The position numbers were made by a program, and so were the translations under genes. A DNA stretch of 63,704 bases, filler included. It is 5 parts of 5 records of this genome, joined end to end, with 100 filler letters (N's around TTAATTAATTAA, not from the genome) between each part and the next. Parts side by side here need not be neighbours in the genome. Positions count along the whole stretch, not along the records: positions 36,951 to 49,528 come from DRR723986_4985; 4 more parts are not named here. The stretch is one strand, 5' to 3'. Positions 1 through 63,704 of the stretch are shown in pieces. How positions within the stretch are numbered: position 1 is the first letter of the stretch; every line of letters begins with the position of its first letter. A model generated the notes under the pieces. That model saw nothing but the letters and a program-made list of their open reading frames with translations, ran no database searches and was not told the DNA's origin.

Positions 1-1
1 C

Positions 2-385
2 CTGCCGATGATCGGCCTGTTCAGCCGGCTGATGATGGTGCCCACATGGGCGCTCATGCCCATCGTGGCGGCGGTCAGCTTCGTCGGCGTCTTCTCGATC
101 TCGAACTCGACCTTCGACCTCGAGATGATGATCATGTTCGGGGTGCTGGGCTACCTGCTGCGCAAGCTGGATGTCAGCCTCGTGCCGCTGGTGCTGGGCC
201 TCCTGCTGGGAGGCGACATGGAACGCAACCTGCGCCGCGCCATGTCCATTTCGGACGGAGACTGGGGCATCCTGCTGGCAAGCCCGATCTCGGTCACGCT
301 GTACCTTCTGACGACACTCTTCCTTGGGCTGTCCGTCTGGCTGGCCCTGCGCGAGCGGCGCCGGATGAAGGAACGCGCGTCTTGA
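2..385 (+). CDS. tctA: Tripartite tricarboxylate transporter permease TctA, C-terminal fragment (5' truncated by window edge)
   Basis: Hydrophobic helices with the TctA C-terminal pattern 'FGVLGYLLRKLD..PLVLGLLLG..MERNLRRAM.ISDG', also seen in the full TctA at 8322-9824. Confidence 0.85.
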   Translation: MPMIGLFSRLMMVPTWALMPIVAAVSFVGVFSISNSTFDLEMMIMFGVLGYLLRKLDVSLVPLVLGLLLGGDMERNLRRAMSISDGDWGILLASPISVTLYLLTTLFLGLSVWLALRERRRMKERAS

Positions 386-436
386 CCCTGATCGCGCTTC
401 CGGGTCCGTTGGTTTGCCCGGAAGCGCGATGAGCAG

Positions 437-1294
437 TCAGGCCCGATGGGTCTCGAGCGTGGTGTCGGGCAGCAATCCCGCCGCTTTCAGGGTCGCGATC
501 AGCTTTTGGGTGGCGGTGCTGTCGCCTTGGGACACGGCGTCCCGAAGCTGTTCCCGGCACCATGCCTGAAGCATCGAGGAGGTCACCGTGGCCGCTTCGG
601 CGGACGGCGGCGCGGGCATGACCGTGGCAGCAGGCGCGGGCGCCTCTTCCGGGTCGGCGAGCGCCTTGGCGGTGGCGGCGTCGACGAAGATGTCGCCTTC
701 GATGCCGGCAAAGGCGCGGATGCGGTCGATGCGCTCGTCGGTGCAATCCAGCAGGGCGGCCATGGCCGAGGTCTTGCCCATCTGCTTGGTGGACCCGACA
801 TAGCCGTAGGGCGCGCAATCAGAGCGTTTCAGCACGCGGTTCATGATCGGGTCGATCACCGTCACGATATCCGAGATGCCGGAATCCCGGGCGTATTCAA
901 GCGAGCCCGCCATCAGCTCGCAGGTCGCGTAGCTGACCGAATTGCGGGACCGGCCGGCCCCCAGCCGTTCCGTGTCGACGCAAAAGCGGGTCGATTCCCA
1001 AAGCAACGGGCTGCGCAGCGGCGCCTCTCCGTCCAGGATGTCCGAGAAGACATCGGACAGCATGTGCGGACCCGTCGTCTGCAGCGCCCGGACGCAGGCC
1101 ACCACGTGACCTTCTTCGTCGAGCCCCAGCACATAGGCCGGATCGAGCGCGTCGAAGGCGTCGATTTCCTTGCCGTCCGTCACCTCGACTTCCCAGCCGA
1201 GCCTGTCCCGGAAGACCCGGGCGCGCAACTCGAACATCTCGTCGAGCAGTCTCGTGTAGCGGTGGCGGTTGATACCATCGATAATTAGGATCAT
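437..1294 (-). CDS. luxI: Acyl-homoserine-lactone synthase (LuxI family) with C-terminal extension
   Basis: LuxI motifs 'MFELRARVFRDRLGW', 'EIDAFD', 'WESTRFCV'. ATG at 1294 follows a GGAGG RBS; gene lies directly downstream of luxR. Confidence 0.93.
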   Translation of the reverse strand: MILIIDGINRHRYTRLLDEMFELRARVFRDRLGWEVEVTDGKEIDAFDALDPAYVLGLDEEGHVVACVRALQTTGPHMLSDVFSDILDGEAPLRSPLLWESTRFCVDTERLGAGRSRNSVSYATCELMAGSLEYARDSGISDIVTVIDPIMNRVLKRSDCAPYGYVGSTKQMGKTSAMAALLDCTDERIDRIRAFAGIEGDIFVDAATAKALADPEEAPAPAATVMPAPPSAEAATVTSSMLQAWCREQLRDAVSQGDSTATQKLIATLKAAGLLPDTTLETHRA

Positions 1295-1351
1295 CTTGAC
1301 CCCTCCATTCATTCCCCTGAACAAATGGATAATGGCTTGGCCGCGGGTGCT

Positions 1352-1371
1352 CTATTAGGGAAACCCCTTAG
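1352..1371. promoter_or_regulatory. Candidate lux-box-like LuxR binding site upstream of luxI
   Basis: CTATTAGGGAAACCCCTTAG, an imperfect ~20-bp dyad (AGGG..CCCT core) in the AT-richer luxR-luxI spacer, about 60-75 nt upstream of the luxI start. Confidence 0.45.
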
Positions 1372-1388
1372 TCCGGTCGGAGCAATGC

Positions 1389-2090
1389 TCAGAGCGGGTG
1401 TATCAATCCCAGACCAATGGCCCGACCGACCGCCTGCGCCGTGGTCAGGGCGCCCAGTTTGGTGCGGCTCGATCGCAGGTGAACCTCGACCGTGCGGTTC
1501 GAGATCGACAGGATGTCGCCGACGTCCTGCTGGGTCTTGCCGGCCGCGATCCATTGCAGCACGTCGATTTCGCGCTGCGACAGGGTCGGGTGGGTCAATT
1601 TCGCGGTCAGGCTGTGCGACCGGATCACATGGTCGTGCAGGTGCACCGCAGCGCCCTGAAGCTCTGACAGGATGTTGCCCTTCAGCAGCTGCCACTCGCG
1701 CTCGGAACAGTTGCGGGTCACGCTGAACAGCCCGATATCGCCATAGGGCCCGCGGACCGGGATCGTCAGCCCCTGCTTCGAGATGCCGAAGTCATGCGCG
1801 ACGAGGAAGATGGAATCGAAATCCTTCTCGCCGTGCAGCCGTTTCCAGTCCACCGGCGCGATGCTGCGGCTGGCGGTCAGAAGGGCCGGATCGCGGTGCT
1901 GGAAGTTCTGGGCGACGTAGACGTCCTGCCATTCGTCGGGATAGTTGACGAAGCCGTGCACGGTCTGGGCGATCGGGTCGATCCCGGCATAGGCGGCGTA
2001 ATCGACCTCATGCGTTTCGCACACGGTGTCGAGAAACCTCCTGAGATTGTTCTCGGAGGTATCGCGTTTGCTGAGATCAATGACGGCCAA
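1389..2090 (-). CDS. luxR: LuxR-family quorum-sensing regulator
   Basis: Autoinducer-binding domain ('NYPDEWQDVY..NFQHRDP') plus C-terminal HTH ('LSQREIDVLQWIAAGKTQQDVGDILSISNRTVEVHL'); TTG start. Confidence 0.93.
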   Translation of the reverse strand: MAVIDLSKRDTSENNLRRFLDTVCETHEVDYAAYAGIDPIAQTVHGFVNYPDEWQDVYVAQNFQHRDPALLTASRSIAPVDWKRLHGEKDFDSIFLVAHDFGISKQGLTIPVRGPYGDIGLFSVTRNCSEREWQLLKGNILSELQGAAVHLHDHVIRSHSLTAKLTHPTLSQREIDVLQWIAAGKTQQDVGDILSISNRTVEVHLRSSRTKLGALTTAQAVGRAIGLGLIHPL

Positions 2091-2129
2091 GGCTCTTTCG
2101 CGCGAGCGCTCCGTTACAACTTTGGGATG

Positions 2130-2510
2130 TTACCGATCCCGAACTTGGTCACGATCGCAGGCCAGCGCAACCAGAAAGGCGAAACTTGTCGTCCGATAGG
2201 GAACCGAAAGCGCATGGTAGTGCGCGGAAACCTCAGATGCGCCCTCGAAACCGGGTTCGGCGGGGGTCGGGGCGGGGGCCGATGTGGCCGCCTCTTCGGC
2301 AATGGAGGGGAAGAGCGCGCGCACCGGAACCTGCAGCGCGTCGGCCAGGTCGAACAATTGCCGCGCGGTGGCGCGGCGGGTGCCGGCCTCGATATCGCAG
2401 AGCGTGGCCCGGGACAGGTGCACCATCCTTGCAACGTCGGTCCGGGACAGCCCAAGCCCCTTGCGCCGGGCCGCAATACTCAGTCCCAGCAGTCTATCTA
2501 TTTCAGTCAT
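2130..2510 (-). CDS. XRE-family HTH transcriptional regulator
   Basis: 'IAARRKGLGLSRTDVARMVHLSRATLCDIEAGTRR..LFDLADALQVPV' is an HTH_XRE pattern; co-oriented upstream of luxR. Confidence 0.8.
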   Translation of the reverse strand: MTEIDRLLGLSIAARRKGLGLSRTDVARMVHLSRATLCDIEAGTRRATARQLFDLADALQVPVRALFPSIAEEAATSAPAPTPAEPGFEGASEVSAHYHALSVPYRTTSFAFLVALACDRDQVRDR

Positions 2511-2893
2511 CGAAAACGCCGTCCAGAAATTGCTTGGCTTCCGCCATTCCATTGGTGCAGCAGTTGCGATTGGAAGGCAAAGCTGACGTTAGGTAATCCT
2601 ATGCGCTTCCCTCGCGCCACCTTTTCCCGCTTAACGTGCAAGGGCGCGGGCGGATGGCCGAGGTGTTCGGCGGGGTGTCGGCGCGGCTGATCAGGGGGCC
2701 GGGGAGCAGCGGGGCAGGGCTGGCCCCGGTGGGTAATCCCAGCCCCTTGCCGTCGCGATCCGGCGAAGTCTCGCGGACTTATCAGCATGTGGTAAACTAT
2801 CGTCAAATACCGAAAGCTTTTGTTTGTCATGCGGTCCCTTCCACCCCCATCCTGACCGAGAGACAAGGAACGCCAGGCCAGGGGAGGGGTGCG

Positions 2894-3676
2894 GTGTCCA
2901 GGGAGGCCGGAGATATCCGCAGCGCCGAAACCTCGCTTGCAAAGGCGATCCGGCTGCTGCCGATCGTGGCAGAGCGCAACGCCAGCGGCGTGAACCTCTC
3001 GACCATCGCGCGCAAGGCGGGCCTGACCACCGCGACCGCGCGCCGCCTGTTGCAGGGGTTGGTCGACGGGCGGCTGCTCAGCTTCGATCCCTATTCGAAG
3101 ATCTACACCCTCGGGATCGGTCTGTTCGATCTGGCCGGGGCGCCCGGGTCGCCCCGGCAGTTCGATGGCCTGCGCATGACCCTGCGCGCGGCGGTCGAAG
3201 AGACGGCCGCCGTGACCGGGGATACGGTCTATGTCACCGTGCCGCATGGCGATGAAGCCATCTGCATCGACCTCGAGACCGGCTCCAACCCGATCCCGAC
3301 GAACACGCTGCACGTCGGCTCGCGCCGCCCGCTTGGCGTGGGGGCCGGCAGCGCGGCCCTGCTCGCCGCGCTGCCCGAAGAGCGGCGCGAGCGCCTGATG
3401 GCCGCGAACCGCGAGGTCTACGGACGCTACGGCGCGCTGACGCCCGCCGCCGTGCGCGTCATGGTCGCGCATTGGCAGAGGCACCGCTACCTCGTGAACC
3501 ACTCGGTTATCATCGCCGACGTGGGCGCCGTGGCCGTGGTGGCCTTCGACGAAACCCACCGCCTGTTGGGGGCGCTGTCCGTCTCTGCCCTGAAATCCAG
3601 GCTCACCCCCGAACGCTGCGAGGACATCGTGGCCGCCATGAGCGCCGCGCTGACCCGCTCCGGCTTTACGATCTGA
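2894..3676 (+). CDS. IclR-family transcriptional regulator
   Basis: N-terminal HTH ('VNLSTIARKAGLTTATARRLLQGL') and IclR effector domain ('VGSRRPLGVGAGSAALLA'). GTG at 2894 follows GGGGAGGGG. Confidence 0.88.
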   Translation: MSREAGDIRSAETSLAKAIRLLPIVAERNASGVNLSTIARKAGLTTATARRLLQGLVDGRLLSFDPYSKIYTLGIGLFDLAGAPGSPRQFDGLRMTLRAAVEETAAVTGDTVYVTVPHGDEAICIDLETGSNPIPTNTLHVGSRRPLGVGAGSAALLAALPEERRERLMAANREVYGRYGALTPAAVRVMVAHWQRHRYLVNHSVIIADVGAVAVVAFDETHRLLGALSVSALKSRLTPERCEDIVAAMSAALTRSGFTI

Positions 3677-3687
3677 GGACTGACGAC

Positions 3688-5211
3688 ATGTACCCCATCC
3701 ACTTCTTCGACCGCGCGGCGCGCCTCTGGCCAGAGGCGACGGCGGTCGAATGCGGTTCCGAAAGCCTGACCTACGCCGCGCTTCATGCCCGGGTGCAGGC
3801 GCTTGCCTGCGGCCTGCAGGCGCTGGACCCGGAATTCGGCTCTCGGGTGGGGGTCTGCTGCTACAATACGTTAGAGCATCTGGTCGGCTGGCTGGCGGTG
3901 CTTGCGGCGGGCAAGGTCTGGGTGCCACTGCAGCCGATGAACGCGCAGGACGAGCTTCTCCGCGCGATCAGCTTCACCGGCGCAAGCCTCGTCATCGTCC
4001 AGCCGGAAACGGCGGCCAAGCTGGCGGGCGCGACCGCGCGCTTCGTCATGGCCACGGCCGAACCGGGGGAAGGCACCACCGCCACGCTGGAGCGGGACCA
4101 CGCCGGGCAGACGCCTGCGCCCTGCGCCCTGCCGCTGTCCGCGACGCAGGCGATCAAGTTCACCGGCGGCACCACCGGGCGGCCCAAGGGCGTGATGCAG
4201 CCCTACCGCGCGTGGAACACCAACATCGCCACGCAGATCGCCGCATGGTCGCTTGGTGCAGGCCAGCGCTACCTTGCCGCCGCGCCGATCACCCACGGCA
4301 CCTCGACCTACATCCTGCCGACGCTGGCGACCGGGGGCACGCTTGTGCTGCTCGACCGGCCCCGCCCCGAAGAGACGCTGAAGGCGCTTCAGACGCAGGC
4401 GATCACCACGACCTTCGTGCCGCCGACCGTGCTGTACATGCTGATGGAACTCGAGACGGTGCGCGACAGCACCTACCCGGACCTGCGCAACCTGATCTAT
4501 GGCGCCGGGCCCATGCGCCCCGAGGCCATCGCCCGCGCGCAGGAGATCTTTGGCCCCTGCCTTGCCTCGACCTATGGCCAGACCGAGGCGCCGCAGATCG
4601 CCACCATGATCAGCGCGGCGGAACTGGCCGATCCCGCGAAACGGACCTCCGTCGGGCGCGAGACCCTGCTGAGCCGCGTCGAGATGATGGACCCCGAAGG
4701 CCGCATCCTGCCCCCCGGCGAGACCGGAGAGATCGTCATTCGCGGCGACCTTCTGATGACCGGCTACTGGAACCAGCCCGAGGCCACGGCAGAGGCGCTG
4801 CGCGGAGGCTGGCTGCACACCGGCGATCTGGGGATGAAGGATGCGGATGGCTACGTCTTCATCCGGGGCCGCGCCAAGGAGATGATCATCACCGGCGGCT
4901 TCAACGTCTACCCGGCGGATGTCGAGACGGTGATGGGCGAACACCCCGACGTGGTGGATTGCGCCGTCTACGGCGTCCCGGACGACAAATGGGGCGAGGC
5001 GGTCCATGCGGCCGTGCAACTGCGCGGCGGGGCCACGCCCGACACGGCGGGCATCATCGCCTTCGTCCGCGAAAGGCTTGGCCCGGTGAAGACCCCGAAA
5101 TCGGTTCGCGTGATGGACCACCTGCCGCGCAACGCCATCGGCAAGCTGCAAAAGGCGGAACTTGCCGCCCGACACGAGACCGCCCCCGCGGTCGCCGCCA
5201 AGGAAGGATGA
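3688..5211 (+). CDS. AMP-binding acyl-CoA synthetase/ligase
   Basis: ANL-superfamily motifs 'FTGGTTGRPKG', 'YGQTE', 'GWLHTGDLG', 'PRNAIGK'. Confidence 0.92.
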   Translation: MYPIHFFDRAARLWPEATAVECGSESLTYAALHARVQALACGLQALDPEFGSRVGVCCYNTLEHLVGWLAVLAAGKVWVPLQPMNAQDELLRAISFTGASLVIVQPETAAKLAGATARFVMATAEPGEGTTATLERDHAGQTPAPCALPLSATQAIKFTGGTTGRPKGVMQPYRAWNTNIATQIAAWSLGAGQRYLAAAPITHGTSTYILPTLATGGTLVLLDRPRPEETLKALQTQAITTTFVPPTVLYMLMELETVRDSTYPDLRNLIYGAGPMRPEAIARAQEIFGPCLASTYGQTEAPQIATMISAAELADPAKRTSVGRETLLSRVEMMDPEGRILPPGETGEIVIRGDLLMTGYWNQPEATAEALRGGWLHTGDLGMKDADGYVFIRGRAKEMIITGGFNVYPADVETVMGEHPDVVDCAVYGVPDDKWGEAVHAAVQLRGGATPDTAGIIAFVRERLGPVKTPKSVRVMDHLPRNAIGKLQKAELAARHETAPAVAAKEG

Positions 5212-5978
5212 CCATGACCGCCGCCACCCCCACGACCTCGCTCTGCCGCTACACGGACACCGAGATCTTCTACCGCAACCGCAATCTCGTCGATGACCTT
5301 CTGGCGGGGGATGCGGATTTCGTCAGTGTCATGATGGGCCATATCCTCGGCCGCAGGGTGACGGAGGCGGAACAACGGGTCATGCACGCGATCCTCATCG
5401 TGATGATGGAGCACGGGCTGACCCCCAGCGCCATCGCCACGCGGTCGGTCTACATGTCCGCGCCCGAGAACCTGCAAGGCGCCGTCGCGGCGGGGCTTCT
5501 GGCGGTGGGCAGCCAGTTCGTCGGCACGATCGAGAACAACGCCCGCCTGCTGGCGGAACTGGCGCCGCTGGAGGGGCAGGCGCAGGCCGAGCGCGCCGCC
5601 GGGATCGTGCGCGAACACCGCGCCCGCAAGGCGCATCTGCCGGGCTTTGGCCACCACCTGCACCGGCCCGACGATCCGCGCGCGCTGAAGCTGATCGAGA
5701 TCGGCCGCGCCGAGGCCGCCTCGACCCGGCATGTCGATGCGCTGCTGGCGTTGTCGCAGGCCGTCGACGCCGAGTTCGGGCGCCACATCACCATCAACGC
5801 CACCGGGGCCACGGCGGCCCTGCTGGGCGACATGGACATCCCCGTGGCGCTGATGCGCGGCTTTGCCGTCGTCTCGCGCGCGGCGGGGCTGGTGGCGCAT
5901 ATCGCCGAAGAACAGCGCAAGCCGTCGGGACGGTTCATCTGGGAAACGGTCGACAAGGCCGTGCCCTTCGAGGAGTGA
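5208..5978 (+). CDS. Citryl-CoA lyase-like / short citrate-synthase-family protein
   Basis: 'EHGLTPSA', 'PGFGHHLHRPDDPR', 'SRAAGLVAHIAEEQ'. About 256 aa; ATGA overlap with the upstream ligase stop. Confidence 0.85.
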   Translation: MTMTAATPTTSLCRYTDTEIFYRNRNLVDDLLAGDADFVSVMMGHILGRRVTEAEQRVMHAILIVMMEHGLTPSAIATRSVYMSAPENLQGAVAAGLLAVGSQFVGTIENNARLLAELAPLEGQAQAERAAGIVREHRARKAHLPGFGHHLHRPDDPRALKLIEIGRAEAASTRHVDALLALSQAVDAEFGRHITINATGATAALLGDMDIPVALMRGFAVVSRAAGLVAHIAEEQRKPSGRFIWETVDKAVPFEE

Positions 5979-5982
5979 GGCC

Positions 5983-6696
5983 ATGACCGACCACGCCATC
6001 GTCACCGGCGGCGCGCGCGGCATCGGCGCGGCCATCGCGGAACGGCTGACCCGCGACGGGTTTTCCGTGGCCGTGGTCGACCGCCTTCCGCCGGAACACG
6101 ACTTCCTCGAGGAAGCCATCTCCGTCGATCTCTCGGATGCAGAGGCGACCCGCGCCGCGCTCGAGGGCTATTGCAGGGGGCGGCCGGTCACGCGGCTGGT
6201 GAACAACGCCGGCATCGTCATGCCCGCCTCGGTCGAAGAGACGGACCCGCTGTCCATCGACGCGGTGGCGGCGGTGAACCTGCGCGCGCCGCTGGTCTGT
6301 GTGCAGGCGGTCCTGCCCGCGATGAAGGCCGCGGGGGTGGGGCGGGTCGTCAACATCTCCAGCCGCGTCGCGCTGGGGAAGGAGTTGCGCACCGCCTACG
6401 CCGCTTCGAAGGCGGGGCTGCACGGCATGACGAAGACATGGGCGCTGGAACTGGGCCGCCACGGCATCACCGTGAACGCGGTCGGCCCCGGCCCCATCGC
6501 GACGGAACTTTTCAACGCGGTGAACCCCCCCGGCGACCCGCGCACTGACAAGATCATCCAGACGATCCCGGTCAAGCGCACGGGAACGCCCGGGGACGTG
6601 GCCGAAGCCGTGGGCTTCTTCTGCTCGGAGGGGGCGGGATTCGTGACGGGGCAGGTGCTCTACGTCTGCGGAGGCATGACAATCGGCTCCGCCTGA
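5983..6696 (+). CDS. SDR-family oxidoreductase
   Basis: 'TGGARGIG', 'NNAG', catalytic 'YAASK'. Confidence 0.9.
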   Translation: MTDHAIVTGGARGIGAAIAERLTRDGFSVAVVDRLPPEHDFLEEAISVDLSDAEATRAALEGYCRGRPVTRLVNNAGIVMPASVEETDPLSIDAVAAVNLRAPLVCVQAVLPAMKAAGVGRVVNISSRVALGKELRTAYAASKAGLHGMTKTWALELGRHGITVNAVGPGPIATELFNAVNPPGDPRTDKIIQTIPVKRTGTPGDVAEAVGFFCSEGAGFVTGQVLYVCGGMTIGSA

Positions 6697-6748
6697 CGGG
6701 CGGGCCATGACCGGCACAAAGGCCGGAAACACCAAGGAGGAGACTGAC

Positions 6749-7732
6749 ATGACCATGACCAGAAGACAGATCGCCGGGGCGCTGGCCGCCGTGTCGATGC
6801 TTTCGCTCGGCAGCGCCGCCATGGCCGCCGACTATCCGACGAAGCGGATCACCATCATCGTGCCCTACAGCGCGGGCGGCTCCACCGACATCCTTGCCCG
6901 GCAGGTCGCCGACGGCATGACGCAGGTGCTGGGCGAGACCGTCACGGTCGAGAACCGCCCCGGCGCGGGCGCCACGCTGGGCACCACCATGGCGGCCAAG
7001 GCCCGCCCCGATGGCTACACGCTGTTCATGGGGCAGGTGTCCTCTCACGGCATCGCACCGGCGGTCTACAAGAACCTGCAATACGATGCGGTGGCCGATT
7101 TCGCGCCGATCAAGCTGCTGATCTCCATTCCCAACGTGATGGTCGTCAACAAGGACAGCCCCTACCAGACCGCCGCCGAGTTCCTCGACGCGGCGAAAGC
7201 GGGCAACATGACATTCGGCTCTTCGGGCGTCGGAAGCTCGATCCACCTCTCGGGCGAGATGTTCAAGTCGCGCACCGGGGCCCAGATGACGCATGTGCCC
7301 TTCCGGGGCAGCGGCGAGGCGGTGCCCGCGCTGCTGGCGGGCGACGTGGACGTGATGTTCGACAACCTGCCTTCGGCCATGCCGCACATCCAGTCCGGCG
7401 CCCTGCGCGCGCTGGCGGTCACCACGCCGGCCCGGTCGGACCAGCTGGACGAGGTGCCGACGCTGGACGAACTCGACATCTCCGAGCTTGACGGCTTTGC
7501 CGCGCGGTCGTGGTTCGGCCTGCTGGCGCCCGCCGGCACCGACCCCGAGATCGTAGCCACGCTGTCGGACGCGCTGGATCAGGTGATCGCGACCGAAAGC
7601 TTCACCAGCTTCGCCGACACCCGTGGCGCGCAGATCGAGGGCGGCTCTCCCGAGGACTTCGCCGCCTACATCGAGGCGGAGCTGTCCAACTGGAAGACCG
7701 TCGTCGACGAGGCCGGCGTGACCGTCGAGTAA
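6749..7732 (+). CDS. tctC: Tripartite tricarboxylate transporter substrate-binding protein (TctC/Bug)
   Basis: Signal peptide followed by 'YPTKRITIIVPYSAGGSTD', 'VENRPGAG', 'PDGYTL', 'HVPFRGSG'; strong AAGGAGG RBS. Confidence 0.92.
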   Translation: MTMTRRQIAGALAAVSMLSLGSAAMAADYPTKRITIIVPYSAGGSTDILARQVADGMTQVLGETVTVENRPGAGATLGTTMAAKARPDGYTLFMGQVSSHGIAPAVYKNLQYDAVADFAPIKLLISIPNVMVVNKDSPYQTAAEFLDAAKAGNMTFGSSGVGSSIHLSGEMFKSRTGAQMTHVPFRGSGEAVPALLAGDVDVMFDNLPSAMPHIQSGALRALAVTTPARSDQLDEVPTLDELDISELDGFAARSWFGLLAPAGTDPEIVATLSDALDQVIATESFTSFADTRGAQIEGGSPEDFAAYIEAELSNWKTVVDEAGVTVE

Positions 7733-7740
7733 GCCACGCA

Positions 7741-7769
7741 GGACGGCGGCCCCCCGGGGGTCGCCGTCC
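7741..7769 (+). other. GC-rich stem-loop between tctC and tctB (mRNA-stabilising or attenuating element)
   Basis: GGACGGCGGCCCC-CCG-GGGGTCGCCGTCC, a 13-bp stem with one G-U pair, right after the tctC stop; no U-tract. Confidence 0.55.
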
Positions 7770-7804
7770 GCCAGATCGACCGTCCGGGACAGGGAGGAGC
7801 GGAC

Positions 7805-8320
7805 ATGAGCACAACGGACACCACGCACCGCCGGGGCCGCCGGAAGGAGATCGCCTTTGCCGCGCTGACCCTGCTGGCGGCGGTCCTTTTCGGTCTGTTC
7901 GTCATCCCGGCGGGCGTCACGCAACCGGCCTCGGTCAAGCATCTGCCGCTGTCGCCGGTCTTTCTGCCCTACCTTCTGACCATCGCCGTGGGGGTCTTTG
8001 CCCTGGGCCATCTGGCCGAAGCGCTTTTTGCGCCGCATATCCCCGACGAGGACGCGCAGGCGCCGGACCCGCATCCGCGCTGGCCGCTGCGGCTGCTGGT
8101 GATCTGCGTGCTGCTGCTGGGTTACCTGATGCTGCCGGACAGGCTGGGGATGCTGCCGACCGCGATCCTCGTGACCATCATCCTGATGGCGCTCGGCGGA
8201 GAGCGGCGCCCGGCGATCCTGCTGGGGGTCGGTATCGCGGTGCCTGTCCTCGTCTACCTGTTCTTCGTGCACGTCGCGCAGGTGCCCATGCCCGCAGGCC
8301 CGTTCGAGGAGTGGTTCTGA
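7805..8320 (+). CDS. tctB: Tripartite tricarboxylate transporter small permease TctB
   Basis: About 170 aa with 4-5 TM helices and a C-terminal 'YLFFVHVAQVPMPAG'; sits between tctC and tctA. Confidence 0.85.
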   Translation: MSTTDTTHRRGRRKEIAFAALTLLAAVLFGLFVIPAGVTQPASVKHLPLSPVFLPYLLTIAVGVFALGHLAEALFAPHIPDEDAQAPDPHPRWPLRLLVICVLLLGYLMLPDRLGMLPTAILVTIILMALGGERRPAILLGVGIAVPVLVYLFFVHVAQVPMPAGPFEEWF

Positions 8321-8321
8321 C

Positions 8322-9824
8322 ATGCTGGAGAACATCGCCACGGGGTTTACCCTCTTCCTGACGTTCCAGAACATCATCGCCATCACCGTGGGCGTCTGCC
8401 TTGGCGTGACGGTCGGGGCCATTCCGGGGCTCACCGCGACCATGGCGGTCGCGCTGGCGCTGCCCTTCACCTTCAGCCTCGACCCCGTCACCGGCATCCT
8501 GCTGCTGGTGGGCGTCTACAAGGGCGGAGTCTTCGGCGGCTCGATCACCGCGATCCTGATCCGCGCGCCCGGCACCCCCGCCGCCGCCTGCACGTTGCTC
8601 GACGGCTATCCGATGGCGCAGAAGGGACAGGCGGGCAAGGCGATGAACATGGCTCTCTATGCGTCGTGCATCGCGGATTTCCTGTCCAACCTCTCGCTGA
8701 TCTTCTTCGCCAGCATGATCGCCGGGCTGGCGCTGGCCTTCGGCCCGCCGGAGTATTTCTGGCTGATCTGCTTCTCGCTGACCGTGGTGATCTCGATCTC
8801 GGGATCGTCGCTGACCAAGGGGCTGATCTCGGGGCTTCTGGGCCTCTTGACCTCGACCATCGGGCTGGATCTCGTCTACGGCACCCAGCGCTTCACCTTC
8901 GACAACTTCAACCTGATGGCGGGGGTCAGCTACATCCCGCTGCTGATCGGCCTCTTCGCGCTGCCCGAGGTCATCGACTTCTACATGCGCCGCATCAAGC
9001 CGCATGTCGTCAAGCCGGCGGACCGCAGCCGCGTGACCCGGGAGGAGTTCCGCCGCAGCCTGCCCGCCATCCTGCGCGGCAGCTTCATCGGGGTCATCAT
9101 CGGCACCATCCCCGGCGCGGGCGCCACGGCGGCGGCCTTCCTGTCCTACGGCGAGGCGCGGCGCACGTCGAAATCCCCCGAGACCTTCGGCAAGGGCAAC
9201 ATCGAGGGCGTCGCGGCCTCTGAATCCGGCAACAACGGCGTCGCCGGGGCCACGCTGATCCCGCTTCTGGCGCTCGGCATCCCCGGAGACGTGGTGACGG
9301 CGGTGATCCTCGGCGCCTTCATGCTGCAGGGGCTCACCCCCGGCCCGCTGATGTTTCAGGACAACATCACCATCATCTACGCCATCTTCATCGGCATCAT
9401 GCTGAGTTCGCTGGTGCTGTTCGGCTCTGGCAAGCTGGCGATCCGCTACTTCGCCCGGATCGCCGACATCCCGCGGCACATCCTTCTGCCCATCGTCCTG
9501 CTGTTCTGCGTCTTCGGCAGCTACGCCGTGCAAAGCCAGATGTTCGACGTGGGCGTGATGCTGGCCTTCGGCGTGCTGGGCTACCTGATGATGAAGATCA
9601 ACATGGCCGCCGCGCCCTTCCTCATGGGCTTCATCCTTGGCCCGCTGTTCGAGGACAACCTGCGGCGGTCCTTCCTGATCTCCGAGGACATCGGCATCTT
9701 CTTCCGCAGCCCGATCTGCTGGATCTTCATTGCCATCACATTCTTCTCGCTTTTCGTGGGGGTCCGCCGCGAGGTGCGCAGCACGCGCTCGAAACGCCGC
9801 GCCCTGCGCGAGGGGCAGGCATGA
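8322..9824 (+). CDS. tctA: Tripartite tricarboxylate transporter large permease TctA
   Basis: 500 aa polytopic protein with 'GAIPGL', 'PGTPAAACTLLDGYPM', 'EGVAASESGNN', 'LALGIPG'. Confidence 0.93.
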   Translation: MLENIATGFTLFLTFQNIIAITVGVCLGVTVGAIPGLTATMAVALALPFTFSLDPVTGILLLVGVYKGGVFGGSITAILIRAPGTPAAACTLLDGYPMAQKGQAGKAMNMALYASCIADFLSNLSLIFFASMIAGLALAFGPPEYFWLICFSLTVVISISGSSLTKGLISGLLGLLTSTIGLDLVYGTQRFTFDNFNLMAGVSYIPLLIGLFALPEVIDFYMRRIKPHVVKPADRSRVTREEFRRSLPAILRGSFIGVIIGTIPGAGATAAAFLSYGEARRTSKSPETFGKGNIEGVAASESGNNGVAGATLIPLLALGIPGDVVTAVILGAFMLQGLTPGPLMFQDNITIIYAIFIGIMLSSLVLFGSGKLAIRYFARIADIPRHILLPIVLLFCVFGSYAVQSQMFDVGVMLAFGVLGYLMMKINMAAAPFLMGFILGPLFEDNLRRSFLISEDIGIFFRSPICWIFIAITFFSLFVGVRREVRSTRSKRRALREGQA

Positions 9825-10639
9825 CGGCCCGCGACTTCGACGGGCAAACCGCCATCGTCCTCGGCGCGGGGGCCATCGCCACGGGCATCGGCATCGGGCG
9901 GGCCATCAGCATCGCGCTGGCCCGGGGCGGGGCGCATGTGGTGGCCGCCGACGCGAACCTTGCCGCTGCCGAAGAGACCGTGGCCCTGATCCGCGACGAG
10001 GGCGGGCAGGCCGAGGCGCGGGTGGTGGACGTGCTGGACGACGACAGCCTCACCGGGCTGATCGCGGGCGTGGACCGCGACCGGGGCCGTATCGACATCC
10101 TGCAATGCAACGTGGGCCTTGGCAAAAGCGGGCCCTCCGGGGACACCAGCGCCGCCGACTGGCGCCGGATCAGCGACGCCAACCTGACCTCGCTGCATGT
10201 GGCGGCGCAGGCGGCCCTGCCCGCGATGCGGCGGCAGGGCAGGGGGGTGATCACTGTCACCTCTTCGATCGCGTCGATCCGGCACGTGGGCTTTCCGCAT
10301 CTGGCCTACGGCGCGACCAAGGCGGGCGCGAACCAGTTCGCCCGCGCGCTGGCGGTAGAGCTTGCGCCCGAAGGCATCCGCATCAACGCCATCGTCGCCG
10401 GGCTGATCGACACGCCGCGCATCGGCGTGACGCTCGCCCGGAGCTACGGCAGCCAGACGGAGGCCGGGATGCGCGCCGCCCGCGCCCGCCAGTGTCCCAT
10501 GGGCCGCATGGGCAGCGCGTGGGACATCGCCGAGGCGGCGGTCTTCCTCGCGTCGGACCGCGCGGCATACATCACCGGCACCCAAATCGTCGTGGATGGC
10601 GGCCTGTCGGCCAGCGTCCGGCAGGCAGTGGATGGGTAA
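9821..10639 (+). CDS. SDR-family oxidoreductase
   Basis: 'GIGIGRAIS', 'YGATK', 'PMGRMGSAWDIAEAAVFLASD..YITG..VDGG'. Confidence 0.9.
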   Translation: MTARDFDGQTAIVLGAGAIATGIGIGRAISIALARGGAHVVAADANLAAAEETVALIRDEGGQAEARVVDVLDDDSLTGLIAGVDRDRGRIDILQCNVGLGKSGPSGDTSAADWRRISDANLTSLHVAAQAALPAMRRQGRGVITVTSSIASIRHVGFPHLAYGATKAGANQFARALAVELAPEGIRINAIVAGLIDTPRIGVTLARSYGSQTEAGMRAARARQCPMGRMGSAWDIAEAAVFLASDRAAYITGTQIVVDGGLSASVRQAVDG

Positions 10640-10671
10640 CGCCAGAGTTTCGTGAACGGGAAAGGTCAGAC

Positions 10672-11667
10672 ATGACACAAGACATGAACGCCGTCTTCGC
10701 GCGGGGGCCCGGCGGCCCGGACGTGCTCGAATTGCGCGCGGTGCCGATGCCCCGGCCCGGTCCCGGAGAGGTGCTGATCCGCGTTCAGGCGGCAGGCGTG
10801 AACCGTCCCGACCTGCGCCAGCGCGCGGGAGGATACCCGCCCCCGCCCGGCATCACCGAAGCGCTGGGGCTGGAATGCGCGGGCGAGATCGCCGCGATCG
10901 GCGAGGGGGTGACCGGCTGGGCCCCGGGCGACCGGGCCTGCGCGCTGGTCGCCGGCGGCGGCTATGCCGAGTTCTGCGTCGCTCCTGCAGAGCAGGTTCT
11001 GCCATGGCCCGACGCGCTGTCCGCCGTCGAGGCCGCGGCCCTGCCGGAGACGCTCTTTACCGTCTGGTCGAACCTCTTTTCCATCGGCGGCCTGTCCAAG
11101 GGGCAAAGCGTCCTGATCCATGGCGGCGCCAGCGGCATCGGCACCACCGCGATCCAGCTTGCCAGACATTTCGGCGCCCGGGTCTTCGTCACCGCGGGAA
11201 CCGACGCCAAATGCGCCGCCTGCCGCGATCTTGGCGCCGAGGCCGCGATCAACTACCGCAGCCAGCGGTTCGAGAAAGAGGTCATGGCGCTGACCGGGGG
11301 GCGTGGGGTGGACGTGATCCTCGACATGGTCTGCGCAGACTACCTTGCCCGCAACCTTTCCTGCCTCGCGAGCGGCGGGCGGCTGGTGGTCATCGCCTTT
11401 CTCGGCGGCGGGAAGACCGAGGTCGACATAGAGGCCATGGTGCGCCGCCGCCAGACCCTGACGGGCAGCACCCTGCGTCCGCAAAGCCCCGCCGAGAAGG
11501 GGCGGATCGCGGAGGACCTGCGCCGCCACGTCTGGCCCCTGATCGCGACGGGCGCCTTCCGCCCGCAGATACAGGCCGTACACCCGCTGAAGCACGCGGC
11601 AGAGGCACACCGAGAGCTCGAAGCCGGAGAGCATGTCGGCAAGATCGTCCTGTCGGTGAGCGGGTAG
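10672..11667 (+). CDS. NAD(P)H-quinone oxidoreductase (PIG3/MDR family)
   Basis: 'AAGVNRPD..QR.G.YPPPPG', 'LPETLFTVWSN', 'HGGASGIG', 'HVGKIVL'. Confidence 0.9.
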   Translation: MTQDMNAVFARGPGGPDVLELRAVPMPRPGPGEVLIRVQAAGVNRPDLRQRAGGYPPPPGITEALGLECAGEIAAIGEGVTGWAPGDRACALVAGGGYAEFCVAPAEQVLPWPDALSAVEAAALPETLFTVWSNLFSIGGLSKGQSVLIHGGASGIGTTAIQLARHFGARVFVTAGTDAKCAACRDLGAEAAINYRSQRFEKEVMALTGGRGVDVILDMVCADYLARNLSCLASGGRLVVIAFLGGGKTEVDIEAMVRRRQTLTGSTLRPQSPAEKGRIAEDLRRHVWPLIATGAFRPQIQAVHPLKHAAEAHRELEAGEHVGKIVLSVSG

Positions 11668-11842
11668 GGCGGCGCGGGGGCGGCTTCGGGCGGGGGCCGC
11701 TCCGACTGGCTGCGCCCTGCGCCCCGATCCCCCGCGTCCGAAGAGGGTCCTACAAGGGCGCCCGAGGTGTCCGCCGGGCCGGGTCGTGCCCCCTTGGCGC
11801 GATCTGCCTTGGCGGACTCCGTGGTCGCCCGTCGCCCCGGGC

Positions 11843-12973
11843 CTAGTCGGTGACGAGGGTTTCGACCCCGTCGCGCAGGCCCCCGGTCGCCGTCAGCCCG
11901 GCGGAAAGGAAGGTCAGGCTGGCGCGATGGCCCGGGCGGACGAGTCCGAGCGCCTGTTCCATCCCCATGACCCGGGCGGGAACGTGGCTGGCCATGGCGA
12001 TGGCGGCCTCGGGGCGGCAGCCGGCTCTGTGGACCATAGTGGCCACGGCCTCGTCCAGACCCAGATGCGCGCCCGCAAGCGTGCCGTCGGGGCCGGTCAA
12101 ACGGCCCTCGGACAGGTTCACCGGCGTTCCCAGAAGGTCGAACGCGCGGACCGTACCGGCATAGCTCCTCATGGCGTCGGAGACGAGGAACAGGCGATCC
12201 GGCATCATCCGCGCCGCAAGGGCAAGATTGATCGGATCGACGTGGTGCCCGTCGGCGATGATCCCGGCAAAGAGCCTGTCGTGGGTCAAGGTGCGGCTGA
12301 CGATGCCCGGCGCGCGCCCCGCCGGGGGCGGCATGGCGTTCCACAGATGGGTAACACCGACCAGTCCGCCATCCGCCGCGTGGTCCAGTTCGGCCGCCGT
12401 GGCGATGCTGTGACCGGCGAACAGCCGCACCCCCGCCAAGGCCAGACGGGACAGAAGCGCGGGATCCTGCGCCTCGGGCGCCAGCGTCAGAAGCAAGGGG
12501 ATGCCGGCAGTGGCAAGGGTCTCTGCATCGGCGGCGCTCAGGGGGCGGATCGCGGCGGCGGGGTGGATGCCGGGCCGCGACGGCGACAGGAACGGCCCCT
12601 CGAGGTGCAGGCCCAGAACCCCGGGCACCCGGCGGCGCAGCGCTTCGCGGGTGGCGCACAGCGCCTGCGTCCAGCCGTCTCCGGGCGCGGTGATGAAGGT
12701 GGGCAGGATGTGCATCGCCCCGCCCCGGGCGGCGCCTTCGGCGATGCGGGCCATGGCCTCTGGCGAAGGGTCGTCGTTCAACTGGACATCCGCCGCCCCG
12801 TTGATCTGCAGGTCGATGAAGCCGGGGGCGACGATCTCGACCTGCCGGGCGTCGGTGGGGGGCGGCACCTCGTCGCGGACCGCGACGATGCGGCCTCCGG
12901 CGACCTCGATCAGGCAGCCGCGCCGGGCCGGCCCGCCGGTTCCGTCATACAGGATGTCCGCATGGATGCGCAT
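11843..12973 (-). CDS. nagA: N-acetylglucosamine-6-phosphate deacetylase
   Basis: 'PGFIDLQING', 'LGLHLEGPFL', 'THLWNAM', 'IADGHHVDP', 'LVSDAM', 'TLAG'. Confidence 0.92.
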   Translation of the reverse strand: MRIHADILYDGTGGPARRGCLIEVAGGRIVAVRDEVPPPTDARQVEIVAPGFIDLQINGAADVQLNDDPSPEAMARIAEGAARGGAMHILPTFITAPGDGWTQALCATREALRRRVPGVLGLHLEGPFLSPSRPGIHPAAAIRPLSAADAETLATAGIPLLLTLAPEAQDPALLSRLALAGVRLFAGHSIATAAELDHAADGGLVGVTHLWNAMPPPAGRAPGIVSRTLTHDRLFAGIIADGHHVDPINLALAARMMPDRLFLVSDAMRSYAGTVRAFDLLGTPVNLSEGRLTGPDGTLAGAHLGLDEAVATMVHRAGCRPEAAIAMASHVPARVMGMEQALGLVRPGHRASLTFLSAGLTATGGLRDGVETLVTD

Positions 12974-13100
12974 GGCTGTGGTCCCTCTTCGGCGCGCTTG
13001 CACGGTTTCACGACCCGCCCGAAGGGTCAATTCGCTCAGGCCGCCACCAGCGGGCGGACCGGGGGGGGGTGGCGTCCGGGCCGGTCGGATCGCCGCGACG

Positions 13101-14036
13101 CTATTTGCGGGCGAGGTCCGTCCCGATCTGTCGTCGCCGTTCGCGGTGAAACACATAGGCGCCCGAGGCAAGGATGATCGCGGCGCCCAGGAATGTCAGG
13201 CCGTCGGGCATCTCGTCGAACAGCAGCAGGCCGACGAGGATCGCGCCCACGATCTCGAGGTACTGGAACGGCGCCAGCGTGCTCGCTTCGGCGCGCGAGA
13301 AGGCGAAGGTGATCAGCAGGAACGCCAGCATGGCCAGCCCGCCCGCGAGGATCACGAGGGGCAGCACCCAGCCGGGCAGGGGGGCGGCGGGGGCGGGGGC
13401 CGCGATCAGGCCCGAGACCAGCAGGACGCCCAGCATGAGCGCACCGCCATAAAGCGAGGCTCCGAACTGGAACCCCAGCGCCGACTGGCGCCGCGTCGCC
13501 TTGCGCAGGACGATCATGTTCAGGGCGTAGGCCAGCGCGGCGAGGACCGGCAGCAGCACCACGGGGCCATAGGTCGCGAAATTCGGGCGGATGACGATCA
13601 GCGCTCCGACGAGGCCTGCCGCCACGGCGGCAAAGCGGCGCGGGCCGGGGACCTCTCCGAGGAAGGGCGCCGCCAGCAGGGTCAGGAGCAGCGGCTCGAC
13701 GAAGAAGATGGCGATGGCGGTCGCGATGGGCATGGACTGGAACGCCGTCACTAGCGAGAGGGTGACGGTCAGGATCAGCAGCGACGACAGCAGCGAATGC
13801 ACCGTCAGGACGGGGCCGTGGATGCGCCGCCGCAGCACCAGCGCCATGGGCACGAAGAAGGCGGTCTGCGCCAGAGCGCGCCAGCCGGTGACCTCCAGCG
13901 GGGTGGCGACCTCTGTCAGCGTCTTGGAAATCGCGTCGCCGATCGGCAGCAGGGCCATGGCGAAGATCATCGCGATCATGCCGATCCGCTGGTCGGCGGA
14001 GGACGACGGGGAAGACACCAGTGTGGCATGGGCCAT
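13101..14036 (-). CDS. DMT/EamA-family transporter
   Basis: About 10 TM segments with 'IATAIAIFFVEPL', 'GALIVIRP', 'ASTLAPFQYLEI'; ATG follows AGAGGAGG. Confidence 0.88.
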   Translation of the reverse strand: MAHATLVSSPSSSADQRIGMIAMIFAMALLPIGDAISKTLTEVATPLEVTGWRALAQTAFFVPMALVLRRRIHGPVLTVHSLLSSLLILTVTLSLVTAFQSMPIATAIAIFFVEPLLLTLLAAPFLGEVPGPRRFAAVAAGLVGALIVIRPNFATYGPVVLLPVLAALAYALNMIVLRKATRRQSALGFQFGASLYGGALMLGVLLVSGLIAAPAPAAPLPGWVLPLVILAGGLAMLAFLLITFAFSRAEASTLAPFQYLEIVGAILVGLLLFDEMPDGLTFLGAAIILASGAYVFHRERRRQIGTDLARK

Positions 14037-14304
14037 GGGAAACCTCCTCTGGCACCGGCGGGCGGTGCTGGAACAGATCCGGGCGTTCGGGACTCGTTTC
14101 GGGGGGCGCCGGATGACGCCATCACCCGGGACAGCCCCGTGGTAGAGGCGGCAGGGGGCCGGGTCAAGCAACCGGATGCCGCCGCGCCTTTCGCTGCGGT
14201 GAAAGGCGGGGGCAAGGCGCCCCTGCGCATGTCCGAAGGCGGGCCGCGCCAAGCGCACTGCACGCCGGCCTTGGAGCTGCACCAAGGCCGGCGCTGCGGG
14301 TCGT

Positions 14305-14702
14305 CTATTCGGCCAGATGGCAGGCCACGCGGGTCTGCCCGAGGCGGCGCATCTCGGGCCGCGTGGTGCGGCAGACCTCCTGCGCGAGCGGGCAGCGCGG
14401 ATGAAAGGCGCAGCCGGGCGGCGGGTTGATCGGGTCGGGGATCTCGCCCTCGGGCGGGGCGACCTCGCGACCAAAGCCGTCCATCCGGGGCGCCGCCTGA
14501 AGCAGCATCTGGGTGTAGGGGTGTTTCGGCCCGTCGAACAGCGCATCCGGCGCGGCCTCTTCGACCAGCCGACCAAGGTAGAGCACCCCGATCCGGTCGG
14601 CCATATGGCGCACCACCGTCAGGTCGTGGCTGATGAAGACATAGGTCAGGCCGAATTCGTCCTTGAGGTCGCTCATCAGGTTCAGCACCTGCGCCTGCAC
14701 CG
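14305..14702 (-). CDS. Oligopeptide/dipeptide ABC transporter ATP-binding protein, C-terminal fragment
   Basis: 'QAQVLNLM..L', 'FISHDL', 'PKHPYTQ', 'PPPGCAFHPRCP..C'; truncated by the spacer. Confidence 0.9.
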
Positions 14703-14802
14703 NNNNNNNNNNNNNNNNNNNNNNNNNNNNNNNNNNNNNNNNNNNNTTAATTAATTAANNNNNNNNNNNNNNNNNNNNNNNNNNNNNNNNNNNNNNNNNN
14801 NN
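14703..14802. other. Artificial contig spacer
   Basis: N44-TTAATTAATTAA-N44 (stop codons in all six frames), with an abrupt GC change across it. Confidence 0.98.
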
Positions 14803-14887
14803 GTGACAAACAAGAAACTCAAAAAGCAAGCTACAAGCGCCAAGCGAAGGAGCGCTGCAATGCTTGTGAAACTTAACATTACAAATG

Positions 14888-14915
14888 CAAATGCACCCGG
14901 CAGTTGGTGCATTTG
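14888..14915 (-). terminator. Possible terminator hairpin downstream of the PCPP-protein gene
   Basis: CAAATGCACC-N8-GGTGCATTTG is a perfect 10-bp stem; the U-tract is weak. Confidence 0.35.
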
Positions 14916-14957
14916 TTAACATTTCCGCAATGATCTCAGTCGGCAGTTGAATGCGAA

Positions 14958-15512
14958 TCAGGTGTTTAACCCGTTGGCCTGGCCGCAGGGAGGGCATGGA
15001 AGGCCACGCTCGAATTCCGTCGATCCGATTGGAAGACCGCTACTATCAACTGGCCGAACTATCACGACAGCTTTTGAGTTCTCTACGCCAAATGTGAAGC
15101 GAATATCTGTCACACCGGTTGCCGCCAACAATGTGTTAAAATTGTCCTGCCCGATAAAATGTCCATTACCATAGGATGAGTAACTAGCGCGCCAGGAACT
15201 GGTATAAGCGCCCGCAGTGGTCTCGGAGACCGTGGCAGAATTTCCATCCATGTAGATGTCACCAATGTAGTCGTCTTCACTTGATTCGGTGGCAACGATG
15301 ACCGCCTTGATCGCCGATGCTGCGCTATCCCAGCCAAAATAACAGCGGATACCTTTGATATTGCTCGAAGACTGATTTAACAGTCCAGAGATTTGGCTGG
15401 TTGGAAAATCGACGTAAGCTACCTGACCGGGAAAGTCGCGAGCGAAGTCGGTTTGCATAGTTTGTGAGTCAGTTGCAGAAATCGCAACGCCTTCACTTCC
15501 GTTAAAACTCAT
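14958..15512 (-). CDS. Hypothetical protein with two tandem 'GIR-Y/F-FG' domains and a C-terminal PCPPC motif
   Basis: ATG at 15512 follows GGAGG. The two halves align (IKGIRCYFG / VTDIRFTFG); the protein ends 'GLPCPPCGQANGLNT'. Confidence 0.75.
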   Translation of the reverse strand: MSFNGSEGVAISATDSQTMQTDFARDFPGQVAYVDFPTSQISGLLNQSSSNIKGIRCYFGWDSAASAIKAVIVATESSEDDYIGDIYMDGNSATVSETTAGAYTSSWRASYSSYGNGHFIGQDNFNTLLAATGVTDIRFTFGVENSKAVVIVRPVDSSGLPIGSTEFERGLPCPPCGQANGLNT

Positions 15513-15682
15513 TGTCTGGTCCTCCAAAATGATTAAACATATTGTACAGCTATAGACGCCTGAGCCGGAAATACGTCTCTCCCATTTCGACCAACAAACA
15601 ACTGAATCTGGCCAACGTTACCAATGCGTAAACGAAGCAGCAGGCATTTTGGGCAATGCAGAACCGCCAAATTTCCAGAATG

Positions 15683-17017
15683 TTAATCTATGAGAGCTGT
15701 CAGAGCCGCATCGACTTTGTCAAATCCAAATCGCCCCATCTCTACTTTCAACATTTCAGCGATGTGCGCGTTACCCAGGTTGCCGAGGCTTCCAAGATGT
15801 TTGTGTTGCAGGTTGCGGTCGGCCACAAAACTGCCGTCGCCAACTTCGGTGGCTACCTGGCGGTAGGCGTCGCGGAAAGGCACGCCTTCACCGACGAGAT
15901 TGTTAACACGTTCAACTGTAAATGCAGGGTCGTAGACTTCGTCCTGCATGATATTATCACGTGGAATTATCTGGCCAATCGTAGCGCGCATCATACTTAA
16001 ACATTCCTCCAGGTTCTGCATGGCGGGCAAGAGACTCTCTTTGAGCAGCTGCAAGTCGCGATGGTAACCGGAGGGCAGGTTCGCACAGATGAGTGTCAGT
16101 TCGTTGGGCAGGGCCTGCAGCTTATTACAACGCGCGCGCAATAATTCAAAGACATCCGGATTGTGTTTATGCGGCATGATCGACGACCCAGTACTCAAAG
16201 CAGGCGGCAGAGAGATAAACTTAACATCATCACAAGCGTAAAAGCAGATATCGGCCGACATCCTGGCGAGTGTTCCGGCTATGGCTGCCATTGCACCTGC
16301 ACTTGCACGTTCTACACGGCCACGCGTCATCTGTGCATGGACGACATTAACATTTGCGGCTTCAAAACCAAGCAATCCACTTGTTAACATTCTATCGATC
16401 GGCAGTGAGCTACCATAACCCGCCGCGGAACCCAGAGGATTGCGATTGGCACGCCGGTATGCAGCCTGCAGGTCAAACAAGTCTTCTCCAAGGCCTTCGG
16501 CGTAGGCCGCAAACCACAAACCAAAAGACGAAGGCATTGCCACCTGCATATGTGTGTATCCAGGCAGAAGTTTATCGGCATGTTTTGCTGATAGTTCCAG
16601 CAGATCGAATCCGAGGGCAGCGGTCTGTTCGGCAATTCGCTGAATACTAGCGCGCAGCAGCATCTTAATATCAACTAAAACCTGATCGTTGCGCGAACGC
16701 GCGGTGTGAATCTTTTTACCTATGTCCCCCAGCTCCTCGGTCAGCAGCATTTCAACCTGCGAGTGCACATCCTCTACGCCGGGCTCAATCTCAAAAGTCC
16801 CGGCGCGCGCTTTGGCCAGCAGCGTTTTAAGAGCTGCAAACAGCCTGGCATTTTCGCTTTCTTCCAATAGCCCGACAGTTGTTAACATTTGTGCATGTGC
16901 AATCGAGCCCAGAATATCAAATTCTGCAAGTTGAAGATCCAGACGTGCATCATCGCCACTCGTGAACTCCTCAACAGCACGATCGAGCGTCACACCTTTT
17001 TCCCAAAGCTTAGACAT
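15683..17017 (-). CDS. argH: Argininosuccinate lyase
   Basis: 'EDVHSQVE', 'IHTARSRNDQ', 'PGYTHMQ', 'STGSSIMPHKHNPD'. Confidence 0.96.
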   Translation of the reverse strand: MSKLWEKGVTLDRAVEEFTSGDDARLDLQLAEFDILGSIAHAQMLTTVGLLEESENARLFAALKTLLAKARAGTFEIEPGVEDVHSQVEMLLTEELGDIGKKIHTARSRNDQVLVDIKMLLRASIQRIAEQTAALGFDLLELSAKHADKLLPGYTHMQVAMPSSFGLWFAAYAEGLGEDLFDLQAAYRRANRNPLGSAAGYGSSLPIDRMLTSGLLGFEAANVNVVHAQMTRGRVERASAGAMAAIAGTLARMSADICFYACDDVKFISLPPALSTGSSIMPHKHNPDVFELLRARCNKLQALPNELTLICANLPSGYHRDLQLLKESLLPAMQNLEECLSMMRATIGQIIPRDNIMQDEVYDPAFTVERVNNLVGEGVPFRDAYRQVATEVGDGSFVADRNLQHKHLGSLGNLGNAHIAEMLKVEMGRFGFDKVDAALTALID

Positions 17018-17062
17018 AAGAGTTAAACCTTCCAGCCGGGCTTACCGACAATTCACAATTCG

Positions 17063-18166
17063 TTAAATATTCCAATTTTCTTCGCACAACGTCATTAAGA
17101 GAGCATTGTAGCCGTGCAGCCCCTGGCGCAAATCCTCCAGCGTGACATACTCATCAGCGGTATGCGAGCGTTCTGAGCGCCCGGGCCCCATCTTTATTGA
17201 TGGCATGCTTAAGAGCGCCTGATCCGACATCGTTGGCGAGCCAAAACACTTGAGGTTCAACTTTTCGGCGGAGCGGACAATCGGGTGGTCCGGTCCAATA
17301 TGTGAAGAGCGTAAACGCATGGAGCGCGGCTTAACATCTGACTGTATATTTGAACGAATTTCGCCGACGACTTCTTCGAGCGTATAAACATCAGTGACGC
17401 GAACATCAACTACAAATTCACAGCGATCGGGAATCACGTTGTGCTGTGTTCCAGCTTGAATTTGAGTGACGGTCATCTTAATATTGCCGAGGAGTTCAGA
17501 GGTCCGCGGAAACACAAATGAATGCAGCCAATTAATATCGGCCAGTGCAATTTCAATCGCGTTAACTCCGATTGAGCGTGCAGCGTGTCCCGAGCGGCCA
17601 TGCGCTGTGCAGTCAAGTACCAGCAGGCCCTTCTCTCCTGTTGCCGGCTGCATTTCCGTCGGCTCGCCAATAATGGCAGCATCAATTTTGGGCAGTGCCG
17701 TGATTAACTTGCTCATACCACCCGGTCCGGCAGTCTCCTCTTCAGCACCAGCGCCAAAGACGAGGTTGATTGGCAGGCCTGCAGCATCATACCAGGCGAT
17801 AAATGTTAATACCAGGCAGACCAATGCGCCACCGGCATCGTTACTCCCCAGGCCATAGAGTTTGCCGTCTTCGACTTCAGGTTTAAAGGGATCGCGCGTC
17901 CAGTCGCGATTGGGCCGCACGGTGTCGTGATGCGAATGTAGCAGGACCGTCGGTTTGTTGACGTCATAATTTTTGTTTTGAGCCCAAACATTGTTGCCCA
18001 GGCGCACAGCTTTGATGTCATGCGACTCCAGCAGCGCCTGCATCAGGTCTGCCGTCTTGTCTTCTTCGCGGCTAAACGATTGGATGCTGATTAAGTTCGA
18101 GAGCGTCTCGACTGCTTGCTTCAAGCGTTCTTCGAGTTCGTTACCCACAAGGGATTTTATCTGCAT
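17063..18166 (-). CDS. argE: M20-family deacylase (acetylornithine/acyl-citrulline deacylase)
   Basis: 'HSHHDTV', 'LYGLGSNDAG', 'EEE', 'GEPT', 'RSHTADE'; located inside the arg operon. Confidence 0.88.
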   Translation of the reverse strand: MQIKSLVGNELEERLKQAVETLSNLISIQSFSREEDKTADLMQALLESHDIKAVRLGNNVWAQNKNYDVNKPTVLLHSHHDTVRPNRDWTRDPFKPEVEDGKLYGLGSNDAGGALVCLVLTFIAWYDAAGLPINLVFGAGAEEETAGPGGMSKLITALPKIDAAIIGEPTEMQPATGEKGLLVLDCTAHGRSGHAARSIGVNAIEIALADINWLHSFVFPRTSELLGNIKMTVTQIQAGTQHNVIPDRCEFVVDVRVTDVYTLEEVVGEIRSNIQSDVKPRSMRLRSSHIGPDHPIVRSAEKLNLKCFGSPTMSDQALLSMPSIKMGPGRSERSHTADEYVTLEDLRQGLHGYNALLMTLCEENWNI

Positions 18167-18176
18167 AGTAGTTTTC

Positions 18177-18992
18177 TTAGATAATTGTAGTTCCAAGGTT
18201 CTTAGCACGCCACTGTTCAGCCAGGGCATCAAAGGCACAGATGCTGACGTTCTTAACGCCGGCTCTGCGGGCTCTAAATGCGTTTTCAAGCTTGGGCAAC
18301 ATGCCGCGGTGGATTGCACCGTCGTCTCTTAATTTGGCATATGTCTTCGCATCCAGCTCCTTAACAAGCGAAGAATGATCTGCAATGTCGCGTAGCACAC
18401 CGGGCAACTCAAAGCAGTAGCTTAGGGTGCAAGTTTGGATGTCGCTTTGACTTAAGGCACTTGCGATGTCGGCGGCAATTGTGTCAGCATTTGTGTTAAA
18501 CAGCTGGCCGGCTCCGTCATGTGTTAATGAACAAATAACTGGTGTCAGGTTCAGGTCAAACAGACTGTTAAAAGCGGCGACATTAACGGACTCAACATCG
18601 CCAACAAACCCAAAGTCTATCGGCGTTTGGCTGCGCCGGCGGGCGCGCAAGATGTTCATATCGGCTCCGCTGAGCCCCAAGGCGTTAACTCCACGGGCCT
18701 GCAGCTCGGCGACTAGTCGTTTATTGATTGAACCCGCATAGACCATCGTCACAACATCCAGTGTTGCAGCATCTGTGATTCTGCGGCCCTCGTGTTTGAC
18801 TTCGGGAACTCCAAGCCTGGCACTTACGCGCCCGGCTTGTGCGCCACCGCCATGCACCAGAATCACATGATCTGTGGCCTGGGCATTCGCCTGTGTCAAC
18901 TGGACCAGCTGCGCCAATGCAATATCGCGTTTAACAGGGTCATCAAGAATACCGCTGCCAAACTTAACCACGTGTACTGTGCGGGACATCAC
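18177..18992 (-). CDS. argB: Acetylglutamate kinase
   Basis: 'VVKFG', 'LVHGGG', 'GRRITD', 'NTNAD', 'GMLPKL'. Confidence 0.93.
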   Translation of the reverse strand: MMSRTVHVVKFGSGILDDPVKRDIALAQLVQLTQANAQATDHVILVHGGGAQAGRVSARLGVPEVKHEGRRITDAATLDVVTMVYAGSINKRLVAELQARGVNALGLSGADMNILRARRRSQTPIDFGFVGDVESVNVAAFNSLFDLNLTPVICSLTHDGAGQLFNTNADTIAADIASALSQSDIQTCTLSYCFELPGVLRDIADHSSLVKELDAKTYAKLRDDGAIHRGMLPKLENAFRARRAGVKNVSICAFDALAEQWRAKNLGTTII

Positions 18993-19942
18993 AGGTGCTC
19001 CAGCATCGACTGCAGCACCGCCTGAGCCGCAAACACGCGATTCCCCGCCTGCTCAATCACCAGTGAGGCCGGGCTGTCAAGCACGTCATCGCCAATAACA
19101 ACATTACGCCGCACCGGCAAACAGTGCAAAACTTTAGCGGAGTTGGAATTGCGCAGTTTATGCGCATTGATCTGCCAATCACTTAACTCGGGAGCGCTGT
19201 GCCCATAGTTGTTCCATGCAGACCAGTTTTTAACATATACAAAATCAGCAGCCTCAAGCGCGGCTTCCTGATCGTGTACAATTTCAATACCTTCTGTAAA
19301 CTGCGGAGCCAGTTCAAAACCCGGCGGATGTGTTATCACCAGGTCATGTTCATATGCGCGTGCCCATTCGGCAAAAGAATTAGGCACAGCCTGCGGCAGC
19401 GCGCGCGGATGTGGCGCCCAGGTCATGACTACTTTCGGTCGTTTTCCCAGAGCAGCAGAATTCTCAGCGATAGTTAACATGTCGGCCAGCGATTGCAGAG
19501 GATGCCGCGTAGCACTTTCCAGGCTCACGAGCGGAACTCCACAGTGATCGCGGAAGGCATGCAACATTTGTTCAGCGTAGTCGGCCTCACGGTCTTTAAG
19601 CGTGGCAAAAGCACGCAAACCGATTATGTCACAGTATTCACCTAAAACTGCAGCGGCTTCGCGCACGTGTTCGGCTGCGCCGGCATCCATAACTGCGCCG
19701 TCCTGAAATTCAAGTTTCCAGCCATTTTCGTTAACATTCAGGACTATGACTTCCATTCCGAGGTTGCGCGCGGCAATTTGTGTGCTCATGCGTGTGCGCA
19801 GGCTCGGATTCATAAATATCAGCCCCAGCGTTTTTCCGCGCCCAAGTCGCTGGCGTGCATGCGGATCAAACTTTACTTCTTTGGCCAGCTCAAGCAGCTT
19901 GTTTTTATCGGGTACATCGTGTACCGCAAGGAAATTTTTCAT
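18989..19942 (-). CDS. argF: N-acyl-ornithine carbamoyltransferase (ArgF', AOTCase/SOTCase type)
   Basis: 'NPSLRT', 'EHVREAA', 'HPLQ', 'WAPHPRALPQAV', 'HCLPVRRN'; TGATG overlap with the argC stop. Confidence 0.92.
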   Translation of the reverse strand: MKNFLAVHDVPDKNKLLELAKEVKFDPHARQRLGRGKTLGLIFMNPSLRTRMSTQIAARNLGMEVIVLNVNENGWKLEFQDGAVMDAGAAEHVREAAAVLGEYCDIIGLRAFATLKDREADYAEQMLHAFRDHCGVPLVSLESATRHPLQSLADMLTIAENSAALGKRPKVVMTWAPHPRALPQAVPNSFAEWARAYEHDLVITHPPGFELAPQFTEGIEIVHDQEAALEAADFVYVKNWSAWNNYGHSAPELSDWQINAHKLRNSNSAKVLHCLPVRRNVVIGDDVLDSPASLVIEQAGNRVFAAQAVLQSMLEHL

Positions 19943-20943
19943 CAGTTGTTCTCCCAACTTCCAGCCAGCAGACCACATTCTTCCGGCAGCCGGCTTAAAA
20001 GATTCGCATTTTGCACTGCCTGACCTGCAGCACCTTTTAACAAATTGTCAATTACACTAACGATATGTACCAGGCCATCCTGCGCAGTAACATGTAACAC
20101 ACAGTTGTTCGTGTGCACTACCTGACTCAAATCCGGTTGTTTATCGATTAAGTGGATCAGAGGCCTGTCTTGATAATAATGAGCATAGATATCCTTTAGC
20201 TGTGTGTCAGACAAGTCAGCAGCGACTGTGACGGACGCCAGAATGCCACGCGTAAATGGACCGCGCATGGGCACAAAGTTAACACGCGGTGCGGTGCTCG
20301 TGGCGGCACGGGCGAGCACTGCATTCACCTCCGGCAGATGCGGGTGCGCAAATGCATTGTAGACCTGCAGGTTGTCATTGCGCCACGGAAAATGCGTAGT
20401 CGGCCGTGGCGCATATCCAGCTCCACTGGCTCCGGTAACCGCTGTGATGTTAAATGCCTCCAGTGCACTACCGGACTGCACAATCGGCAGGCAGGCAAGT
20501 AGAAGCGCACTTGCAAAACAGCCTGGATTTGCAATGTTACGGCCGCTGTATTGATCGTGCAAACTGTTAACGGGGAGCGCTTCCGGCAGACCATACAGAT
20601 ATCCCGCGGCTTCATCAGAACCGGCCCTGAAGTCACGGCTCAAGTCAATGACGCGCGTAGAGTCCGGCAAGCTCAAAGCTTCCAGAGTAGTGGCCGAGGC
20701 TCCATGCCCACGGCATAAGAACACAATGTCAACTTCACTATCCAGTGTTGCCGTGCATTGTAATTCCGTCGTTCCACGCAAACGCGGATGTACTTCAGCA
20801 AGTTTACGGCCGGCGGCACTGTTGCTTATCACGGCACGTAAACGCAGGTATGGATGCTGCAGTATTAGTCGTGCCAGTTCGCCGGCGGCATATCCGGCGG
20901 CGCCAATAATTGCAGTTGTAATTTTGTGTTTTTCGTCAGTCAT
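19942..20943 (-). CDS. argC: N-acetyl-gamma-glutamyl-phosphate reductase
   Basis: 'IIGAAGYAAGEL', 'IDLSRDFR', 'ANPGCF', 'IDNLLKGAAGQAVQN'. Confidence 0.94.
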   Translation of the reverse strand: MTDEKHKITTAIIGAAGYAAGELARLILQHPYLRLRAVISNSAAGRKLAEVHPRLRGTTELQCTATLDSEVDIVFLCRGHGASATTLEALSLPDSTRVIDLSRDFRAGSDEAAGYLYGLPEALPVNSLHDQYSGRNIANPGCFASALLLACLPIVQSGSALEAFNITAVTGASGAGYAPRPTTHFPWRNDNLQVYNAFAHPHLPEVNAVLARAATSTAPRVNFVPMRGPFTRGILASVTVAADLSDTQLKDIYAHYYQDRPLIHLIDKQPDLSQVVHTNNCVLHVTAQDGLVHIVSVIDNLLKGAAGQAVQNANLLSRLPEECGLLAGSWENN

Positions 20944-22186
20944 TTTGCACTCCCTGTACTGCATTGTCCACCTTGTGTACCAGGTGAAACAGTCCCGCCG
21001 CATTTGCAGCAATTCGTGCAAAACCGCGCACGTCTTCCCCGCTAAATCTTGTGCCGCCCTCGCCGTAGGCGCCAAATTCTGCGCGCATCAGGTCATGTGC
21101 CGAGTGAATTCCGAGCAGCTCAAAACGATGCGGCGCACAATAAACTTTAACAGTTCCACTAACGTATTTTTGTGTGTCCTTCAGGAAAACCTCCAGGTTG
21201 CGCATGGCTTCTTCCTGAAAATGCCCTTCGTGCAGCAGGGTTGCATACTGCGCCCCCAGGCTTTCTTTGAGTGCCAACTGTCGCGCAGTTAAGGTGTGTT
21301 TTTCGAGCAGGTGATGCGCTTTCAGAATGATCAACGGCGCTGCCGCCTCAAAACCAACACGTCCTTTTAAACCGACAATGCTATCACCAACATGCACTTC
21401 GCGCCCAATGCCAAAGGGCTGCGTGCGCTCCTGCAGCGCCTGGATCAACTCCACCGCTGACGCATACTCCTGGCCGTCAATGGCATGGGGCTCACCGTAT
21501 TTAAACTCAAGTGTAATGGTTTCCGGCTCAGTTTTTTGCAGCTGAGTCGGCCAGGCTTCTTCGGGCAGGGGCTCGGAGGATGTTAATGTTTCGTGGCCGC
21601 CAACACTTGTGCCCCACAGGCCTTTGTTAATCGAATAGGGCGCGCGCGACCAGTCGCCGGCATCACCGGCAGCACGCAGCGCAGCAACAGCTTCTTCGCG
21701 ACTAACTCCTCCGTCACGTACAGGTGTTAAGATTGGAATATGTGGACAGATCGTCGCCAGGGCCATGTCAAAGCGCACCTGATCATTCCCGGCACCGGTT
21801 GAACCATGCGCCACGTAATCGGCGCTTGCCTTAGCGGCAAAGCGCGCAATCGCATCCACCTGGATGGCACGTTCGGCACTGACGGACAAAGGGTAAACAT
21901 TTCCGCGCAAAGCGTTGGCAAAGATCAAGTATTTTACACAACGCGCGTAAAAGTCATCGGCACACATCAGGCTGGTATGTTTAACTGCGCCCAGTCGGTA
22001 CGCGCGGTCTTCAAGAGCTGTTAACTCGTCTGCAGAAAACCCGCCCGTATCGACAGTTACCGTGTGTACGCGATACTCTTTGGCGAGCATACGCACACAA
22101 TAGCTCGTGTCAAGACCGCCGCTGTAGGCCAGCACCAGCAAAGGTTTTAGACCTGGCTGTTGTTCGGTTGCATCTGAAGAATTCAT
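20936..22186 (-). CDS. argG: Argininosuccinate synthase
   Basis: 'LAYSGGLDTS', 'AHGSTGAGNDQVRF', 'GLKGRVGFEA'. Confidence 0.96.
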   Translation of the reverse strand: MNSSDATEQQPGLKPLLVLAYSGGLDTSYCVRMLAKEYRVHTVTVDTGGFSADELTALEDRAYRLGAVKHTSLMCADDFYARCVKYLIFANALRGNVYPLSVSAERAIQVDAIARFAAKASADYVAHGSTGAGNDQVRFDMALATICPHIPILTPVRDGGVSREEAVAALRAAGDAGDWSRAPYSINKGLWGTSVGGHETLTSSEPLPEEAWPTQLQKTEPETITLEFKYGEPHAIDGQEYASAVELIQALQERTQPFGIGREVHVGDSIVGLKGRVGFEAAAPLIILKAHHLLEKHTLTARQLALKESLGAQYATLLHEGHFQEEAMRNLEVFLKDTQKYVSGTVKVYCAPHRFELLGIHSAHDLMRAEFGAYGEGGTRFSGEDVRGFARIAANAAGLFHLVHKVDNAVQGVQND

Positions 22187-22222
22187 CGTAAAACCTTGTA
22201 TTCTGGATTGACTGTAATATTG

Positions 22223-22879
22223 TTAATCTTGATCGGAGTTGGTGGTGTCGGCCTTGCCGGCATCTGCTGGTCTGGACTTTTTGGTCTGCGACGCTGAAGC
22301 CGAAGCCGGTAAACATAACATGGCCGTGCACAGACACATTTTTCGTTCCGTGCGCTCCAGGATGTCAAAGTTCGGACAGGTTTTGCAGCCGCGCCAGAAC
22401 TCATCATCATCGGTTAACTCGGAATACGGCACCGGAAGATAACCGAGCTGCGAGTTAATCTTCATTACGGCGTGACTAGTCGTAATCCCAAACATGCGTG
22501 CGTGCGGGAACATCTTGCGCGAGTGTTCAAAAGCAAATTGTTTAATACGGCGTGCCAGCCCACTGTGTCGGAAGGCTTCGGAAACTATCAGTCCGGAGTT
22601 GGCGACGTACCGTTTGCTGCTCCAGGTTTCGATGTAACAGAAGCCGGCGGCGATTGGACTGTTAACATCTTCACCCGGCGGCGCATGTCCCAGTGCGATA
22701 ATAGCTTTGGACTCCTGCATCTTCTGCTGCACATACTCAGGAGTTCGCCGCGCAATTCCGGTTCCACGTTTTTTGGCGGCGTCGGCAATCATTGCGCAAA
22801 TGTCTTCCGCAAATTTAAAGTGCGATTCGTCGGCGGCTTGTACGGAGACCGTCCAGCTTGGCCGCAAAGGCTGCTTCAC
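22223..22879 (-). CDS. GNAT acyltransferase, probable short ArgA-type N-acylglutamate synthase
   Basis: First gene of the arg operon; 'RGTGIARR', 'ANSGLIV..FR.SGLA', and a Cys cluster 'FWRGCKTC..MCLCTAM'. Confidence 0.8.
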   Translation of the reverse strand: MKQPLRPSWTVSVQAADESHFKFAEDICAMIADAAKKRGTGIARRTPEYVQQKMQESKAIIALGHAPPGEDVNSPIAAGFCYIETWSSKRYVANSGLIVSEAFRHSGLARRIKQFAFEHSRKMFPHARMFGITTSHAVMKINSQLGYLPVPYSELTDDDEFWRGCKTCPNFDILERTERKMCLCTAMLCLPASASASQTKKSRPADAGKADTTNSDQD

Positions 22880-22981
22880 AATAGATCCAGGAGTTTCGGG
22901 ATAAAAAATGTTAAACGGAGATGGCGGCGCAAAGTGTTAAACCGGCCGCTGCATTCAAAATCAAACTGGGGAATGCGTTAT

Positions 22982-23092
22982 TTAGGCAATTCGGTTAACA
23001 CGCCTGGTGCAGGCACGCCTAATGCTTCGTCGCCTAAGTAGGGAGGCAACGCTTCGCTCTGTAAAATCGATATGGTATGCGCTTTTTTGCAT
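22982..23092 (-). CDS. Putative arginine-rich leader peptide of the arg operon (36 aa)
   Basis: Hand translation gives MQKSAYHIDFTERSVASLLRRRSIRRACTRRVNRIA*. It has 9 Arg (CGA x4, AGG x3, CGT x2) and ends about 100 nt before the first arg gene. Confidence 0.65.
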   Translation of the reverse strand: MQKSAYHIDFTERSVASLLRRRSIRRACTRRVNRIA

Positions 23093-23575
23093 CGTATCAC
23101 GCCACGGTGTTGCACCGAAGCCAGTACGAATATATGTGCTCTCTCAACCGAATCAAAATATTTCTGCTGGGGGACTTCAATTTCGGCTTGACTCTTGTCC
23201 GCTGTCACGACGCAGCCGCACGTCTCCAAAAACTTATGTTTTGCGCCTTGCCGGCCCAATCCGGTCTTTGCCGGCGGCTTTTCTTGAGCTTCTTGTTAGT
23301 CCTCGCTTGGACACTTAATGCACAGGCCATGGCATCAATGTGTTGCGGAACTACGCTGCCGGGGTCTTCAATCTCAAGTGCCTAAGGCTGTCGCAAGTAA
23401 TTGAGGCTGTGCACAAATCAGCCTGATTTCAGGCTTCCAGCCACCAACTGCGAGACTTGCGGCGGTCTAAAAAGCTGAAGGCTGATGTTTCAACAACTAA
23501 CAAAATTGGTATCAGGCCGCCCGCTAAGGGCAAGGCCCTCAAGTTAATTTCACTACTTGCACCCTTCGCTGAATA

Positions 23576-24718
23576 TTATTGCTGATCTTGCTGACCGGCT
23601 TGATCCTGGTCCTGTTGAAGGGTTTGCGCGGGGACGTGTTTTTGAGCTTCCTGATCATCTTCGCCGACAGCCCACCAACCGTTTTGCGGCGCGGTGACAG
23701 CCATGCGGCAGAATTCACTTTCGGTGTTAATGACTCCGGGGCGGCGAATGCCTTTGAGAAGCATTACATCGTACAGTTCGCGGACTTCACCTTCGTACTT
23801 TAGCCAGCCGGCAATTTCGCCCGTCGGTTCGTGAATTATTGTTATGCCACAGCTTAACTCACGCTGTGCAATTGGCAAATCACCAAAACCGGAGCTGGAT
23901 TCGCGTAGAGTGGACATGCCCACGAACAGATAGTCGCCGTGTTTTTCCAGGCCGCGCAGGAACCCGTCCACCTGTGTGATAATTTCCATGTCACCCGTTT
24001 TTGTGTTGCAGCGAACAACCTGGCCTGTTGCGGACAGTAACATGTACAATGTTTCACCAACCAGAAGTGGTGAGTGCGGCATTGGCAGATTTTCGGCCAC
24101 AACGGTATTGTTGGGAACGTCAATTAACACGCCGCCCGCAGCTTTGTTTTCACGCCATGCACCGCCGGAATTTGTACGTCCCAGCGCAGTTACAAACTGC
24201 ACATTGTCTTCATCATCCAATGCCATTCCATTTAGGTGGCAGCGATCGTCCGGCGTTAAAGCCGTGATAAAGGGCGGCGCCCAAACTGGAGCAAAACTGT
24301 AGCTTTCACCCACCAGCGCTAAACATGAAAAACGTGTATTAACGGCCAACAAACCTTTGGGTGTTAATGCAACGTCGTGAATATCCAGGTCACCAGTGTA
24401 ATAGGTAGCGCGCGGAGTGAAGAGCGCATCATAGGCGCGCGGCTTACGCGGATAGGACTGTGCCAACTGTGGAGCGTTAACAAGAATGTGAGTTTCCGTC
24501 TTGGTTGCCAGCGCAATCATATCATCACGACGCGACATTCCCATAGCACGCTGAAACGTGCGCGGCAGCTGAATTAACTTATCAGGGCCGGCAGCACTGA
24601 CGAGCAGTAATTTCCCTGATTGAAACGTGGTAATAGCCAATGAGCTTTCAAGGGCATGCAGAATCTGAGGGAATGAGGGCGAGTATGAATATGCAAATGC
24701 GTCGGGGATGACAGCCAT
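23576..24718 (-). CDS. TIGR03032/DUF4915-family protein
   Basis: 'YYTGDLDIHD', 'VNTRFSCL', 'PDDRCHLNGMA', 'MPHSP' match the family pattern as I recall it. Confidence 0.8.
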   Translation of the reverse strand: MAVIPDAFAYSYSPSFPQILHALESSLAITTFQSGKLLLVSAAGPDKLIQLPRTFQRAMGMSRRDDMIALATKTETHILVNAPQLAQSYPRKPRAYDALFTPRATYYTGDLDIHDVALTPKGLLAVNTRFSCLALVGESYSFAPVWAPPFITALTPDDRCHLNGMALDDEDNVQFVTALGRTNSGGAWRENKAAGGVLIDVPNNTVVAENLPMPHSPLLVGETLYMLLSATGQVVRCNTKTGDMEIITQVDGFLRGLEKHGDYLFVGMSTLRESSSGFGDLPIAQRELSCGITIIHEPTGEIAGWLKYEGEVRELYDVMLLKGIRRPGVINTESEFCRMAVTAPQNGWWAVGEDDQEAQKHVPAQTLQQDQDQAGQQDQQ

Positions 24719-24801
24719 GGAATTGTTACCGTTTTGAGTAAGTCAACAAAGTTAAGCTACGATAGATTAAACACTCGGCGAACACTTCAGGCGCTACGTA
24801 C

Positions 24802-26976
24802 TTAAACACGCACGTGTTGTTTTGGAGCACCTGTTTTATACGTTTCCCAAATCTGGGTATAGGCATTTTCCAGACCGGCAATCAGATTCGGCAAGTTATA
24901 CAGTTCGGAATCTGCGCGAACATCATGCAATTTTTGCCGCAAGGCAGAGTATGCTTCCGGATTGCCGGCGTAATACACCGCTTTCTCTATGTACTCTTCA
25001 TCGGTCGTACAAATGAGCTCTGGAATGCCGGCGGACTGAACAATTGAACCTGCAAGCCGCTGGGCAAACTTATCACCCAGACGCGCGAGCAGTGGAATAT
25101 TCATGAGCGCTCCTACGGCGGTAGCACCGGCGCCAAACGAGAAAGTATCGATAAACAAATCCGCCAGTGCGAAGCGCGAATTGTGCTCAGTCAGTGGCAG
25201 TTTGTCGGCAAAAATAAATCGCGCCGGATCTATATCGCGCTTTTGTGCCTCAGCACGCAGATTGGCGCTGATTGATTTTTCCTCGGTCATATCTTGCAGC
25301 CACATGACGCTGCCGGGCACTTCCTGCAGAATCCGGCACCATACATCAAAGACCGCGGGGTCAATCTTGTACGGCGCGTTGAGGTTGCAGAATACAAATG
25401 CGTCTTCGGGTAGGCCGAAGTCGGCACGTGTCATATTCTTATCACTTAAACGCATGGCGGAGCAGCCAACTGCGCTTTTTAACCAGACGAATTTCTCTTT
25501 GTAGAAGCTCTCCAGTGCAAGTGGCAAACAGACTTCATCACCAACGACGTAGTCGATCCAGTCGGCCCCCATTGTATCCAGGTAGCCCAGGTACTGAATC
25601 TGAATTGGCGCCGGTCGCAAGGCACCGATTTCAGGCCGCGAATGGGTTGTATAACCACCGAGATCTATAAGGATGTCGATACGGTCATCGTAAATGCGCT
25701 GTGCGGCCACTTCGTGTGAGTCTTTGTGGATGTCAACAAAAACATCAACGCCATTAATCACGTTGTCGCGATAGGGATTGTTGTCTTCAGGTTTAACCAG
25801 CGAGTAGGCATAGACTTCAAAGCGCTCGCGATTGTGATGCTGGTACATTTCGTGCAGAATTGTGTTAACAGCATGTGTGCGGAAATCTGGCGAGATATAG
25901 GCTATGCGGATTTTTTCACCACGTTCGCGGTCATGCTTAAACTGCAGGCGTTCGCGCAGGGCGGCTGTACGGCGCTCAATCAGCTCAGCATGTTTTTCAC
26001 CAACGCGCGGATGCACTTCCAGATCCATGTCAAAGTAGTTAAGGTGCAGAGGAGAAACACTGGGCGTGTCGTCACTTAACTCTGTCCCGATATAGTCAAC
26101 GGCAAATTGTTTAAAGACCTGGATATCATTCTCGCGGTTTTGCCAGTCGCAGAGCATCGCTCTGATAAATGTCAGGCTATAGCGCGCATGCATGTTTTCA
26201 GGATCTGCCTCCAACGCTTTTTGGTAGGCGTCCGCCGCCTGGACGGCACGCGAGAAGAAGCCGAAGATGTCTCCAATGCGTGACCATGCAGGTGCAAAGT
26301 CGGGGCGCACATCAAGCGCCTTGTGACTCCATGACATTGCAGGATCGTATTCGCCAAGCTCGAACAGAATGTTGGCGATTGCCACGTATGGTTTGGGCAG
26401 GTGTCCGGCCAGGTCGTGCGCTTTCTTAAACAGGTGCAAGGCCATTTTGAGTTCACCTTCAGCCTGGGAGACGAGGCCGAGTGAAAAGACGGGCTGCACG
26501 AAGTTGGGCTGCAGTTTTATGGCACGTGTATAACAGGCCCGCGCCTGGCCGTAGTTTTCCTTTTGGCGGAAGTAGTTCCCGAGTTTGTGCCAGGCAAAGG
26601 CAAAGTTCGGCTGCAACTCCAGGGCACGTTCCAGATGGCTCCGCGCCTCTTCTTCGCGCTTTAACTCTGTTAGGACGTTGGCAAGGTTGTAGTGTGCTTC
26701 CGGTGCGTCGGGCCGCAACTCCAGCGCCCGTTGCAGGGCGACTTCAGCTTCCGCATACTTTTTGGCTTTTTTGAGTATGGTGCCAAGATCGTTGAAGACA
26801 CCTGAATCTTTGGGCTCCAGTTCGCACGCCACAAGTATAGCATCTTCGGCACCCGCCAAATCTGACTGTTTGATGAGAAACATTGCCAGCTGGCGATGCA
26901 GAGTAGCATTTGCAGGATTACGCTGAATTTCCTGCCGTAGTTGAGCTATTGCAGCTGAGGCTGAATGTTGGGCCAT
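24802..26976 (-). CDS. TPR-containing O-GlcNAc transferase-like protein (GT41/SPINDLY family)
   Basis: N-terminal TPR array followed by 'IRIAYISPDFRTHAV', 'IDILIDLGGYT', 'RPAPIQIQYLGY', 'DLFIDT'. Confidence 0.9.
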   Translation of the reverse strand: MAQHSASAAIAQLRQEIQRNPANATLHRQLAMFLIKQSDLAGAEDAILVACELEPKDSGVFNDLGTILKKAKKYAEAEVALQRALELRPDAPEAHYNLANVLTELKREEEARSHLERALELQPNFAFAWHKLGNYFRQKENYGQARACYTRAIKLQPNFVQPVFSLGLVSQAEGELKMALHLFKKAHDLAGHLPKPYVAIANILFELGEYDPAMSWSHKALDVRPDFAPAWSRIGDIFGFFSRAVQAADAYQKALEADPENMHARYSLTFIRAMLCDWQNRENDIQVFKQFAVDYIGTELSDDTPSVSPLHLNYFDMDLEVHPRVGEKHAELIERRTAALRERLQFKHDRERGEKIRIAYISPDFRTHAVNTILHEMYQHHNRERFEVYAYSLVKPEDNNPYRDNVINGVDVFVDIHKDSHEVAAQRIYDDRIDILIDLGGYTTHSRPEIGALRPAPIQIQYLGYLDTMGADWIDYVVGDEVCLPLALESFYKEKFVWLKSAVGCSAMRLSDKNMTRADFGLPEDAFVFCNLNAPYKIDPAVFDVWCRILQEVPGSVMWLQDMTEEKSISANLRAEAQKRDIDPARFIFADKLPLTEHNSRFALADLFIDTFSFGAGATAVGALMNIPLLARLGDKFAQRLAGSIVQSAGIPELICTTDEEYIEKAVYYAGNPEAYSALRQKLHDVRADSELYNLPNLIAGLENAYTQIWETYKTGAPKQHVRV

Positions 26977-27224
26977 TGCGATTCCAGGAGATTGCGAGCA
27001 TTGAACAGAGTCCAAAGTTACAAAAAGCTGGGGACTATGGATCAGTGGAGCGTTGCATCGGCTGGCCAGTACATCCAGACTGAAGGTGTCTGCGGCACAG
27101 ATATGGCAGGCCTAACAGGGCTGCCACCTGCGTACATAGACAAGAAGCCAACTCTCCCGCATCAAGCGCCTGAATATCTACCATTGAAATTCTGCAGAAG
27201 ACATTTGCTATCAGTCAAACAAGT

Positions 27225-27258
27225 TAAGAGGCTGCCTCACTATTGAGGCAGCCTCTTA
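27225..27258 (-). terminator. Intrinsic terminator-like hairpin after the T9SS cargo gene
   Basis: Perfect 15-bp inverted repeat TAAGAGGCTGCCTCA-CTAT-TGAGGCAGCCTCTTA, followed on the minus strand by ACTTGTTT. Confidence 0.75.
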
Positions 27259-27296
27259 GCAGCGTCAAAAAATTGACTACATCAAAATTGAGTTCC

Positions 27297-29381
27297 TTAC
27301 TGCTTAATCATTGTAAGGATCAATTGATCGACTATTTCACCTCGCCGAACTGATACGGAATAAATGCCCGAAGCCAAGCCATTGAGACTATACGTTTTGT
27401 CGGAGTCGACATTCGCGTAGGTCTGGACTGCAGTACCATTTAGATCACTAATTATTATTTCGTCAAATGCCTGGGCTGTCTTATCAATTGTTTCAATCCT
27501 GAAAACATTGCTGGTGGGGTTGGGAACAATTGTCAGGCCAACAGCAGCTTGCTGATTGCCGGCAACAACACTTGATTGTGAGTTTGAGTTTTCCTTCGAG
27601 AATACAGCTCCCTCAAAAACATCAGTGTAAGGATTGTCATGCCCATTCATTGGAGGTGGAGCCATTCCCTCATCACAAATTACGCGAAACCGGACTTCAC
27701 AACATGAATTCGGGTCCGTAGGTCTAATTGTGTAGATGAACCCTGCATCCAGTGCATACCCGAGCCCGGCCACTACATTTAGGTTGAAACCCGTTGGCAC
27801 TAAGTCCATGTCGGTCTGAACAATTTGTAAATCTGTGTACGTTCCGTTGCACCAGTCTGGGTTGTTCATCTGCAGTAATTGATTCAATGACCCTAAATCA
27901 AACAACCAGTCGCAATTGGGCTGGGTTAAAGTGACATTCACTTCTTCATACAGACGCTCGACTTTAACATGCACGACAATAACGCATTTTTTGCAATTGA
28001 GCGGGTCTTCGTGAATTCTACGATACGTTGCTGATTGCGTAACATTGCTAAGCATTGTATTGGTCACAATCTCATCCGGCCCGGCAACGACCTTTTTCCA
28101 ATCCCCCCAGGAGAACAGCATATCAGGAGTACATTCGGGGCAATCTTCATAATGTGTTAAGTCAAGATTTGAGCCGCAAATAAGGTCAACAGTCTGTTCA
28201 CATACTGTCTCCGTAGCTTGCTCCACAAGCACCGTCATTGTGACTGAACGCACCAGGCAGTCATTCTCATCAAAAAAATTGAAACCGTGAGTACCGGGAC
28301 CTAATGTCACCAGACATCCGTCAACTCTGGAATCATGCGGTGTCATAATTGGGAAGCCGTTTGCATCGTACGTGATTATAAGTGCCGTGTAATAATCAAA
28401 GTCGGTGGCTCCGAAACACGGGTCATATTGCAAGGTTAATGGATCTCCATTACCCAGGTCGCATATAGTCAGGGTTTCTTCAGTCGAAACAGGTATAGGT
28501 ATATCGATTTGGACACAGGTTTCACCGCAGCAGATATCGGTCTCGCAGGGATACCTTGTGCCAAAGTAGCTTGCACAAATTTCATGCAAACCAGGGCTAA
28601 GCGTAAAGGTTGCGGTTTGCAAATCGTTTAAACCTGGAATGACCACACCATCCAAGGTCCATATGATGGAGCTCTTGTTAACCAATTCATTGCGTAGGGT
28701 AAAAGACAGTGTTTCACAATCAAGTCGGTCGACGTCAATTTCGTCGTGGCAGCAATCGGCAGCCGGATCCTGATTGAGTTGACCAATAAAGAAGTGTGGT
28801 GTATTGAGCCCGTCTGCCTCTATGGCCTGAACCGTAATAATGTTCTCACCACATACCAGAAAATCTCCAGGTATTGCCAGGTCTAAGTAGTCATCCCATT
28901 GCCCCTGAGTACCTATTTGTACTCCATTGAGCCAAACCGTATGCTGGTTATCCGCACTTGTAAGCAGATTGTATGCATTGCAATCATCACCTTCACCTAC
29001 ATTAAAAATTAGTCGATAATACGTTGTCCACTGATTTGGGATCCCCCAAACATAGTGTGTAATTGGGGTCAAGGGAGCATTCCACATGTCGTCATTCACA
29101 CCAAAAACATTGTTGAACCCAAAAACACTGTTTAGTTTCAATCCGACGTTCAGTGCTTGATATTCATTAGGCGCCCCGACCGTTGGTACTCCCCAACCGA
29201 CCGTAGTCGTTAAGTCGCTACGCCAGTCTAAAGGGTCTGTAGGGTCGGCGGTAATATTTGGGGCATTGGGAGGTCCAATCCATGCCTCCCAATCACCACC
29301 ATTGATAGATGTAGTTTGGGCTTGAAGAGAGAGTGACATTATACTTGCCAGGAAAGCAAGTAGGGTAATGTTTTTTAGCAT
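27297..29381 (-). CDS. Secreted Cys-rich protein with T9SS type-A C-terminal sorting domain
   Basis: Sec signal peptide; jelly-roll-like segment 'YYRLIF..SADNQHTVWLNG'; C-terminal domain 'IVPNPTS..IISDLNG..LASGIYSVSV..LILTMIKQ'. Confidence 0.8.
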   Translation of the reverse strand: MLKNITLLAFLASIMSLSLQAQTTSINGGDWEAWIGPPNAPNITADPTDPLDWRSDLTTTVGWGVPTVGAPNEYQALNVGLKLNSVFGFNNVFGVNDDMWNAPLTPITHYVWGIPNQWTTYYRLIFNVGEGDDCNAYNLLTSADNQHTVWLNGVQIGTQGQWDDYLDLAIPGDFLVCGENIITVQAIEADGLNTPHFFIGQLNQDPAADCCHDEIDVDRLDCETLSFTLRNELVNKSSIIWTLDGVVIPGLNDLQTATFTLSPGLHEICASYFGTRYPCETDICCGETCVQIDIPIPVSTEETLTICDLGNGDPLTLQYDPCFGATDFDYYTALIITYDANGFPIMTPHDSRVDGCLVTLGPGTHGFNFFDENDCLVRSVTMTVLVEQATETVCEQTVDLICGSNLDLTHYEDCPECTPDMLFSWGDWKKVVAGPDEIVTNTMLSNVTQSATYRRIHEDPLNCKKCVIVVHVKVERLYEEVNVTLTQPNCDWLFDLGSLNQLLQMNNPDWCNGTYTDLQIVQTDMDLVPTGFNLNVVAGLGYALDAGFIYTIRPTDPNSCCEVRFRVICDEGMAPPPMNGHDNPYTDVFEGAVFSKENSNSQSSVVAGNQQAAVGLTIVPNPTSNVFRIETIDKTAQAFDEIIISDLNGTAVQTYANVDSDKTYSLNGLASGIYSVSVRRGEIVDQLILTMIKQ

Positions 29382-29671
29382 TTCAATTAACCTTTTGGTA
29401 TTGTTTTAATCGTTTGTGCCTCCTCAATGGAAGGCCTTAAGGGGGATCCGTCAACATTAGGCGCCATATGGACGGTGTTAAGAAGCTCGACTACACAGCG
29501 ATTCCTCTGATTGCCGTAATAATTGGTTAACCTTTGGTGCAATCAGGTTAGTCGAACTGTTAAAATCTGAGCAGTCACCTTACATCTTAAAGTGCAGGTA
29601 TTTTTGAATCATGTGTGGACGACATGATATACCAAGCAATATACCGTTTCACCGAAGTTAGGGCAAGCACT

Positions 29672-29702
29672 TAAAGTGAGTATAAAGTGAGTATAAAGTG
29701 AG
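29672..29702. repeat. 11-bp tandem repeat (TAAAGTGAGTA x ~2.8) upstream of the T9SS cargo gene
   Basis: TAAAGTGAGTA TAAAGTGAGTA TAAAGTGAG read directly from the sequence. Confidence 0.85.
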
Positions 29703-29881
29703 AATGATTGAACGCAAAACCAGGCATCATGGGAAGCTTTGACTATTGGATGGCATCTAAACTGATCAGACTTACTGGCATATCTCTTCATTAACGAGAG
29801 CTGCGAAGCAATCTACAATTGTCCAAACTGGTAAAGCGGCGCTGCAAACCGGGAACTCTGTGTTAACAGCGCCGGGGCAGA

Positions 29882-31444
29882 TCAGAGAGTAGTAAAATAC
29901 GTCGCCAGATTATTGCCCACCGGCAACTGGAGCTTTTTGCGGATGTGTCTGCGATGGGTGTTGATCGTCGTAACGGAGTTAACAAGAAGGGCGGCTATCT
30001 CTTTGGATTGCAAACCACAGGCGATCATCAAACAGATGCGGATTTCCGTGGCAGTGAGCTCGGAAGCCTGAATTAACAATTTGCGTTTTAACTCGGCGAG
30101 GAAAGCGTAGCTGTCTTCAGCAAGGTTTTCGGCATGTAGTTCGCCGTTCACGTGATTGTTAACATTGACAGGGCTAATGCCAGTATTGCCTGACATACTG
30201 ACTGTATGCAGGATCTGGAGAATCTCAGGATCCCCCATTTGTATAGGCTTTTTCGGGGCAGCCGGCCTACTCTGTTGAAGAGCAGATATAGCTGTAATCC
30301 GACGTTGCATCTCGGTTTTGCCGGGCTCATGCCACACCTGAGAAGCAATTTTATGGTACTCCAGGGCCCGGTCGTAATTTCCGCTATGTTCTTCCAGTTG
30401 AGAAAGGCGCAGACATGCCTCAGCTTGTTTATCGCGCAAACCGGCCGCAACCGCTACATCCATCATTCGGGAAAAGTATTCGCGCGCAGCATCGCTACTT
30501 CCATTCCGCTGCTGCATCATGCCGAGTTGCTCCAGGCATTCTGCTTTGATATTGTAGCGAAAAAGGTCGTCTCTGGAATTCTCCAGATGATGGACGAGTA
30601 ATTGCCGCGCCGCCCCCTCTTTATTGCGATCGATGTGGATACGCGCCAAAAGCACTGTATTCAGCCCTGTAAGGTCCTCCAGGCTGCTGGCTTTTGCCAG
30701 GGAGATCGATTTACTCACGCATTCGAACGCCTTATCCATTTGGCCCATTTCGTAGTACAAGTTCCCGATAGCACTAAGCGCCATCGCCAATGGAATCTGC
30801 AAGTTTCCCTTGCGCGCCAGGCGTATACTTTCCTTAAAGCTTTGTGCCGCATCTTCGCTGCGATGCAGCTTCATATATAAGTTGCCGAGATTGTGGTAAA
30901 ACCGGCAGTCTCTTTGGGTACTCGGCCGATTCTGCACAGAGCGTTGCTGGCGCTGACTATACAATAGGGCGATATCGTAGCGCCCTAGTTCGTAATGGGT
31001 CAGAGCAAGAAAATGAAGTGACTGGTAAATTGCGATATCATCCATACCGCTTTCGTCAGCAAGAGCGACCGCCTGTTCGGCATAAGCGATCGCTTCGTCA
31101 ACTTGTCCGTTAAGATGGGCATTCACGGCTATATGCCCCAGATACCATCCACGGTCTTCGGGCCGGGTTAAATGATCACTAAGCTGCCGACAGCGATTGC
31201 TATAATGGTCCATTTGTTGAATATCGTCCAGGTAAAGACTAGCTTGCGAGCATAGAAACAGCACATGCATTTGCTGCCGCACACTCATTGTAACATCTTG
31301 AGCCCCCTGTTCAAGCAAACATTCACCTTCGTGTATGACGCGCGTCGGGTCCGAGTCGACCAGCGTATTCAAGGATGCGATCTTTGCAGCGTAATCAACT
31401 GGAATCTGGTAGGTATCACCGGGTTCAATCTTATGTTTTTGCAT
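29882..31444 (-). CDS. TPR-repeat protein with C-terminal LuxR-type HTH (transcriptional regulator)
   Basis: TPR segments ('YHNLGNLY', 'LSAIGNLYYEMG') and 'LTATEIRICLMIACGLQSKEIAALL..TINTHRRHIRKKL'. Confidence 0.85.
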   Translation of the reverse strand: MQKHKIEPGDTYQIPVDYAAKIASLNTLVDSDPTRVIHEGECLLEQGAQDVTMSVRQQMHVLFLCSQASLYLDDIQQMDHYSNRCRQLSDHLTRPEDRGWYLGHIAVNAHLNGQVDEAIAYAEQAVALADESGMDDIAIYQSLHFLALTHYELGRYDIALLYSQRQQRSVQNRPSTQRDCRFYHNLGNLYMKLHRSEDAAQSFKESIRLARKGNLQIPLAMALSAIGNLYYEMGQMDKAFECVSKSISLAKASSLEDLTGLNTVLLARIHIDRNKEGAARQLLVHHLENSRDDLFRYNIKAECLEQLGMMQQRNGSSDAAREYFSRMMDVAVAAGLRDKQAEACLRLSQLEEHSGNYDRALEYHKIASQVWHEPGKTEMQRRITAISALQQSRPAAPKKPIQMGDPEILQILHTVSMSGNTGISPVNVNNHVNGELHAENLAEDSYAFLAELKRKLLIQASELTATEIRICLMIACGLQSKEIAALLVNSVTTINTHRRHIRKKLQLPVGNNLATYFTTL

Positions 31445-31734
31445 CTGGGTTTCTTTTCTCCTTTGTCCATCAGTTACATACAGCTCTGCGGGGGAGGAGG
31501 GACAGTGGCACAGTAGAAACCAGACCACGCTAAATATAACAAAAGATATCAATGCAAATAAGGTTTGGGGCCAATTCCAAAAGAATAAGAGCAGACTATT
31601 CGACTCGAGCCTCCATGCCAAAAACACTTTAGCCTGCACGGCTTATAGATTCCGGTCCGGAGACTAACCAGAAAAAAAAGCCAGCCACAAAACCGAAGGT
31701 GAGGGGGCGCAGTGCTCATCATGCCGGAACAGAC

Positions 31735-33432
31735 TTATTCGAGGCGTCCGTCCAGGCCCTCCTGCCAGGCCTGCAGATATTCGGGGTTAAGTTTCTTTAC
31801 GACTTCGGCGGCATGCTGCTGCATCTTGTACATGTTCAGCAGCCAGGCACAATGTTCGCGTGCAGCGGCATCATTACCCGCAGCTTCCTGCATACGCCAC
31901 AACTGATAGCGCAACTCCGCAGCGTCCGGATAAACATCCAGAAAACGTTCCGCAAATTCCGGATTGGGATACTTGTTAACATAAGCCTGCAGATTTTTGA
32001 GGATGATACCCCTGAATGCATCCGCATAGTGCAGCGGCGCCGCCAGCAGTATCTCTAGTATCCGCTCCCAGTACTGTTGTTTAACTTCCAGTGAATTCGC
32101 AAGAATAACTGCCGACAGTAAAAAACGGATATCCTTGTTAAACAACTCCAGGTACTTATCCAGACTGCGCCGCGCAGCAGCCGGGTCACGTTTGGAGAGG
32201 GTGCGCAGATGTAAAAAACACAGCTCCGGATCTTCGGGGAATTGCTCAGAAATTGCATCCCACTTCTCGACTATGGCGCTAAACGATCCGGCCTGGTAAG
32301 CCTTTTCAAGGTCGCGTTGCAAACTGTAATACCTGCTGTTGGACTTCCCAGCCCCCATCAGCTCGTGATAACCGCCGGCAATCCCCCAGTCATACTCGCC
32401 GGCCTGCTGCGGCATATGCTGCGCATACAGTTCTGCTCGTATGTGGTTGTTGACACCAACACGATGTGCACAGACATAGTCGTGACAGCGGCGCGCCGCG
32501 GATTCGCGCAGCTCTGCATTTTCAATGTTCTTACGCAAAAGCGCGTCCAGTTCGCGCAGAGTCCTGTATGATTCGCTACCAGTCTCGGCTATAAACTCCT
32601 GATATGGCAAACGGTCCGGTAGTATGGGTTTAACAGAATGAGCCGCCAACTCCAGTGCTTTAACATCGCTGCGGCAACGGTTGTAGGCTGTGTCCAGGAG
32701 CGGCGCCAGGCCAATATCAATTCCGTCCAGAAAGTTGTAATAGGCCGCCATATCGCCCCAGGGCGTGAACTGCACGCGGTTCTGCGGCAGGCCCAACTCG
32801 CCCGGCAGACTGACATTGCCCATTAAACAAAATGTTACATTTGGGTAGTCGCGCAATACACCCTGAATGACGCGTTTAACAGACAAGATATCTGCGACGT
32901 GCCCGATTGAACCGGCCCAGCCCAGGCGAATTTCATCCGAGCCTGAAGCCCGGCGCACGTGAAATTCCGGCGGCATTTGCGGCAAATAGTTGGGAATAAT
33001 GTTAATATTCTGCGCGTACTCTCCCAGCAACTCGCGCAGGCCCGGTCCGGTAACTACAACGGCATCGCCGGCCTGCATGACGCGCTCATAAGCATGCCAA
33101 AGCAAGGGCGAACGCCACGCCTTGGCCGCCGGTGAACCAGCCGGCGGAGCGTAATAATTGTCATTGTATTCAACAATTGTGTTAAGTCCACGCTCCTTGC
33201 GCTGACGTATCAGACGCAGCATATCCGGATCACTCTGCTGATAAAGCACCAGCAAGTCAGCCTCAAGTCCCCATTCAAAACGCTCTGCCGCCTGCGCGTC
33301 CAGGTTAATGACGCGCCAGTCGGGTCGCTGCTGTGCCAGGTGCTCCGCCGGCCAGCGCATACGATATGCACTGTCGCCTTCATTGTTCATCGAAACGATT
33401 TGAAGCACAGTTCGGGTAGTGGAATGTGACAT
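31735..33432 (-). CDS. Glycosyltransferase (GT-B, GT4-like) with helical C-terminal region
   Basis: 'YRMRWPA', 'VEYNDNY', 'LGWAGS.GH', 'DIGLAPLLDTAYNRCRSDVKALE'. Confidence 0.8.
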   Translation of the reverse strand: MSHSTTRTVLQIVSMNNEGDSAYRMRWPAEHLAQQRPDWRVINLDAQAAERFEWGLEADLLVLYQQSDPDMLRLIRQRKERGLNTIVEYNDNYYAPPAGSPAAKAWRSPLLWHAYERVMQAGDAVVVTGPGLRELLGEYAQNINIIPNYLPQMPPEFHVRRASGSDEIRLGWAGSIGHVADILSVKRVIQGVLRDYPNVTFCLMGNVSLPGELGLPQNRVQFTPWGDMAAYYNFLDGIDIGLAPLLDTAYNRCRSDVKALELAAHSVKPILPDRLPYQEFIAETGSESYRTLRELDALLRKNIENAELRESAARRCHDYVCAHRVGVNNHIRAELYAQHMPQQAGEYDWGIAGGYHELMGAGKSNSRYYSLQRDLEKAYQAGSFSAIVEKWDAISEQFPEDPELCFLHLRTLSKRDPAAARRSLDKYLELFNKDIRFLLSAVILANSLEVKQQYWERILEILLAAPLHYADAFRGIILKNLQAYVNKYPNPEFAERFLDVYPDAAELRYQLWRMQEAAGNDAAAREHCAWLLNMYKMQQHAAEVVKKLNPEYLQAWQEGLDGRLE

Positions 33433-33604
33433 TGACGGCCGACTCCGGGGCAAGAGAGACATTTCTTAAATGTGAGCTACAGTCTGTGAGCAAAGATACG
33501 CCAGGAATTGGAATCAAAAGCACCACAAGCCACTGAACAGTAGATACGCTGAGCCGCCCAAACCAGAATTTGAATCCCAAACCGCGCAGCATTTGCAGCG
33601 CACG

Positions 33605-34114
33605 TCAGGCCCCAGAATCTGGAGAGTCAGATTTATAGTCCAGTACAACCAGGCCGTCACCAAGGCTGCGCTCCACAAACTCTTCAGTATTTGAAAGGCG
33701 GATCAATTCGTGTTTTGTGGTGTGAATAACTGTATCAAGCCTGTCTTTGGATTTATCGGAAACCGTGTCATTCAGTTCGATTTCTGTCTGGATGACGTTG
33801 AGCTGGTTTAAGGCATTTCCAACGATGTCATTAACGGTTCTGAGTGTGACCTGCATCGCCTTGGCTCGATCTTCGGCCTGCTTCTTAAGCTCCACCTTTT
33901 TGCGTGAACTGCGCGAATAATCCAGAACAACACCTATTCCCGCCAGAATCGCAACCAGAATAATCTCATCCAACTCATAGTGTTCAAAATGTTCAAGTAC
34001 GCCATGAAGGCGCTCAAATGTGTCGATATGCAACACAAAATGCATAACAAAATGTATCAGGCCAATTGCAAACAGCAACAAACCATAGCGATGATCATCA
34101 AGAAATTTCTGCAT
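33605..34114 (-). CDS. Small membrane protein (2 TM plus coiled coil)
   Basis: Two hydrophobic segments flanking 'EHYELDE', then a helical cytoplasmic tail. Confidence 0.65.
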   Translation of the reverse strand: MQKFLDDHRYGLLLFAIGLIHFVMHFVLHIDTFERLHGVLEHFEHYELDEIILVAILAGIGVVLDYSRSSRKKVELKKQAEDRAKAMQVTLRTVNDIVGNALNQLNVIQTEIELNDTVSDKSKDRLDTVIHTTKHELIRLSNTEEFVERSLGDGLVVLDYKSDSPDSGA

Positions 34115-34232
34115 ACGCCATCTTCACCGGCGCTAAATTATAGCGCCGACAACCTCTCCATATTGGCTCCAGCGGACCGAGATTCCGCACACGCGGACTA
34201 TTTTATCAGGTTATTGACTGCGGCCGGCAAAT

Positions 34233-36500
34233 TTACCCCTTGCCGGATTCAGCTACAAGTAGCTGCGCCGCACCTGACTCCGCTCGATGAAAGAGCTTGA
34301 CAAAACGGGCGGCCAGTGCCGCCAGATCCTTGGACTGTAATAATATTCCAAGCAGCAGTTGACTATTACGCGCACTGAGTTCTCCGGCCTTAATACCCCT
34401 GGTTACATCACTCAGCGTCGTTTCGATTGATTCTATTAAGAGCGTTTTGCGCTGCATGACGTCCGCATAGGCTTTGTCATCAACACTTTGCATTAAAAGT
34501 ACACTTACGACCGTTTGAAGATACGTCTGAATTTCCGAATTCAAAACCCTCAGAATTTTTTGATTCTCCACCGTCGGTGGAGTATGCACGTTGGCAACGT
34601 GATCATAACAACGCTGAACGAGATTCGATACAACACCCGCCAGGTCACGCTCTAAATCATTAAAAATCATGTAAAAGCGGTCGGCACTCGTGTCTTCCGC
34701 CTCAATTTCGCGCAGGCGGCTGTAAATCGTCGCCAGCCGCGCTGCATTCTGCTCAGAAACCTGTAAGACTTTTGCGCGCGCGTGCGCCAGCTGCCTGCGA
34801 TCTTCGGCATTCAGGCCCGCAACAGCCGCGTCGAACGCTTCCTGCACGGACTCCAGCGTTGAAGTTGCAATGCCGACGCTGGTCCGGCGCAGTTCGGCGG
34901 GTGTACTGATCGACTGGCTCAGGACTTTTTCCTTAGCCGCTTTGGCCTTCTCTTTGCCGCGGTGGAACAACATCGTGCGCGTCACGAGTGTAAGCAGCAA
35001 ACACAACAGGAAAATCACACCCCAGAATTCAAAGGTGTAGATAACAACGGCAAACACGGCGGCGGCACTGAACGCTATGAATGCGGTCATGAACCAGCCC
35101 GTGATAACACTCAAAACGCCGGAAACACGGAAAATGGCACTATCGCGCCCCCAGGCACGGTCGGCCAGCGAAGCTCCCATGGCCACCATAAATGAGACAT
35201 AGGTGGTGCTCAAAGGCAGCTTCATCGAGGTTGCAATTGAGATCAGAATACTGGCTACCGTCAGATTGACCGAGGCACGCACCAGGTCAAACGCCGTACC
35301 GTCTTTTTTGTCCACCTGCGGAGCGCGGAAGTTGCGCTCAATGGCTGCCAGCGCCGCAGACGGCATCACACGCTTGAAACCACGCCCCAGCCCCAATGAA
35401 CCACGCACAAGCACACGCGCCAATGCATTTGGAGCAAAACGCTCCGCGCCCTCGTCCTGACGCCCAAGATTGACTTCAGTTTCCGTGACGGTGCGCGCTT
35501 TGCGTGAGAGCCACAGCGTCACAACCATAATCAGCCCGGCAAGCACCAGCAGCGTCGTTGGCGTAGGTACTTTTTCGGCAAGGGCCGCCATCGACATCTG
35601 GTCAGGGGCCAGGCCACTCGTAGACCAGAATTCAAAAGACTGCAGGCCCGCGATCGGCACGCCGATAAAGTTGACCAGGTCGTTCCCCGCAAATGCCATC
35701 GCCAGCGCAAAAGTGCCGAAGAGCACTATTGGACGCAGCACATTAATCTTAAAACCGCGTATCAGAATAGCTGCAATCAGCGACCAAAACAGGAAGGATG
35801 CGCCGAGCAACATCAGCGAATTCTCCATTACCCAGCCGACCGTGTCCGGGCCAACGAAGGAGGCGTTTTTAAGCCCTTTGATCATCAAAAAATAGGCGAT
35901 CGCAGTGATTGAGGCGCCGGCCCAAAATATTCCAATGTTCTTAAGGCGCGCCGAATATTCAAAGCTGAGAAGCAAGCGCGAAACGTACTGCACGGCCAGA
36001 CCAACGCTAAATGCGATCACCACCGAGAGCAGGATTCCGCTGACAATCTCCAGGGCTTTGCTCCAGTTAATAAAGTCGGCCAGCGTCAACCCCAGCACCT
36101 CCGAATTACCCATTTTTAGCAGCGCTACGGCCACGGAGGCCCCCAGCAACTCAAATACAATCGACACAGTGGTGGAAGTCGGCAATCCAAAGGTGTTAAA
36201 CAGGTCCAGCAGGATGATATCGGTTATCATCACAGCCAAAAACACGACCATTATCTCAGCAAATAAAAAGTTCTCCGGCACAAAAATGCCCTTGCGGGCC
36301 ACCTCCATCATTCCACTCGAAAATGTTGCGCCCACAACAATTCCAAAGCTGGCAATTATCATGATAACGTGGCGCGGAGCAACACGCGAACCTATCGCCG
36401 AATTCAGAAAGTTTACAGCATCATTACTGACGCCGACCATCAGGTCCGAAATCGCCAGAATAAACAGTATCACTACCAGAAAGACATAATATTCGTACAT
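34233..36500 (-). CDS. Inorganic phosphate transporter (PiT family) with PhoU-like C-terminal extension
   Basis: 'GVSNDAVNF', 'GLPTSTT', 'AGNDLVNF', 'LPLSTTY'; long Bacteroidota-type form. Confidence 0.88.
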   Translation of the reverse strand: MYEYYVFLVVILFILAISDLMVGVSNDAVNFLNSAIGSRVAPRHVIMIIASFGIVVGATFSSGMMEVARKGIFVPENFLFAEIMVVFLAVMITDIILLDLFNTFGLPTSTTVSIVFELLGASVAVALLKMGNSEVLGLTLADFINWSKALEIVSGILLSVVIAFSVGLAVQYVSRLLLSFEYSARLKNIGIFWAGASITAIAYFLMIKGLKNASFVGPDTVGWVMENSLMLLGASFLFWSLIAAILIRGFKINVLRPIVLFGTFALAMAFAGNDLVNFIGVPIAGLQSFEFWSTSGLAPDQMSMAALAEKVPTPTTLLVLAGLIMVVTLWLSRKARTVTETEVNLGRQDEGAERFAPNALARVLVRGSLGLGRGFKRVMPSAALAAIERNFRAPQVDKKDGTAFDLVRASVNLTVASILISIATSMKLPLSTTYVSFMVAMGASLADRAWGRDSAIFRVSGVLSVITGWFMTAFIAFSAAAVFAVVIYTFEFWGVIFLLCLLLTLVTRTMLFHRGKEKAKAAKEKVLSQSISTPAELRRTSVGIATSTLESVQEAFDAAVAGLNAEDRRQLAHARAKVLQVSEQNAARLATIYSRLREIEAEDTSADRFYMIFNDLERDLAGVVSNLVQRCYDHVANVHTPPTVENQKILRVLNSEIQTYLQTVVSVLLMQSVDDKAYADVMQRKTLLIESIETTLSDVTRGIKAGELSARNSQLLLGILLQSKDLAALAARFVKLFHRAESGAAQLLVAESGKG

Positions 36501-36850
36501 CGGGCCTACGCGGAAGAGGTCGACGAAAGATTGCGGAACTGCAAATTACGCCAGCAAATGTTTCCATATTATTGCCTGCCTGTTAAATGTCGTAAGCCCA
36601 CAATTTTGGCTGTATTTTGGCGGATGTGGCCGAATTCGTGGCAGTTTATTCGCCAGCGTTTAAAGGCAGCTTTGAGCGCTGCGCCCCTCGCCTTGCGGTG
36701 GCTGGCTGTGTAATTTTGTTAGTCGCGGAGACTAAAGTGCGCAGTTTTTGAGTCCGTCTGCAGCTCTTGAATCACAAGCCGAACGACTATCTCAAAGACT
36801 CGCAGCCGGCAATTCAACTACAAACAAAAAAATCAAAAAGCCTGAGGACC

Positions 36851-36950
36851 NNNNNNNNNNNNNNNNNNNNNNNNNNNNNNNNNNNNNNNNNNNNTTAATT
36901 AATTAANNNNNNNNNNNNNNNNNNNNNNNNNNNNNNNNNNNNNNNNNNNN
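36851..36950. other. Artificial contig spacer
   Basis: N44-TTAATTAATTAA-N44. Confidence 0.98.
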
Positions 36951-37286
36951 CAAATCCTCTCATCCGCACTGGTTTTTCTTAGGTCAAACGGCGGTCTTTC
37001 CTCTTCCATTTGACCCACTCGGAAATTCGATCGGTGACAAATCAGTGATCGCGTTGGATTTGCGTTGGCAACATCCCGGCGTTGCAACGTCATTGCATCA
37101 ATGTTGTAGTTTCACGTACTCGCTCGTCTTACTTGGCAGATCGCCGCTGATTTAAGGCAGCCATTAGTCAAGAGTCCTAGTGGGGATTGGGCTGGCAGCC
37201 TTATGGGATTTCGGATGGGCTGTTGCATGTGGCGGGATGGATCACCCACGTCTTGACTGTTTTTTTGTTTCAAGTTGCCGCACAGT

Positions 37287-40200
37287 CTAATGGGCCGGAC
37301 TCGGTTTCTTCAGCGCTTTAAGACCCCAAGTGTAGACGTCGCCCCACTCGCCGGCGCAGATCACTTTGGTCTGATCTTGACTGAAGTCGATGCTGGAAAT
37401 GCGTTCGCCCTGAACATCAAATCCGCCGAGCGAAAAGAGATATTGCCCAGAGTTGATATCCCAGATTTGCGCGACGCCATCAGTGGCGCCGGTGAATATG
37501 CGGTGAGCATCTAAGTCAATCTTGACTGCCGAAAGTTCAGTTTCGCCAAGATCGAATTCCCTAGCGATTGCGCCACTTGTAACGTCCCAGAAATTCGCTT
37601 TTCCGCTTTCGTGAACGACCATGAGATCTTCAAGGTTGTCGCTAGCACTGAGCCAGAAGCGACCGTTCTCTGCCATTTGGAACGCTGCGATTGTTACATC
37701 ATTTGCGAGTGTTCTAATTTCTATTTGACCGGAATTTGTGACGTAGGCCAGAGTTTCTGCGTTGCACCAAATATCTTTTGCTTGTCCTTCCGTTCCCCAT
37801 TCATTGACAACTTCGTGGCTTCCTCTGGTCCAGTGTAGAATCCTATCCTCAACGACCAAAAGTAAATCACCGTTAGGCAGGTGCGAAAAAGAAGTTAGGC
37901 GAAGACCAGTTTCAATCATGAGACGACGCTTCCCAATCAATGGATCTACGAATTCGAGAACACCATCTTCGTATGCAATCGAGATTTCCTCGCCAATCGG
38001 ATTCCATGCAGTCTCAACTACTGACTCGGGCCTCAGGCGAAAGCTAGATACATTCTCCTCGCTAGAGCGGTCCCAAATGATGAGTTTCGGTTGTCCGGCG
38101 GTAAGAACCAAGTTTCCATTTGGACTGAGACTACAAAATCGAATTCCTTCATCGAACTCTTGGTATTGCCAACTTCCACGTACAGAAGTCTGTTCGGTGC
38201 TCCAGGTGATCAGTTTTCCATCTGCGCCGCCGCTCGCGATCTGCGTGCCATCCGGGTTAAAAGCAACGCAGTTCACCGCACTCTGATGCTCACGGAATTG
38301 CGCAATTTCAAATCCCTCCTCGTAGCGCCAAAGGCGAGCCGTACCATCTGAGCTAGCGCTGGCGAAACTATCGCCGTTAGGGCCCAGCTGCAGGTCGTTA
38401 ATAGGTTTGATATGCCCGGTATAGAAGAGACTCTGATAGCCGCTTTCATAATCCCATCCCTTGATCCACCCGTCATCGCCTGCTGACAACGCAATTGGGC
38501 CAGTGTCGTCTAGCTGAAAGCCCGGGAACGCTAGCGACGATATCGAGCGGGTGTGTCCATCAAACCGAGTGATCAGCCCTCGCGGCCTTCCCAGGGTTAG
38601 ATTGCCGAGGGTGTAGAGGTTTCTGAAGAGCGTGTCGGCTTCCTCGAGATGCCAGAAGTCGAGAGCGTTCTGGTCAGTCCCGCTAGCGAGAAAACTTCCG
38701 TCTGCAGTGAAAGCAACGCATCGTATGCTTCCAGACTCTGGTCGAATACTACGAATTTCTTCCTCAGTTTTTCGGTCTACAACTCTGATGACTCCGTCGG
38801 TTCCTCCGAACGCAAGCATTGTGGAGTCCGCGGAGATATCCATTGCGTTTACTTCGCACGAGTGTTTGAGCCTCGACTGTATAGCCCCACTTTCGTAGTC
38901 CCACGACTTGATCGTCCTGTCGGCACTCCCGCTGATGAGCGTTTGTCCGTTCGGCGTCAAAAGTACTTTGTTGATGGCGGCGGAATGCGCCTTCAGTGTA
39001 CGCGTCTCTTGCAAGGTACTCGCATCCCAGTAACGCAGCATTCCATCGCTCCCGCCGGTAACGATTTGTTTGCCATCCTTGCTATATAAGGTGGTGAGAA
39101 CTGAACCGCTGTGTGTTTCGCTTGTAGCGATGCTATCCGCTGAAAAGAGCTTCTTCAGTAGGAAGTACTCCCACTCACGCAAGGCCGGATCGGTTTGCGA
39201 GAGCGAGCGTTTGGCAATGATATGGTTGCCGTAATCCCACTCAGTTTTTGCGCGATTGATTTGACTGGCATATAGTCTCGCCTCGGACAGTTTCCGTGCA
39301 GATGTCTCTTGAGCAGCAAGTGTCTCCGCCCTAGCACGCTGTTCAGACTCCTGTCGCGCAAGTCGCTCCGCTCGGTTCCACTGGATAGTCGTTGATGTGA
39401 GGCCTACAAACAGTGAAGTCAGCAATGCCACGGCTCCAACAACGGCAAGACGATTTTTTCGATAGGCTTTTGAGCAACGGTAGAACCATGATGGCGGACA
39501 TGCGTGAACGGGACGGTCAGTTACGTATCTCTCGATGTCGTCGGCAAATGCACCTGGAGAGTCGTAGCGGCGGTTCCGCTCTTTCTCCAACGCCTTCATG
39601 ACGATCCAGTCTAGTTCTCCCTGCAGCCTCAGTCTGACACGCCGCAGGGCGGAATCACGATCCCTGCCAAACGTCGACGGTTGACCGGAAGTTGTAGTTA
39701 GTCGCTGGCTCGGCTTCTCGGGCTCGACCTCTCGAATAATCCGACGAATCTCATCAACGCCAGCCGCCCGGAGTGTGGCACGGCTGAACGGAGTCGTATC
39801 CGTGAGCAACTCGTAGAGCATGACTCCCAGCGAGTAGACATCACTGCGTGTATCGACACTGAAATTCTCTTGGCCTGCCTGCTCAGGGCTCATGTAGAGC
39901 GGTGTGCCCAAAATCAGCGAATGTGATGTAAATCGTGTTGCCCCAATCGAGTCTTGGTCGATCGCTTTCGCAATGCCAAAGTCAATGATCTTGATTTTTG
40001 GTTTGCCTTCCTTCGAAGCAACCAGGACATTGGATGGCTTCAGATCGCGGTGAATTACACCTTTTTGATGAGCATGCTTTACGCCCTCACAGACTTCGAC
40101 GAACAGTTGCAGCCTGCCATTGATTGGCATGCGTTGAGCTTTGCAGAATTCGGTAAGCGGGACGCCCTCAACGAGTTCCATAACAAAATAGGGCCTGCCA

Positions 40201-40682
40201 CTACCGGTTGCTCCCGCATCCAGGACGCGCGCGATATTAGGATGGTCCATTAATGCGAGTGTTTGACGCTCCGCTTCGAAACGTCGCGTCACTTGTTCCG
40301 TATCCATCCCTGCTTTGATGATCTTCACTGCGACTTGCCGTTTAATCGGCGTAGTTTGCTCTGCTAGGTAAACAGAGCCCATGCCACCTTCACCAAGCTT
40401 CTCTTGCAGCTTGTATGGTCCAATCATCTTTGGCTCATCAAAATCAAGCAGCCCTTTAGGCCTTGAATGCTTGTCCCCACTACCAAGCGGTTTGACCTCA
40501 GCTTCGATTGCCTCATGGGACTGCGTTGCGAGAACTTCCTGAAGCTCTCGCACCGCGTCAGCCAGCTCCTGCGACTCGATAGCAAGCTGTTCCAGATAAC
40601 GCTCTTTCTCGGATTCCGACGAAAGGGCAAAGCACTTAATGAATGCAGTTTTTACAGAATTCTGGAACTCTGACTTGGACAT
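37287..40682 (-). CDS. Ser/Thr protein kinase with TM segment and WD40 repeats
   Basis: 'LGEGGMGSVY', 'VAVK', 'HRDLKPSN', 'DFG', 'GTPLYMSPEQ', followed by multiple GH..WD repeats; a typical planctomycete architecture. Confidence 0.95.
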   Translation of the reverse strand: MSKSEFQNSVKTAFIKCFALSSESEKERYLEQLAIESQELADAVRELQEVLATQSHEAIEAEVKPLGSGDKHSRPKGLLDFDEPKMIGPYKLQEKLGEGGMGSVYLAEQTTPIKRQVAVKIIKAGMDTEQVTRRFEAERQTLALMDHPNIARVLDAGATGSGRPYFVMELVEGVPLTEFCKAQRMPINGRLQLFVEVCEGVKHAHQKGVIHRDLKPSNVLVASKEGKPKIKIIDFGIAKAIDQDSIGATRFTSHSLILGTPLYMSPEQAGQENFSVDTRSDVYSLGVMLYELLTDTTPFSRATLRAAGVDEIRRIIREVEPEKPSQRLTTTSGQPSTFGRDRDSALRRVRLRLQGELDWIVMKALEKERNRRYDSPGAFADDIERYVTDRPVHACPPSWFYRCSKAYRKNRLAVVGAVALLTSLFVGLTSTTIQWNRAERLARQESEQRARAETLAAQETSARKLSEARLYASQINRAKTEWDYGNHIIAKRSLSQTDPALREWEYFLLKKLFSADSIATSETHSGSVLTTLYSKDGKQIVTGGSDGMLRYWDASTLQETRTLKAHSAAINKVLLTPNGQTLISGSADRTIKSWDYESGAIQSRLKHSCEVNAMDISADSTMLAFGGTDGVIRVVDRKTEEEIRSIRPESGSIRCVAFTADGSFLASGTDQNALDFWHLEEADTLFRNLYTLGNLTLGRPRGLITRFDGHTRSISSLAFPGFQLDDTGPIALSAGDDGWIKGWDYESGYQSLFYTGHIKPINDLQLGPNGDSFASASSDGTARLWRYEEGFEIAQFREHQSAVNCVAFNPDGTQIASGGADGKLITWSTEQTSVRGSWQYQEFDEGIRFCSLSPNGNLVLTAGQPKLIIWDRSSEENVSSFRLRPESVVETAWNPIGEEISIAYEDGVLEFVDPLIGKRRLMIETGLRLTSFSHLPNGDLLLVVEDRILHWTRGSHEVVNEWGTEGQAKDIWCNAETLAYVTNSGQIEIRTLANDVTIAAFQMAENGRFWLSASDNLEDLMVVHESGKANFWDVTSGAIAREFDLGETELSAVKIDLDAHRIFTGATDGVAQIWDINSGQYLFSLGGFDVQGERISSIDFSQDQTKVICAGEWGDVYTWGLKALKKPSPAH

Positions 40683-40833
40683 AATTCAACCACGCGCAAA
40701 TTCGGAGATCGGCGACGAATCCTGGGCCAGTAAGCCCTGGCTTGAACAAAGGCTAAGCCCATACTGGATAATGCGAGAGGAGACGCCTCGTTCTCCACCA
40801 TTCCATTTAGAAAATCCCGGATTGGGCTTCTTG

Positions 40834-41415
40834 TTAGGGCTGGGAGGTGCCTAATAGTTGGAGCAATCTCGCTTTGGCGTAGTTCCACTTCGCGTAGGCG
40901 CTGGAGCTGGGAATGTCGCAAGCCTTGGCCGCATCTGACATCGAGAGTCCACAGAAATACCGGAGTTTGATCAATTCAACGGTCTCGGAATCTTCTTTGG
41001 CGATCAGATCGAGAGCTTCGTTCACCTCTAGAACGAGAGACGGATCTTGCGTCGCCGCAGCGAACTGGTCAGCAACGGCTCCATCCAGCTCGAGACGCTT
41101 GCGATCGCCGCCGCGTTGTTTGCCTAGTTTTCGTCGCGCGTGCTCAACCAGAATTCGCCGCATTGCCTCAGCGGCGGCGGAAAAGAAGTGCCCACGCCCA
41201 TCCCAGCCATCGGGACGGTCTTCTCGGACTAAACGAAGGTAGGCTTCGTTTACGAGCGCTGTTCCCTGTAGCGTGTGGTCGGAGCGTTCCTTTCGCATCA
41301 TTGAGCCCGCAAGCTGTTTCAACTCTCGGTATACGAGAGGCAGGAGTTCCTCCGTCGCAGATTCTTGCCCGGACGAAATCTTCTCGAGCAATTCCGTAAC
41401 GTCTTCCAAAACCAA
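40834..41415 (-). CDS. ECF sigma factor, planctomycete kinase-associated type (TIGR02999-like)
   Basis: 'LLPLVYREL', 'HTLQGTALVNEAYLRL', 'HFFSAAAEAMRRILVEHAR', 'LIKLRYF.GL'; adjacent to the kinase. Confidence 0.92.
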   Translation of the reverse strand: MVLEDVTELLEKISSGQESATEELLPLVYRELKQLAGSMMRKERSDHTLQGTALVNEAYLRLVREDRPDGWDGRGHFFSAAAEAMRRILVEHARRKLGKQRGGDRKRLELDGAVADQFAAATQDPSLVLEVNEALDLIAKEDSETVELIKLRYFCGLSMSDAAKACDIPSSSAYAKWNYAKARLLQLLGTSQP

Positions 41416-41874
41416 ACACCTTTCCGATAGATTTGCGAGCTCGCTTACTATAGCTAAGCCGTGTGGGGAACGAAATAAATCGCGGGCAATCTTTCCGAAA
41501 CAGCGTCACCGCGCCCTACCCGTCCAGCCGTGTGTCTTGGCAATGTTCAGGATCCCCCGCATTCGCGAGCATTCTTTATTTGCCAAAACTTCTTCACTGG
41601 ACCTCCGGACTGTTTCGGCTAGCTGAACGAGGTGGGTGTTGTCGTGCTGATTGAGCATGAGCAGAAGCCACTCGCCTAAAGTCGGGCTGCTACATATTGC
41701 GTTTCCAGCTTCCGGTCAATTCGAGAAAGTTTCAGGGATTCTTGGAATTCCTCCTGCTAAGTCTCGCATTGACCTTTGAAGACAAATCCGACACGCATAG
41801 GTAACTCGAACAACATGCAAATTCTATCAGAGCAAAACTGCATTTCAGACCGCCGCGGAGACAACGTTGCAGGA

Positions 41875-42546
41875 ATGCATCTATTCGCACATAGACAAAA
41901 GTCTCGGTCTAAGTTCGGCACAGTTAGAGCAGACAAATCGAGCACCACAATTCGGCTTGCCACTTCAGCTGAAGACTTAGCGATGGTGTATCGCTTTCGA
42001 TACACCATCTACATCGAAGAAATGGAAAGGCTGCAGCATTATGCGAACCATTCTGCAAAGACCATAGTAGACCCGCTGGATAAAAGTGGCTACACGTTGG
42101 CGGCTTGGAGAGGCGGCCAAGTTGTTGCTACCGTCAGAAACAATTACTTCAGCGAGGAAGCTGCTACAGAATACCTGGAGCTTTACGGAATTCCGTGCAG
42201 GGACAATAACTCGCGGACCGTTTTCACGACGCGACTTATGGTTGCACCAAGCTTCCGACGAGGCACGCTGGCAACCAGAGTCTGCATTCAGCTTTATCGC
42301 GAAGCTCTTTCGCGGGGCACGACGACCGCCTATCTGGATTGCAATAGCCATTTGGTTGGGTATTTCGAGGGACTTGGCTACCGCATGCATCTTCGAGAAG
42401 TCGAACATCGTGAGTACGGAGCAGTGGCCGTAATGCGATTAGATCTGCACGACCTTGAATATCTAGAACGCATTCGCTCCCCGTTTCGACGTGCGTGTTC
42501 GGAATTTCTCGGCCTGGAGCTCAGTCGTCGTTGCGACGCCTCGTGA
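41875..42546 (+). CDS. GNAT N-acyltransferase (N-acyl amino acid synthase / LuxI-like fold)
   Basis: 'VYRFRYTIYIEE', 'DPLD', 'VVATVR', 'RLMVAPSFRRG', 'YFEGLGY'. Start codon uncertain. Confidence 0.75.
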   Translation: MHLFAHRQKSRSKFGTVRADKSSTTIRLATSAEDLAMVYRFRYTIYIEEMERLQHYANHSAKTIVDPLDKSGYTLAAWRGGQVVATVRNNYFSEEAATEYLELYGIPCRDNNSRTVFTTRLMVAPSFRRGTLATRVCIQLYREALSRGTTTAYLDCNSHLVGYFEGLGYRMHLREVEHREYGAVAVMRLDLHDLEYLERIRSPFRRACSEFLGLELSRRCDAS

Positions 42547-42589
42547 ATCGATAACCCTTCAAAAATCTCCACATTGGAAAGGTAAGACA

Positions 42590-43354
42590 ATGACAATTTC
42601 CATGCACCTACCAAAGAACGCCATCGCGAGCGATTTACGGGTCGTGCCCGGCGAGATGGGGCCAGAAGACATTGTGGCGCATTTCGATTCGCGAATCAGG
42701 GAAGTCGTGGCCGAATTCTCCGCGAGCGAACTCTGGCGTGTTGTCTCTGATCCAGACACGGATATTTCGCTGGTAAGAGAGATCATGAAAGAGGTCTATC
42801 TTGAAATCTCAATGTACCAACCTGCGGTGATCGAAGCGACGATCGCAATCATCGCCCAGATGCCGCGAACGATGGAGGTCGAGATGTTCGATGAAATGCT
42901 CCATCATCAGGTGGAAGAGTTTGATCATGGCGAAATGGCCTTGCGAGACTTCGTGCAACTTGGGGGCGACGAGCGGTTTGCAAGGTCGAGACGGATGAGT
43001 CCCTCAGCTTTCAACTGTGCCGCCACGTGGCGGATGCTCTGTCACCAACGGGAACCGTTTGCGTACCTGGGCGCTCTCTACCCATTCGAAGGCCTAACGC
43101 CAATTGTTTCCGAGCAAGTGAAGTCCGTACTCTATCAGCGAGGCTTCTCAACGGGGGATTCTGAGTTCATCGAGTACCACTCAACAGCTGACTTAGAGCA
43201 TACACGTATGGTGAAGGAACTTATTTCGAAGGTAGCGGAGCTCTACCCCGAATCGAAGGAGCAGATGTGCTATGGACTCGAGTACTTTCTAGCTGTTTAC
43301 CCGATGCCTGTTTGGAATGCTGCATTCCGCCGAGCAAAGCAGTCCCTGAGGTAA
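42590..43354 (+). CDS. Heme-oxygenase-like diiron oxidase (HDO; iron-containing redox enzyme family)
   Basis: Diiron ligand-like motifs 'QVEEFDH', 'YPFEG', 'EYHSTADLEH' (HxxxDxxH) in an all-helical ~254 aa protein. Confidence 0.78.
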   Translation: MTISMHLPKNAIASDLRVVPGEMGPEDIVAHFDSRIREVVAEFSASELWRVVSDPDTDISLVREIMKEVYLEISMYQPAVIEATIAIIAQMPRTMEVEMFDEMLHHQVEEFDHGEMALRDFVQLGGDERFARSRRMSPSAFNCAATWRMLCHQREPFAYLGALYPFEGLTPIVSEQVKSVLYQRGFSTGDSEFIEYHSTADLEHTRMVKELISKVAELYPESKEQMCYGLEYFLAVYPMPVWNAAFRRAKQSLR

Positions 43355-43359
43355 TCGCT

Positions 43360-43884
43360 GTGTGTCCCAAGATTGGTATCTACTATGCCTCATCCGGCGG
43401 ACGTACGAAACGCGTCGTTGGGTCTCTCGCCGAAATTCTGAGTAAAAGAGCCGATGTAGAGGCTCATGACATTCGCTCTGCTGAATTGAATGGGATCAGC
43501 AATTGGGATCTTCTAATTCTCGGGTCGCCAACTTACGGATCTGGGGAGCTCCATCCGAACTGGACCAACTGGAGTCGAGAGATCGTTTCGATGAACTTGA
43601 AATTGTCGAGGACGCAGACCGCGTTGTTTGCACTGGGCGACCAGAGACATCACCGCAGCACTTTTGGCGATGCGATTTGGAGGCTGGAGGAACTTCGTGA
43701 CACGCTGGGATCACCAGCAGTCGGTGAAATCGAAAATCCTGATGGTAACGGTGAGCGACTACCAGGTTTGGTGCTAGACGCGATCTCACAACGTCGCTCA
43801 ATCCCTTCTCAACTCGAGCTGTGGGCGAAGCAGATATTCGCCGAGCTGGAAACGGGGCGGCAACGCATCAACGCACTTAAATAG
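43360..43884 (+). CDS. Flavodoxin
   Basis: 'IYYASSGGRT', 'LILGSPTYGSGEL', 'ALFALGDQ..FGDA', 'GLVLD'. GTG start 5 nt after the HDO stop. Confidence 0.85.
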   Translation: MCPKIGIYYASSGGRTKRVVGSLAEILSKRADVEAHDIRSAELNGISNWDLLILGSPTYGSGELHPNWTNWSREIVSMNLKLSRTQTALFALGDQRHHRSTFGDAIWRLEELRDTLGSPAVGEIENPDGNGERLPGLVLDAISQRRSIPSQLELWAKQIFAELETGRQRINALK

Positions 43885-43888
43885 TAGC

Positions 43889-44611
43889 TTGACGCACAAG
43901 CGAACTACTCTTCCACAATGCCCTTTGCTAAGGCGATCCTTGAAATTGAACTTGCCATTAAGTGTTAGATGTAACGGGCAGCTAGTTGCTCAACTGAGAG
44001 CTGAACTGGGTTGGACGCAAGAAGAGCTTGCCGCACGATCCGGTTACTCCGATCGGCTAGTCCGAAAAGTTGAGTCGAGCCAATCGGTGTCGAGGTCGAC
44101 AGTGGAGAAGCTCGCGTCCGTCTTCGTTGAGCAAGGCCAGAGTCTCGTGGCTGCTGACCTCTTGGTGGATCCAGCTGACATCGCACGGCAATTCATTGCG
44201 GGGATGTATACCCACAAAGCGAAGGTCATCGACTTCATGCAAGAGATGATCGACGATCAAATCGTTCTGCATTTTGCCGGCGATCCATCCGTGTTTCCGT
44301 TCGCTGGGGAGCATAGAGGGCTCGACGGAGCGCGGCACGCGTTTCGATTGTTTTATTCCGTGATTGAGCCGCCCGAAGACACGTCAGAGATTGACCACTT
44401 TGAGTTCCTATCAACGGGGCTTGGAGCGTTGGTATGGGGAAAGACTTTTGCATCCCCGATTGGAGTTCAGGTAACTACACCAGTCAGCTTGACCATACGC
44501 ATGGACTTTCGTCGAGGCAAGTTAATCCGTTTTGATGATCGCTTCGACACCGCTGCTGCCCAAGAAGCCTTTCTGCAGGCAGGTTTCTTACCAAGTGAGG
44601 GCAATATTTAG
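43889..44611 (+). CDS. XRE HTH fused to an NTF2/SnoaL-like domain (one-component regulator)
   Basis: 'LRAELGWTQEELAARSGYSDRLVRKVES' plus 'PFAGEHRGLDG..MDFRRGKLIRFDDRFDT'. The true start may be slightly downstream. Confidence 0.78.
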   Translation: MTHKRTTLPQCPLLRRSLKLNLPLSVRCNGQLVAQLRAELGWTQEELAARSGYSDRLVRKVESSQSVSRSTVEKLASVFVEQGQSLVAADLLVDPADIARQFIAGMYTHKAKVIDFMQEMIDDQIVLHFAGDPSVFPFAGEHRGLDGARHAFRLFYSVIEPPEDTSEIDHFEFLSTGLGALVWGKTFASPIGVQVTTPVSLTIRMDFRRGKLIRFDDRFDTAAAQEAFLQAGFLPSEGNI

Positions 44612-44810
44612 CGTGCCCCTTGTACGGGAGCCGGTCGTTCCGGTTCCGTTCCTGGACATGACTGTGCCCTACTGCTTACGCTCTCATGTCTCGGGCGCAG
44701 GGACGAACGCTTCGTCTTGTTACCTCAGAATTCACGGTTTCAGTTTCCAATCGAAGCTACACACTGAGCTTTGCTTCTAGATTAGATCGAATCCCCTCTT
44801 GGATCACGAC

Positions 44811-47800
44811 ATGCCTATCTCTTCATTCGCCCGAAAGCCGCGATCCGCCCACTCGAATCGAAAAAGTGTGCAGCGTCAAAAACGTAGGAGACTGCAGGCC
44901 GAGTTGCTCGAGGATCGCCGGTTGCTGGCAGCAGATTTCGAAACTATTCTGCCAATTGGTGAGATTCGAAGCGTCTCCTTCGGCGGACTTGGTGGGCCGC
45001 AATCTTTGGAAGCCGCACATCGCGATCTTGAAGTCAAACGAATCGTCCGCGACAACTTCCAGATCCTTTTTGATTCGGTAAATCGAAATCTGAGCGTTCA
45101 ATCCCCTCCGCTCCGCCGCGCTCTCGATAGCCTCACTCCCGGACGAGATTCATTCAATGAGATTCGCAATTGGAACGGTGGTATCCGCCCCGGGAGTTTC
45201 ACTGGTGTTTTAGATCTGGGAGTACCCGACAACAACAATGCAGTCGTAGCAGTTGTTGGAGCGGATCTCGTCGAGAACTACAACGACTACGATTTCGTCT
45301 CAGTTGTGGGCTACAGCTTAGGAGGGGATACAGCACTGGAACTAGCAGAGCACCTGTTTCACAACGGGCAGCGGGAAATAGATGCGCTAGCAGTCATCGA
45401 TCCAAGTGAAAGCAGCCGAGGGCAGGTTGGTTTTTTCAGAAGGCTCAATCCTGGTGGCGTAGAGTCGAACGTTAAGCATCTCTTCAATCGCTTCCAAACG
45501 AACTATCCATTTCCCCAAGACTATCAAGACCGAGATCGTTGGATTGGCGTCTCGAGTCCGTCCGAAACCATAAGTGACCAGGAACGGTACAACGACCGTC
45601 GCAATGCGGATGGAAGTACGAAAAAGCGAGGCTGCGAACCGAGAGACTACCTAAAGGGGTTCTGCACTATTTTCGGCTCAGGACGGACGAGTCGCATTGA
45701 CCACCAGCAAATTGCAAACGACGACTATTTGGAAACGGAGTACACGGCGATTCTGACAGAAAGGCTAGCACAAGTTTCCAAAACGCCCGACATCGCCGCT
45801 GAGTTCGCCGATTTGCGATCGCGTCAGCCAGACGATGCCAATCAAGTATTTCTGTGGGATGTTGATGGTGAACAAGGGCGTGTTTTGTTGGAGGTAACGA
45901 AGAACGGACGGGTCATTCAGCCGTACACACCACGTGACAGCACTGGGAGTTTCAGTTTCGATAGTTTAGGAGCCGGAGAGTTTCAGTTTAGCCTCGTTGC
46001 GGAGTCCTACAACGCAGCCTTTGCGACATACAAGGTCTCTGTTTTCGATGCTGACCAAGCTCCGCCGATCGTAAGTCTTGCGGGATCAACTGGCGCGATC
46101 CTCGATGCCGAAGCCCGTCAATTTGATTGGTCGATCTTGGATGCCTCAGGGGTAGCGTTTGCTTCAGTTGCAGTGACGGGACCACAAGGACAGTTGTTCT
46201 CCTCAAATCTACAGACGGGCGCGTTCTCGTTGAACTCCTACGGCCCCGGATTCTATCGGATGTCTGCTTACGCAAGTGATGCAGACACCGATTGGAGTGG
46301 AGATCAAAAAACCTCTCGAACGGCGTACCGTTCTGTACAGGTGGTAGATGACGACACGGCTGCGCCGGAATTTTCATTCTTCGACGGACTAGGTCAGCCG
46401 CTAGTCGGAAGTTTTGCGTCAGAGAGCCACGGGCTCGATAACCGGATTGCTTGGAACGTCGTAGATGCATCTGGACTCAGCTCGATGCAAGCTGTGCTGC
46501 GACGAGATGGACAGGTCGTTCGCGAGGAGGCGGTTAGCAGTGCCGGCTCCATGAATCTAGACGCGTTAGGAGCTGGGCGATTCGAACTTACCTTGACGGC
46601 AGTCGATGGCGACTCAGATGGATGGATTGGCGATTCGCTTACGGCTACGGACTCCGTTGTCCTTACAGTGACAAATGAAGCTCCAGAAGTGTTTATAGGT
46701 GGCCCCTATGCAATCGACGAAGGCGGATTGCTCAATTTGCACGCCCAGGGAACAGACGCTGACCCCGGCGATGCGGAAACATTGGCTTACACCTGGGATT
46801 TGGATAGTGATGGCCTATTCGATGACGCTTTTGTGGCAGCACCCGCGATTACATGGGAACAACTTCGCCAGTTTGGGATGGCGGACGACGGTACGTACCC
46901 TATTGCAGTGAGGGTTGAAGATCGGTTAGGCGAGGTAGCACAGGCAGCAGGCTTGATTACCGTGAACAATGCGGCACCTACCATTGTCCGCATTTCTGCG
47001 CCATCGACGGCGCAAGAGGCTGAAGAAGTTGTCTTGACGGGAGAGTTTGCCGATGCGGGACTTGAGGACACCCATACGGTTACGATCGACTGGGGCGACG
47101 GTTCAAGCAGCGATGCGACAGTCGACAGTGTCACCCGGACTTTCTCGGCCAAGCACGTCTATGCAGACGACAAGCCAACTGCAACCCCGGTCGACGACTA
47201 CATCATTCGCGTCACCGTGGTCGACGATGACGGCGACTCGAATTTACAAGAATCACGAGAGGCATTTGCATCGACGTTGTCCTCCGGCGGGGTCGAATTC
47301 GCATCGTTCTTGCAGGCGTTGCCGGAAGGGACAAGTGGTCTCCTCCAGTCAGCTTCAGTCGTGGCTGATCCCCAACCCGTCGATACAACGCTCGTTGCTG
47401 GGGACTCATTCTTTCATCAACACCTTATCGACTATCCTGTGAGCGGCCCTTTTGACCTGCCGGCGACCTGGACGAGTTTCGCAGCAGCGGATGGATTTCA
47501 TACGCATACATTTGATATCCTGTCGCAACGAATAGAATTCAGCGGTGGGAATCTCGGAGACTTTTCGGACAGCCGAACGTTCACGATGGCTTCCAGGGAA
47601 ACAATAGATGGTTCTAGCGGGTTACCAATAGAGCACGAGCATTCAACTGGGGCTGTGAGCTTCACCACGCAAACAGCTTTCACGTATCGACCCAACCAAG
47701 CCAACGCCCGCTATGCAACGGGCAATTTGTTGAGCAATCCGGGTGCACAGAGTGGACTATCCAACTGGTTAATTCGTGCCGGGCAACCTAGGTGGACCAC

Positions 47801-49528
47801 CTATGGCGCTGCTGGTGGCTTTCCAACTCAGTCACAGAGTTGCGGGAGTGCGTGCGGAAGCAGATTCTTCTACGGGGGAACTTCAGCTCGTTCCCAGATG
47901 GCGCAAACCGTTTCTATCCCCAGCAGTCTGCACGCTGCGGTAGACAGAGGTGATGTATTCTTCGAGCTTTCAGCGTATCTCGGAGGATTTGCAACGGATC
48001 GAGACAACGTGGAGGTTCAAGTGATCTCGCGACGTGGATCAGGTAGTGCAATTCGCACACATCCGTCACTTGTTGGACCTGCCCCCTCGACTCGTGGTAA
48101 TCAGACCAAGCTACAGCTTAGGAAGCAGGGATTCGTTGCTGTCCCCGCGAGTACGCGTAGATTTGAAGTTCGAGTTACGTTCAACCGCGTGAATGGTAAT
48201 GACAACGACGGCTACGCGGATAACCTGAGCCTACGGCTGTTCGACCAAAGCCCCAGAACCTACTCCGTCAACAGGACGAACGTCAATGAGTACGTTCTGC
48301 CCGGTTTCAATACAAGTCTCGGTGCATTGGAAAAAGCGGTTGTCACGTTAGACGCTGCAAGCGCTCGGACAGTTTCGGTAGATGGCGGCCGCTTCGAGCA
48401 CGCGCACGATATAGACCTGAATGCTGGGCCGTTTCAGTTTGCTTCAGTCAACTTGACGTCTGCAGAGGCGGTGTCGGACCACGTTCATCAAGCCGACTTT
48501 GCTCCCGTCGAGAAGGTCTTTACGGCACAAGAAGACTTCGCTGCATACTTCTTGAATCCTGGAAGCGTATTAGTAACCCAGGATGATAGCACTTCGACCA
48601 CAGAGCTGTCCCATAGCCATCAAATCGGCGAAAACACAGTTCCAATTCGCAGTGACTTCAACTTTACCTACGACGTGAGCAGTACGCTCATCCGCGTTCA
48701 AAACGCATCGCCGATTATTACGGATCTGCAATTGCCAGAGTCGACCGCGGAGAATTCAGTTGTCAGGCTGACTGGCCAGTTTTCTGACCAAGGGTTCGAT
48801 GATACCCACGAAATCGAAGTGAATTGGGGGGACGGTCAAGTCGAGACCCTGGCGATCCCGTTCGGTAGCACGAGTTTTACAGCGGTTCATCGCTACCGCG
48901 ACGACGATCCGAGCGGTACCGATGGAGACACTTACACGGTCACCGTACGCGTCGAAGATGACGATACGGGGACCGCGCAAACAGTACGCGACATCACGGT
49001 TCTGAACGCAACGCCCGTCCTCAATGCACCGACTAGTTTCAGCATCGGTGAGGGGCAATTGTTTGAGCTTCCTGAAACCAGCTTCTCAGATGCTGGTGTC
49101 TTCGACTCGCACAGCCTGGCGGTCGACTGGGGTGATGGGGAAAGCGAGTTGGCAAGCATCATTTCCAATGCTGGAGCGGGCATCGCGACGGCCAGCCACG
49201 CTTATGCCGACAACGGCAGTTTCAACATTGCGTTGACGCTGAGCGACGACGACGCGGCAACCGACACTGCGATAGTTCCCGTAACGGTGAACAACCTGCC
49301 GCCCGAGATTGAGTCGCTCAGTGGACAACTTTCTGGGGCGGAAGGTGCGAGTTTGGCTTTCACTGCCATTGCAACCGATCCGGGTGCCGACACCCTGACC
49401 TATGAATGGGACTTTGGCGACGGTTCTACTCCCCTTAGCGGATTAGACCTGTCTAGCGTCGAGCACTTGTTTGCTAATGACGGATCATACACAGTTCGGC
49501 TAACGGTGACTGACGACGACGGTGATGC
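44811..49528 (+). CDS. Giant secreted planctomycete protein: LEDRRLLA export motif, alpha/beta-hydrolase-like domain, PKD/Ig repeats, jelly-roll domain (3' truncated)
   Basis: 'RRRLQAELLEDRRLLA', 'VGYSLGG', repeated 'DWGDG..H.Y.DD..V.V.DDD', 'NLLSNPGAQSGLSNW..GYADNLSL'; the frame runs into the spacer. Confidence 0.88.
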
Positions 49529-49628
49529 NNNNNNNNNNNNNNNNNNNNNNNNNNNNNNNNNNNNNNNNNNNNTTAATTAATTAANNNNNNNNNNNNNNNN
49601 NNNNNNNNNNNNNNNNNNNNNNNNNNNN
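49529..49628. other. Artificial contig spacer
   Basis: N44-TTAATTAATTAA-N44. Confidence 0.98.
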
Positions 49629-49832
49629 GGCAAAGAAAAGTGTTACGGCATTTCGCCTGTAGGTGGTAACGATTGTGCGAACCTTGCCGGAACCCACTCC
49701 TGTGCAGGGCAGTCCAAAGTCGCCAACGACCCGGGTGAGTACAAGATTGTCGAGAAAGGCACCTGCGAGGATCTGGGTGGTTTTGACAAGGAAACGGCCC
49801 TGAAAATCATTGCTGAGAAAAGCAAGGGTTAA
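49629..49832 (+). CDS. bufA: Bufferin-type RiPP precursor (DUF2282/BufA1 family), 5' truncated
   Basis: Hand translation, absent from the ORF track: [67 protein letters not shown]. Shows the four-Cys EKCYG/NDC/SCAG/GTC pattern directly upstream of DUF692. Confidence 0.88.
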
Positions 49833-49837
49833 GCGCC

Positions 49838-50749
49838 ATGAGTAATCGTCAGGCCACAGTCCAGAGCCAGCCGGAACTCAAGAAGACCGCCGTTGGGGTA
49901 GGGCTGCGATCCGAGCACTATCAGGACGTACTGGAACAGGCACCCGCGCTCGATTTTCTTGAGGTTCATTCGGAGAACTTCTTCGGAGACGCCGGCATCG
50001 CTGTCGATCTGCTACAAGAGATCTCGGCCAGCACGCCGATCAGTCTGCATGGCACCTCGGCAGGTCTAGGGTCTCTTGAGTCTGTTCCTGACGATTACCT
50101 CAAAAAACTGAAACGCCTCGTGGAACGGGTGGATCCGGTGCTCGTGTCGGACCACCTGTGTTTTACCTGGGCGAGGATCGGTGGAAGGCTCTTTCACGGT
50201 GGTGATCTGCTACCCATTCCCTACACCAAAGACAGTTTGCAGCATGCAGTGAACAATATTGACCGCGTGCAACAGTACCTTGGCCGTCAGATCGCTATCG
50301 AGAATGTCTGTGCCTACATCGAGTTTGACCAGAGTGATTTCGACGAGGCGAGTTTTCTCAGTGAAATCGTAGCTCGCACGCAGTGTGGCTTGATCCTCGA
50401 TATCAACAATCTGATGGTGAACGCCCGAAATGGGCAAGTCTCAAATCTGGAGAACTTTGTTGATCGCTACGTCGGATCACTCGACCACTCTGCGATCACC
50501 GAGATTCATCTTGCGGGCTCGACGCCCGTGGGTGAAGAAGAGCTGCTGATCGACGACCACGCCTGCCCGGTATCTGAGGCTGGCTGGCAAACCTACGAAC
50601 GCGCACTCAATGCGATCGGCCCAAAGCCCACCTTGATTGAGTGGGATAACAACCTCCCATCCTGGCGCGAGCTTCTTGGGGAGGCTACCAAGGCCAGAAA
50701 GGCTCAGCGCCGGGTACTGGGGAGGGAGCACAGCCATGAATCTCTCTGA
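49838..50749 (+). CDS. bufB: Multinuclear non-heme iron-dependent oxidase (DUF692/MNIO)
   Basis: 'GVGLRSEH', 'FLEVHSENF', 'SDHL', 'IENV', 'LDINN', 'EIHLAG', 'IDDH', 'TLIEWD'. Confidence 0.93.
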   Translation: MSNRQATVQSQPELKKTAVGVGLRSEHYQDVLEQAPALDFLEVHSENFFGDAGIAVDLLQEISASTPISLHGTSAGLGSLESVPDDYLKKLKRLVERVDPVLVSDHLCFTWARIGGRLFHGGDLLPIPYTKDSLQHAVNNIDRVQQYLGRQIAIENVCAYIEFDQSDFDEASFLSEIVARTQCGLILDINNLMVNARNGQVSNLENFVDRYVGSLDHSAITEIHLAGSTPVGEEELLIDDHACPVSEAGWQTYERALNAIGPKPTLIEWDNNLPSWRELLGEATKARKAQRRVLGREHSHESL

Positions 50750-51485
50750 TTACCAGGCTCATTTCCTCGAATTCCTGTTCGGCGGCACGAGCAATCCGGT
50801 GCGGCCCAATTCAGAGGTGTATCGATTTGGGGTTGAGGCAAAGGCAGTTCGAGCCCTCGAGCAAGGTTATCCAACCGTGAGGGCACTGGTAGGCCCTGCC
50901 GACTTTGAAGGGCTGGCCCTCGATTATTTCAGGATGATCCGCAAACAGAGCGGAGACTGGGGCGATTTCGGCTGGGGCTTCCCGAGCTGGATTATCTCGC
51001 ATCGGATCTCAGACCGCGTTCCTTATCTCTCCGATGTGGCGCGCCTCGACAATTACATCGGGCGAGTCGAGAGAAGCCAATATGAAGAGGTGAACGTCGA
51101 CAGCTTCGCCGTAATTGGAGAAGACCTGGCGTCCTGCTCTCTGATTCTCAACAAAGGACTCCAGTTTTTCCGCTCCATGTACCCGGTGGTCAGTATCTGG
51201 GAGGCGCACAAAAGCGAGACACCGAAGGACACACTCAGTTTTGCTCAGGCGAAGAGAATGATCGCCAGGGGCCGAGGCCAGAATGCGCTGATCTATCGCG
51301 CAGGTTGGAAAGGGATGGCGGAACTCATTCCTGAGAAAGACTTATTGTTGCTGGAGTCAGTCAGAAACCAGCGGAGTATTGCCGAAGTCTTTGGCGAGGA
51401 TGTTCTGAAAGACACCAGCTTTACCCATTGGCTGCAAGACATGATCGCAAAAGGCGTCATTGTTGGCGCCAAAGCCATTCATTAA
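50736..51485 (+). CDS. bufC: DUF2063-family MNIO partner protein
   Basis: 'VYR..ALEQGYPTVRALVG..F', 'PYLSDVARLD', 'SMYPVVSIWEAH'; overlaps the MNIO stop. Confidence 0.85.
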   Translation: MNLSDYQAHFLEFLFGGTSNPVRPNSEVYRFGVEAKAVRALEQGYPTVRALVGPADFEGLALDYFRMIRKQSGDWGDFGWGFPSWIISHRISDRVPYLSDVARLDNYIGRVERSQYEEVNVDSFAVIGEDLASCSLILNKGLQFFRSMYPVVSIWEAHKSETPKDTLSFAQAKRMIARGRGQNALIYRAGWKGMAELIPEKDLLLLESVRNQRSIAEVFGEDVLKDTSFTHWLQDMIAKGVIVGAKAIH

Positions 51486-51497
51486 GAGGAGATTGAC

Positions 51498-51953
51498 ATG
51501 AAAACGTTGGCATACAGTTTCTATGGTTTGAACGATTCGGTTCAGCGACTGATTGGCAGCCTGCTACCCATTGCACTGCTTCTCGGGCGGCTTTATGTGG
51601 CCTGGGTCTTTTTTAAAGCTGGTCTCACAAAGATTGATGACTGGGGAACCACGCTGTTTCTGTTTGAGGAAGAATACAGTGTTCCGCTGTTGAGCCCCGA
51701 GTTTGCGGCCTTCCTGGCGACCTTTGGTGAACTGGTTTTTCCGGTGTTGCTGGTCATTGGCCTGTTTTCCCTGGTGTCTTCGCTGGGTCTGTTCGTCATC
51801 AACATTGTTGCGGTAATCAGTCTTGAAGCGATCGCGCCAGCAGCGGAACTGTATCACGTGGTCTGGGGCTTGATCCTGATGGCTCTGGCTATGTGTGGTC
51901 CGGGTGTGTTCTCCCTGGATAAGCTGATTGGCGACCGGTTGAGAAAAGCCTGA
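51498..51953 (+). CDS. bufD: DoxX-family membrane protein
   Basis: 'RLYVAWVFFKAGLTK..W..T..LF..EY', 'ELVFPVLLVIGL', 'GPGVFSLD'. Confidence 0.88.
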   Translation: MKTLAYSFYGLNDSVQRLIGSLLPIALLLGRLYVAWVFFKAGLTKIDDWGTTLFLFEEEYSVPLLSPEFAAFLATFGELVFPVLLVIGLFSLVSSLGLFVINIVAVISLEAIAPAAELYHVVWGLILMALAMCGPGVFSLDKLIGDRLRKA

Positions 51954-52082
51954 TCCATAATCGTTTATGCCTTGGCGTATTCGGTTTCCATCCTCGTATT
52001 GAAATTGTCCGCCGAATACGCCCTTTATTCTGAAATGGAGAGCGTCGCTCTTTCCCGCGCGACGCTTTCTGGGTAACGGAAA

Positions 52083-52553
52083 TCAAAGCCCCAGTTCACT
52101 CAGACCCGGGTGGTCGTCTGGGCGCCGCCCCAGAGCCCAACGGAAAAGCCGATCTGACTCGTTGATGGGGCTGTCGTTGATGCATGCGAATCGACGCTGC
52201 ATGAGACCGTCCGCATCGAACTCCCAGTTTTCATTGCCATATGAGCGGAACCAGTTTCCGCTGTCGTCATGCCACTCGTAGGCATATCTCACGGCAATGC
52301 GGTTGTCGGTGTAGGCCCAGAGTTCTTTGATCAAGCGGTAATCCAGTTCTCGATTCCATTTTCGGGTAAGGAATTCTTCGACCTCCTTGCGGCCGTTGGC
52401 GAACTCCGCCCGGTTGCGCCAGCGCGTGTCCTGGGTGTAGGCGAGGGCAACCTTCGCAGGCTCCCGGCTGTTCCATCCATCTTCGGCAAGGCGGACTTTT
52501 TCAATGGCGGTTTCCCGGGTGAAGGGAGGTAGTGGTGGCCGTTGGGTGCTCAT
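52083..52553 (-). CDS. DUF1348 / SnoaL-like NTF2-fold protein
   Basis: '[24 protein letters not shown]', '[12 protein letters not shown]', '[10 protein letters not shown]'. Confidence 0.9.
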
Positions 52554-52599
52554 ATAGTTTCTCCAGTTTTAGTAAATCACAGTTGGAAGGCCGCCTGTC

Positions 52600-53211
52600 T
52601 TAGAGCAGGGTAGTCAGCTCGTCTCGGGCACGGTGCAGGATGACGCGGAGGTTTCCGTGGGAAATCTGCAATACCTCAGATACCTGCGAACCGGTGAGCG
52701 GGCTCATGCCCTTCAGCAGAATCGCATTGGCGTGCTCCGGGTTCATGTTCTTCATTACAGCGCGAATGCGTTCCTGAGCCTTTGCAGTCTGGGTAGCCAA
52801 CTCAGGTTCGCTAAGATGCCCGGCGGTGCCACCAAACTGGTTGTCTGGTGAGTTGTCGGATAACAAAGCGAGGCTTGGCGAGGCAGGAAATTCTCTTCGG
52901 TTTTTACGATACGTGTTGAAGGCTTTGTTGGTGACGATCCGGCACAGCCAGGTTTTCAGTGACGAGCGGCCCTCGAAAGATGCGATGGCTCCAATCGCAG
53001 CCATCCAGGCCTCCTGCGCGATATCTTCAGCAACGGCCGCAGAGGTGTACTTGGCAGCTACTCGCAGCATTACCGGATGGTATCTCCGATAAGCCTCATC
53101 AAAGGCCCTCGGGTGGCCCGCTTGCAAGCCATCAATCAAGCCTGCGTCATGCTCAAAAGTCGCTTCCTTCCGGGTGACTTTAATCTGGATGTCCATCCTG
53201 CTCGTCTCCAT
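52600..53211 (-). CDS. ECF sigma-70 factor
   Basis: Region 2 'AEDIAQEAW..FEGRSSLKTWLCRI..N' and region 4 'VSEVLQISHGNLRVILHRAR'. Start codon uncertain. Confidence 0.82.
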   Translation of the reverse strand: METSRMDIQIKVTRKEATFEHDAGLIDGLQAGHPRAFDEAYRRYHPVMLRVAAKYTSAAVAEDIAQEAWMAAIGAIASFEGRSSLKTWLCRIVTNKAFNTYRKNRREFPASPSLALLSDNSPDNQFGGTAGHLSEPELATQTAKAQERIRAVMKNMNPEHANAILLKGMSPLTGSQVSEVLQISHGNLRVILHRARDELTTLL

Positions 53212-53299
53212 GCCGTTTTCATTGGTGGTTCGCAAATGAAACCGACGACAGCGCCAGTCAAAAAATACCCTGTTTCACTCTGCAAGCTGGCATTTCCCG

Positions 53300-53344
53300 A
53301 AATAGACAGGTCGGTCTATTTTTAATGGTAGACAGATTTGTCTA
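53300..53344. promoter_or_regulatory. Two palindromic TetR operators (TAGAC-N6-GTCTA, NemR-box-like)
   Basis: AAATAGAC-AGGTCG-GTCTATTT (53300-53321) and TAGACA-GATT-TGTCTA (53329-53344), between the divergent sigma and tetR genes. Confidence 0.8.
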
Positions 53345-53387
53345 TTTTGGTCAAGATGTATTCAATGAATAAGTTGGAGGTTTGCCG

Positions 53388-53957
53388 ATGGGGCGCAGAC
53401 AGGATCTGATCGATACAGCACTAAGACTGTTTTATGAGCATGGAATACACGCCATCGGCATTAACCAGGTGCTGCAGGAAGCGGGTGTTGCAAAGCAAAC
53501 GCTCTATAATCATTTTGAGAGCAAAGACAGCCTGGTAGAGGCTGCCGTTGAGCACCGGGACAAACTTTTTTTTCAATGGCTTGAGTCGCGAATGAACAGC
53601 CAGCCGGCGGGAAGAGAGGCTCTGATGGAGATGTTTGATGCGATTCACGACTGGTTCAATGACCGAGTTCCGTCACTCCAGCGTTTCTACGGTTGTTTTT
53701 TCATCAACACCTGCGGTGAGTATGGCGACCCGAACCACCCGGTCCACAGACGCTGCGCGGCGCATAAAACAAAAGTTTTCGAACTCCTGAAGCGGCACGC
53801 TCTGGAAATCTGCACTTCAGGAACTGAAGCAGAAGAGCTTGCCAATGCACTGTTTTTGTTGAAGGAGGGGGCCATTGTTAAGGCCCATGTTGAAGGTGAT
53901 CTGGATGCTGCGCTGAAGGCAAAAGCGATTGCCTCGAGGATGATTTCGCCGCACTGA
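53388..53957 (+). CDS. TetR/AcrR-family regulator
   Basis: 'ALRLFYEHGIHAIGINQVLQEAGVAKQTLYNHFESKDSL', 'GCFFIN'. Confidence 0.92.
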   Translation: MGRRQDLIDTALRLFYEHGIHAIGINQVLQEAGVAKQTLYNHFESKDSLVEAAVEHRDKLFFQWLESRMNSQPAGREALMEMFDAIHDWFNDRVPSLQRFYGCFFINTCGEYGDPNHPVHRRCAAHKTKVFELLKRHALEICTSGTEAEELANALFLLKEGAIVKAHVEGDLDAALKAKAIASRMISPH

Positions 53958-53983
53958 GAGTCAGCGCGGCGAAATCAGGGTGG

Positions 53984-54229
53984 TTAACGATACCTGGAAA
54001 AGGGCACATTCAGCCCGGAGGGTTTCTGGCAATCCTGCTCGCTGGACAGCTTGCCAAGCATGAAAACGCAGAACGGAACGCAGTAGGTCAAAGCTGCCGG
54101 CAGCCACTGAATTTTCTCATATCCGAACAACGCATCGTGCTGGTTGATCACCAGCAGGATCGTACCGACCACAACGGCAACCTTTGCCGCCTGTGTGTGG
54201 TAGCGCCGGAGTAATTCAAGCAACTGCAT
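53984..54229 (-). CDS. Small membrane protein, NrtS-like
   Basis: '[23 protein letters not shown]' resembles the NrtS family; overlaps the end of the upstream reductase. Confidence 0.65.
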
Positions 54230-55637
54230 GGGGCGCCTCCTTGAGTTGCGTCTCTTTCAGCTTTTCCGAAGCATCCCGGAAGGCGGTGCGAACACCTTCC
54301 TCAATAACCGGGTGATAGAAAGGCATCCCGAGTATCTCGTGTACCGTAAGAGACTGCTGCACGGCCCAGGCCAGCAGGTGGCCAATATGCTCCGCAGCCG
54401 GTCCAAACATTTCTGCGCCCAGTAGAATACCGCTATGCTTGTCTGCGTAGACCTTCAGCATTCCCTGGTTTTTGGCCATTACCCGGCTTCTTCCCTGATT
54501 GTGGAAGCTCACCTTCCCGGTAATGAAGCTTTGTGGCACCAGTTCCTGGGCTCGCTTGCCCACGCTGGCAATCTGGGGGGCGGAGAAGACAACGCCCAGC
54601 CCGGCACGTCGATGGCCGGTCGCCACATTGGGAAAGGTTCCCGCGTTGCTGCCCGCTATACGCCCCTCATCGGAGGCCTCGTGCAACAGGGGCAGCTCGT
54701 TGTTGGCATCACCGGCAATAAAGATGTGCGGTGCACTGGTTTGCATGGTTAATCGATCGAAGACAGGAGCGCCGCGGGTGTCCAGCGCGATTCCGGTATT
54801 TTCGAGGCTGAGCTTGTCAGTATTTGGTAGGCGGCCGGTTGCCGCCAGTACATAGACAACCACTACCGTTTGAGCGATGCCTCCTTGCGTGCGGTAGGTG
54901 ACCTGAACACCGTTCAGGGCTTCTTTTGCTACAAGGACCTCCGCATGAAGGACGAGATCAAATTCGGACTGGAAAGTATCCGCCGCAATTCTCCGGATTT
55001 CGGAGTCGGCAATTCCGCCAATCGATTCGTTGCGCGACAGCATTGTAACGTCAACGTTTAGCCGGCTCAGAGCTTGCCCCAACTCGAGTCCAATAACGCC
55101 TGTGCCGACGACGAGTACGGACTGCGGAAGTTGCTCCAGCTCGAATACATCGTCGTTAGTTAGCAGGCGTTTTCCCGCACCTTCGAGTACTTCAGGAATA
55201 AACGGTCTGGAACCCGTTGCAATAATAATCCTGTCGGCGGTAATTTCGAGCCCGTTATCTATCTGCAAGCGATGGGCGTCGAGAAACCGGGCGTAACCAC
55301 GGACCTTGTGGCTATCATCAAAGTCGTCGACGTCTTCGACAACAAACCCGACGAAGCGGTCGCGTTCTCTCCTTACCCGGTCAAGTACCGCCGCACCGTC
55401 GGTTTCGACGGTCGGCACATTGAGTCCGAATACCCCCGCATGCTTTGCGCCGTGGGCGGCCTCGGCAGCGGCAATTAAAAGTTTACTGGGCATGCAGCCT
55501 ACACGGGCGCAGGTGGTGCCATAGTGGCCACCCTCTATCAGCGCGATGCTGTCGGTATGTTTGCGAGCTTCCCGATAGGCACTCATACCTGCCGTGCCCG
55601 TGCCAATGATGGCAACATCCACTTTTCGTTTGAGCAT
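54216..55637 (-). CDS. Pyridine nucleotide-disulfide oxidoreductase (dihydrolipoyl dehydrogenase-like)
   Basis: 'IIGTGTAG', redox centre '[12 protein letters not shown]', 'GTGVIGLE', C-terminal 'YHPVIEE'. Confidence 0.92.
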
Positions 55638-55667
55638 GCTTGCTCTCCTCTATGTCTCTGGGATTGT

Positions 55668-55961
55668 TCACACCGTTTGTGCGTGATCAGTTGCCTGGGC
55701 AGCATGGCGCTGAAGGAAGCGGACGATGTCCTGGGATTTGTAAAGCCAACGCACCTCTTTGTTCGATTCGATTCTGAGGCAGGGAACCTGTGCTCTGCCG
55801 CCTCCTTTGATCAGTTCAGCCCGATAGGCCGGGTTTCGGGCGATATCTCGTTCTTCCACTTTGATGTCGATGTGCTTCATCGCGGAGCGCGTGTATGCGC
55901 AAAAAGGGCATGAGCGATAGTGGTACAGAGAGAAAGATGTGGTTTGCGAACTGACGGACAT
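55668..55961 (-). CDS. Glutaredoxin-family protein
   Basis: 'SCPFC', 'GGRAQVPCLRI', 'WLYKSQDI'. Confidence 0.88.
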   Translation of the reverse strand: MSVSSQTTSFSLYHYRSCPFCAYTRSAMKHIDIKVEERDIARNPAYRAELIKGGGRAQVPCLRIESNKEVRWLYKSQDIVRFLQRHAAQATDHAQTV

Positions 55962-56157
55962 GGGTTGTCTCCTTCGTCGTGAATGTGCCTGCCATTCTCT
56001 GCTCTTTGGTCGGAATGGAGGCAGCAGGACGGTCGGAATAGTTGTCCATCTGTTTGAGGGATCGTTGCTGGCGAGTTGTTTGTGCAGGAAACCGGTAATT
56101 CACACTGCGTAAAACGCACCGTCCCTGGTGCCAAGACGCAAATAAAGGAGCTAAAGC

Positions 56158-56409
56158 TTAACCGTGGCTTTCGGGCTGAACCTGGCCGCGGATAACAATC
56201 TGACCGCTGTATGGGGCCGGTTTTGCTGCATGGTTCTCAGTGTCGCGATCCTGAATTTCACCGCGAATCACGATCTGTCCGCTATAGGGGGCGGGCTGAG
56301 CCTGCTCCGAGCGGGCTTCATCGGATTTGCGGTCTGCCAGGGTTGCGTTGGCGGGCAGGGCTGCGGCTGCAAAGACTGAAGCCAGAGTGATGAGTACAAA
56401 TTTACGCAT
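56158..56409 (-). CDS. Small secreted protein (83 aa) with a duplicated PAPYSGQIVIRG motif
   Basis: GGAG RBS, Sec signal 'MRKFVLITLASVFAAAALPANA', and two identical 12-aa repeats encoded by different synonymous codons. Confidence 0.8.
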   Translation of the reverse strand: MRKFVLITLASVFAAAALPANATLADRKSDEARSEQAQPAPYSGQIVIRGEIQDRDTENHAAKPAPYSGQIVIRGQVQPESHG

Positions 56410-56591
56410 AACACGTTCTCCAAAGTTCGATGGGTTAATGCTCATACCGGTGTCGCCAATGGACTCGATATCAGATGGAGCGAAGTATGGAGCTGTAAAG
56501 TCGAAACAAATAATTCCCAAACGGTATGCAATACATCATGCTTGGTGATGAGTGTTGAATATTTCAGGTCATGGGGTGAACGTATAACTAC

Positions 56592-56611
56592 TTATCCATA
56601 AGCATGGATAA
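56592..56611. promoter_or_regulatory. Palindromic operator candidate in the divergent promoter region
   Basis: TTATCCAT-AAGC-ATGGATAA, with perfect 8-bp arms. Confidence 0.5.
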
Positions 56612-56864
56612 TGTTTTGAGTACCTGCGATTGATCAGCCCTGAGCGCCAACCGGAAAATCAACCAGATTTATCGACACACTTTTCGGAGTTGGTTGTGAA
56701 TTCCCAGTGTCTGGTGCCGGTTGGGCCGGTATGTAACAAGCGGCTGGGAGGGGTAGGCCGGAAATCATCATTGCAGGAAATGCAACTTATACAATCCCGC
56801 AATTGGTTTTCATGGGCAGAAAGCTTCAATGTTTGAATCAGGTTCAAATGGAGGAGATTTGCCG

Positions 56865-57188
56865 ATGAACAGCATAATAGAAGTAACAGATGTGAATTTT
56901 GAGCAGCAGGTTGTGAAGAGCGATCGGCCTGTGCTCGTGGACTTTTGGGCGCCCTGGTGTGGCCCCTGCAAGACGGTTGCACCAATGCTTGAGGAAATCG
57001 CAGACGAGTTTGGTGAACAACTGACGATTGCCAAAGTAAACGTGGATGACAGCCCGGACATTACTGCTAAAATGCGTATCCGGGGCATTCCGACTCTGTC
57101 CCTGTTCCAGGGCGGCGGTGTTGTTGCCCAAAAGACAGGGGCTGGCAGTCTCAGTGAGCTACGGGCATTTGTAAAAAGCCACCTTTGA
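56865..57188 (+). CDS. trxA: Thioredoxin
   Basis: 'VLVDFWAPWCGPCK', 'IRGIPTL'; GGAGGAG RBS. Confidence 0.95.
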   Translation: MNSIIEVTDVNFEQQVVKSDRPVLVDFWAPWCGPCKTVAPMLEEIADEFGEQLTIAKVNVDDSPDITAKMRIRGIPTLSLFQGGGVVAQKTGAGSLSELRAFVKSHL

Positions 57189-57319
57189 TGCACATAAAAG
57201 CCTCCAGAACGGGGGCTTCTTCGTTTGAGTGGTGAACATCGCCCTTGACGGAATGCCGCAATTGCGGTCGAGTCATTTGCCAGCCAGAATTGACCGGTGC
57301 TCAGGATCAGGAACGTTAA

Positions 57320-58101
57320 ATGAAGACACAAGAACTCCAGCTGTTGTACATATTTGACGCCATTATGACTGAGCGCTCGGTGACCCGCGCTGCAGACCGG
57401 CTTGCCATGACCCAGCCTGCCGTATCCAATGCGATCTCAAGGATGCGCCAGATCTGGAACGACCCGCTGTTCGTGCGAAAAGGCCGAAACATCGAACCGA
57501 CATCCTATGCGCTCAGTCTGTGGCACCAGGTTGGCGATCACATGTATGCGCTAACCAATGCGGTGAGTGCGACTCAATTCGATCCGGCCACATCAAAGCG
57601 AAAGTTTCGCATCGCCGTAACGGATGTAACTGTTGAAATGATCTGGCGCCAGTTGATTGAATTGCTGGAACGTGACGCGCCGGGAGTGGACGTCCACGCT
57701 GTGCCGTACACGCCGGAAGGTACGTACGAGGATCTGCGCGAAGCCCATGTGGATCTGGCGGTAGGTATGCTTACCCAGCACGATCACAGCTTGCGAAGCA
57801 CCTGGTTGTTTGAAGGTGGATACGTTCTGGCAATGCGTGCCGACCATCCGCTTGCCGGCCGGCAGATCACCATGGAGGAATTCCTTGAGGCCCGACACCT
57901 GCTTGTGACAATGTCAGGGGATGCCCATGGTTTCGTGGACAGTTACCTTGACCAGAAGGGGCTCAGCAGGCGCATTGCTGCCACAGTTAACCATTTTTCG
58001 ATTGTTCCCCAGATTCTCAGGGAGTCGAACCTCATTACTGCAGTTCCGGAGTTGATCAGCCAGGACTGCGGCTTCGTGGACGGCCTATGGATGGGGCAAT
58101 T
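57320..58101 (+). CDS. LysR-family regulator (3' truncated)
   Basis: 'IFDAIMTERSVTRAADRLAMTQPAVSNAISRMR..DPLFVR'. Confidence 0.92.
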
Positions 58102-58201
58102 NNNNNNNNNNNNNNNNNNNNNNNNNNNNNNNNNNNNNNNNNNNNTTAATTAATTAANNNNNNNNNNNNNNNNNNNNNNNNNNNNNNNNNNNNNNNNNNN
58201 N
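58102..58201. other. Artificial contig spacer
   Basis: N44-TTAATTAATTAA-N44. Confidence 0.98.
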
Positions 58202-58286
58202 GCACATCGCCGCTGCACATCGCCGCTGCACTGGCCACTCTGGTAAAGAGAAGCAATACACCAGATCTCCCCGGTAATGCGCTCAC

Positions 58287-58323
58287 AAAAAAAGCCCTGC
58301 AAGTCGGTTAACTTGCAAGGCTT
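58287..58323 (-). terminator. Intrinsic terminator of the methyltransferase gene
   Basis: Minus strand reads AAGCCUUGCAAGU-UAACCG-ACUUGCAGGGCUU followed by a U run. Confidence 0.75.
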
Positions 58324-58370
58324 CAGCATACTCTTCAAATTCGCTGGGAGTCGCGGCCACTAAAAACGAA

Positions 58371-59351
58371 TTACCGTGAAAACAGTTTAGACAGAACGCC
58401 GCCCCGTTGTTCATGCTTAACGGATTCACCTTCAAAAGACACATCCTTAAAGATGTCAGGCGTCTGGCCTGGGATGGGTTTGTAACATACCAGCAGGAAG
58501 TTATCAAACACCGGCGATGACGTGTTCTTGGCGAAATAGGGAAAATATGTCCGTGTGCCAAAACCTTTGAATGGCTGCGCATTTGCAAACATCGAATCAT
58601 CTGCAGCTTCGCCATCTTTGTCAAACACAAATGGCAAAACATTAAAGCCGGCCTGGTAGATCGCAGCCAGGAATTCACATTGGCGATAGTCGTGATCAGA
58701 GTTGTCCTTGGCTTTCACCTCCATATTCTCGTCGCCATACAACTTCTTAACGCGGTCTTTACTCAGCATCGCCTCCGCATCTTCGGTTTGTTCCTCTACC
58801 GAATATGAGTCGGGATTGCAGTGCTCCATTCCCAGCAAAAATCCACCGGGCTTCAAGATCCGGAAACACTCGGCAAAGGTCGCGGCCAGATTTTCAGAGT
58901 GGTGAATCGCACCGACCGACATTACATAATCAAAGGAGTTATCCTCAACTTTCATGTTGTTGTAACTGCCAACAACCAGCCGCACCTTTTCCTGCTTGGC
59001 ATCCAGACTTTTGAGAGCATGTGGAATCAGTGCCTCAACCGAAAAACGGTCATAATCCATGATGTAGACTTCATCGACTTCCGGCTTTTGAGTCAATAGA
59101 GCAGAACACCATCCCGTGCCTGCACCAATTTCAATTACTTTACCGCTGATGGGTTTTCCGATGGCCAACTCAAACTTGCTAATCGATTCTTTACGCCAAA
59201 AAGTGCGATTGCTTTTGAGAAACTTTTGGGCCGATTGTGGTGTGTCAAACAACTTGTAATAAACATTCTCCGCCACTTTGGCCCGCAACTCTATAGCGCC
59301 CATCCGGATGTTTTCCTGATCATCGCTTACTTTCCAGTCTAGAATTTCCAT
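58371..59351 (-). CDS. Class I SAM-dependent methyltransferase
   Basis: 'VIEIGAGTGW', 'DNSFDYV..AIHH', 'RILKPGG'. Confidence 0.88.
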   Translation of the reverse strand: MEILDWKVSDDQENIRMGAIELRAKVAENVYYKLFDTPQSAQKFLKSNRTFWRKESISKFELAIGKPISGKVIEIGAGTGWCSALLTQKPEVDEVYIMDYDRFSVEALIPHALKSLDAKQEKVRLVVGSYNNMKVEDNSFDYVMSVGAIHHSENLAATFAECFRILKPGGFLLGMEHCNPDSYSVEEQTEDAEAMLSKDRVKKLYGDENMEVKAKDNSDHDYRQCEFLAAIYQAGFNVLPFVFDKDGEAADDSMFANAQPFKGFGTRTYFPYFAKNTSSPVFDNFLLVCYKPIPGQTPDIFKDVSFEGESVKHEQRGGVLSKLFSR

Positions 59352-59497
59352 AGTATGCCATTTTGGTCAACAAGAATATGCCCCGGTTCTTACAGCCTGC
59401 CGGAGTTTCTCCAACGGAACCCGAACCTTCAACTGTACCAAAACTAACTAAGCTAAAAGTTGGAGACAAAAAAAATAACCTGACCCGCTGCCTGGAT

Positions 59498-61099
59498 CTA
59501 ACAAATCCTAATCGCTGCGTGTAGAGCCACATCACTCTCAAGCCGTTCCTTGCCCTGGATCACTTCGGCATAGGTCTTGCCACTTACCTGTGCCTGAATC
59601 CAGTCGCACAGATTAAAATAGGCGAACGCATAACAGTCCAGCGGCTCGGCCTGCCGCAGCTGCAATAAAACATTCAGCAGTTCCTGCAGTGCTGCGTGGC
59701 GTTCCGCACGCGAAGTATACTGCGGCATCCTGCGGAAACATTGCAGTACCGCATCCTCAGTTGCATGTAAACGCTCCAACCGTTGGAAGTCACGGCGGTA
59801 GCCCTCAGCCAAATATTCGAGCAACTCATATTGCTCCAGCTCGTATTGAATCAGAATGTTAAGCATGCGCACCGAAACGTAAATATCTGCGCGCGAAACC
59901 AGTTCACCTTCATTACAAACATCGTTAACCCAACGCAATGCGCGCGCCAGGTCGCCACTCCCAAAACAAGCCAGTGCTATCCGGTAGTACTTGGAGAAAA
60001 CGTTAACATTGTGCATCGCCTTGTCATACGAACCCAGCTGCGGAACAATTTGTGCCACTATACGCAGTGCCGCCTCAAAATCGCCGCGCCGGATGTACAT
60101 CTCCAGCTCCAAAAAATTGGCAGTCTCAAAGACCGAAACCGTTGATGGCGCCGTCGCCGAACCCGAAGCCGTCCGCCCAAATTCACGCAGCAAAAGCAGG
60201 TTCTCTTCCGCCGCCGCATACTTACCCAAAACCAACTGACAGATTATACAACTGTTAAGTGCATACGTGTAGAGAACCGGCTCATCACGCAGCATGAATG
60301 CTTTACTGTTGTAGGCCAGCAGGCGTCTCAGCGCCAGATCGTAAGCTTCCTCAAAAACGCCCAGCGACTGATAATACTGATAGGACGCAGTGTTGAGGTA
60401 CAGTCCCTCCCAAAAGCTGGTCGCGCCGCTCAGATACTTCTCCTTTTTGTCTTCCAGCTCGGCATAGAGCTCCGTCAATTGGCTCCTGACGGCTGCCGTA
60501 GGGCGCACAACGCGCCCCGTCCGGATAAATATCGCATAGAGCCGCGAACTGAGTTCCTCCGCCGCCAGGGTATCCAACAGCATGGTGTGCACCCGCTGCT
60601 CTTCATCCACAATCACTTTGTGCAGCGTTTTTGTGTCCTGCGAACGAATTCGCAACACCAGGCGGCGCTTCTGCCAGTTAATAATCTCCGGCAGCATGTG
60701 AATCAACTCGTGTTCGTACGCCAGCACTTTGCACTTTTCCAGGAGTTTCCAGCAGGATTCAAACAGCCCCTTTTTATATAGAATCTCCGCGCTCTGCAGA
60801 TGCTCACGAATCGTCGAGGATGTGCTCTCACCGGCATAGTACAGCCGCAGAGCCTGCAGCAATCGATTGTAAAGCCGCAGCTTGGCATTCGGCAGCTTGC
60901 GCCGGTCCAGCTCCGGGACCGACTGCAGCAGCTCAGAATCGCTGTACGCCTCCAGGCCGTCCAGCGCATGGAACAAATTTTTAAGCCCCGTCTCCCGCCC
61001 CGAGCTGTTGCGCGTTAAAAAAAGCGTGCAATAGCGCTTTTCCGACTTGCTCAGGCTCTTGACCAACTCAAATAGAAACAGTGTACCAGATTTGGGCAT
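59498..61099 (-). CDS. Hypothetical helical/TPR-like protein with N-terminal 'LFELVKSLSKSEKRY' motif
   Basis: About 533 aa, predicted all-helical; N-terminal motif of a recurrent Bacteroidota hypothetical family recalled from memory. Confidence 0.75.
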   Translation of the reverse strand: MPKSGTLFLFELVKSLSKSEKRYCTLFLTRNSSGRETGLKNLFHALDGLEAYSDSELLQSVPELDRRKLPNAKLRLYNRLLQALRLYYAGESTSSTIREHLQSAEILYKKGLFESCWKLLEKCKVLAYEHELIHMLPEIINWQKRRLVLRIRSQDTKTLHKVIVDEEQRVHTMLLDTLAAEELSSRLYAIFIRTGRVVRPTAAVRSQLTELYAELEDKKEKYLSGATSFWEGLYLNTASYQYYQSLGVFEEAYDLALRRLLAYNSKAFMLRDEPVLYTYALNSCIICQLVLGKYAAAEENLLLLREFGRTASGSATAPSTVSVFETANFLELEMYIRRGDFEAALRIVAQIVPQLGSYDKAMHNVNVFSKYYRIALACFGSGDLARALRWVNDVCNEGELVSRADIYVSVRMLNILIQYELEQYELLEYLAEGYRRDFQRLERLHATEDAVLQCFRRMPQYTSRAERHAALQELLNVLLQLRQAEPLDCYAFAYFNLCDWIQAQVSGKTYAEVIQGKERLESDVALHAAIRIC

Positions 61100-61301
61100 G
61101 ACATCTACTTCTCTGCATAATCCGCGATTTTGAACAAATTTCGAACACCTCAATCCACTACACGATACATAGAAACGGTAGAATGCCACAATTTCCACCT
61201 TCCACCCGCCACTTCCCAGCCGTATGTTCGAACAACCGCTATTCCCTCCAATGCGCACACATCCGTAAAATCTCGAACAACATTTGTTAAGGTGAATCAG
61301 T

Positions 61302-62915
61302 ATGTCAGCGGTGTTTTACAAAATTCAGAAGTCCAGGAACATACGGCGACTATGCACTGCCCTCGCAGTCATAACTCTCCTCTTTTTGGCCAACAAAACT
61401 TCAGCACAGGAAATAGAATGGACATCGCTCGCCGGCGATGGGCAGAATGACGGGATGTACAATGGCGTACTCGACGGCAAGGAACTATTTTATTATTACG
61501 ATGCAGAGCAGGACCGTATTTACTTCAGAGTTGACGTCTATGGCTCCATCAATACATCTGTGATCGGCATTAACATTATCATGTTCATTCCCGGTGATAC
61601 GCAGGTGGGCAGCTGGTGGGGCACAAATACTGCCTTCCGCTACAACAGACTTGTCACTTTCTGGGTGCAGGGCAGCCCGCCGAATAACTACTCCGGCACA
61701 ATTGGAATTGCCAATGCCGCCGGCGTTGCCCAGATGCGTTACATGAACCTTAAACAAGGCAATATTGCGGCCGAAGTTGACCCGCAGAACAACTACTACG
61801 TGCTCTCTTTTCCGCGCCAGGACCTGATCTCAGACGAACTTTTCGATAACGGCCCTGTTAACATAGACCTGATTGCCGCCGTCGGCACCAACGAATTTTG
61901 GAACGACGACATTCCCAACAGCGGCAATGGTACTATGACAATTGAAAAAGGCGAAGACCCCAAACCGGAAATCAACCTGTCGCTCAGCGATCTGACATTT
62001 GCACCGGTTCAACAGGGCGAGAGCAACCGCATGACGCTCACAATCAGCAATCCCAGCAGCGTCATGTTAAACGTCCTGGAAATGAACCTGGAAGGCAATG
62101 AGTCCAGTGCCTTCAGCGTTCGCGAAAGTGCGCCCTTTAACGTCGCGCCTGGCTCATCCAAAAATATCACAGTCGAATTCGAGCCGCCGGCAGAAGGTGA
62201 TTACATTACATTTCTCAACATCGTCTCCAATGCCGCCGAGCCCAACTCAACCTTTGTTGTTACGCTAAGCGGCGAAGGCCTCGCCGAACAAATTGATCCG
62301 CCCGGCATTAACATTTCACAAACTGAGCTGCTTTTTGATCCCGCAATTCTCGGTGCTGAGAAAAACGCGTCAATCAATATTAGCAATGACGGCGGCTCGG
62401 ACTTAGTCATTAACAGTCTCAGTATCGAAGACACGGACAAAGAGTCTTTTCAGATTGTCGGCCCAGCCCAGCTGACAATTGCAGCCGGCCAATCCGCCGA
62501 AGTCTCGATTCTATTCAGTCCCGTCAAAGAAGGTCCGCTGCAGGCCAATCTGCAAATCCTGTCCAACGCTCCCGCGCCCGACAATTCAATATCCGTTCTA
62601 CTGCGCGGCAGCGGCCTGGTCGATACCGGAGTACGCGCAGACATCTTTGAGAATGCAGCTGTGAGCCTTTATCCCAACCCTGTCCACGAGGCTGTTAACA
62701 TCAGTTATGGCCTCAAGCGCGGCGGCATGTTTTCGCTGCGATTGCTGGACGAACGCGGACGTGTTGTCCTGCAGACGCGCGCCCAATTTCATGCGCCGGG
62801 CATGCACAAGCAGCGCTTGCAGCTCAAAGACTTAACACTTCCGGCCGGCGCGCTCATGCTTCAAATCTTGAAGGATGGCCGTAGCGTCGCCGACCTAAAA
62901 CTCCTTAAACTCTAG
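61302..62915 (+). CDS. Secreted protein with two ASH/choice-of-anchor-D Ig-like domains and a T9SS-like C-terminal domain
   Basis: Signal peptide; two repeats of 'I.N....L.I..L......F......I..G.S..V.V.F.P...G.....L.I.SN......V.L.G.G'; 'LYPNPV' C-terminal domain. Confidence 0.82.
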   Translation: MSAVFYKIQKSRNIRRLCTALAVITLLFLANKTSAQEIEWTSLAGDGQNDGMYNGVLDGKELFYYYDAEQDRIYFRVDVYGSINTSVIGINIIMFIPGDTQVGSWWGTNTAFRYNRLVTFWVQGSPPNNYSGTIGIANAAGVAQMRYMNLKQGNIAAEVDPQNNYYVLSFPRQDLISDELFDNGPVNIDLIAAVGTNEFWNDDIPNSGNGTMTIEKGEDPKPEINLSLSDLTFAPVQQGESNRMTLTISNPSSVMLNVLEMNLEGNESSAFSVRESAPFNVAPGSSKNITVEFEPPAEGDYITFLNIVSNAAEPNSTFVVTLSGEGLAEQIDPPGINISQTELLFDPAILGAEKNASINISNDGGSDLVINSLSIEDTDKESFQIVGPAQLTIAAGQSAEVSILFSPVKEGPLQANLQILSNAPAPDNSISVLLRGSGLVDTGVRADIFENAAVSLYPNPVHEAVNISYGLKRGGMFSLRLLDERGRVVLQTRAQFHAPGMHKQRLQLKDLTLPAGALMLQILKDGRSVADLKLLKL

Positions 62916-63127
62916 ACTCTTGTCCCCTTCTGTGTAGTTCTCACGTGCGCACATGCTGCCCCCCATTGAGCGCATATACCCTCGAGCACATTGCGCACCC
63001 TATCCGGCATCGTTTTACATGTGATGTCAAACAACACAGCACTCCCCATCATGCAGACGGAGAGTGCTGTGTTGTTAATTTTTGACACTGCTTTTCGATG
63101 CAGCATAGCCGAGTAAAATGTGCGACT

Positions 63128-63445
63128 TTACTTGGTACCGCTAACAAATAGCAGTGCCTGATTCGCCAGGCCTTCCCAGTCTTCCTTAAAGTCAAATGGA
63201 ACCTGCAGCCAGTCCTTCATTGGCCGGCCTTTCCCCGATGGGTCAAAGTTAACAGCGCCAGGATATTTAGATGCAAGCAGGCTTATTTCGTCGCGCCCCA
63301 ACTTAAACACCATTGCATCCTGGAAGAATGCAGCAAACGCTTTATTGGAACTTTTCAGGCATGGTTTGCCAAACATCTGGCTGGCTACCGTACCAGACTC
63401 ATTTGCCATTTTCTCGCCAATTTCGCGGTATAGTTCTTCACTCAT
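63128..63445 (-). CDS. TfoX N-terminal-like small protein
   Basis: 'QMFGKPCLK..KAFAAF..MVFKL', 'FDPSGKGRPMKDW'. Confidence 0.65.
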   Translation of the reverse strand: MSEELYREIGEKMANESGTVASQMFGKPCLKSSNKAFAAFFQDAMVFKLGRDEISLLASKYPGAVNFDPSGKGRPMKDWLQVPFDFKEDWEGLANQALLFVSGTK

Positions 63446-63704
63446 ACTTAATTATTTTAACGTAATTTATACAAACACGCCCCTGCTTAACAACCCGGAT
63501 GGCAGGGATTTGACGTTCCCAGAACGTGGCTCAAAACGCCTGGAGACTCACATGCGCATGCATACCTTATCTACAGCGCACCGTACGAATGTACATAATC
63601 TTTGCATTCCTGTCAGCCCTTTCGCGATTCCCGCCAGGAAATCTTGCCCGAATTTGGGTAAAAAACCGACTTTTTGAGCGCTTTGAGCTGCGCCATTACA
63701 TTTG

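Follow-up and report, generated by a model that had tools for sequence, protein, structure and literature searches.

Heme-oxygenase-like diiron oxidases and oxygenases (HDOs) have a validated function in only about a dozen cases, and the accessible text of PMC13108848 names deorphanisation as the key need of the field and the 3-His/3-carboxylate arrangement as the majority ligand set. A dedicated redox partner for one such enzyme, MboB for MboA, was reported in 2026 (accessible part of PMC13185094). Among N-acyl amino acid synthases, comparative genomics and a knock-out presented in the accessible text of PMC12479983 assign dehydrotyrosine formation to three proteins, NasY, a ThiF-like one and a nitroreductase, and the available portions of PMC12479983 and PMC12856293 give a ThiF-like cyclase and a nitroreductase as the partners in oxazolone/dehydrotyrosine pathways. 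Our literature search, which covered the main text of openly accessible papers, found no description of an HDO with an N-acyl amino acid synthase, an acyltransferase or a flavodoxin, in agreement with the preliminary description of this DNA, which did not recognise the combination of a GNAT, an HDO and a flavodoxin as a described cluster. The 2026 HDO review makes no mention of GNATs, flavodoxin, ferredoxin or reductants and has "acyl" in one reference-list title only, and the words GNAT, acyltransferase and acetyltransferase are absent from the mangotoxin paper.

The window, that is, the whole stretch of DNA analysed here (63,704 nucleotides, filler included), consists of several contigs joined by N runs, so genes outside positions 36951-49528, the only contig that carries the cassette, are not part of its context. 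The features on this contig that concern us are the following.

37287..40682, minus strand: Ser/Thr protein kinase with WD40 beta-propellers, candidate sensor or regulator (Pkinase 1.1e-46, plus WD40)
40834..41415, minus strand: ECF sigma factor, candidate regulator, divergent from the cassette (Sigma70_ECF, E 1.4e-52)
41875..42546, plus strand: GNAT of 223 aa, putative N-acyl amino acid synthase (ATG start, FeeM/LuxI fold)
42590..43354, plus strand: HDO of 254 aa, heme-oxygenase-like diiron oxidase/oxygenase (ATG start, PF14518)
43360..43884, plus strand: flavodoxin of 174 aa, divergent long-chain type, putative electron donor to the HDO (GTG start)
43889..44611, plus strand: XRE-type HTH protein with a weak SnoaL-like C-terminal part (HTH_3, 35.5 bits)

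The ORF coordinates confirm the tight packing given in the preliminary description, with three co-oriented genes separated by 43 nt (GNAT-HDO) and 5 nt (HDO-flavodoxin). Its three family assignments also hold, as a FeeM/LuxI-fold GNAT, a ligand-complete HDO and a flavodoxin, each above its Pfam cutoff. Apart from the cassette, the contig contains only the kinase gene, which lies downstream of the ECF sigma gene, the ECF sigma gene itself, the HTH protein and a PKD-domain protein; 36951-49528 lacks genes for an exporter, a carrier protein or acyl activation. The HTH protein starts 4 nt after the flavodoxin stop and is treated as context only. Its C-terminal part scores 14.6 bits for SnoaL_2, under the Pfam cutoff, and tblastn detected no homologues of the protein in other cassette loci at E <= 1e-4.

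The HDO scores 56.7 bits against Pfam Haem_oxygenas_2 (PF14518; cutoff 28.9), and its ATG is preceded by a Shine-Dalgarno-like GGAAAGG motif. The EExxH / E / HxxxDxxH motifs reported earlier are present as E109-E110-x-x-H113, E167 and H197-x3-D201-x2-H204, they align with those of a pABA synthase and of 3dde, and they provide the full 3-His/3-carboxylate set (E110, H113, E167, H197, D201, H204). These ligands are near-invariant in 29 homologues: E110, H113, H197, D201 and H204 do not vary, and position 167 is E in 26 and D in three. The AlphaFold2 model (pLDDT 95.4, pTM 0.90) has the helical heme-oxygenase-like fold, and Foldseek matched it to 3dde (TM 0.77/0.84) and also to CtCADD. VIA-align gave Z scores of 24.9 for 3dde, 20.7 for both CtCADD and HrmI and 18.1 for FlcD, followed by RohS (17.4), BesC (17.1) and UndA (16.8). 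The fold matches and the ligand set identify an HDO with complete metal ligands and not a TenA-like protein, an outcome that had been named as one that would count against the original assignment. By sequence, the nearest characterised relative in the PDB is a self-sacrificing pABA synthase, at E 5.8e-6 only, so the reaction type is not transferable by homology, and in the ESM Atlas a 74% identical HDO (P0002) falls only into "iron-containing redox enzyme family" clusters. We considered a CADD-like self-sacrificing pABA synthase and rejected it, as the score for TIGR04305, 31 bits, lies below the cutoff of 200 and the position that we take to hold the amine-donor lysine aligns to Q174, the nearby K176 varying among K, R, M and Q.

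The GNAT of the window matches Pfam FeeM at about 32.3-33.4 bits (cutoff 27), as do 31 of the 33 family members. A search of the PDB with the single sequence returned only spurious or partial GNAT matches, and profile and fold searches were therefore needed. The model (pLDDT 88.8) has MesI, BjaI, FeeM, TofI and LasI as its top Foldseek matches, with E 2.6e-9 for MesI (6wns), 5w8a also among the top matches, and E 6.7e-8 for FeeM 2g0b (TM 0.61-0.65 when scaled to the query, 0.73-0.76 when scaled to the target); the GNAT profile also finds MesI, with E 8e-5 and a match that extends from position 12 to 170 of the 187 in the profile. Two motifs, RYxxY...ADH...D...R and DCN, are invariant within the family and peculiar to it. 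Residues 1 to about 23 are modelled poorly and are without conservation, suggesting that the true start may be further downstream. The acyl donor is most likely a carrier-protein- or CoA-bound fatty acyl group. In L011, whose HDO is 66% identical to that of the window, a PP-binding domain (E 2e-14) is fused ahead of the GNAT, and an adenylation-subdomain match further upstream is weak (E 5e-4, under cutoff). Fatty-acid desaturase genes follow the GNAT-HDO pair in L020 and L036.

In 39 of the 54 loci left after dereplication, a GNAT gene directly adjoins the HDO gene and shares its strand, lying upstream of it in 29 and downstream in 10, with gaps of 30-318 nt; in 11 of the 15 loci without an adjacent GNAT, the contig ends less than 900 bp from the HDO. 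All 11 longer homologues found (446-2000 aa) are FeeM-HDO fusions, among the fused proteins is the 491-aa one of L021, and the five sequences inspected suggest that fusions are found in at least three lineages. The same-strand adjacency and the fused proteins show that the GNAT and HDO genes do not stand together merely by chance. Where the source of the pair or of the HDO is named, it belongs to Planctomycetota, Chloroflexota, Gemmatimonadota, Verrucomicrobiota or Pseudomonadota; conservation of the pair extends over at least five phyla. The family was detected in one of 301 sampled Planctomycetota genomes, that one being the genome used as the search centre, and is a rare accessory trait. 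The neighbourhood check of HDO homologues proposed in the preliminary description thus gave a divided answer, with the GNAT recurring widely and the flavodoxin in one clade only, and the idea of the trio as a conserved unit has to be given up: it is the GNAT-HDO pair that is conserved, and the flavodoxin occurs in 8 of the 54 loci, those of them that could be placed lying in one HDO clade.

The flavodoxin scores 40.7 bits against Pfam Flavodoxin_1 (cutoff 25) and stays under the NCBIfam equivalog cutoffs, the best being FldA with 88.5 against 175, and flav_long (TIGR01752) reaching 82.4 against 146.75. It keeps the FMN phosphate loop (S/T-x-x-G-x-T) and the PTYG motif, and a loop is shortened in the window copy. 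The Tyr of GDQxxY is replaced by His in all nine aligned cassette-linked flavodoxins and in one further database homologue, which makes the FMN properties uncertain. The GTG start agrees with the N-terminus of P0121, an 84% identical database protein. Only three homologues score better than about E 1e-11, one of them 84% identical and the others 39-41%. In the HDO tree, every placeable flavodoxin-bearing locus falls in one clade (support 99/97), and all seven loci of this clade with a visible flank have the flavodoxin, in the orders GNAT-HDO-FLD, HDO-GNAT-FLD, and HDO-FLD followed by a long FeeM-domain protein. The gene is absent in 46 of 54 loci, and no cassette-type flavodoxin was found at E <= 1e-5 in three genomes that have the pair without an adjacent flavodoxin, so the HDO does not generally need one.

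We take a clade-specific electron donor to the HDO to be the best reading of these sequence comparisons. The flavodoxin could instead be a general-purpose one, for example a low-iron substitute for ferredoxin, that stands beside the pair by common descent and is not specific to the HDO, which we regard as doubtful, if deserving of attention. Consistent with such a role, the eight loci all lie in or near one clade, where adjacency could be partly a matter of shared ancestry; the cassette copy is the sole flavodoxin of its type in G001, so it could have housekeeping duties there; and neither the 11 longer homologues nor the seven long representatives scanned include a fusion of HDO and flavodoxin. 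However, the flavodoxin has been kept in the cassette across at least three gene orders despite divergence to 30-40% identity among flavodoxins and about 57% among HDOs, it begins 5 nt from the HDO stop in the window, and the cassette copies with their His substitution form a distinct subgroup, all of which argues for a link to the HDO. A complex prediction for HDO and flavodoxin with two Fe and FMN, run without the supplied alignments, gave ipSAE values of 0.03 and 0.01 against a mark of 0.34 and speaks neither for nor against binding.

On balance, we think it probable that the product of the module is an N-acyl amino acid or amine with oxidative tailoring, made by acylation followed by oxidation with the flavodoxin as electron donor, and that this product is released or serves as a signal. 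The FeeM/LuxI-fold GNAT would first move an acyl group onto an amino acid or amine, and the HDO would then act with O2 on this same compound, most probably in its N-acylated form, by oxidative decarboxylation, desaturation, hydroxylation or N-oxygenation, the types that we considered. An N-acyl product of this kind has a free carboxylate and a hydrophobic tail. HDOs that perform two-electron substrate oxidation or monooxygenation take two external electrons per turnover, and the clade of the window may have recruited and kept its divergent flavodoxin so that external electrons re-reduce the diiron centre each turnover. The product would probably leave the cell or serve as a signal, with the ECF sigma factor and Ser/Thr kinase pair probably taking part in expression or sensing. 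The reaction order, the acyl donor, the amino acid or amine and the oxidation type are inferred. The acylation-plus-oxidation mini-pathway of the preliminary description fits the data, and the product classes proposed there, an enamide, a dehydro-amino acid or an N-oxidised compound, are candidates.

Adjacency and fusion suit either reaction sequence equally, and the order could be reversed, with a free amino acid as the first substrate, on which the HDO might carry out N-oxygenation, desaturation or C-C cleavage in the manner of HrmI, PolF or BesC. The GNAT would then acylate the resulting amine or hydroxylamine and in this way complete the product (such as a hydroxamate-like N-acyl-N-hydroxy compound) or detoxify it. 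The characterised HDOs covered by the accessible text of PMC13108848 act mostly on free fatty or amino acids, and HrmI is among the best structural matches of the HDO (Z 20.7). Yet the GNAT belongs to the fold group of long-chain N-acyl amino acid and AHL synthases and not to the small-molecule resistance acetyltransferases, a carrier-protein domain is fused to it in L011, and MboA is an HDO that acts on N-acylated (peptidyl) amino acids according to the available part of PMC13185094. For these reasons we consider the reversed order unlikely and retain acylation before oxidation.

Neighbours of the pair were counted in 28 Pfam-annotated loci; kinase, LuxR-type regulator and exporter neighbours vary from locus to locus. 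MacB, HlyD or OEP exporter genes were found in six of the 28. These exporters, along with the single positive among 301 genomes, suit an accessory secreted product better than a membrane aminolipid, which would be made by an OlsB-like acyltransferase and then hydroxylated or desaturated by the oxidase. Acetyltransf_5, which we take to be the OlsB-type family, is matched by 28 of 33 GNATs, the desaturases of L020 and L036 and a PEMT/ICMT-type methyltransferase in L041 would be at home in lipid metabolism, and there is a weak NCBIfam OlsB match. That match reaches 19 bits against an equivalog cutoff of 350, however, and the 28 annotated loci showed no O-acyltransferase of OlsA type, so a lipid product appears very unlikely to us.

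A Ser/Thr kinase gene adjoins the cassette in six of the 28 annotated loci (the window, L015, L024, L025, L040 and L055), with an ECF sigma factor in some. L024 repeats the layout of the window, with Sigma70_ECF and kinase genes divergent from the GNAT-HDO pair, and in L025 the sigma factor and kinase are upstream of the cassette. GerE/LuxR regulators occur in five of the 28, the fifth identified by tblastn; in L047, L057 (three tandem copies) and L058, homologous GerE regulators of about 370 aa lie upstream of the pair. On the Rhizobium plasmid NZ_CP121657.1, a very distant GNAT-HDO pair, whose HDO is 31% identical, is likewise flanked by full-length homologues of these regulators; L073a matches the regulator of L047 over 367 aa (E 7e-24). 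L021 encodes a histidine kinase and a LuxR-domain response regulator. A search for a common promoter motif upstream of six kinase- or sigma-linked cassettes returned one 8-mer in three regions, nothing convincing, and a search of sequencing runs for expression listed no RNA run and two DNA runs, with shares of 0.27 and 0.07 of the stretch.

These neighbours bear on a special case of the preferred acylation-oxidation pathway to which a specific biological role is added, namely that the pair is a signal synthase: the GNAT would act like LuxI or FeeM, the HDO would tailor the signal, and the receptors or regulators would be encoded alongside, as PAS-like LuxR proteins in some lineages and as an ECF sigma factor with a Ser/Thr kinase in others, including the window. 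We hold this only tentatively. The recurrence of the same GerE regulators beside pairs as distant as that of the plasmid, the LuxR-domain response regulator of L021, the kinases with or without a sigma factor, the AHL synthases as top fold matches of the GNAT and its profile match to MesI all point in this direction. On the other hand, a match to Pfam Autoind_synth at E <= 0.01 is lacking in all 33 GNATs, the regulators show weak PAS matches and no recognised autoinducer-binding domain, regulators beside biosynthetic genes are very common, and the window has neither a LuxR-type gene nor a promoter motif in common with other loci. The signalling role is, like electron transfer from the flavodoxin, inferred. 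A still bolder proposal, which we consider improbable, is that the GNAT-HDO unit is the synthase of an unrecognised class of oxidised N-acyl amino-acid/enamide signals in Planctomycetota, Verrucomicrobiota, Gemmatimonadota, Chloroflexota and some rhizobia, read out by PAS-like LuxR receptors or by ECF sigma/Ser-Thr kinase systems, and that in the planctomycete-centred clade an HDO has, in the His-variant flavodoxin, a dedicated physiological reductant, which would be the first of flavodoxin type.

A GNAT partner that is often adjacent and sometimes fused is an unusually clear genomic clue to the substrate of an HDO. The pair points to N-acyl amino acids, a class absent from the characterised HDO substrates in the accessible text of PMC13108848. 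With the clade-specific flavodoxin, there is a concrete candidate for what reduces an HDO physiologically; only one dedicated partner, of another type, is described (MboB, available part of PMC13185094). Because LuxR-type and ECF/kinase neighbours recur, a signalling role can be put to the test in phyla with little-known chemical communication, and as the module is small, with two or three genes, heterologous expression with LC-MS is straightforward.

Compared with known systems, the GNAT shares its Pfam family and fold with the FeeM/NasY synthases (the eDNA fee cluster and the stieleriacine, thalassotalic acid and tyrazolone pathways) and, on the basis of the PP-binding fusion in L011, probably also a carrier-protein- or CoA-bound acyl donor. 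It differs in being about 10-11% identical to FeeM, in its own invariant motifs and in its partner, an HDO in place of the ThiF-like cyclase and nitroreductase that yield dehydrotyrosine and oxazolone. The link to stieleriacines drawn in the preliminary description found no support, because the published assignment of that pathway is to NasY with a ThiF-like protein and a nitroreductase (accessible text of PMC12479983); we rejected an N-acyl dehydrotyrosine pathway here, since contig 36951-49528 contains neither a ThiF-like adenylyltransferase/cyclase nor a nitroreductase gene. The LuxI-type AHL synthases, including the CoA-dependent MesI and BjaI, are the best fold matches of the GNAT, and LuxR-family regulators stand beside some pairs, whereas identity is 16-21%, none of 33 GNATs matches Autoind_synth and the adjacent regulators have no recognised autoinducer-binding domain. 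With long-chain flavodoxins (FldA), the cassette flavodoxin shares the Flavodoxin_1 domain, the FMN phosphate loop, the PTYG loop and a long-chain-type C-terminal segment, but it falls under the FldA/flav_long cutoffs, has His for the GDQxxY Tyr and has a shortened loop. Finally, the HDO has the helical HO-like fold and the 3-His/3-carboxylate set in common with characterised HDOs, while being orthologous to none of them, with the uncharacterised 3dde as its closest structure and a genomic partner, the GNAT, that is absent from the 2026 HDO review. The earlier statement that the reductants of HDOs are mostly unknown now has to allow for MboB as a precedent for a dedicated partner. As with MboA, the substrate of the HDO in the window is probably an N-acylated amino acid, and a dedicated redox partner can be proposed, a flavodoxin where MboB is a flavin/Fe2S2 reductase (accessible part of PMC13185094).

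The three-gene arrangement of a FeeM/LuxI-fold putative N-acyltransferase (GNAT), a heme-oxygenase-like diiron oxidase (HDO) and a flavodoxin was confirmed on a contig of 12.6 kb (36951-49528). Paired runs of N (14703-14802, 36851-36950, 49529-49628 and 58102-58201) join this and the other contigs of the window, so genes on those other contigs provide no context for the cassette. The contig carries the following genes:

37287-40682, minus strand, Ser/Thr kinase with WD40 propellers
40834-41415, minus strand, PF07638-type ECF sigma factor
41875-42546, plus strand, GNAT
42590-43354, plus strand, HDO
43360-43884, plus strand, flavodoxin with a GTG start
43889-44611, XRE-type HTH protein
44799-49528, very large PKD-domain protein (>1576 aa), 3' of the cassette and running off the contig end

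The tight packing held as first described, with gaps of 43 nt and 5 nt between the three plus-strand genes. Shine-Dalgarno-like motifs precede the HDO start (GGAAAGG) and the flavodoxin start (GAGG), and the N-terminus of a database protein 84% identical to the flavodoxin is in line with the GTG start. The sigma factor and GNAT genes diverge from an intergenic region of 459 nt. The HTH gene was not conserved in the other loci carrying HDO homologues, and a PKD-domain protein also lies near the cassette in one of them (L001), probably by coincidence. Elsewhere in the window, the first contig (1-14702) has a G+C content of 65-72% and the rest (14803-63704) about 45-56%, a difference because of which the bin may mix organisms. 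A different contig encodes, at 49838-51953, an MbnB/TglH/ChrH-family (DUF692) protein (E 1.7e-86) followed by DUF2063 and DoxX proteins; the DUF692-DUF2063 pairing is typical of RiPP-modifying MbnBC-like systems.

The HDO matches Pfam Haem_oxygenas_2 (56.7 bits) and carries the motifs EExxH, E and HxxxDxxH. Ligand columns E110, H113, H197, D201 and H204 are invariant in an alignment of 29 homologues, and position 167 is E in 26 of them and D in 3. Six further Arg, Tyr and Trp positions (R132, R248, Y76, Y159, W49 and W147) are likewise invariant in the family. The 3-His/3-carboxylate set is given as the majority ligand set of HDOs in a 2026 review (PMC13108848). The AlphaFold2 model (pLDDT 95.4) has as its top structural match 3dde (Z 24.9, rmsd 2.2, 222 residues), an uncharacterised product of structural genomics that shares the motifs, followed by CtCADD (20.7), HrmI (20.7), FlcD, RohS, BesC and UndA, with metal-free TenA proteins interleaved. 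In sequence, the closest solved proteins are pABA synthase (E 5.8e-6) and 3dde (1.4e-4), and orthology to CADD was rejected at 31 bits against an equivalog cutoff of 200. From the ligand set, fold matches, sequence matches and CADD score, we therefore conclude that this protein is a ligand-complete member of an uncharacterised HDO subfamily, not a TenA-like protein and not an orthologue of CADD. A 545-aa database protein (P0257) joins a SARP-type BTAD transcriptional activator domain to a distant HDO-like domain (residues 307-532, scoring 84 bits against the family profile), and may be a regulator whose sensor has an HDO fold.

The GNAT passes the Pfam FeeM cutoff, and among 33 members of its family FeeM matched 31, Acetyltransf_5 matched 28 and Autoind_synth matched none. 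Its model (pLDDT 88.8) best fits the CoA-dependent AHL synthases MesI and BjaI, then FeeM, TofI, LasI and RpaI, and the family profile also matches MesI (E 8e-5). Residues R42, Y46, R52, A57, D69, R88 and the motif D155-C156-N157 are invariant in the family, with D58 and H59 nearly so.

A word-indexed search returned 395 HDO homologues, with 48-92% identity among the 120 matches listed and named sources that include Planctomycetota and Chloroflexota as well as the cultured Aquibium microcysteis and Bradyrhizobium sp. UFLA05-112. Among 1.84 billion representatives, a profile search recovered 388 proteins at E <= 1e-3, 148 at E <= 1e-10 and 66 at E <= 1e-30; the family is compact. We used HMMs of the window's proteins to score 4 genome and 60 metagenome loci, and dereplication at 95% HDO identity reduced the 65 loci, window included, to 54. 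In 39 of these 54, a GNAT gene is the immediate same-strand neighbour of the HDO (29 upstream, 10 downstream; gaps of 30-318 nt). Eleven of the other 15 are contigs ending <900 bp from the HDO, leaving 4 informative loci: L065 is rearranged, in L001 a FeeM-domain protein of 531 aa lies two genes downstream, and L050 and L056, where the GNAT is absent, form a separate basal sister clade of the HDO family. In the L050 ORF (L050:3618-4772), about 145 residues precede the HDO match and have no Pfam match, and in L056 a globin gene and a methyltransferase gene lie just upstream.

All 11 of the longer HDO homologues found (446-2000 aa) are FeeM-HDO fusions of 454-497 aa, and the five sequences read suggest that such fusions occur in at least three lineages; one fusion, of 491 aa, is that of L021/L022. 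In L011, a PP-binding domain (E 2e-14) is fused ahead of the GNAT in a frame free of stops from the contig start, with a weak adenylation-subdomain match further upstream. A distant pair lies on plasmid NZ_CP121657.1 of the cultured strain Rhizobium sp. CB3171 (L073, record positions 54366-58206), where the HDO is 31% identical and the GNAT, annotated as 'hypothetical', is recognisable solely by profile-profile comparison (probability 97.7%). Because the two genes adjoin in either order, are repeatedly fused and co-occur even in this very distant version, genomic linkage shows functional coupling between the GNAT and a ligand-complete diiron oxidase. The HDO family (E <= 1e-40) was present in 1 of 301 sampled Planctomycetota genomes, that one being the centre genome of the search, which, combined with 50-70% identity across phyla, suggests that the family is a sporadic accessory trait, probably spread by horizontal transfer.

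The flavodoxin does not share this distribution; what is conserved is the GNAT-HDO pair rather than the trio of the preliminary description. A flavodoxin is present in 8 of the 54 loci (window, L001, L011, L012, L013, L029, L054 and L066). In a maximum-likelihood HDO tree of 48 rows, from which 11 near-duplicates and partial HDOs with <200 profile positions (including L066) were omitted, all seven flavodoxin loci whose HDO is nearly full-length group in a single nine-row clade (support 99/97), whose two remaining rows, L017 and L039, stand for short contigs on which the flavodoxin position is not visible. The gene is thus present in 7/7 observable loci of the clade, in the orders GNAT-HDO-flavodoxin, HDO-GNAT-flavodoxin, or HDO-flavodoxin followed by a long GNAT. 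Among incomplete MAGs, G001 has its cassette copy as the sole flavodoxin of this type, and G002-G004, which have the pair with no adjoining flavodoxin, gave no match to the type at E <= 1e-5. Therefore, from 8/54 loci, 7/7 in the clade and no match in G002-G004, the flavodoxin is a clade-specific addition kept over long divergence and not a general requirement of the pair. The protein scores 40.7 bits against Pfam Flavodoxin_1, matches the NCBIfam FldA and long-chain models below all of their cutoffs, and has just three homologues better than about E 1e-11 (84%, 39% and 41% identity), two of which lie on contigs equal in length to those recorded for the two closest HDO homologues. It retains both the FMN phosphate and the PTYG loops, and its long-chain loop is about 10 residues shorter. 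In canonical long-chain flavodoxins the Tyr of GDQxxY stacks on the flavin; this Tyr is His in 9/9 cassette-linked flavodoxins aligned (including the window, L001, L011, L013, L029 and L066) and in one further database homologue, P0127.

Neighbouring genes were counted in 28 Pfam-annotated loci with long flanks, one per 95% cluster. A Ser/Thr kinase directly adjoins the cassette in six (window, L015, L024, L025, L040 and L055), accompanied by a sigma factor in the window, L024 and L025; that of L024 is also of the PF07638 type, in the same divergent layout. Exporter genes (MacB, FtsX, ABC, HlyD or OEP) occur in 6/28 (L001, L004, L021, L041, L050 and L055), and GerE/LuxR regulators in L020, L021, L047 and L057, and by tblastn in L058. 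The regulators encoded at L047, at L058 and, as three tandem copies, at L057 are about 370 aa long and are full-length homologues of both GerE regulators flanking the L073 pair (L073a versus L047, E 7e-24 across 367 aa). In L020 and L036, genes for fatty-acid desaturases and additional HDO paralogues come after the pair. At the metagenome locus L041:2254-10668, a MacB-type exporter heads a co-directional array of three HDOs, three or four GNAT/FeeM-type genes and a PEMT/ICMT-type methyltransferase, which is an expanded version of the GNAT-HDO module.

We propose that the GNAT would take an acyl group from a thioester of a carrier protein or CoA and attach it to the nitrogen of an amino acid or amine, that the HDO would oxidise the resulting N-acyl product, and that the flavodoxin would return the diferric HDO to its diferrous state. 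An external electron need suits two-electron substrate oxidation or monooxygenation, and a four-electron oxidation less well. It favours none among enamide-forming decarboxylation, desaturation, hydroxylation and N-oxygenation, each of which is improbable taken singly. The order may also be reversed, with the HDO acting first and the GNAT second; for an HDO acting on the N-acyl product, the precedent is MboA, described in PMC13185094 as working, together with a dedicated reductase, on a C-terminal residue that is N-acylated. Acylation before oxidation is the order we retain, and we regard this account of the module as reasonably likely overall, with the flavodoxin the probable, putative reductant of the HDO. 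Because regulators and exporters recur near the pair, the product is suggested to be a released molecule and possibly a signal, a candidate role that we hold only tentatively.

The interpretation first offered was partly supported, and its stieleriacine analogy fails. In PMC12479983 and PMC12856293, dehydrotyrosine formation is ascribed to NasY together with a ThiF-like protein and a TyzC-like nitroreductase; neither the ThiF-like nor the nitroreductase gene is on contig 36951-49528. Full-text literature searches combining the component families, with subscription-only papers and supplements outside their scope, returned nothing relevant. Set against known systems, the cassette belongs with those of N-acyl amino acid synthases and brings a tailoring enzyme of a new type; viewed from the HDO side, it represents a new subfamily whose obligate partner is a GNAT, joined by a flavodoxin in one clade.
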